A stretch of DNA of 32,000 nt from Candidatus Thorarchaeota archaeon (GCA_048882505.1 JBHLRO010000001.1:1-32000), one strand, 5' to 3'; shown: positions 1 through 32,000, numbered from the stretch's first letter. The notes: a model not told the origin generated them from the letters alone. Translations and numbers: made by a program.

Positions 1-2850
1 TACGCCCTCGCCATCTGAGGGGATAATAGCATAATGCCAAACTTCGCCTTTTATTACCCTGGTTCCTGATACAGTTAGAGTTCCGTTGAGGTTTCCTTGT
101 ATTATACCGTCCTTATACCACACTATCTCACTGATTGTTATTGTATCACTATCATTGTCAGTAAACGAAGCTATAACGTCTCCCAGTACTACTTGGATTC
201 CATTCTTTTTGGAAGGATCGACTGGTAAAGGAAGTTTCGAATCATTATAGGGCAAACTATTCAGAATCTGGACGTGAACCGACTCAAAAACCATTGAAAA
301 GTCTTCCCCGTCATATACTTGGATCTTAAACCACCAAACCTGATCCTTGCTGGTATTACCCCATTCTAGATAAGGTTTATTGAATAGATTTGTCTGATTT
401 TCCCCATTTTTAAACCAGGAAATCCGTGTTGAGCTATCATTTCTGCTATCACCATCATTATCAGAGAAATCCCAACTTGGAATCAGGGCATCCGTTGTAC
501 TTGGATTTTGCGTTAAGGTTAGGTTTTCTGCTATCGGAAGGGAATTGAGAATTGTTATATTGAAACCAAGGGACACAGCTGTTGAGGAAATCGCTTCGTC
601 AAAAGCTAAAACGGAAAATGTCCAATTCTGGCCTTTCGTTGTATTTCCAAATCCTAAATAACTTGAGGAGGTTGTATAATTCTTGCTGAGGAATTTCCCG
701 CCATTAAGGTACCAAGTAACATTAAATGTTAGAACATCCAATATATCTGCATCATTGGCGGACCAGCTGATATAAATGTCATCATTGGCGTATGGAGCCG
801 CTGTAATGGTCAAAGATCCTCCGTTTATTACGGGGGGTGAATTAACGATGATATATGTTGGTGATACGCTAATAGGCCCCCATGTAATTCCATCGTGAAC
901 TCTAATGGTGAAATTCCATTCGTCTCCCTCCGATGTTGCACTAATAGGCAGGTTCTGCATATTGTCATATTGATCCATCGAAATATTATTTCGGAACCAT
1001 ATGATTTCATGTAAAAACTCCGGATCATTGTCTGAATCGAAATAAGTGTAGTTTGCTGTTAGAACATCACTGGTTAAAGGAATAGATGGCGTCACATTTA
1101 AATACAACGCATTTGGAGCGGTATTTGATCGTGCTCCAATAATCATTAGTAGGGACGAATAATTTTGACTATAGGTCTCGCCATCAAACACCCTAAAGGT
1201 ATAATACCAAACTTGGCCTGCAGTTGTGTTGGTAATGTATATGGTGGTTTTATTCTGGAAAGAGGCGTCATGTACATAATTAATAAACCAATATACAATG
1301 AGTGCATTGGTATCTTCCAGATCACCATCAGCATCAAAATATGCGTATGTAATGTTGAAATCCTTGTCGGGAGCCACTGGCGAGGTTTCGTTGAAACCAT
1401 TACTGGAGATTAGAGGAACAGAGTTTTGAACCGTGATATTGTATCCCAAGCTCAAAGTAAGCGAATATGCTTCATTGTCATAAGCAGTGACGGCAAAAGT
1501 CCAGTTTTGATACTTAGAGGTATTGCCAGACTCGAGGATAACGTAATTTAGAGCCGTGGAATCAGTTGAATTCAAGATTCCATTTAGATACCAGCTAACG
1601 TTAAAGATTAATCCGTCGTTATCATTATCTGAAAAGTCCCAGCTGGCCTGTAAATTTTGAGTCGTGACAGGATCCGAAGTTAAGCTTAGGGCACTAACCT
1701 CTGGGGGTGTATTTAGGATGGTTACATTGTAACCAAGGCTTAGAATTTTGGAATAGTTTGTACCATCATATGCTTGCAAAGTGTACGTCCAATTATCAGC
1801 CTTCTTTGTAAAAATGTAAGCCATCGTGTCAGCATAGAGATTGGTAAGCGAGCTTCTATTCTTAATCCCGTTACGATACCAGGTTATATTGAATAACATT
1901 GTTGGAAGATCCCCACTATCGCTGTCATCAGCGGCCCAACTGGCCACAAGATCCTCAACGGTCGTGTTAAGATTTGAAGTCAAATCCATATTCGTAACAG
2001 AAGGAGGAGAATTCAGGATTTGCACGGGTGAAGGTAGAGCTGTCAGTACCGAGTAGTTCTCTCCATCAAAGATACGAATTTTAAAAGACCAAACCTCCCC
2101 TTTAGTGGTATTCCCTGGTTTTACATTTGTGGAATTAAACAGTGAAGTTTGATTTACCCCATACTTGAACCATGATATACTGTAAGAGACCTGGGGATCA
2201 GCATCCAGGTCGCTTATCGCCCAATTTGCTACAAGGGTTTCATTAGTATAGAGCGGATCTGGAGTAATGGCCAAATTTATGGCTTGTGGCACGCTGTTTT
2301 TTATAGTTACCATACCCGAAGTGGCCCAACTCGAATTATCACTACCATCAAAAGCCCTGATTCGGCAATACCAAGTTTCTCCCTTTGTTATATTTGCTGG
2401 TTGAAGTATGTTAAAATTATCGAAGGAGGAATTATACACGGAATTCCTATACCATTCAACAAAGTAATTTGCTATTATATCACCTTCATGATCAGCGGTG
2501 ATATTTGTAATACTTATCGTCGAGGTCGTATATGCTAAAACAGGATTGAGGATGACTGATTGGACATTTGGAGGAGTGTTCACAACGGTAATAGTAGAAG
2601 AATTTACCATTTCACCGAACAAGCCTCCACTTTTTGGTCTGACCGTTACATACCATTGATCTCCCCGATACAACGCTGATGCTGGTACTGTTTTCGTGTC
2701 ATTGAACGCTGGCTGAAGAACGCTATTATTGTACCATCGAATTTCCGTTCCGATTTCTGGTTCTCCAGCAGGGTCGTAAAAGTCATAGGTTAAAGTTAAT
2801 GAAGTATTACTCCATAAAATGGAGGGAGTTAAGGCCAAATTACTGATTCC
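1..2850 (-). repeat. At least 10 tandem ~95-aa Ig/cadherin-like beta-sandwich repeats
   Basis: Repeat starts seen in translation: RKPGIS, NTPPNV, NSVPQA, NSPPSV, NTPPEV, NSVPLI, NTAPNA, NSPPVI, NSLPIA, NSLPYN, each typically followed by an acidic DxD/DxDxD loop, a W(Y/F)xN strand and GxxWxFxIxxxDG. Confidence 0.8.
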
Positions 2851-5800
2851 TGGCTTTCTCTGATGTTCGGAACCAACTAAAAGGAAGGACGCTGGATTTT
2901 GTTGATTATTATATTCTGCTTCAACCCAGGCAACGGATTTAGTTGTATTTAATATTCTAACCTCGTCAATTATTCCATCAAACTCATTAAACGTATTCCA
3001 TGCTCCCACTTGAAAATCGTCGGTTATCGGGGAGATGGGAATGAAGTATGTGGTTCCTATTTTTACCCCATTGAGATAACACTTCAACATTTGTGAATTA
3101 CTGTCATAAGTATATGTTATATGATACCAAGTCGACGAACTCATGGTGTAGGCGAACCACCTAGTTGGACCCGTATCATCAAACTGGGGTTCATCGTTAT
3201 AAATCCCAAAATGATAGAAATCTGTTCCCGCCCGATCGATATTTACGATTGTATGCCATAATGTCCCTGAATCGTATTTGAACCATGCGGAAACAGTAAA
3301 ATCTTGAAGACTAATTGACTGTGTGGTGTATAATTGATCATTAGATCCGTCCAAATCAATCGCATTGGATACCTGACCAGTTACAAGATCAGATGAATCC
3401 ATTGATCCCGAAGGGGTAAGATGGAGAGCATTATCGTTACTATCCAGGATATTTCCTGGAGGGGTTTCCTCCATATGGTAAACAGCAAGATACTCCTTAC
3501 TCCATGTCTCCTTTTTAGATTCTTGACTGGATAGGCTGGAATTCCCATAATACATCGTTAAGGCATTTAATGTTGGAGAAATCCATGGTACAGTAACCCA
3601 AGCTGTTAGATGCGCGAGTGAAGGACTATAGCTTTGATTAAAATCCACTATTTCGTGATGCAACTTTCTTCCAGTTTCGTCGTAAAAAACCATATCGCTG
3701 GCATCAGCTTGTACGTTTGATTTTAGGTCTGAGTCGTACATGTCAAGGAGTATAGGGAAATTCCTCATTGGTTTGATTCTGATATAACTCACAATTAAAT
3801 ACACTTGAGAGACTCTTAGTTCGTAGCTAGTTTGAGAACTATCCATTGTAATCCATCCCCGAACGCCAAATTCGATATTTTGGAGGTCTTCCCATTGCCA
3901 AGGTTCATTTGTACGTGGATTTATTAACCATTCATCCCCATATGAAGCATAACCACCGCCTACAGCGTAATCGTTTCTGGTAGTTAATGTATATCCAGTT
4001 GAACCAATAACTCGTATATAATTTCGGAGTCTTGCGTTTATTAATGGTCCAGTGCGTCTAGCAACGCTGAATAAAGAGAGTCTAGTGATGTTAATATCCT
4101 TTGGAAGATCCTGTATGCTTGGATCATAGTATAAATCGTATCCGTTTTGCCAAGTGGAGCTGTTATGGTTTAGATCTTGATAGATGTAATTATAATCCCC
4201 ATCGCTTTCCTTATCAAGCACAACTTTGTAATTGGGAGCAGATGCCCCTCCTGTGGCATAGAAATCGCTATAAAGACCAGTAGCTTTCGGTTTGATGATG
4301 AAATTCTCTTCCTCACCAGTAATTGATGTACTATTAACAAACAAATCTTTTCTACGGCTAAAAGAATCGTTTTTCCACCAATTTGGATTGTCAACAGTTA
4401 CGCTGACGGAGTAAAACGAGTTGGGATCCTTTTGATTTACATATTCCGTCTGAATCCAATCGGGAGATAGAGTTTTTGATATTAGACGAATTTCATCGAT
4501 TTTACCATCGAAAAAGTTAGAATTATTTGCGTGAGCCCCTATTGTGAGATCTGCCAGATTATTGTCAGCGGAAAAAGTTTCAGGAGCCAAATCATCTGAG
4601 CCATAAAGAGAATAAACGGCACTATCATCTGCCCCATTAATGAACATGTTCCATTCGATAGGGTTTGAATTAATGCCAGTGTCGAAATTTATGGAAAAAG
4701 AGTACCACCCTGTCGGTAAAAGATTAAAATTGGAAGTAGATTTGTAATGCACCCCGTCATCGTCATCATCGGCTACGATGAAGTGGAGTGATCCGTCAGA
4801 ATTATCAATCCACAATGAGTAGCCAGTATATTCCGGGGAATCTGGATAAAATTTATCTAGGATGACATCTAACGTGGTTGTTGTATCCCTGTAGAACCAG
4901 CCTGAAATCGTATAATATGTGTCTCCTGTAAGATCAAGACTGTCTGTATCTGCCACGTTGATAAAATCATTAGTTCCATCGAAATCCTGCGCAGCACCTA
5001 TTTGGCCGCTCAATGTGAGATTATTACCGTTCTGATTGCCATCGTTATTATTAGGTGTGGAATCGATATGAACGCTCGAAGAAAAACTCCCATTAAGAAC
5101 AGAATCGCTCAGATGCCACACCCCTAGGTATTCAGACCACACATATTCTGCCTTGTTCATTCCTGGATCAACTTGATTACCGTAATACATGCCAATCTGA
5201 GTGTTTTCGGTAGCTGAAAGAGTGTCTAGTTGAATCCAGGCAACTAAATGGGCATGAGTCGAATTATAATATTGGTCAAAAAACTCTACTTCATAGAATA
5301 ACTTTCTTTTTGTTTTTAAATTAATGAAAACCAGGTTACTTGCGTTTGGCCACACATTCTCGCTATCATTAAGATCAACATCGTATAAATTCAAAAGAAA
5401 AGGATAATTGGTGAAATCACTGTTTCCAGAGACAAGAGATGAATTAATCGTAATAATTTTCTGATGTTTAAAAAAGAGATTAGCAAGGGCTTCCTGGTGG
5501 CCGATAGAATAGAAATGCGAAGAATTATAGAAATTCTGATATTCTGCGGAAATCCATTCTGCAGATCGTGCGCTTGTAGAGATTCTAACTTCGTCGTACG
5601 AGCCATCAAACAAGGAACTGGAAGAATCACTCCGAAAACCCAACCTAACTGGTAAATTTGGATCATACATTGATGAAGGGATATTTGTGGTGTTTTCGGC
5701 AACCATTTGACCATTAACATAAAAACGGAGATATGTTGATGGATTATATACTCCTACAACATGGTACCACTGACCAACAGTGATACGTTCGTAACCTACG

Positions 5801-6801
5801 CTTCTCATGTTCGATCCATCAGATGAAATTTGGAAGAACATCCATCCATCAGGAGCATTGGGAAAGTCATCGTCAAGGTTTATATCCCATCCACGGGAAC
5901 CACCACCCCCCATTTTATTGATCAAATAATCATTTTGGACTTCATCAGCCAGAAAATTAACTTCAAGCGTAAAGGCCCCCGTAATTTGTAGCTCTGAGGG
6001 ATTACCAAAATCAACAAAATCATTAGTTCCATCCAAATCAACTGAACCACATATTACGCCCTCCATCTGGTCACTTGAGGTCATAGCACCAGAAGTAGTT
6101 CCGTGGCTTGAAGGAGAAGTACTATCTATAATCTGAGGAGGGGCACCAGAGGGATCTTCATCCATATGCCATACTCCCACGTAATTGCTGTCCCAAACCC
6201 CAGATGGGTTTTCTTGGTTGGCAGCTGTAGAATTACCATAATACATTGATATAATCGTATTTGTAGTACTCGATAAGTTTGTTTTGACCCATGCAACAAA
6301 ACTGGGTTCATTCTGATCAAACAATTCAATCTGGAAGTCAAGTTTTGTCCCAGAATCATCCGTAAACAGAATATCATTTCCATTTGTTTGTTTAACATTT
6401 AACAGATCCGTATCACCATCTAAATTGATCAAAACAGGAAAATTCGTTAGATCTGCACTTACCTTGGCAGCGTTAATGGTGAAATTTTTCCGATACTCAT
6501 AACCTAAGCCCCCCCAGCTGGGCAGGGAATAACCTCCCATGATATTCATATTGGGAAATTTTCCATTTAATTGATCTCCGAGATCGGCTGAAGACGAGTT
6601 CCAGGAGGATTTCATCAAGCGTGGTATTAATCGAATATGTGACCCAGTAGACCCTTCGTACTTGGAATCTCCCATAATTTTAGCTGTTTTCCTTCCCATG
6701 ACTTCTAAAGATATACTGTCATGAATGCCAGCAGCGCTGATGATATTTAGTATCAATAGACCGAAAATTATAAGTCGAATCAATTCGCCCCTTTTTATCA
6801 A
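1..6801 (-). CDS. Giant secreted/surface protein, truncated by the left window edge (at least 2267 aa): signal peptide, 3 DUF2341+LamG (ConA-like) modules, at least 10 Ig/cadherin-like repeats; paralog of 14121..25136
   Basis: Translated by hand: one open frame from TTG at 6801 to base 1 with no stop; an in-frame TAA lies upstream at 6832-6834. N-terminus MIKRGELIRLIIFGLLILNIISAAG looks like a signal peptide. Modules contain RKNFTINAAKVSADLTNFPVLI, YVGVWHM, WYHVVGVY, DEVRIS. Repeats have N-[TS]-x-P-P ... WY ... KGxxW ... DG. Confidence 0.92.
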   Translation of the reverse strand, partial: MIKRGELIRLIIFGLLILNIISAAGIHDSISLEVMGRKTAKIMGDSKYEGSTGSHIRLIPRLMKSSWNSSSADLGDQLNGKFPNMNIMGGYSLPSWGGLGYEYRKNFTINAAKVSADLTNFPVLINLDGDTDLLNVKQTNGNDILFTDDSGTKLDFQIELFDQNEPSFVAWVKTNLSSTTNTIISMYYGNSTAANQENPSGVWDSNYVGVWHMDEDPSGAPPQIIDSTSPSSHGTTSGAMTSSDQMEGVICGSVDLDGTNDFVDFGNPSELQITGAFTLEVNFLADEVQNDYLINKMGGGGSRGWDINLDDDFPNAPDGWMFFQISSDGSNMRSVGYERITVGQWYHVVGVYNPSTYLRFYVNGQMVAENTTNIPSSMYDPNLPVRLGFRSDSSSSLFDGSYDEVRISTSARSAEWISAEYQNFYNSSHFYSIGHQEALANLFFKHQKIITINSSLVSGNSDFTNYPFLLNLYDVDLNDSENVWPNASNLVFINLKTKRKLFYEVEFFDQYYNSTHAHLVAWIQLDTLSATENTQIGMYYGNQVDPGMNKAEYVWSEYLGVWHLSDSVLNGSFSSSVHIDSTPNNNDGNQNGNNLTLSGQIGAAQDFDGTNDFINVADTDSLDLTGDTYYTISGWFYRDTTTTLDVILDKFYPDSPEYTGYSLWIDNSDGSLHFIVADDDDDGVHYKSTSNFNLLPTGWYSFSINFDTGINSNPIEWNMFINGADDSAVYSLYGSDDLAPETFSADNNLADLTIGAHANNSNFFDGKIDEIRLISKTLSPDWIQTEYVNQKDPNSFYSVSVTVDNPNWWKNDSFSRRKDLFVNSTSITGEEENFIIKPKATGLYSDFYATGGASAPNYKVVLDKESDGDYNYIYQDLNHNSSTWQNGYDLYYDPSIQDLPKDINITRLSLFSVARRTGPLINARLRNYIRVIGSTGYTLTTRNDYAVGGGYASYGDEWLINPRTNEPWQWEDLQNIEFGVRGWITMDSSQTSYELRVSQVYLIVSYIRIKPMRNFPILLDMYDSDLKSNVQADASDMVFYDETGRKLHHEIVDFNQSYSPSLAHLTAWVTVPWISPTLNALTMYYGNSSLSSQESKKETWSKEYLAVYHMEETPPGNILDSNDNALHLTPSGSMDSSDLVTGQVSNAIDLDGSNDQLYTTQSISLQDFTVSAWFKYDSGTLWHTIVNIDRAGTDFYHFGIYNDEPQFDDTGPTRWFAYTMSSSTWYHITYTYDSNSQMLKCYLNGVKIGTTYFIPISPITDDFQVGAWNTFNEFDGIIDEVRILNTTKSVAWVEAEYNNQQNPASFLLVGSEHQRKPGISNLALTPSILWSNTSLTLTYDFYDPAGEPEIGTEIRWYNNSVLQPAFNDTKTVPASALYRGDQWYVTVRPKSGGLFGEMVNSSTITVVNTPPNVQSVILNPVLAYTTSTISITNITADHEGDIIANYFVEWYRNSVYNSSFDNFNILQPANITKGETWYCRIRAFDGSDNSSWATSGMVTIKNSVPQAINLAITPDPLYTNETLVANWAISDLDADPQVSYSISWFKYGVNQTSLFNSTNVKPGNTTKGEVWSFKIRIFDGENYSVLTALPSPVQILNSPPSVTNMDLTSNLNTTVEDLVASWAADDSDSGDLPTMLFNITWYRNGIKNRSSLTNLYADTMAYIFTKKADNWTYTLQAYDGTNYSKILSLGYNVTILNTPPEVSALSLTSDPVTTQNLQASWDFSDNDNDGLIFNVSWYLNGILNSTDSTALNYVILESGNTSKYQNWTFAVTAYDNEAYSLTLSLGYNITVQNSVPLISSNGFNETSPVAPDKDFNITYAYFDADGDLEDTNALIVYWFINYVHDASFQNKTTIYITNTTAGQVWYYTFRVFDGETYSQNYSSLLMIIGARSNTAPNALYLNVTPSIPLTSDVLTANYTYFDSDNDPEFLHEIIWFRNNISMDQYDNMQNLPISATSEGDEWNFTIRVHDGITWGPISVSPTYIIVNSPPVINGGSLTITAAPYANDDIYISWSANDADILDVLTFNVTWYLNGGKFLSKNYTTSSSYLGFGNTTKGQNWTFSVLAFDEAISSTAVSLGFNITILNSLPIAENLTLTQNPSTTDALIPSWDFSDNDGDSRNDSSTRISWFKNGENQTNLFNKPYLEWGNTSKDQVWWFKIQVYDGEDFSMVFESVHVQILNSLPYNDSKLPLPVDPSKKNGIQVVLGDVIASFTDNDSDTITISEIVWYKDGIIQGNLNGTLTVSGTRVIKGEVWHYAIIPSDGEGV
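2860..6520 (-). repeat. Three tandem DUF2341+LamG modules (~350 aa each; the third carries a ~180-aa insert)
   Basis: The motif series W..RK.(F/I).I, N(F/Y)P.L, AW(V/I), MYYGN, (W/Y)H(M/L), DG.ND, DE(V/I)R recurs at about 6520, 5480 and 4320; boundaries approximate. Confidence 0.8.
6427..6465 (-). repeat. 39-bp exact inverted repeat, copy 1 (partner at 14457..14495)
   Basis: Reverse complement is aaggtaagtgcagatctaacgaattttcctgttttgatc, identical to 14457..14495; encodes KVSADLTNFPVLI in both genes. Confidence 0.95.
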
Positions 6802-7152
6802 GGTTAAAGCCTTCAGCCGCCTTTTTTCTATTTATTGGATAGAAATCCTTCAAATGCGTTAAGACTTGAAAGGTTTGATGACTTAACCCCAAGCATATAC
6901 TCCGTGGAGGATCCTAGAACATAAAGCGCAGAAACTTTACACCAGATGGAAGTGTGAGCCTCGGGTCAAGGGCTGGCTTAGTACTTGTGGAAGTCATATT
7001 AAAAGGGAACTAGATAAAGCGTTCTCCTTTGTTTATCCAGATAGTTCAAATGAGAATCAAAATTGAATTAGAAACCATCAGATGGTACTATGTCTCTAAG
7101 ACCGAAACTGGAATTAAGAGACTCTCGTATAAGTGTTCAAGTTAATCTATAT

Positions 7153-7962
7153 TCACAAAAGTTCCTTTTCAATAGCATTATCTATTCTTAGAGGATCTGG
7201 CGAATATAACGGTTCTGCATAGTCCACTCCAATCATAGATCCCAAAGTTTCATTAACTTCCTTGTAGCGATTTAAGTACTCATAATTTCCTTGATTTTGG
7301 AATTGGGACTTATATGCAAGGATTGCATTCCATTTGACGTCCGCATACTCCGAGATATCAACTAAAAACGAGCCTGGGAAAAATTGAAATGAATCAACGG
7401 GAGTAAAGAATAATTTTTTGATCCTATGAACTGGTAGGTGGTCAAAATATTTATCCCACTTAGTTAATCTAGAATAGAAGATCGCAGCCTCCGTTATTGA
7501 TTGGGCCTGATAGTGATCAGGGGATAACATCAGCGTGCGGCCAAAAATCGTCATTACAACCTTGGGGCGCCAACGGCGGAAAACGGTAGCCAACTTGCAG
7601 CGATTTTCGAAACTATCAGTTAGACGACGATTAGGTAAATCCAGCGTGATTCTTTCCACACCCAAAATTTTCGCTGCCTCTTGTGCTTCCTTCAAACGAT
7701 GCTCTGCATAATCAAGATCATAATCATCTGGTGAGCGGTATTTATCGTTTAACGGGGTGGGTTCAGCGTTTGTTAGATCTACAATTCCTACTTTAATGCC
7801 CAATGACGAGAGTTTATGCATTAATCCTCCGAGAGTCAATTCTACATCGTCAGGATGCGCCCCTACTGCCACTACCTCAACTGGATCGTCGTCTAAAGCA
7901 GTCATTTGGCCATTATCCGCCCCGGAGATCCTTCTTAAACCATCTGTATAATTCTGATTCAA
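7153..7962 (-). CDS. PIG-L/LmbE family (BshB1-like) zinc-dependent N-acetyl-sugar deacetylase
   Basis: VAVGAHPDDVELTLGG and SPDH metal-binding motifs, R..EAQEAAKILGV, K..AI.AY.SQF; alternative ATG start at 7905 (MTALDD). Confidence 0.88.
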   Translation of the reverse strand: MNQNYTDGLRRISGADNGQMTALDDDPVEVVAVGAHPDDVELTLGGLMHKLSSLGIKVGIVDLTNAEPTPLNDKYRSPDDYDLDYAEHRLKEAQEAAKILGVERITLDLPNRRLTDSFENRCKLATVFRRWRPKVVMTIFGRTLMLSPDHYQAQSITEAAIFYSRLTKWDKYFDHLPVHRIKKLFFTPVDSFQFFPGSFLVDISEYADVKWNAILAYKSQFQNQGNYEYLNRYKEVNETLGSMIGVDYAEPLYSPDPLRIDNAIEKELL

Positions 7963-8066
7963 GGAAGTGGATTTGAAAAGACAGGAGCAACATTACCTTA
8001 GTGGGCACATCAGTATTAGATTCTAGGTAATAACTCAATTTTAAATCACCTGGAAGACCTGATCTC

Positions 8067-8074
8067 AAAAAAAA
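8067..8074 (-). terminator. Possible archaeal oligo-T terminator (T8 on the minus strand) downstream of the crotonase gene
   Basis: Run of 8 A on the plus strand about 63 nt past the 8137 stop. Confidence 0.3.
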
Positions 8075-8136
8075 TACAGTTTACGCTTTTCTTCGTCAAA
8101 AATAAATAGGATTATGTTTCGAAAGAGGGGAAGTTC

Positions 8137-8931
8137 TCATATCCAGTTATTCTTTGAAGAATTCCACAGTTTTTGGATGAATTCATCCAATTTATCCTTA
8201 TCTCCCTCCATCGCGACATAAAAGGCTTCGGTTTCTACTTTAAAGAAATATTCTAAGTTATCCAAGTAAAATTTATTGATTAATGCCTTTATCGGGATCA
8301 TAATAGACTGATTTTTTTCTGCCAAACCTTGACAGAATTTGAGTGTGGTTTCCTCAAGTTTATCCAAAGAACAAGTCTTAGTAACAAGCCCCAATTCCGT
8401 AGCATCCTCCAAGGTCATTCTTTCCGGAATTAATAGAATTCGTCTAGCCTTTCTGAGATCTGTGTTAAATAAAGCCATAGTTAAAGCCCCAGTAGCTGGA
8501 AACATGTTTAGATCTATTTCTGGGAGACCAAAAAACGTTTTCGGACTATCTCCTGCAATTACGAAGTCTGCGGCGAGACAAATAATGGTCCCCCAGGCGA
8601 CAGCAGGTCCTTGTACCTGAACTACAATGGGTTTTTTTGATCGAATCATGGTTCGAACAAGATTATACCCATATTCAAGTAATTGGGGTACAGTTTCAAG
8701 CGTCAATTGCTGAACCATGTTTAAATCCAGACCCGCCGAGAAAGCACGATCCCCAGCCGATGAAATTCGAACAACGTGAACTAAATCATCAATGTTTGCT
8801 TCAGATATGTAGTGGATTAATTGATCGAATTCTATCATACGCAACGCATTGCGTTTTTCGGGTCTGTTAAGTGAAATAGTTGCAATTTGGTTTTGAACCA
8901 TATATGTAACTGGATCGGTTTCAGGCTCCAT
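8137..8931 (-). CDS. Enoyl-CoA hydratase/isomerase (crotonase) family protein
   Basis: LNRPEKRNAL, AFSAGLDL, KPIVVQVQGPAVAWG, FGLPEIDL. ATG at 8931 is preferred over the track's TTG at 8946 because GAAGGTGA precedes it. Confidence 0.92.
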   Translation of the reverse strand: MEPETDPVTYMVQNQIATISLNRPEKRNALRMIEFDQLIHYISEANIDDLVHVVRISSAGDRAFSAGLDLNMVQQLTLETVPQLLEYGYNLVRTMIRSKKPIVVQVQGPAVAWGTIICLAADFVIAGDSPKTFFGLPEIDLNMFPATGALTMALFNTDLRKARRILLIPERMTLEDATELGLVTKTCSLDKLEETTLKFCQGLAEKNQSIMIPIKALINKFYLDNLEYFFKVETEAFYVAMEGDKDKLDEFIQKLWNSSKNNWI

Positions 8932-8935
8932 ATAA

Positions 8936-8943
8936 TCACCTTC
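8936..8943 (-). promoter_or_regulatory. Shine-Dalgarno-like site GAAGGTGA for the crotonase gene
   Basis: GGTGA lies 4 nt before the ATG at 8931. Confidence 0.55.
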
Positions 8944-9231
8944 CAAAAGGAAAAAGGAAGAGAAATAATAAGAGATTCTCTAGGAGAGTCATTTGCGCAG
9001 AGATTACCGATATTTCTTTTAAAAATAAGGATAGAGGTCTCTATTTAGAATAAAAGTCTTTAGAATCTTTTTGAATCCACGAAGTAAGTTGATTCTCCGC
9101 CTTGATGACCCTATGTCAGGATTTCGCATACCTACTGAATTAAGAGAGCTCCGGTAATACTTCAGATTATTTGACAAACTCCTCTATCTGACAAACGGGA
9201 ATCCGATGCTTGTATGTAGGGCTGTTTCAAG

Positions 9232-9325
9232 TCTTGATTTATCAAGAAACAAGATTGCGGAATTAGGTTTGTTGGGAATGACTCCTACGAGAAAAATCTT
9301 AACCTCTCCTAGGTTATTAACCTAG
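9232..9325. promoter_or_regulatory. Two operator-like palindromes in the divergent intergenic region
   Basis: tcttgat-tt-atcaaga (9232-9247) and ctaggtta-t-taacctag (9309-9325) are perfect inverted repeats. Confidence 0.3.
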
Positions 9326-9509
9326 AGGTGAGAACTATTTTCTTGTTTGATTTCAATCTAAAAAGAGGCAATTGGGAGCATTGGCAATGGTTCTCATATT
9401 TCATATGCTGATGGGAGGAAAATTCACCTGTACCGATAACGCGGTGAAAGCACATAAAAACAATAAATCTGGAGGGATGATCAGTTCGTAATATTTGAGG
9501 AACTCATCC

Positions 9510-11195
9510 ATGAATCAATACAGTTCGTTTTTAAAGCCATCGGATTTATCGTTGGTTGTCGGTAGGCAAGAACATCAAAGCCGCTTTGAAACACTTCTTA
9601 CACGATTTATCGCTGGTGACCTAGAGCGGAATCTTATAATTATATCTGGTTCTCCGGGGATGGGTAAATCCACTCTGCTTGGCCTTTATCGTAAGATTGC
9701 AGGACAAAAGAAAATAGCCTATATCCAACCTACAATAAGAATGGGCGAAAAGAGCCAAGATTTATTCCGAGAGATATACAAGGCGCTATCGCCCAATCTA
9801 GAACCTGAAAAGAAGGCATTTTTAAAAAAAGCCAAAGAAATACAAATAGGCTTTGTCGTTTCCAACCAGACTTCTTCTGATATAACTTCAGGCTTTCTTA
9901 ATAATTTGCAGGTGCGACCCCCCGCAAGGCCAATCATAATTGCCTTTGATCCAGTTGATCGGATTCTAGACACAAACAATTACATTTTTGAGGTTTTGAA
10001 AGATCTAATTAAATCCCTTCGGGGGAAATTTCCGCTCTTCTTCATTGTTGTCGTACAAAAGTACAATTCGTATCGTATTAAAGAATTCCTTCGAATGGGA
10101 GAACATATCACAGTAGATAGTCTTAACTTCGATGATTCCAAATTTTTGCTTTCCAAACTATCATATGGACCCCCACGAACTAGTGAACATCTAATTGAAG
10201 TTTTTTTAAAAAGATCTGATCGCTCTCCTTTTAATTTGGTTTTTATTTCTGAAGTAATAGCTTGGGTTAAAGAAAAAATCAAGATCGAAGGATTGGATGA
10301 AAAAGAGGCTCTGATTAATGAACTAGCCCAACCTTTCGTTAAAAACTTCGCCCTTCGTGCTTTCATCCAAGAAATCTTTGATATTTCCAAGGATGAAGAC
10401 AAAGCTATTCAAATAATGCTGAACTCTCCTCAAAATGCAGTGAATAGGGAATCCCTAATCCCGATGATTTCTAAAAAAACCCTAGAAAAACTATTGAAGA
10501 AAGCGTTAGTGATAAGTCAAGGCGATTATTACCAATTTTCCAGTTATGCACTATATCATTTTCTGGGATTGGGAACCAGAGTAGTAAATCGTACTACTGA
10601 AATCGAACTCTTGCTTAAGGTCCTTGAGGACGATATAAGGCAGGAATTTGCTATCAACCCAACCGTACTCGAAAGACTTGAACAAATTGCTCTAACAACA
10701 GCTTATCTCGAGGACTCCTCTATTCCTGTCCGGGCTAAAACGTTGTATGATATTGCTATTGATCAAAAGAAGTACTATACGGCCTTCAGACTAGCTCTGT
10801 TGATAGGAAATCTATTTCGTATTGCAAAAGATGGATATGGAAGTGGTCATTTTCTAGAAGAGTGCGCCCAGAATTTATATTTTCTTGATAAGGTTCAGTA
10901 CGCGACAATTTTATTTGACAGGGCATTGGAAGCTTATCGTTTTGCTGATCGAAAAAAGGAGTTCCTTGAAATTGCGCAAAAATCAGCCTCGGTTTACCTA
11001 AAGCAAGCGGAACAGTATAAAGACAAAAATCAAATTGGGCTTGCACGCGCATCGTTCTATCATTCCATTCAGCTTTTCAGACAAGCTAATGATTATGATT
11101 CTGCTAGAGAGGCAGGTAATAAGGTTATTCAAACATATGAAAAGTCTGTTCATCAAAAATACTTTAAAAAACTATTACCATCCATTAAACTATAG
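9510..11195 (+). CDS. P-loop NTPase (AAA+/STAND-like, archaeal ATPase type) with probable winged helix and C-terminal TPR/SNAP-like helical repeats
   Basis: VVGRQE, Walker A GSPGMGKS (9648-9671), Walker-B-like IIIAFDPVD (9933-9959), Ala/Tyr-rich helical repeats at the C-terminus. ATG at 9510 follows GAGGA (the track starts at TTG 9495). Confidence 0.75.
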   Translation: MNQYSSFLKPSDLSLVVGRQEHQSRFETLLTRFIAGDLERNLIIISGSPGMGKSTLLGLYRKIAGQKKIAYIQPTIRMGEKSQDLFREIYKALSPNLEPEKKAFLKKAKEIQIGFVVSNQTSSDITSGFLNNLQVRPPARPIIIAFDPVDRILDTNNYIFEVLKDLIKSLRGKFPLFFIVVVQKYNSYRIKEFLRMGEHITVDSLNFDDSKFLLSKLSYGPPRTSEHLIEVFLKRSDRSPFNLVFISEVIAWVKEKIKIEGLDEKEALINELAQPFVKNFALRAFIQEIFDISKDEDKAIQIMLNSPQNAVNRESLIPMISKKTLEKLLKKALVISQGDYYQFSSYALYHFLGLGTRVVNRTTEIELLLKVLEDDIRQEFAINPTVLERLEQIALTTAYLEDSSIPVRAKTLYDIAIDQKKYYTAFRLALLIGNLFRIAKDGYGSGHFLEECAQNLYFLDKVQYATILFDRALEAYRFADRKKEFLEIAQKSASVYLKQAEQYKDKNQIGLARASFYHSIQLFRQANDYDSAREAGNKVIQTYEKSVHQKYFKKLLPSIKL

Positions 11196-11241
11196 ACCAG
11201 AATAAAATATGTGCTTAATAAATAAATAAAGGTGTATAAAT

Positions 11242-13398
11242 TTGAAAGCGGAACCAAGAATAAAGTTGGGTCAAATTCAAGATCATAAAACGAAAATTGA
11301 ATCGGACAGGTCACAACTTCAAAAACGGATTCAAAAGTTTCAAGAAGAAGGAAACAAAGCATCTGAAGCCTTTACCAGAACTTTAGATCATTCAAAGACG
11401 AAGATATTATCAGAGATTAGAACGTTAAAGGAAGTTATTGATCAATTAACTGATAGTCTCGAAGATTATAAAAAGAAGTCTCTAGAGTCTGATAAAACCG
11501 CTTTAAACGAACGATTGGATAATCTTGTTGGGGAAATAGCATCAGGAGTGGGAGAACTCAAGAACGAACTAAACGTATTATCCAAAGAGTATGAAGATGA
11601 TATTTCAACGATATATTCAGAAATACCAAGTAAGTTCAACAATGGGCTAGTTGAGATCCAAGCTAATCAAAGAGATCGGATAAATCAATTTGAGGAAAAC
11701 ATGTTTTCCCATATAGAAGGAATGAAGAAGGAAATATTGAGTTTAGTCGATAAAGAGGACACTTGGCAAAGAGGTGTATCATCAAGTCTAATCTCTTCAA
11801 CTCATGATGCCTTGGTTGAATTCCAGCAAAAAATTCGATCTCTTGCGGACTCTAAAATACATGAATTGAATGAGACATTTTCTGAAACAAACGCCGATTC
11901 AAGCAGAGGAATAGGTATAGCCAAAGAAGGTCTCAAAGCGGAATTAAACAGCGCCGCGAATAGGTTAAATCATACTATAGAGAATCAGAAAGCAAATAAT
12001 ATAGAGCTCCAGTCTACCTTTAGAGGTCATCTGGATGAATCAAGATCAAACTTGAGAAAAACTGTTGAGAAAATCCGCATTCAAACTATGGAGGATTGGA
12101 GTTCAAGGCGAACGGAACAATTGGAAAAGTTGAATGCGATTCAGGATTCCACCTTGAAACAATATGAAGAGGACCTTGCTGTAAATGAACAATTCCAAGA
12201 CAAATTATTGTCAGAATTAGAACACCAAATGCGATCGGAACTTTACACAAGACTTGATAGTGTCTCGCTGACTTTCACACAATTTCAGGATTCGTTCGTT
12301 GAGAAAGTAAATGATCTAATTTCTCGTCTAGCAGCTTTTCGGGATGAGACCAAAGAGAATGTCGATGTTCTTTTGACAAGCAATCTCAAGGCAATTGGTG
12401 AAATCGGTAGGCAAACCGAAGAATACCTTCCAGAGGTATTTACAAGAGTATCAGAAGAATATGATATAAGTAGAAAAAAAACGCTAACAAGCTTAACCAA
12501 GACCGTGAAAGAACGTTACGGTGCTATTAATGATTATGTTGATCGATTTGAAACTATCATCGATGCAAGAATAGAAAAACTGGTCGCTGATCTTGATAAT
12601 TATTTGGTGGAATTAAACAAAGTAACTGGACAATATTCAACTGATACAATTAACAAGAATGGCTTGGCCCTGGATCAGTTCAAAAAGGAAATGATGGAAT
12701 CTTTCAACTCTATTGAAGCAGGTCAGAATAAGAATTTCCAAAAATCTGTTCAGGGTTTGCAGAATATACTTCAATTAAAACAAGAAGAACTGATAAATGA
12801 AATCAGTTCCCTAGTGTCTATGACCGAAGAATATACAGAAACTCAAAGTTCGGTTATCGACGAAAAGAGAGATGAAATTTCTCGCAGAAGTGATGTTAAA
12901 CTTACTGATCTTAAGAAGGAAATAAAGACATTAGAAAATGATGAAAAGAATTTAATTAGGGACATCATAGAAAGATACCACCAAGAGCTCGATGAGAACG
13001 TGAAAGCAATCAGCGAAAACGTTAAAGTTCTAGTTGACAACCTAGGGGATGAACCCAAGAGTAGAGTGTTTGAATTCCGATCTAGGGCTAGTCAGGATTT
13101 TAATCATAGACAAAAAATGATTGACGATTATATGAATACCTTAAATGAACGATTTATTAAATTCTTTGATGATCAACTTTATACACTTGATCATTTCATT
13201 AGTGATAGCCGATCCAAAAGAAAAACGATTGATCTTATACGAGAGAGTCTTGATGAGAAGATAGAAGAGGTCAGCGGCCATATTGATTCAGCCACCGCGA
13301 CGCTTCATGATAATTTCCTTATCAATTCCCAAACCATTGTTACTTCTGCAAACCAAGTAGTTACTTCGATAGAAGAACTAATCAAATCCTTAAGATGA
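11242..13398 (+). CDS. 718-aa soluble all-alpha coiled-coil/amphipathic helical protein (apolipoprotein-like 11-residue periodicity), function unknown
   Basis: E/K/L/S/D-rich, no Cys seen, about 4 Pro, no signal peptide or TM segment; TTG start preceded by AAGGTG. Confidence 0.8.
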   Translation: MKAEPRIKLGQIQDHKTKIESDRSQLQKRIQKFQEEGNKASEAFTRTLDHSKTKILSEIRTLKEVIDQLTDSLEDYKKKSLESDKTALNERLDNLVGEIASGVGELKNELNVLSKEYEDDISTIYSEIPSKFNNGLVEIQANQRDRINQFEENMFSHIEGMKKEILSLVDKEDTWQRGVSSSLISSTHDALVEFQQKIRSLADSKIHELNETFSETNADSSRGIGIAKEGLKAELNSAANRLNHTIENQKANNIELQSTFRGHLDESRSNLRKTVEKIRIQTMEDWSSRRTEQLEKLNAIQDSTLKQYEEDLAVNEQFQDKLLSELEHQMRSELYTRLDSVSLTFTQFQDSFVEKVNDLISRLAAFRDETKENVDVLLTSNLKAIGEIGRQTEEYLPEVFTRVSEEYDISRKKTLTSLTKTVKERYGAINDYVDRFETIIDARIEKLVADLDNYLVELNKVTGQYSTDTINKNGLALDQFKKEMMESFNSIEAGQNKNFQKSVQGLQNILQLKQEELINEISSLVSMTEEYTETQSSVIDEKRDEISRRSDVKLTDLKKEIKTLENDEKNLIRDIIERYHQELDENVKAISENVKVLVDNLGDEPKSRVFEFRSRASQDFNHRQKMIDDYMNTLNERFIKFFDDQLYTLDHFISDSRSKRKTIDLIRESLDEKIEEVSGHIDSATATLHDNFLINSQTIVTSANQVVTSIEELIKSLR

Positions 13399-14120
13399 AA
13401 CTTTGGCCCACCGAAAATCACACCCCGAAAGGCCCGAATCAAGCTGGATTATTATGACATCGAATAGTGATCCATATTGTTCGATCTGGTTTCAACAAGT
13501 AATCCCACAAGTGCATCAAGTGAAACTCTTCCTTGCTGGTCCTTAGCTTTCCAGATCATTACCTAGGATTCCATCAAGTAAAGTGGTTTTTTGAAAACCT
13601 GTTATCTGTAAATTCTTCATATCTAGAAGACCCCTAGTGAGCTAAATCGAGGAGATCTATTTTATATAGGAATTAAATGGGAAATGTCTCGGTGATTCTT
13701 TGATTATGATCACCATTTCCTTTCTATGTTACATTTCAGTTTATGCCAGATGAGGTAAGCTAACATTCTCTGACGGTCGAAGTAGTTTCCGGGGTCGACA
13801 TTTATCCTTCTTTCGCGAAAAAGTTACAAACTGCTTACATACAAAAACAGGGAAGAAAATGAAGGAGTGGCGAGAGGTTTCCTAAAATGAGGGGCTAGTT
13901 CATATAAAAGCGTATAACTTATCTAGTTTTCCTTTAAAACTCTGGCGGGCTCTAATATCATAATAGGTAGTTCTACATTGCGGCCATTCTTGAACAACCG
14001 ACGATATTCATCTTCGAAACCTTGGATTTCCAACAGGAATAGCCGAATTAATGAGAGTAGGTGACCTTGAATCTCTAGTAACAAGTAGAATGCTCCCCCT
14101 CATCCACATTAGGGAAAAAA

Positions 14121-17100
14121 ATGAAGAGTAAGGGAAGTTTCGAGATGTCTAAGTCTAAAAAGATCGTTTTGACTTTATTCTTCACCATTTATTTCCTGCA
14201 TGTTCTCGCAGTAGTCATCCCCATTCAGGAAGAGGGCTTTCTCAATTCCAATGAATTTACAGCTGGATTTTTGAGGGGATTTGGACTATCAGGGGAAAAA
14301 AGGGGGGATCGCATCGTACCGCGTCTGTCCCGCTCTTCGAATGGCGAGGCTACAAGGGCGTCTTCAGGAGTTCATTTCAAACCCTCCTCGTATTTTATTC
14401 CAGGTTGGGCGGACACTCGCTTTGGTTCTAGGAAGAATATAACGATTAATGCTGCTAAGGTAAGTGCAGATCTAACGAATTTTCCTGTTTTGATCGACTT
14501 GTATGATCCAGATTTACAAAATAACGCCCAAGCTAGCGGAAATGATATCTTTTTCACTGATTCGACGGGCTACACCTTGTATCACGAGATCGAGCTTTAC
14601 GACCGAGTCTACAATTCAACCCATGCTCATTTGGTTGCTTGGGTAAGAACAAACCTTACAGCTTCCCAGAACACTCTTATTTCTATGTATTACGATAATC
14701 CAACTGCAGTGAATCGAGTAAATCCAAAGAGTGTATGGGATGATCAATATGTTGGCGTCTGGCATCTCAAGGAAGATCCTTCAGCTTCATCACCACAGAT
14801 AAAGGATAGTACCTCCTATGGAAATGATGGAGTCGCTCAAGGAGGACTAAATACCAGTGGTCAAATTTCAGCAAAGATGGATGGGGGAATGGATTTTTGG
14901 GGAAGTCAAAACATAAATCTTGGAAATGATCAAAGTTTGGATATAACACAGGAGCTAACTGTTGATCTATGGGTTAATCTCGATATTGATGCTAGTACAG
15001 GATCTTGGCCCCCCATCATAGGTAAGGGTGATGGGGACAGTTTTAATGGATGGATGCTTTTTCAACTTGAGCAGTCCCACACATTAAAATTTGTTTATAA
15101 AAACAGTACCAGTCCTAATTGGATTTTAAGTACGGGAGAACCATCTACGCTTCAATTGGATACTTGGCATCATATTGTCGTTACGTTCAGCGTTTCTCAG
15201 GGAGTAGCACGTCTATACATTGATGGTTCGGTTTTTGATACTTCATTTAATATTGCGGAAATCCTCAGCAGCAGTGATAGTCTGTTTTTTTCGAAAAACA
15301 CGTTTAGCTTCGATGGGAGTCTTGATGAAGTACGTATCTCGAAAGTCGCGCGTTCGGCCGACTGGATTACGACTCAATATAATAATCAATATGACCCTTC
15401 GAGCTTTTATTCCTTAGGAATTGAGCAAAACAGGCCAACATTCAAATCCTGGCCTTTTCCATCAATGCGTTACAGGAAAAACGTGACAATTGATTCCGGA
15501 AGGATAAGTAGTGATCTTACAAACTTTCCATTTTTGTTGAACTTGTCTGATAGTGATCTACATGATAAACAGGAAGTTCAGATAGATGGAGGGGATATCC
15601 TATTTGCAGATAGTTCTGGTGTCCAATTAGACCATGAGATAGAGTTCTTTGACAAGAATTACAATACATCCCATGCCCAACTGGTGGTCTGGATACGCGT
15701 GCCATTTCTCTCAAGTTCTACTGATACCGTGATATCGATGTATTTTGGCAATCCTACAATTGAGAATCAAGAAAACCCTGCTGGAGTCTGGGATGCAAGT
15801 TATTTAAGCGTTTGGCATTTTGATGAGGAAGGCAATGGATCGCGATATGATTCAACCAGCAATAATAACGACGGAACACCTTTCAATTACGAAGGGGATG
15901 AAGCAGTTTTGGGCAAAATCGGAGGTTCTGATAAGCTCGACGGTATTGATGATTATATCGAAGTTAATAAAAGCGGCTCCATCAAAGGCCTATCACAAGT
16001 CACCTTTGAAGGGTGGATAAATATAGGTGATCTTAGCGGAAGTAGTCAGAACATCTATATAGAAACGATTCAAAATACCATTGATACTCGTTTTATTGTA
16101 CATATTTCAACTTCTAACAGTCTTAGGTTTGCGGGACGTGCGCCTGATTCTGATTCGGTCACATTATGGGGTTTTGTGGCAACAATTTCTACAAGTACAT
16201 GGTACCATATCGTTGCGATCTTTGACTCGCTTAATGACATTCAATACTTATATCTCAATGGGGTGGAATACAGTACTGCGCTGAGTGAACCTTCCATAGA
16301 TAATGGGGATCCGTTGAAACCTCCGTCTATAGGAGGATTAGAGGGAGCTGATTTATTTAATGGAACGATTGATGAATTTAGAGTCTCTGCCACTGCAAGA
16401 AATCTTGATTGGATTACCACCGAATATGATAATCAGAACAATCCAACAACCTTTTACACTGTAGGCCCGTTAAAGACGCCCTCTCCAGTCGGAAATTGGG
16501 CATTTCCATGGTTATCTTACAAAAAAGACTTAACGATCAATTCGAATGCTATAAGTGGAACCTTGGACAATTTCCCTCTCCTGGTACGTTTGGATGATAC
16601 TGATTTGGCCTCCTCGAGTATAGTTCAGGATGATGGAGATGATATTGCTTTTGCAGATGATCTGGGAAACAGATTGGATCATGAGATTGAATTTTTTGAT
16701 AAAACCCATAATTCATCATACGCTAGATTAGTGGCTTGGGTCCGAATACCGTATTTATCGAACATAACTGAAACCACGATATCGATGTATTATGGAAGTT
16801 TACTCACGGGCCCTCAGGAGAATCCTGCAGGAGTTTGGGATTCCAATTTTAAAGGGATTTGGCACCTGAATGAAATCTCAAGCATAGGGCCTCCACAGAT
16901 TCGGGATAGCACTGACTATTCGAATGATGGGTATACATACGGATCAATGAACGTAGGTAGCCAAATGGAGGGACAGATAGACGGAAGCTTAAAATTTGAC
17001 GGCGTTAATGACTTTATAAATTGTACTAATTCGACCTCATTGAATATGGGATCCGGTGATTTCACTTTTGCCATGTGGTTTAAGAGCTCAACCTCAGGTG

Positions 17101-20100
17101 CCACGACTCGATTAGGGGGGAAAGGAGCAACTGCTTTTGGGGGCAAGCGTTATAGCTTGGAACTGAGGGATACAGGCAGCGTGAAAGGTGAAATTGATGA
17201 TGACTTCACGAAAGTTGAAGTTACCAGTTCTGGCACAAATTATAACGATGGAAACTGGCATTATGTAGTTCTAGTAAGAGACGGAAACAATTTACGTTTA
17301 TATTTAGACGGAACGGAGGATCCAAATTCTCCCGCTGATATTACAGGTATTGGTGGCTTGGACGATTCAAACGCGTTTTATATTGGTACCCAATACGATA
17401 ATGTCATTCTAGATGTATTCCAATTCTTTAATGGTTCAATTGATGAAGTGTCTATATCAAATACGTCCCGCTCCGCAGACTGGATCCTTTCACGTTGGAC
17501 CAATCACGTCAGTTCAGATAGTTTTTATATTGTAAGGAATCTAGAAAAGAATCCTTTCATAGATGATTGGGCCTATCCTTGGCTTCAATATCGGAAATAT
17601 ATTCAGGTCGATTCAACTAAAATCAGTGGCAGGATGTATGACTTTCCTCTCCTAATCAATATTTCTGATGTTGATCTCCATGACAGTAATAAGGTTCAAA
17701 TTGACGGTAGTGATATTGCATTTGGGGATACGAACGGTATGAGAATCCCTCATGAAATTGAGTATTTTTCTCAAGCAGGTAACGGGACCCACGCCTATTT
17801 GGTTGCCTGGGCAAAGGTTCCTCTCCTCTCCATGAGTACCGCTAACTATATCCTGATGTATTACGGCAATACCGCCGTTTATAACCAGGAAAATGGTACA
17901 GGCGTTTGGAATTCAAATTATGCCGGAGTTTGGCATCTTGGCGATGACCCCTCTCCTTATTATATTGATAGCACGGCGAATAATAATCATGGCGTTGCTC
18001 TAAATTCTCCTCTCAACGATACTTCATCTAAGATTGATGGTGGAGTTTCATTTGATGATTCAAATGACCGTGGGATAAATATTTCTCACTCTTCTTCACT
18101 GGCGATTTCAACAAATATTATGGTTTCTACCTGGATTAAAACAACAGATTCAGATGCAGACGTTGGTGTTGTTGTAAACAAGTGGGGAAATCCAATTGGT
18201 GAGCGGAATTATTGGCTCGGTAAGTTGAACGCCCAAGTATTTGCCTTCTACGTAGATGATAACTATAGTGTACAATACGATCTCTCCAGATTTAATGATG
18301 GCGAATGGCACTATATCGTTTGCACCGCTGCAGATAACGGTATTCTAATAATGTATCTTGATGGGATTCCAGTGAACTCTACTTCATGGGATGGAATATC
18401 TACAACGGGCACAAATGATTTACACATTGGGAAACCTGTTGAAACCACGTTTCAAGAGTTTAATGGCGACGTTGATGAGGTACGGATATCTAAGATTGTA
18501 CGATCCAGAGAATGGGTGAGAACTGAGTACATCAATCAACTGGACCCCAGCAGCTTTTATACTCTTGGAACTGAAGAGGAATCATTACAGTGGTGGGACG
18601 CATCATATTCAATGAGAATGGATATTGGAATAGACAATTCAAAAGTCTCTGGGAACCTTTTCGAATTCCCGCTACTTGTAAATATCACAGATAGCAATCT
18701 AAAATCGGGGAACATACAGGCTGATGCCAGTGACCTATTGTTCACCGAATGGAAAGGGAACAAGCTTAACCACGAAGTGGAATTCTTCAGTCAAGATAGT
18801 ATCGAAGGGCATTTAATTGCATGGGTACAATTGCCAACATTGTCTAATTCCCAATACAACCTAATATCAATGTACTTCAACAATCCGGATCTTCCTGATC
18901 AAGCGAATCCCACAGGAGTGTGGGATACTTATTTCAAAGGAGTATGGCACCTTTCAGAGGATCCTTCGATATCACAAATGAAAGATAGCACGTTCTACAA
19001 TAATGATGGAACTACTTCCAATTTGGCTTCTGATGATCAAGAAAGCGGCCAGATAGATGGCAGCCTTGATTTTGACAATGTTAATGATCAGGTCAATTTT
19101 GGCGACAAATCTTCTCTCAACATGGGTTCAGGTGATTTTTCACTGTCATTGTGGTTTAACTATGATGGAGTTGACAAAGGACCTCTAGCTGGAAAGGGAT
19201 CTTATGGATCGAATGGTATACGATACTATATTGCGGTGGATACAACAGCGGGACTCATAAAAGGTGAAATTGACGATAATGGGGGTTCGGGAAAAAAGAA
19301 TATAACTTCTACTTCAACTTATGCCGATAATTTATGGCATCATGCGGTTCTGGTTAGAGACGGAGCAAATCTACGATTTTACATCGACGGCTCAGAGATC
19401 TCAAGTTCTCCTGTAGATATTACGGGTTATGGTAGTCTTGATCTGGCATTACCGTTTTACATGAATACGTTAGCGAGTGATACTGGCGGAACTCTCAGTG
19501 ATTGGTCTAGTTCCAAACTCGATGAAGTTCGCGTATCCAACCTCGCACGTTCGGGGAATTGGATCTCAGCATCTTATTCAAATCAGCGAAACGCGTCAAG
19601 TTTCTACGTTATCAGTTCAGTTCTATCTTATGACTTAAGCCCTCCCGTAATAAATGATTTTGGAGTAGACGATCTAGGTATAGGAACGGGGATATTCTGG
19701 GCCGATGTTAGTGATGAAGGTTCAAACATCGTGACAGTAGATGTTAGGATCAATGGCAGCGACTTTTCAATGAGTTTCAACGGTACCCATTGGATCTATC
19801 AGCAGCTAGTTATCCTTGGCGCGCTTTACGAGATCCAAATTTTCAATGCTTCTGATAGTAAAGGAAATTATCTTTTTGCTCCCTCAAACCTAAAACAAAT
19901 TTACTTTACAAACGATTTTATAGCTCCCACGGTTGACGATTGGGATTATTTCGATAATATAGGCCCCTATGGAACTTTTCGTGCAAATGTCTCCGATTCA
20001 TGGGGAACGATTGATACAGTTTTGGTAAATGTAACTATGCTGAATAGTGTGCCGCGAAATGATCTTTGGGCAGTCATGGTGAGTAACGGAACAAGTTATG

Positions 20101-23100
20101 TGAATGACACAATTAGCATGCCAAAAGGCTCAGTTTTTTGGTATGTTGTAACGGTCAACGATACTGCGGGCAACCCAGTTACTACCTCTCCTGTACCGGC
20201 CGTTATTCCAGATATTAACCATGCTCCCGAGGCACAAAACCTGGCCCTTTCGCGGGATAACTCTCTCATTCTATTGCCAATCCTTAGTAATTCGACATTA
20301 TATCTCCATTATGATTTTTACGATGCGGATAATGATAGCGAGGGTGGTACGGAAATTCGCTGGTATAAAAACGGAGTTCTACAAAGTCCCTACAATGATT
20401 TGAAGCAGATAAGCAATACAAGCGCCTTAATAAAAGGAGATGTTTGGAATGCCACGGTAAGACCCAAAGATGGACAAGATTTTGGGAACCTAGAGATCGC
20501 AGCTAATATAACAATCCAAAACACTCCACCTGTTGTCCAAAGTGTTATTATCCCGACAAGCATATCGATAGATAATCTTACGCTATCTAATGTTACCATA
20601 GATGAGGATAGTGATTCAATTCTTTTCTATGAAACTAAATGGTATCGTAATTCGACTTATTTATCAAACTTTGATAATCTCATTCTAATCACATTCAACA
20701 ATACGAAGAAAGGCGAAACATGGTTTTGCGAAATTCGAGCTTATGATGGGACGAATTATTCGCAATGGGTATCCTCAAATACTATTACAATTGATAACAC
20801 GCCTCCATCTGCATCCGATTTAGTCCTTTCTCCATTGAATCCAAATACAAGCAGTTTACTCACCGCAAGCTGGACTTTTGCGGATGCCGATAATGATAGC
20901 GAGTCCAATTATTATATTCAGTGGTATCGTTGGGATACTCTTCAATCAGTGTATGATAATCTAATAAACTTGCCTTCTACCGCAACAGCGAAGAATCAAG
21001 AGTGGTATTTCAAATTAATAGTGAATGACGGGGAAGGCAACTCAACAACATACTCCTCACCAAAGGTAATAATTCAAAATACTCCTCCCGCAGCCTCAAA
21101 TCTGATCATTACCGTAGATCCTTTCACCTCTACTCCCTTATCTTCCAGCTGGACTTTTAATGATGCGGACGGAGATAGCCAGCCGAGTAATAGTTGGATT
21201 ATCTTTTGGTATAAGAATAACATCTTACAATCCCAATACGATAATTTGACCACCATACCTGCCAGTGGGACAACTAAAGGAGAAGTTTGGAATTACACCT
21301 TGAAAGTGTTCGACGGGACAAATTATTCCATACAGTATAATTCCTCTATTAGCATCATTAAGAACTCCATCCCAATAGCTTCAGGCTTGACTATTACATT
21401 AAGTCCGACTACAACGGAAAACATAACAGCTGGTTGGAATTATGATGATGATGACAATGATCCTCAAAATACAAACTGGATTATTTATTGGTATAAAGAT
21501 AATTCATTGATGACTTCTTATACTAATCAGACCGAGGTACCAGCCAGTGCTACGATTAAAGGAGAGGTCTGGAATTATACATTGAAAGTCTTCGATGGAG
21601 AAGCTTATTCTATAACCTACAACTCAAGTATTTCACTAATAGTTAACACAGCTCCTTCAGTAATAAATCCAACATTTAATAAAACCAGTGGCGTTACCAC
21701 AGGCGACTCAATTAATGTGACATATGGTTATTTTGATCCAGATAATGATTTGGAAGTCACAACTGAAAGAGTGGTGTATTGGTATCAAAATAGCATCTAT
21801 CGCGTGGACAAAGAAAATCAGACGATCCTATATGATTCCGAAACAACATCAGGTGAATATTGGCAATATCAAATTAGAGTTTATGACGGTGTTGAATGGA
21901 GCCAAAACTTTACCTCAACCTTAGTGGTAATTGGAAATGCCCCAAATAACATCCCCGAAATCCAGAATATAACTTTTACAGGGAATGAAAACACAACATT
22001 AGATGATTTGATTCTTAGTTACGATTATTTCGATCTCGATGGGCATTTACAGAGCAATAGAGAGATCTTTTGGTTTAAGAATGGAGTAATTCAAGCTGCA
22101 TTAAACGGTTCGACCATTATCGATTCGAGTCTTACCAAGAAGGGTGAGATCTGGAATTGCACAATCAGGGTATATGATGGGCTTAATTGGTCACTTCTAT
22201 ACAATGCCAATCAAATTACAATCCAAAATGCCATGCCAACGACTACCGACATTAGTAACACCATAGATCCCACAACTGATCAGGATCTGATTGCGGGATG
22301 GACATATTTCGATGCAGATAACGATCCACAAAACAGCAGTTGGATTGTACGTTGGTATAAGAATGGGCAGCTGCAGACGCTGTTAAATGATTCCGCAATA
22401 ATAAAATCAGGTAATACAACCAGAGGAGAAACCTGGAATTTCACATTAAGAGTTTTTGACGGAACGGATTATTCTATTCAATATAATTCCTCTCTAATTC
22501 AGATTTTCAATTCACCTCCATCAATAGCTAGTCCCTCCTTTAACAAAACCGTTGGGGTTACTTCAGACCATTCCATTGAAATCTCTTATAGTTTTAATGA
22601 TATCGATGGCGACTCAGAAGATGTTAGCTATAGAATTGTTTACTGGTATAAAGATACTATCTACCAAGCTTTAAAACTGAATCATTCGATTTTGTTCTGG
22701 CAGGATACAGTTGAAGGAGAAGTTTGGTATTATATGGTAAGAGTATTCGATGGTACAGCCTATAGTGTGAATTTTACTTCGACTCCGGTTTCAATCGGAG
22801 CCTCCACCAATGATCCGCCAATAGCTGAAAATCTGTCTCTTACCCTCAATCCTACAACGCTGGACAATTTAATTGCATTTTATGACTATTTTGACAATCA
22901 AAGTCACCCTGAGGCTGGATCATTGATTCGCTGGTATCAGAATGGCCAATTACAGAGTCATCTTAATGATACAAAATTAATACCTTCAAGTGAAACCAGT
23001 AAGGGCGATATTTGGTATTTTACCCTCCGTCCAAAGGATGGCCGAGATTATGGACTTCTTGTAACTTCATTCAATGTTACAATCTTGAATTCAAAACCAA

Positions 23101-25136
23101 CGGCATCGAGCTTAAGTCTTAATCCCTCTCCTAGCACAATTGATGATTTAACTGCAACCTGGCTGTACAACGATGCGGATAATGACATCGAGGACAATAA
23201 TTGGATCATCGGATGGTATCGAAATAATCAGCTACAGGCTGCTTATAACAATTTGAAAACAATTCCATCTATGATTACCTCAAAAGGGGATTCCTGGAGA
23301 TTTACCTTACGAGTATTCGATGGAGAAAATTATTCAATTCAATATAATTCCTCATCAATGATTATATTAAATACAATTCCGATAATAACAGAATATAGTT
23401 ATGGCTTCGACCCAAATAACAGTCATGTAGATCCAGATATAAGAACGTCCTTAACAAATCAGATCTTCTTTATAGACGATGAAGATTTATCAATCTACTA
23501 TAAATTCGAAGACCCAGACTTTCCGATTGACCAAGATAAGTCGTTAATTCAATGGTATTATCAGCTTGAGTCTGGAACGTGGATTGAGATTTTGGCCTAT
23601 CAAAATTCAACTTCTATACCTCATTCGGAAACCTATCCAGGAGATCGCTGGAAATGTGTTATTACTCCATTTGATGGAACAGATATTGGAACTGGAACTG
23701 CACTCCCAGAATTAGTAGTCGAAAGCCGACCCAAGATTATTGATTTTATCATAACACCACTCGTTGAGGATCAAGAAGGAAGCTATTATTATGACGAGGG
23801 TATGTACAACCTGACGATCGTTGCCACCAATCTTATCCCGATTGATGGCATCGCAATCACTCTGAATGATAGTCTTGGAGTTTTATACCATGCTAGTAAA
23901 GCCGCAAACAATGACTCTGTTTGGATGTTAATATACCAATTACCCAAAGAAGATTTCACGACGAAATATCTCGAAACCAAACTAAGTGTAGAGATCAAGG
24001 CAAGCAGTGTCGTCACTTACAACTCTAGAGACTTCAGTATCTATGCCCTTTATATGGACTCATTTGTTGTAGAGGATCGCTCTCCCCCCCGAGTTGAGGG
24101 AATGCCACGATTTGAGTTTAATGATGAACTAAATCCCACCAATATAACATTTTATACCGATATTGTTGATTACGGGTCTGAAATAGCAGAGGTTGTATTA
24201 TACTATTATTTCCAAGAGTTCAATTCTTCAGGGGGCACGGGTTCAGCCATAGGGCAGAATTGGCGATCTACAAAAATGTCTAAGGTCGGCGAAAATGGAG
24301 ATATCATCAAATATGCGGTCACAGTTAGGTTTGATCACAATCAAACGTCACGCGAAATAATTTACTATATCGAGACAATGGACTCACTAGGAAATAGAGG
24401 TATAGCGTATAATATTAACAATGATCCGGAGAGGATCGACGAAACTCGATTTACATATTCTCCACCAGGGATCGATCCAACATTTGTACTAATAATAATC
24501 GGGATAACAATCATTTCCGCCATCTTTGGTTCAATTGTGTATGTCAAATTCATAAGAAAGCCTGAGATCGTTGGTCTCGACAAAGAACTAGTGCTAGGTT
24601 CATGCTCAGATGTTGATGAAACTGAAATAAGGAATTCCTGGGATGAACATACCGTTGGAATTGTGGTTTCTTTCTTTGATCAACGACATGGCCCGATCCC
24701 AATAATTGTTGAGCCTGCAATTCTGAACGATAATTTTAGAAAACTTGTTGATCTATCTGATCGATCTTTCAGCAGCACGGGATTTTGTGACGAATTCAGT
24801 CGGGAAATCTCTTCGAGCTACGACTTTGTATTAAGTCACGGGGCTCGGATTAAATCGATGACTTTTGGTTTTGCCCTAAACAGACCCAATTCGCGTGGAA
24901 AACAAGAAGACCTTACGTTAAATGTTTTAATTCATCAGGAATTATTCCCATTGGTCAATCAATTTCTGGATGAAATTCAGGCGAAAGTACATATTCTCCA
25001 TATCAAAATGGATGAAAACCCAGAAGACAAGGACGAAATCAGAAGAATGATTATTCATGTTCGAAAATATGTTTCCCAAATCGTTTTATCCTATGAAAAG
25101 ATATATGGAACAACAGAGTTGATAAAGGAAGAATAA
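14121..25136 (+). CDS. 3671-aa single-pass type I membrane receptor/adhesin: signal peptide, 5 DUF2341+LamG modules, 12 Ig/cadherin-like repeats plus further beta domains, TM helix (24483-24545), cytoplasmic longin/uDENN-like domain
   Basis: N-terminal KSKKIVLTLFFTIYFLHVLAVV; modules start near 14406, 15450, 16497, 17568 and 18591; repeats 20215-23720; TM FVLIIIGITIISAIFGSIVYV followed by KFIRK (positive-inside); tail GIVVSFFDQRHGPIPII ... FGFALNRPNSRGKQEDLTLNVLI. Confidence 0.93.
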   Translation: MKSKGSFEMSKSKKIVLTLFFTIYFLHVLAVVIPIQEEGFLNSNEFTAGFLRGFGLSGEKRGDRIVPRLSRSSNGEATRASSGVHFKPSSYFIPGWADTRFGSRKNITINAAKVSADLTNFPVLIDLYDPDLQNNAQASGNDIFFTDSTGYTLYHEIELYDRVYNSTHAHLVAWVRTNLTASQNTLISMYYDNPTAVNRVNPKSVWDDQYVGVWHLKEDPSASSPQIKDSTSYGNDGVAQGGLNTSGQISAKMDGGMDFWGSQNINLGNDQSLDITQELTVDLWVNLDIDASTGSWPPIIGKGDGDSFNGWMLFQLEQSHTLKFVYKNSTSPNWILSTGEPSTLQLDTWHHIVVTFSVSQGVARLYIDGSVFDTSFNIAEILSSSDSLFFSKNTFSFDGSLDEVRISKVARSADWITTQYNNQYDPSSFYSLGIEQNRPTFKSWPFPSMRYRKNVTIDSGRISSDLTNFPFLLNLSDSDLHDKQEVQIDGGDILFADSSGVQLDHEIEFFDKNYNTSHAQLVVWIRVPFLSSSTDTVISMYFGNPTIENQENPAGVWDASYLSVWHFDEEGNGSRYDSTSNNNDGTPFNYEGDEAVLGKIGGSDKLDGIDDYIEVNKSGSIKGLSQVTFEGWINIGDLSGSSQNIYIETIQNTIDTRFIVHISTSNSLRFAGRAPDSDSVTLWGFVATISTSTWYHIVAIFDSLNDIQYLYLNGVEYSTALSEPSIDNGDPLKPPSIGGLEGADLFNGTIDEFRVSATARNLDWITTEYDNQNNPTTFYTVGPLKTPSPVGNWAFPWLSYKKDLTINSNAISGTLDNFPLLVRLDDTDLASSSIVQDDGDDIAFADDLGNRLDHEIEFFDKTHNSSYARLVAWVRIPYLSNITETTISMYYGSLLTGPQENPAGVWDSNFKGIWHLNEISSIGPPQIRDSTDYSNDGYTYGSMNVGSQMEGQIDGSLKFDGVNDFINCTNSTSLNMGSGDFTFAMWFKSSTSGATTRLGGKGATAFGGKRYSLELRDTGSVKGEIDDDFTKVEVTSSGTNYNDGNWHYVVLVRDGNNLRLYLDGTEDPNSPADITGIGGLDDSNAFYIGTQYDNVILDVFQFFNGSIDEVSISNTSRSADWILSRWTNHVSSDSFYIVRNLEKNPFIDDWAYPWLQYRKYIQVDSTKISGRMYDFPLLINISDVDLHDSNKVQIDGSDIAFGDTNGMRIPHEIEYFSQAGNGTHAYLVAWAKVPLLSMSTANYILMYYGNTAVYNQENGTGVWNSNYAGVWHLGDDPSPYYIDSTANNNHGVALNSPLNDTSSKIDGGVSFDDSNDRGINISHSSSLAISTNIMVSTWIKTTDSDADVGVVVNKWGNPIGERNYWLGKLNAQVFAFYVDDNYSVQYDLSRFNDGEWHYIVCTAADNGILIMYLDGIPVNSTSWDGISTTGTNDLHIGKPVETTFQEFNGDVDEVRISKIVRSREWVRTEYINQLDPSSFYTLGTEEESLQWWDASYSMRMDIGIDNSKVSGNLFEFPLLVNITDSNLKSGNIQADASDLLFTEWKGNKLNHEVEFFSQDSIEGHLIAWVQLPTLSNSQYNLISMYFNNPDLPDQANPTGVWDTYFKGVWHLSEDPSISQMKDSTFYNNDGTTSNLASDDQESGQIDGSLDFDNVNDQVNFGDKSSLNMGSGDFSLSLWFNYDGVDKGPLAGKGSYGSNGIRYYIAVDTTAGLIKGEIDDNGGSGKKNITSTSTYADNLWHHAVLVRDGANLRFYIDGSEISSSPVDITGYGSLDLALPFYMNTLASDTGGTLSDWSSSKLDEVRVSNLARSGNWISASYSNQRNASSFYVISSVLSYDLSPPVINDFGVDDLGIGTGIFWADVSDEGSNIVTVDVRINGSDFSMSFNGTHWIYQQLVILGALYEIQIFNASDSKGNYLFAPSNLKQIYFTNDFIAPTVDDWDYFDNIGPYGTFRANVSDSWGTIDTVLVNVTMLNSVPRNDLWAVMVSNGTSYVNDTISMPKGSVFWYVVTVNDTAGNPVTTSPVPAVIPDINHAPEAQNLALSRDNSLILLPILSNSTLYLHYDFYDADNDSEGGTEIRWYKNGVLQSPYNDLKQISNTSALIKGDVWNATVRPKDGQDFGNLEIAANITIQNTPPVVQSVIIPTSISIDNLTLSNVTIDEDSDSILFYETKWYRNSTYLSNFDNLILITFNNTKKGETWFCEIRAYDGTNYSQWVSSNTITIDNTPPSASDLVLSPLNPNTSSLLTASWTFADADNDSESNYYIQWYRWDTLQSVYDNLINLPSTATAKNQEWYFKLIVNDGEGNSTTYSSPKVIIQNTPPAASNLIITVDPFTSTPLSSSWTFNDADGDSQPSNSWIIFWYKNNILQSQYDNLTTIPASGTTKGEVWNYTLKVFDGTNYSIQYNSSISIIKNSIPIASGLTITLSPTTTENITAGWNYDDDDNDPQNTNWIIYWYKDNSLMTSYTNQTEVPASATIKGEVWNYTLKVFDGEAYSITYNSSISLIVNTAPSVINPTFNKTSGVTTGDSINVTYGYFDPDNDLEVTTERVVYWYQNSIYRVDKENQTILYDSETTSGEYWQYQIRVYDGVEWSQNFTSTLVVIGNAPNNIPEIQNITFTGNENTTLDDLILSYDYFDLDGHLQSNREIFWFKNGVIQAALNGSTIIDSSLTKKGEIWNCTIRVYDGLNWSLLYNANQITIQNAMPTTTDISNTIDPTTDQDLIAGWTYFDADNDPQNSSWIVRWYKNGQLQTLLNDSAIIKSGNTTRGETWNFTLRVFDGTDYSIQYNSSLIQIFNSPPSIASPSFNKTVGVTSDHSIEISYSFNDIDGDSEDVSYRIVYWYKDTIYQALKLNHSILFWQDTVEGEVWYYMVRVFDGTAYSVNFTSTPVSIGASTNDPPIAENLSLTLNPTTLDNLIAFYDYFDNQSHPEAGSLIRWYQNGQLQSHLNDTKLIPSSETSKGDIWYFTLRPKDGRDYGLLVTSFNVTILNSKPTASSLSLNPSPSTIDDLTATWLYNDADNDIEDNNWIIGWYRNNQLQAAYNNLKTIPSMITSKGDSWRFTLRVFDGENYSIQYNSSSMIILNTIPIITEYSYGFDPNNSHVDPDIRTSLTNQIFFIDDEDLSIYYKFEDPDFPIDQDKSLIQWYYQLESGTWIEILAYQNSTSIPHSETYPGDRWKCVITPFDGTDIGTGTALPELVVESRPKIIDFIITPLVEDQEGSYYYDEGMYNLTIVATNLIPIDGIAITLNDSLGVLYHASKAANNDSVWMLIYQLPKEDFTTKYLETKLSVEIKASSVVTYNSRDFSIYALYMDSFVVEDRSPPRVEGMPRFEFNDELNPTNITFYTDIVDYGSEIAEVVLYYYFQEFNSSGGTGSAIGQNWRSTKMSKVGENGDIIKYAVTVRFDHNQTSREIIYYIETMDSLGNRGIAYNINNDPERIDETRFTYSPPGIDPTFVLIIIGITIISAIFGSIVYVKFIRKPEIVGLDKELVLGSCSDVDETEIRNSWDEHTVGIVVSFFDQRHGPIPIIVEPAILNDNFRKLVDLSDRSFSSTGFCDEFSREISSSYDFVLSHGARIKSMTFGFALNRPNSRGKQEDLTLNVLIHQELFPLVNQFLDEIQAKVHILHIKMDENPEDKDEIRRMIIHVRKYVSQIVLSYEKIYGTTELIKEE
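14400..19635 (+). repeat. Five tandem DUF2341+LamG modules (~1020-1070 nt each)
   Basis: Same motif series five times (RKNITI/RKNVTI/KKDLTI/RKYIQV/RMDIGI; (N/D/E)FP; HE(I/V)E; AW(V/A)/VWI; VWH(L/F); W(H/Y)(H/Y); DE(V/F)(R/S)(I/V)S). Confidence 0.85.
14457..14495 (+). repeat. 39-bp exact inverted repeat, copy 2 (partner at 6427..6465)
   Basis: Base-by-base identity with the reverse complement of 6427..6465. Confidence 0.95.
20215..23720 (+). repeat. Twelve tandem ~95-aa Ig/cadherin-like repeats with acidic DxDxD loops
   Basis: Starts NHAP, NTPP, NTPP, NTPP, NSIP, NTAP, NNIP, NAMP, NSPP, NDPP, NSKP, NTIP; loops DADNDSE, DADGDSQ, DPDNDLE, DIDGDSE; core KG(E/D)xW...V(F/Y)DG..YS. Confidence 0.85.
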
Positions 25137-25192
25137 TCTTTAAGAGAACGAAGGGTTCAAAATCGTTGGAATTTGAGTGAGCGTGATATGGG

Positions 25193-26095
25193 GTGACTTC
25201 ACAACCTCCCACACAAAAAGTCCTTTTCATGGGGCTCGGGGCATCAGGGAAAAGTAGTATTCGTGCCGTAGCTTTTGAAGGAAAATCGCCCATCGATGTA
25301 ACAGACTATCGGGCGACTATCAACTATACGCGTTCATCGAAACACATTATTGACAGTGCATTTCAAATCTTTGACTGTGGCGGCCAAGAATCATTTATCT
25401 CAGCCTTCGTAGGAGAACAAGCGGAGTTTATATTCTCAGATGTCGATCTTCTAATCTGGGTTGTGGATGTATCCGACTTTGATCAAGTTTCAACATCCAA
25501 ATTTTATTTCGACCAAGCTGTTAGACGCCTAGATGAATACTCCCCTCGGGCAGAAATCTTTTGTTTCTTCCATAAAATAGACCTGATTCTTTTAAACATG
25601 AAAGAACAAATACTGGAAACTATGAAATCATATTTTGTTCCTAATCGAGGAAATTTCGTGGTTCATTATAAAGGGACTTCTATCTTTGACCAAAGTATCT
25701 ATTCCGCTGTCGGGGAAATTGTACAAGGCATTATTCGAAAAAACACTAAAGCAAAAACAGTAAGTGAAGCAATCCAAGAATTTGTTGAAGCAAATAAAGA
25801 ACTATCCGGGATTGCCGTTTATACAGAGGAGGGATTGCCAGTTTTTGAAGAAGGAGATTTAGCCAATCTGATAGTTGTTCCCGCAAACCTATTGTTAACA
25901 AGCCTAGACCGTCTTGTAACTGAGTTTAGATCTGATACGTTTAAAACCACCATGGAAACAAACGACTATCTTTTTATCTTTCAGAGAATTAAATCAGAGC
26001 TTCTACTTACGGGTGTCGCTCATAAAATTGCTCCTCTTCAATACATGATGGTGAAGATGGATCAGTTGGCTGGACTTGTAGAGGATTTGCTATAG
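25193..26095 (+). CDS. Rag/Gtr1-like small GTPase with C-terminal roadblock domain (paralog 1)
   Basis: G1 GLGASGKS, G2 RATIN, G3 DCGGQ, G4 HKID, G5 TSIFD match the RagA/Gtr1 pattern (GxSGSGKS, GATID, WDCGGQ, HKMD, TSIWD); the tail (SGIAVYTEEGLPV) fits a roadblock fold; GTG start. Confidence 0.9.
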   Translation: MTSQPPTQKVLFMGLGASGKSSIRAVAFEGKSPIDVTDYRATINYTRSSKHIIDSAFQIFDCGGQESFISAFVGEQAEFIFSDVDLLIWVVDVSDFDQVSTSKFYFDQAVRRLDEYSPRAEIFCFFHKIDLILLNMKEQILETMKSYFVPNRGNFVVHYKGTSIFDQSIYSAVGEIVQGIIRKNTKAKTVSEAIQEFVEANKELSGIAVYTEEGLPVFEEGDLANLIVVPANLLLTSLDRLVTEFRSDTFKTTMETNDYLFIFQRIKSELLLTGVAHKIAPLQYMMVKMDQLAGLVEDLL

Positions 26096-26101
26096 GTACC
26101 A

Positions 26102-27523
26102 CTATTGGCTTTTTTTCCAGATTGTTCCATTTGGTTTGTCTTCAAGCTGAATTCCTTGTTCAAGTAATCGGGCTCTGATCTTATCAGCAATTTCGTATTG
26201 CTTGGCGTCCCGAAGCTCGTTTCGAAGGGAGATCAATAGTTCTATAAGGCCTGCAACTGAAGCTGTGCCTTCTTGAAAATCCCTTAGTTGAATACCGAGA
26301 ATTCCCATCATCAGGATGATTTTACCGCACGCTTCATCGAGAATACTTTTCTCGTTATCTAATGAGGCATTAACCTTTTTAACGAAGTGGAGAATAGCCT
26401 GCAACGCACCTACAGTGTTTAGATCATCGTCCATAGCAGATACAAATTCTTGTTCTACCAAGGTAATTGCATTTTGGAGATTGCGGTTTGTCCCCCCCTT
26501 AGAGCTTTGAAGTGAAGCAATAGTGGTACGAATCCGCGATAGAAGAGTTTTAGCTTGCTCAAAGACTTGCTGATTAAAGTCAACGCTTTTACGGTAGTGT
26601 GAGTTTATCAAAAATAAACGAACAGCCATCGGGTCGTGTTCTTGTAGAAGATCTCGCACAAGAATGTAGTTTCCTTTCGATTTACCCATTCTTTCTCCCT
26701 CTACCGTAAGAAAAGCAGCATGTAACCAGTAATTGACGAATTTTTCCCCAGTTCGACTCTCCGATTGGGCAATTTCGTTGGGATGATGGAGATGTAAATG
26801 ATCAATTCCGCCCGCGTGAATATCTATGGTAGTTCCCAAGTACTTTTGTGACATTACGGAGCATTCCAAGTGCCATCCAGGATATCCCAGACCCCAAGGG
26901 GAAGGCCACTTCATCAGGTGCTCTGAAGGCGCCTTGATCCATAGTGCAAAATCCCTTGGGTTACGTTTCTCTGGATTTATAGCAACTCTGGCCCCTTCCG
27001 ATTCTTCTGTATAAGTTGTAGGACTCAACTCTCCGTATTTTGGAAACTTGGTTATATCAAAATAGACCGAGCCATTCACCTCATAAGCAAATCCACCATC
27101 TAACAGGTCCTTAATAAACTCTATCATTTCTGGAATCTCTGCCGTCGCCCGTGGGTAAATATCCGCTCTTTGAATGTTCAGGGCATCCATTTCTTCAAAG
27201 AAACGTCTAATCTGATTCTCGATCAGCACCATTGGTTGAGTTTCTTTTGCAATGGCTGATTTAATTATTTTATCTTCGCCCGAATCGGCATCATCGGTCA
27301 AATGTCCAACATCGGTAAAGTTTTGTACCCAAAAAACATCAAATCCACGCCAACGGAGATATCGGACTAATACATCCCAAAAGGAATAGGTTCTAGCGTT
27401 TCCTACGTGTGCATCCTGGTAAACTGTCTGGCCACACGAATAAAAACGAACTTTATCATCCACGATAGGAATAAATTCTTCCTTTCGTTGCGTTAGAGAA
27501 TTGTATAGTTTCATATGGACCAC
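26102..27523 (-). CDS. cysS: Cysteine--tRNA ligase
   Basis: CGQTVYQDAHVGNA (HIGH-like), NFTDVG, DFALW, PGWHLECS, DIHAGGID..HHPNEIAQ, RMGKSKGN (KMSKS-like), C-terminal ADKIRARL; likely true start ATG at 27514. Confidence 0.97.
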   Translation of the reverse strand: MVHMKLYNSLTQRKEEFIPIVDDKVRFYSCGQTVYQDAHVGNARTYSFWDVLVRYLRWRGFDVFWVQNFTDVGHLTDDADSGEDKIIKSAIAKETQPMVLIENQIRRFFEEMDALNIQRADIYPRATAEIPEMIEFIKDLLDGGFAYEVNGSVYFDITKFPKYGELSPTTYTEESEGARVAINPEKRNPRDFALWIKAPSEHLMKWPSPWGLGYPGWHLECSVMSQKYLGTTIDIHAGGIDHLHLHHPNEIAQSESRTGEKFVNYWLHAAFLTVEGERMGKSKGNYILVRDLLQEHDPMAVRLFLINSHYRKSVDFNQQVFEQAKTLLSRIRTTIASLQSSKGGTNRNLQNAITLVEQEFVSAMDDDLNTVGALQAILHFVKKVNASLDNEKSILDEACGKIILMMGILGIQLRDFQEGTASVAGLIELLISLRNELRDAKQYEIADKIRARLLEQGIQLEDKPNGTIWKKSQ

Positions 27524-27577
27524 GGATCTAATATGGCTTTTCTTGCGTAACTGATAGATTCTGAGTTGTCTCTCATG

Positions 27578-27621
27578 TTACCAGAAGAAATAGATAGAGA
27601 GAGGGGGCAGACTTCTGGTAA
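27578..27621. promoter_or_regulatory. 10-bp perfect inverted repeat (ttaccagaag/cttctggtaa, 24-nt spacer) upstream of cysS
   Basis: Seen directly at 27578-27587 and 27612-27621. Confidence 0.3.
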
Positions 27622-27966
27622 GAAGAGAATGTTCCTAGCAACAACAAAATCCAGAAGCCTGATTAAGCATCTTGATCGATTGGGATTTTTATCCTGTTTT
27701 TTTAAATCTTTTGAGGAAATGATCTAGGTACCCTCACTAAGGTGTGGTTGGAATCTCAATACCGAAGTAACCCGTAATCATTTGATCACGATGATAATGG
27801 AGCGTCTTATCCGTTCTTGTAGTATTTCATAGCATTTCAGGATTTTTGAAATCGAAACATCTGGTGAGTCTGATGTAAGGATGATAAATGGCTAGATCGC
27901 AAGAGAAATTAATCTAGTTCACCTTTTAACCAGTGACCTTATGGGCTCAGATGAATGACGTGAGAA

Positions 27967-27990
27967 ATTTCAGTTTCAAAACACTGAAAT
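27967..27990. promoter_or_regulatory. 8-bp inverted repeat (atttcagt-N8-actgaaat), possible operator upstream of the longin gene
   Basis: Seen directly, about 55-70 nt before the likely start region. Confidence 0.25.
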
Positions 27991-28060
27991 ACTAAAGATA
28001 CAAGAAATCAACATAAATAGTCCAGAAGTTATTCAATCAACGAAATGAAAATCGACGGTA

Positions 28061-29092
28061 CTGGAGGATGCCACGATCGAAAAAACCACTGATGGCCTGG
28101 TCGTAACCATTTTTGAGGATATTGGACCAACTAACATATACAATTCATCTCCTCTTAACGAAGATGAAGCATTAAACATGGCATTTAGATTGCTGACTGC
28201 GATGGGATCCGATTTTCCCGAACAGAATGAGATTAGATCGTATGGTCCTTTACCAACTCCCAAGGAACCACTTTTAACGCTAGGATTTTGCCTCACTTTA
28301 AAGCCTGGCAATACTGTTGATCAACGTATCGCCCAGTTTGGAAGGATTATTGTTTTTTGGATTATTACTCGATCCTATAGCATTATGCGTTACGTTGGGG
28401 TTATTAAAAAGTTACTAGAGAGAAGTTTACAGATATATGGTATCCAAACAGATACCGATCTTGACACAGAGACTATGAAGAAGATTGACGAGAGGATTCA
28501 GATCATAGATACTCGAATTGAAAGTTACTATGTCTCGCCCCGTGGGAAGGTGGAACCAATGTCTCATATCTCCCTAATATCCGCTGATGCTCCCATAATA
28601 CTCGTGGATCACTCTAACAAGCAAATAAAAGCGCTTATTAGAAAAGAATATACCCCTGGGCAGAAAAGTAAGGTTTTGCAAAGTATTAATGATTTCAAAC
28701 AGGAATTCAAACAAGGGATCATGTTCAAAGTCGAGATGATTAGTGAGCCATTCGAAATCCAGAGAGTCTTAACCAAATTTGGAATTGAAGCCCCATCTCA
28801 GAACGGGATTCATTTTAGAATTAAGTTAGATGATAGTTTGATTACCTTTGAAGATCTGGATGCTTTTTTTGAACAGAAATTGACTCCTCGCCGTCAGGAT
28901 GTTGTCAAGTTTGCCTTGAAATCTCTTCAAAACCGACGTGAAATAAGCATTGATGCATTATCCCGTCAGTCTGGATTGACTCCTGAATTGTTAATGCATT
29001 TATTCCTGGACGCAAAAGAAGCAGGATTGCTTCCCCAGATAACGATTGAGAATAATCTTGTATTTCTTAAGACCGCTGGTGATGATGACTAA
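28061..29092 (+). CDS. Longin/uDENN-like domain + possible gelsolin-like domain + C-terminal winged helix; start uncertain, upstream of the track's ATG at 28178
   Basis: The frame is open from 28049. The extension encodes GLVVTIFEDIGPTNIYN, homologous to GIVVSFFDQRHGPIPII of the receptor tail. C-terminal EISIDALSRQSGLTPELL..LF.DA...G is wHTH-like. Confidence 0.72.
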   Translation: MEDATIEKTTDGLVVTIFEDIGPTNIYNSSPLNEDEALNMAFRLLTAMGSDFPEQNEIRSYGPLPTPKEPLLTLGFCLTLKPGNTVDQRIAQFGRIIVFWIITRSYSIMRYVGVIKKLLERSLQIYGIQTDTDLDTETMKKIDERIQIIDTRIESYYVSPRGKVEPMSHISLISADAPIILVDHSNKQIKALIRKEYTPGQKSKVLQSINDFKQEFKQGIMFKVEMISEPFEIQRVLTKFGIEAPSQNGIHFRIKLDDSLITFEDLDAFFEQKLTPRRQDVVKFALKSLQNRREISIDALSRQSGLTPELLMHLFLDAKEAGLLPQITIENNLVFLKTAGDDD

Positions 29093-29097
29093 CCAAG

Positions 29098-30003
29098 CTA
29101 TAATAGATCAGTTATAACCGCTGCAAATTGGTCTATTTTTGCCATCAAAAATTGAATAGGTACCGTTTTTTCTGCTATTCCCGCAATGAGTAAATTTTCT
29201 TTTCCTTTAATTACTTGAGAGATTAAAAGATAGTTATTGGTTTCCAGAGCTGTTTTGTAGGTATCTGACATATTAAATTCTCTACGCAGCCTGTTCTTGT
29301 TGGAAAGCCATAAATTAGCAGGTAAAACGATTTTTTGGCTTAAAAAGCCTTCTTCTAGAACTGGCAATCCTTCCTCCGTATATAAGGCCATTCCAGAGAT
29401 TTCAGTATTGGTGTTAACGAAATTTTGTATTGCCTCTGAAACGGTTTTTACCGTACCTGACTGTATAATAAGTTTACGGATTATTTCGCCCATAACGTGA
29501 TAAACAGATTCAGTGAAAATTGAAGTAGAAAAATAGTAAACCTCAAAATCACTGGCCGCATTGAAATACCTTTTCATTGTGGCCTCTACTTTACCAACCA
29601 TCTCTGGTAAGAGTAGGTCGATCTTGTGAAATAAACAAAAAATAATGGATTCAGGAGAATATTCAATGAGCCGATTTACGGCGTGATCGAAGTAAAATTT
29701 GGAAGTTGAGATTTGATCGGGATCCCCTACATCTACTACCCAACACAGTATTTTTACATTAGTAAACATAAATTCTGCTTGGTCACCTATGAAAGCTGAA
29801 ATAAAGTTCTCCTGGCCGCCACAGTCAAAAATTTGAATTGCAGCATCAATGATTGTCTTTGCAGATCTGAAATAATTTATGGTTGCATCATAGTTCTTGA
29901 CTTCTTCGGGCGATTTTCCTTCAAACACAACTGAACGAATCGAACTCTTCCCACTAGCTCCAAGACCCATGAATAGTATTTTGTGAGGCGCTTGGGAATA
30001 CAT
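29098..30003 (-). CDS. Rag/Gtr1-like small GTPase with C-terminal roadblock domain (paralog 2)
   Basis: GLGASGKS, DATIN, DCGGQ, HKID, TSIFT; aligns end to end with 25193..26095 (over half identical by eye). Confidence 0.9.
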   Translation of the reverse strand: MYSQAPHKILFMGLGASGKSSIRSVVFEGKSPEEVKNYDATINYFRSAKTIIDAAIQIFDCGGQENFISAFIGDQAEFMFTNVKILCWVVDVGDPDQISTSKFYFDHAVNRLIEYSPESIIFCLFHKIDLLLPEMVGKVEATMKRYFNAASDFEVYYFSTSIFTESVYHVMGEIIRKLIIQSGTVKTVSEAIQNFVNTNTEISGMALYTEEGLPVLEEGFLSQKIVLPANLWLSNKNRLRREFNMSDTYKTALETNNYLLISQVIKGKENLLIAGIAEKTVPIQFLMAKIDQFAAVITDLL

Positions 30004-30284
30004 CGTTATAAAATCCCTAATTAATGAGGATATTATTGTATTTTTCCTAATTGGGAAATTTAAGCATTCTGAAAGAGGATTTAAAATGAAGCTGGAAACC
30101 TAAAACACTAAATTTTATTCCTTTCAGCTAAATATTTATCAAATTGTCGATTTTTATTTCAGAATCGGTACCTTGATCTTAATTATGTTGATAGCTCGGG
30201 CGTAGAATAGTTTTAACCGCCTTGGGGGAATTTTGTCGAAGAAAAATATTAAAAATCGTAGCCTGCTAAGGCAAACAAAGAACC

Positions 30285-31505
30285 ATGACAATAATATTTG
30301 TGTTTGGGGGCCAAAATAATGAAGGCTATCAAAAACCTCACATTCCCCAGCTGCTTGAGGAATTCGATCCAGAACGAAGGGAGAGGGCCCATTTGTACAG
30401 AAGAAAATCTCGACGTTACGGTCTTATCTTATGGATGTTTTCCGCACTTCTAGGACTCTGTGTACTTCTAACCAGAATTACGATTCACATCCAAGACTGG
30501 ATTATGGAGGGGATCTCTTCTGATTCCTTTATTGTTGTAGCCACGTTTTTCTCTCTAGCGTATATTGTAATTTCCGTTTGGGATCTACCTGTATCTTTCT
30601 ATCTGCATATTCAGCTAGGACGAAATTTCGGCCTATCAAAATTAACAAACCGTCAATGGGTCTTAAGGTATTTGAAGCGGTCAGGAATTGGATACGTGAT
30701 CTCTATTATTGCGGTTGAGGTCTTTTACTGGATTCTCCGTAACTACCCAGATGCCTGGTGGATCGGAACTGCCCTAGTTTCCTTGCTATTTACTGTTGTT
30801 TTAACCAATCTTGCTCCGATTCTCCTTTTACCACGTTTCTATAAATTCAAACCATTGGGTGATGACTATCCAACTCTTGCGGAAGAACTAATTGATATGG
30901 TGACTCAGGAAGGAGTAAAAACTACGGATGCATATACCTGGAATCTTGGAGCGACCAGTACTACTGGAAACGCGGCCCTACTTGGCTTGGGTAATACAAG
31001 ACGCATAATAATAGCAGATACTATGCTGAAACAATATACCCCACAAGAAATCAAGTGGATTCTTCTACATGAGCTTGCACATTTCAAAAACAAGGACCTA
31101 TGGAAAGGAATTTTAATTGGATCATTTACCACTCTTCTGCTGTTTTTTCTTACAGCCCAAATCTTCCCATCTTTGGCATTATTATTTGGTTATTCAACAG
31201 ATATAGACAATATTGGTAATATTCCGATTCTTGGCCTATCTTTTTCGTTTATATCGTTGCTACTATTCAATATTCCAAGATCGTGGTATTCAAGACGGCG
31301 TGAACAAGCTGCGGATAATTTTGCTACGAATCTGTTTCCGGATTTCAGAACTATTCGCAGTCTTTTTATCAAGCTGGCTGATCAAAACTTGACCGATATC
31401 AATCCACCATGGTGGGAAACTCTCCTATTCGCATCACATCCCCCAGTACAGAAAAGGATCCAAGAAGCTCGAAAACTCATTAAACTTACTGCCATCAATA
31501 TTTAG
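30285..31505 (+). CDS. M48 family (Ste24/CAAX prenyl protease-like) membrane zinc metalloprotease
   Basis: Multiple TM helices, GNAALLGLGNTRRIIIADT, HELAH (31068-31082), SRRREQAAD, SHPP..KRI; start uncertain. Confidence 0.9.
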   Translation: MTIIFVFGGQNNEGYQKPHIPQLLEEFDPERRERAHLYRRKSRRYGLILWMFSALLGLCVLLTRITIHIQDWIMEGISSDSFIVVATFFSLAYIVISVWDLPVSFYLHIQLGRNFGLSKLTNRQWVLRYLKRSGIGYVISIIAVEVFYWILRNYPDAWWIGTALVSLLFTVVLTNLAPILLLPRFYKFKPLGDDYPTLAEELIDMVTQEGVKTTDAYTWNLGATSTTGNAALLGLGNTRRIIIADTMLKQYTPQEIKWILLHELAHFKNKDLWKGILIGSFTTLLLFFLTAQIFPSLALLFGYSTDIDNIGNIPILGLSFSFISLLLFNIPRSWYSRRREQAADNFATNLFPDFRTIRSLFIKLADQNLTDINPPWWETLLFASHPPVQKRIQEARKLIKLTAINI

Positions 31506-31513
31506 GAACCAGG

Positions 31514-31521
31514 TTTTTTTT
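31514..31521 (+). terminator. Possible oligo-T terminator (T8) after the M48 peptidase gene
   Basis: T8 run 8 nt after the stop codon. Confidence 0.4.
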
Positions 31522-31622
31522 CCCTACGCGACTCCAAATTACTGTTAGAAGTTTTTTTAGAGGGTTTCTACCGTCTCAATGACTCTGTTGTCCTCTATAC
31601 TTTGTTCATACTAGTGGCCGTT

Positions 31623-32000
31623 TTAGCTTAGCATATTGAACAAATGCGGGACGTTTGCTTTCTCGAGATATCGGAAGAAATCGCGCATAAACCAGCTAAA
31701 CAAGAGCAGAATTATCGGTCCAATAATTCCAGTAAAAAAAATCAGTATTGACCAGAATTCAGCATTGCTTATTAGCAGTAACGCAAGAAGTAGACTATCC
31801 CCACCTGCTCCCACTCCTAACGCAAGTATAACAATCAAAAGCGAATTTAAAAAGGCTTTATCGAGTTCTGCCATTTCTTCTGTTCGAATGATTGCTCGAA
31901 TCCGCAACAAAATCCGTATGCCAATGAAGCTAACCAATAAGATTGGGAATCCAAAAGAAAAAAGGAATAAAACAGGATAAAAAGGATTGTTCTCAGAAAT
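31623..32000 (-). CDS. Multi-pass membrane protein of unknown function, 5' end beyond the right window edge
   Basis: The frame of the track's 31623..31937 ORF stays open to base 32000 (ISENNPFYPVLFLFSFGFPILLVSFIG...); at least three hydrophobic helices. Confidence 0.65.
   Translation of the reverse strand: MSENNPFYPVLFLFSFGFPILLVSFIGIRILLRIRAIIRTEEMAELDKAFLNSLLIVILALGVGAGGDSLLLALLLISNAEFWSILIFFTGIIGPIILLLFSWFMRDFFRYLEKANVPHLFNMLS

Follow-up and report, generated by a model that had tools for sequence, protein, structure and literature searches.

The window analyzed here, a 32,000-nucleotide stretch of DNA from a Candidatus Thorarchaeota archaeon, carries the gene of a giant surface protein (P0001), two genes of Gtr1/RagA-family GTPases (Rag1 and Rag2) and a gene for a soluble longin protein. 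The features are as follows, with their sources in parentheses.

14121-25136, + strand: P0001, single-pass surface protein, 3671 aa (ORF list, translation)
14241-24482, + strand: P0001 ectodomain, aa 41-3454, with DUF2341/LamG modules and, after them, many ~95-aa repeats (Pfam)
24483-24554, + strand: P0001 TM helix, aa 3455-3478, followed by RK (positive-inside) (sequence; predicted topology)
24555-25133, + strand: P0001 cytoplasmic tail, aa 3479-3671, 193 residues (AF2)
24690-24695, + strand: Gly3524-Pro3525, the GP motif at the β1-β2 turn (tail alignment)
24858-24932, + strand: flagged segment MTFGFALNRPNSRGKQEDLTLNVLI, aa 3580-3604, spanning the end of β4, the Arg loop (RPNSRGK) and β5 (translation, AF2)
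24894-24896, + strand: codon CGT of Arg3592, candidate arginine finger (conservation, modeled complex)
25062-25064, + strand: Arg3648, a second invariant arginine (106/106 tails), in the last helix and outside the modeled interface (alignment)
25193-26095, + strand: Rag1, Gtr1/RagA-family GTPase of 300 aa whose C-terminal half is roadblock-type (PF04670, 7.2e-39)
28049-29092, + strand: soluble ~347-aa protein with longin, gelsolin-like and winged-helix domains (homologues, AF2)
29098-30003, − strand: Rag2, second Gtr1/RagA-family GTPase, 301 aa (PF04670, 7.4e-37)

P0001 begins with a signal/anchor (aa 1-40), continues as a ~3,400-aa ectodomain with five Pfam matches each to Laminin_G_3 (9.6e-84) and DUF2341 (8.7e-39), crosses the membrane once and ends in the cytoplasmic tail. 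It contains 87 N-x-S/T sequons, compared with 52.5 ± 6.4 in shuffled sequences, and the tail contains none; this excess in the ectodomain and absence from the tail fit an ectodomain outside the cell. Ten paralogous tail genes occur in this genome, encoding giant LamG/Ig-like surface proteins of up to 10,069 aa. Since the TM helix occupies aa 3455-3478, the segment that the sequence-only reading had flagged as a folliculin/SMCR8-type arginine-finger loop lies within the C-terminal tail, and ORF translation confirmed the positions that it had given for the segment and for R3592.

Rag1 begins 56 nt downstream of P0001 on the same strand, scores 134 bits against PF04670 (cut-off 22) and carries the invariant motifs of the family (GxxxxGKS P-loop, T42, DCGGQ and HKxD); Rag2 is 60% identical to it (tblastn). 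Some sources name homologues of Rag1 Roadblock/LC7/MglB. The soluble longin protein, encoded 2.9 kb downstream of P0001, is taken from position 28049, as the annotated ATG (28178) would remove its first strands and its homologues measure 337-352 aa. Its AF2 model (pLDDT 79.3) matches 8yqg (VIA-align Z 11.4) and the FLCN chain 8dhb_J (Z 10.9), and comparison with A2 by hhalign gave E 1.5e-4; it is possibly a second longin subunit.

Fold and conserved arginine of the cytoplasmic tail

The sequence-only reading had offered an ungapped alignment of the flagged segment to a human FLCN peptide. The peptide it gave is exact, being identical to positions 152-176 of folliculin chain 6ulg_L (579 aa; Arg at 164), and the alignment does share F, R, G and Q; however, its BLOSUM62 score is only 10, which 15 other windows of P0001 equal or exceed (best 24), placing the segment 16th among 3,647, so that the 25-residue match by itself is no better than chance. 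HMMER searches of Pfam and PDB gave no link between the P0001 tail and FLCN, SMCR8 or NPRL2, and the tail has no match to the Pfam Folliculin family (PF11704) at E ≤ 1. A coincidental likeness, in which the arginine is structural or binds a lipid or other ligand and the domain is unrelated to GTPase control, would account for this chance-level alignment and for a tail lacking a Pfam or PDB sequence match, and Foldseek also returned LOV/PAS domains. The latter matches are poor (TM 0.28-0.35, rmsd > 10 Å) and fall below longins on re-alignment. We regard coincidence as very improbable, as several lines described below are concordant: the arginine is invariant, the GP motif is present, Rag genes lie nearby, relatives are fused to a Rag GTPase and conserved residues are enriched at the modeled interface.

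The AF2 model of the tail (pLDDT 92.7, pTM 0.88) comprises two juxtamembrane helices, a longin domain and C-terminal helices. In tail numbering, strands 33-42 and 46-53, helix 55-75 and strands 85-92, 98-109 and 117-127 are followed by helices, which gives the longin topology β-β-α-β-β-β-α and places the arginine in loop 110-116, which joins strands 98-109 and 117-127, so that it is flanked by β strands as had been claimed. The upstream segment GIVVSFFDQRHGP, beginning at aa 3513, had been assigned to the first longin strand and GP turn; this assignment agrees with the modeled fold and with the conservation of G3524 and P3525 in 106/106 and 104/106 homologous tails, respectively. P0001 ends ~65 residues beyond β5, in helices only, and a DENN domain after the longin is absent (AF2, translation).

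The top 20 chains in VIA-align are longins of FLCN, FNIP/Lst4, SMCR8, C9orf72, NPRL2/3 and DENN proteins (Z 8.3-13.2), including 8yqg (13.2), Lst4 (11.4), two FLCN chains (11.2 and 10.9) and a GATOR1 chain (10.8); the GAP-type chains of FLCN, Lst4, SMCR8/C9orf72 and GATOR1 lie at Z 9.3-11.4, while the longins of AP5, TRAPP, Ykt6, sedlin and SNAREs reach Z ≤ 7.5. Fold matches in AFDB/Swiss-Prot are LST7, SMCR8, NPRL2 and C9orf72, and the best AFDB matches are cluster representatives bearing the name "Folliculin/SMCR8 longin domain-containing protein" (TM 0.60-0.62). These data show that the tail is a longin domain of the FLCN/SMCR8/NPRL2 class. Its best structural match is 8YQG (rmsd 3.0 Å over 141 residues), a dimeric longin domain from a Lokiarchaeota Roadblock-Longin protein; in sequence-profile comparison, no other PDB entry matched the tail (E 0.015 for 8YQG). 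In the HMMER alignment 8YQG lacks an arginine at the R3592 position and is not of the Arg-finger type; thus, an arginine at this position is not a general longin feature.

Arg3592 is invariant in all 106 homologous tails (24-66% identity), and the eight distant relatives from other Asgard families all keep both GP and RG. The family motif around the arginine is P-x-A-R-G-G-x-E-N, from which the P0001 loop deviates at three positions (S for A, K for G and D for N). In sequence the family leans weakly but consistently toward Folliculin: 29 of the 106 tails match PF11704 below threshold (best E 1.9e-4), compared with 5 for the next family, and the distant relatives score 15.5-21.7 bits, under the curated cut-off of 23.3 bits.

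Three eukaryotic systems serve for comparison. FLCN with FNIP1/2 (yeast Lst7-Lst4; PDB 6NZD, 6ULG, 8DHB) is the GAP for RagC/D-Gtr2, SMCR8-C9orf72 is the Arf/Rab GAP of the CSW complex (PDB 6LT0, 7MGE, 7O2W) and NPRL2-NPRL3 is the RagA/Gtr1 GAP of GATOR1/SEACIT (PDB 6CES, 7T3B, 9O5D), with NPRL2 R78 as the equivalent β4-β5 loop arginine. FLCN and the tail share the longin fold (Z 10.1-11.2, rmsd 2.7-3.3 Å over 135-143 residues), a GP turn after β1, an A-R-G motif in the β4-β5 loop (for the tail, in its family consensus) and a partner of the Gtr1/RagA family, which for the tail is predicted; they differ in that identity is only ~12-14% with no HMMER-level match, and in that FLCN is soluble and has a zinc-binding N-terminal extension and a DENN domain, whereas the tail has neither and terminates a transmembrane surface protein of 3671 aa. 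Yeast Lst7 is likewise a longin without a DENN domain. SMCR8-C9orf72 and NPRL2-NPRL3 have longins of this class too (Z 8.3-11.1), but are heteromeric and soluble or lysosome-recruited, whereas the tail is covalently tethered to the membrane. As the sequence-only reading had stated, the catalytic arginine of SMCR8, R147, sits in the βL4-βL5 loop as the equivalent of FLCN R164 (bioRxiv 10.1101/2020.04.16.045708); by this published assignment the loop corresponds to that of Arg3592, the conserved β4-β5 arginine of the tail.

Rag neighborhood and modeled complex

Tail genes are recurrently linked to Rag-family GTPase genes. By coordinate comparison, at least 40 pairs of a tail gene and a Rag gene no more than ~10 kb apart occur in several Asgard families (three pairs were checked by Pfam), and in tail relatives of ~460-480 aa the same longin type is fused to a Gtr1/RagA GTPase. 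In the P0001 genome, a Rag gene is found within 3 kb for only 3 tail genes of the 10, the other 7 lacking such a neighbor, and three genomes of one family (f19) that encode RG-bearing longins have no PF04670 match at E ≤ 1e-8, so a Rag need not be the sole or universal target. These same observations would suit a GAP-type longin that acts on a different small GTPase (an Arf-like, Rab-like or other one) instead of on the neighboring Rag-like protein; SMCR8-C9orf72, equally near in fold, acts on Arf and Rab. On the other hand, tail genes have Rag neighbors in many genomes from several families, fusions of this longin type to Gtr1/RagA GTPases occur and the Rag1 complex model described next passes its controls, and we consider a different substrate quite improbable.

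The complex was modeled from two copies of the tail and residues 1-188 of Rag1, with GTP and Mg. It scored 0.81, compared with 0.00 for the best control; among solved complexes 58 of 80 attain that mark, and among mismatched pairs 2 of 110 do. Runs share ≥ 96% of contacts, and the partner pLDDT is 88. The predicted interface joins tail residues 41-47 and 114-117 to Rag residues 15-17, 38-49 and 65-68, with both tail copies contacting Rag1. In this model the Arg and GP loops are turned toward the P-loop and the two switch regions (I and II): Arg3592 (R114 in tail numbering) touches A17 in the Rag P-loop (expected error 1.6 Å) and A41 in switch I (1.5 Å), and the GP loop (41-47) contacts Q65-F68 and the P-loop. 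The tail has 19 conserved positions, and ten of them lie in the interface, which itself counts 19 residues (hypergeometric p 3.6e-7). Because it may reproduce the solved FLCN-RagC, GATOR1-RagA and SMCR8-ARF1 complexes, the model shows likeness and not binding by the P0001 tail. R3592 is invariant and, in the model, oriented toward the GTPase pocket; every computable prediction of the folliculin/SMCR8-type reading held, and the reading is supported, with GAP activity as its predicted consequence.

A gene neighborhood and a modeled interface indicate association, not catalysis, and longin/roadblock dimers also form non-GAP platforms, as in Ragulator, TRAPP, Mon1-Ccz1 and DENN. Longin/roadblock platforms are mostly GEFs or scaffolds (PMC10933270), and the Rab GEF DENND1B is among the structural matches of the tail (Z 8.6). 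The tail could bind the Rag-like GTPase without being a GAP, whether to anchor or scaffold it at the membrane or to work as a GEF or effector platform, with the conserved arginine serving binding or nucleotide-state recognition. We judge this unlikely: the GP motif is reported to be specific to GAP-type longins and, together with a β4-β5 arginine, to occur only in them (PMC12290439), and in the GTP-containing model the arginine contacts both the P-loop and switch I.

We favor, with some confidence, the proposal that the tail is a membrane-tethered longin of the folliculin/SMCR8/NPRL2 class that docks on the co-encoded Rag-like GTPase and acts as its GAP via Arg3592. The tail, probably dimeric, would dock on the nucleotide pocket and insert Arg3592 beside the γ-phosphate; GTP hydrolysis would be accelerated, and events at the ectodomain would thereby be coupled to the nucleotide state of the Rag switch. 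Eukaryotic longin GAPs work as heterodimers, and our model used a homodimer. In SMCR8-C9orf72 and NPRL2-NPRL3 two longins form the pocket, and in our model both tail copies touch the GTPase; the tail for its part may work as a homodimer or pair with the soluble longin protein encoded at 28049-29092.

A proposed receptor-linked Rag switch in Asgard archaea

The Arg-finger longin type and its two motifs are already known from Asgard archaea, where "Folliculin/SMCR8 longin domain-containing" proteins with a GP motif and an arginine finger have been described (Traffic 2025, PMC12290439), as have longin-Rag fusions and NPRL2-like longins (Liu et al., bioRxiv 10.1101/2020.10.19.343400). The published Asgard folliculin/SMCR8 longins share domain class, both motifs and phylum with the tail; as far as the text shows, they are stand-alone, GTPase-fused or two-component-fused, whereas here the domain is the tail of a giant surface protein. 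Our literature search found no paper describing the fusion of an FLCN-type longin to a giant surface receptor with Rag genes alongside. The fusion to a receptor and the conserved neighborhood of Rag genes are the new elements here.

Upstream of mTORC1, amino-acid sensing in eukaryotes has Rag GTPases and their longin-type GAPs (FLCN-FNIP and GATOR1) at its core. Given a folliculin-like tail that retains the key arginine and a Rag-like gene 56 bases downstream, this nutrient-signaling switch probably predates eukaryotes and is here attached to a surface receptor. More tentatively, and as a possibility in which we place less than even confidence, the locus may encode a complete prokaryotic transmembrane route: a giant, variable lectin/Ig-like ectodomain would sense a surface cue (a glycan or cell contact, for example), dimerization of the tail would be the control step and the membrane-tethered folliculin-type GAP would set the nucleotide state of the Rag-like pair, the eukaryotic FLCN/GATOR1-Rag axis having begun as an Asgard receptor pathway that moved to the lysosome later.

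Asgard GTPases could not be matched to their regulators from gene order (Tran et al. 2024); the 193-residue tail and the 300-residue Rag-like GTPase, encoded 56 nt apart, offer a concrete regulator/GTPase pair with one named arginine. Should the predicted GAP activity prove real, both the Arg-finger longin mechanism and the pairing of such longins with Rag would be older than eukaryotes, and the mechanism would be wired directly to a surface receptor, an arrangement for which we know of no eukaryotic counterpart.

The giant receptor and the fold of its tail

R3592 lies in the last 193 residues of a giant receptor, and translation of the receptor frame puts both the arginine and the 25-residue segment around it exactly where the sequence-only reading had placed them. 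The relevant features, including the two neighbouring GTPase genes, are as follows.

Receptor, tail and Rag genes in the window
14121..25136, + strand: receptor open reading frame, 3671 codons (ORF list, translation)
aa 3455-3478, + strand: hydrophobic helix of the receptor, followed by Arg-Lys
aa 3479-3671, nt 24555-25133, + strand: receptor tail, last 193 residues (sequence)
aa 3580-3604, nt 24858-24932, + strand: segment containing the arginine loop (translation)
24894-24896, + strand: codon CGT of R3592, R114 in tail numbering (translation)
25193..26095, + strand: Rag1, Gtr1/RagA-family GTPase of 300 residues (PF04670, 7.2e-39), starting 56 nt past the receptor stop
29098..30003, - strand: Rag2, second Gtr1/RagA-family GTPase, 60% identical to Rag1

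Pfam places five DUF2341 + Laminin_G_3 modules within receptor residues 1-1700, and the remaining ectodomain is a long series of ~95-residue repeats. N-x-S/T sequons number 87 in the ectodomain (14241-24482) versus 52.5 +/- 6.4 in shuffles, and the same count finds none in the tail; this pattern fits a predicted topology with the ectodomain outside and the tail inside. A second giant DUF2341/LamG protein (1-6801, - strand) is encoded divergently from the receptor, its C-terminus lying beyond the contig end, and directly upstream of the receptor gene (9495-13398) are a STAND-type AAA_16 ATPase of 566 aa and an apolipoprotein-like coiled-coil protein of 718 aa.

To describe the tail we used an AlphaFold2 model (pLDDT 92.7, pTM 0.88) built on A1, which aligns 106 tails sharing 24-66% identity. 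In tail numbering the model runs through two helices, strands 33-42 and 46-53, a helix at 55-75, strands 85-92, 98-109 and 117-127, and three final helices, a predicted topology that is that of a longin domain. The GP turn falls between strands 1 and 2, and R114 sits in the loop that joins strands 4 and 5 (110-116), in agreement with the earlier claim that beta strands flank the arginine. The juxtamembrane stretch 24555-24650 (consensus KFIRKPELVGLDKELV) is strongly conserved between paralogues and contributes two helices ahead of the longin core; these may couple the transmembrane helix to the longin dimer.

Structural searches of the PDB with Foldseek returned longins of the FLCN-FNIP2, GATOR1 and SEA complexes together with a Lokiarchaeota longin, at TM 0.36-0.58. 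LOV/PAS domains, which come first by Foldseek E-value, were rejected on TM (0.28-0.35) and rmsd (10-35 Å), and the longins overtake them on re-alignment. The top 20 by VIA-align are longins of the FLCN, FNIP(Lst4), SMCR8, C9orf72, NPRL2/3 and DENN kind.

VIA-align Z scores to the tail model
8yqg: 13.2
Lst4: 11.4
FLCN chains: 11.2 (6nzd_H) and 10.9 (8dhb_J)
6lt0_C, a chain of the C9orf72-SMCR8-WDR41 complex: 11.1
GATOR1 chains: 9.5-10.8
DENND1B: 8.6
Adaptor, TRAPP and SNARE longins: <= 7.5

The Swiss-Prot matches of the tail model in the AlphaFold DB are DENND6, SMCR8, LST7, AVL9, C9orf72, NPRL2 and LST4, and two of the top six AlphaFold DB cluster representatives are named 'Folliculin/SMCR8 longin domain-containing protein' (TM 0.60-0.62). 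SMCR8 Arg147 lies in the betaL4-betaL5 loop and has been equated with FLCN Arg164 (bioRxiv 10.1101/2020.04.16.045708); read with the AlphaFold2 model, this places R3592, at the level of the loop, where the sequence-only reading had it. The closest eukaryotic counterpart of the tail is the folliculin longin domain, more exactly the longin-only Lst7, since the tail is without a DENN domain. We hold with high confidence that the tail is an FLCN-class longin bearing the hallmarks of a GAP.

Relation to folliculin and invariance of the arginine

The first comparison with folliculin had been an ungapped alignment of the 25-residue segment to a human FLCN peptide. The peptide as given is letter-perfect: in folliculin chain 6ulg_L, 579 residues long, it spans residues 152-176, with its Arg at 164. 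The match is real; as stand-alone evidence, however, we rejected the alignment, as its BLOSUM62 ungapped score is only 10 and it ranks 16 among the 3647 windows of the receptor (15 others score at least as high, the best 24). The same columns in other members of the tail family score higher against the peptide, with a mean of 15.8 and a maximum of 41. Searches of PDB sequences with the tail and with P0119, its most FLCN-like relative (both by phmmer), and with A1 and the broader profile A2 (both by hmmsearch), yielded no FLCN, SMCR8 or NPRL2 chain, their sole matches being designed helical proteins and 8yqg; homology of the tail to folliculin at the level of sequence is thus not demonstrated. 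Against Pfam, the receptor tail matches no family at E <= 1, and sub-threshold matches to Folliculin (PF11704) occur in 29 of the 106 tails (best 1.9e-4), the next commonest family being matched by five. PF11704 is also matched by four of six distant relatives, at 15.5-21.7 bits versus a cut-off of 23.3. These sequence matches, which lie below Pfam's own criterion, are consistent with membership of the Folliculin family.

Searched exhaustively with phmmer, a set of 1.8 billion representative proteins yielded 145 relatives of the tail, the match being nearly always C-terminal in a long protein. The genome of the window itself encodes ten paralogous tail receptors (at G000:C10:95196-125403 and nine other places), each tail C-terminal on a giant open frame; the frames span 823-10,069 codons, some being truncated where a contig ends. 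Five positions are invariant across A1 (F41, G46, P49, R114 and R170), and conservation reaches 90% or more at P47, Q43, D69, F72, S73, F77, P111, E118 and N119. The possibility that R3592 is not conserved, which would have told against its proposed role, is clearly disposed of by its presence as R114 in 106 of 106 tails. The family motif around it is P-x-A-R-G-G-x-E-N; the copy in the window, P-N-S-R-G-K-Q-E-D, is slightly off consensus, with the Arg and the next Gly intact. The second invariant arginine, R3648 (R170; 25062-25064), is likewise present in 106 of 106 tails and lies in the last tail helix, outside the interface modelled with Rag1.

Rag genes beside and within tail-type longins

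Rag1 homologues in public records carry the names Hodarchaeales, Heimdallarchaeota or Promethearchaeota archaeon, which makes the source of the window an Asgard archaeon, probably from the Heimdall/Hodarchaeales group. Among 201 genomes of the phylum searched with A1 and PF04670, the tail domain occurs in 65, including all nine other same-genus genomes, and Rag-family genes in 132. A tail and a Rag gene lie on one contig within ~10 kb in at least 40 cases, a lower bound obtained by comparing coordinate lists by hand for 150 of the 843 Rag matches. Examples are listed by genome and contig.

Tail and Rag genes in other genomes
G086:C52: gap of ~200 nt
G154:C54: gap of ~190 nt
G193:C2: gap of ~185 nt
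G080:C185: gap of ~170 nt
G025:C4: gap of ~450 nt
G171:C54: gap of ~60 nt
G190:C188: divergent pair, Rag gene at the 5' end of the receptor
G190:C28 and G136:C9: Rag gene directly upstream

Three such neighbourhoods were confirmed by ORF calling and Pfam; all three keep the tail and its Rag neighbour but differ in ectodomain, two having Big_13 Ig-like domains and one DUF2341/LamG/CBM56. Other Asgard families contain the tail's most distant relatives (E 1e-9 to 1e-13 to A1), proteins of ~460-480 residues that join the same longin, GP and A-R-G included, directly to a Gtr1/RagA GTPase (PF04670, 2e-24 and 2e-26). Longin-Rag fusions were recorded earlier by Liu et al. (bioRxiv 10.1101/2020.10.19.343400); they provide independent evidence for a functional link of the tail-type longin with Rag, and would join a client GTPase and its candidate GAP in a single chain.

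Fusions of GP/RG longins
L012:8164-9555, L013:6954-8333, L017:6018-7460(-), L018:6797-8161 and L016:6655-7515: longin-Gtr1/RagA, with C-terminal extension
L011:6529-7269 and L010:6037-6738(-), family f19: ~247-aa longin with ArsR/TrmB-type winged helix

Two observations speak against the Rag link. Three genomes of family f19, in which an RG-bearing longin is fused to a winged helix, give no PF04670 match at E <= 1e-8, and one of them, carrying the ~247-aa protein, is 100% complete. In the genome of the window, moreover, a Rag gene lies within 3 kb of only three of the ten tail genes, so that several receptors may converge on few Rag proteins. We consider it likely that the tail associates with a Rag-like GTPase.

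A further longin, soluble and encoded by a single-copy gene convergent with Rag2, is P0267 (28049-29092). The ATG at 28178 comes after its conserved first strands and GP turn; these fall in a frame that is open from 28049 and offers no ATG, GTG or TTG as a start ahead of the strands, and the ATG at 28045, which precedes an A run, is shifted by one base relative to that frame. Homologues are 337-352 aa long versus 304 aa as called, which points to an assembly indel or an unusual start. The P0267 model (pLDDT 79.3) comprises a longin at 14-129, a gelsolin-like domain at 155-257 and a winged helix at 276-341, the gelsolin-like domain reaching Z 8.3-8.9 to villin, adseverin and gelsolin domains and to Thorarchaeota ProGel. 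Invariant across the P0267 family are a GP and two arginines (R93, R99), the latter placed within and after the family's beta4-beta5 loop. By hhalign, A1 does not match P0267 (probability 0.3%), and only the broader A2 aligns with it, over the first four strands (E 1.5e-4).

The modelled complex and a receptor-tethered longin

We modelled two tails (A1) with residues 1-188 of Rag1 (A3, 61 homologues), GTP and Mg. The complex scored 0.81 in three of three runs, versus 0.00 for the best of three controls; a serious caveat is that such complexes are already solved (8DHB, 7T3B, 7MGE), so the score may reflect their geometry. In the tool's calibration, which had neither ligands nor user alignments, 58 of 80 solved complexes attained that mark, as did 2 of 110 mismatched pairs. 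The runs share at least 96% of contacts, and partner pLDDT is 88. In the model, copy 1 of the tail meets Rag1 through 41-47 (GP loop), 65, 68-69, 72-73, 76-77 (helix 1), 114-117 (Arg loop) and 119; the Rag1 side is formed by 15-17 (P-loop), 38-49 (switch I around T42) and 65-68 (switch II, from the Gln of DCGGQ). R114 contacts A17 of the P-loop (expected error 1.6 Å) and A41 of switch I (1.5 Å), and is thus predicted to face the GTPase site and not to point away from it; G46 contacts Q65, and copy 2 of the tail touches Rag1 through its own GP loop. The conserved tail positions number 19, and ten of these belong to the 19-residue interface (hypergeometric p 3.6e-7). The modelled pair looks like a longin-GAP/GTPase pair, a likeness and not proof of binding.

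The closest published prokaryotic counterparts of the tail are Asgard 'Folliculin/SMCR8 longin domain-containing' proteins. A study of 15 Asgard longins (Traffic 2025, PMC12290439) pointed out their GP motif and arginine finger and raised ArfR or Rag GTPases as possible clients; the core idea is therefore already published for this domain type. Our literature search, made largely outside subscription journals, found no paper on an FLCN-type longin forming the cytoplasmic end of giant surface proteins, on a paralogous expansion of such receptors, or on a recurrent Rag neighbourhood of tail genes. GTPase genes of the cultured Asgard archaeon MK-D1 are generally not in operons with longin genes, which makes matching difficult (Tran et al.); the lineage of the window is an exception.

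The sequence-only reading had predicted real GAP activity and not just a shared fold; the observation behind it is confirmed, and the prediction is supported as far as computation reaches. The tail is a receptor-tethered form of the already known Asgard FLCN-type longin with an arginine finger. We infer that it would dock, probably as a dimer and tethered to the membrane, on GTP-bound Rag1, perhaps also on Rag2, and would supply R3592 as the arginine finger; on balance, and with less assurance than for its fold or its association with Rag, we favour the view that the tail acts as a GAP.
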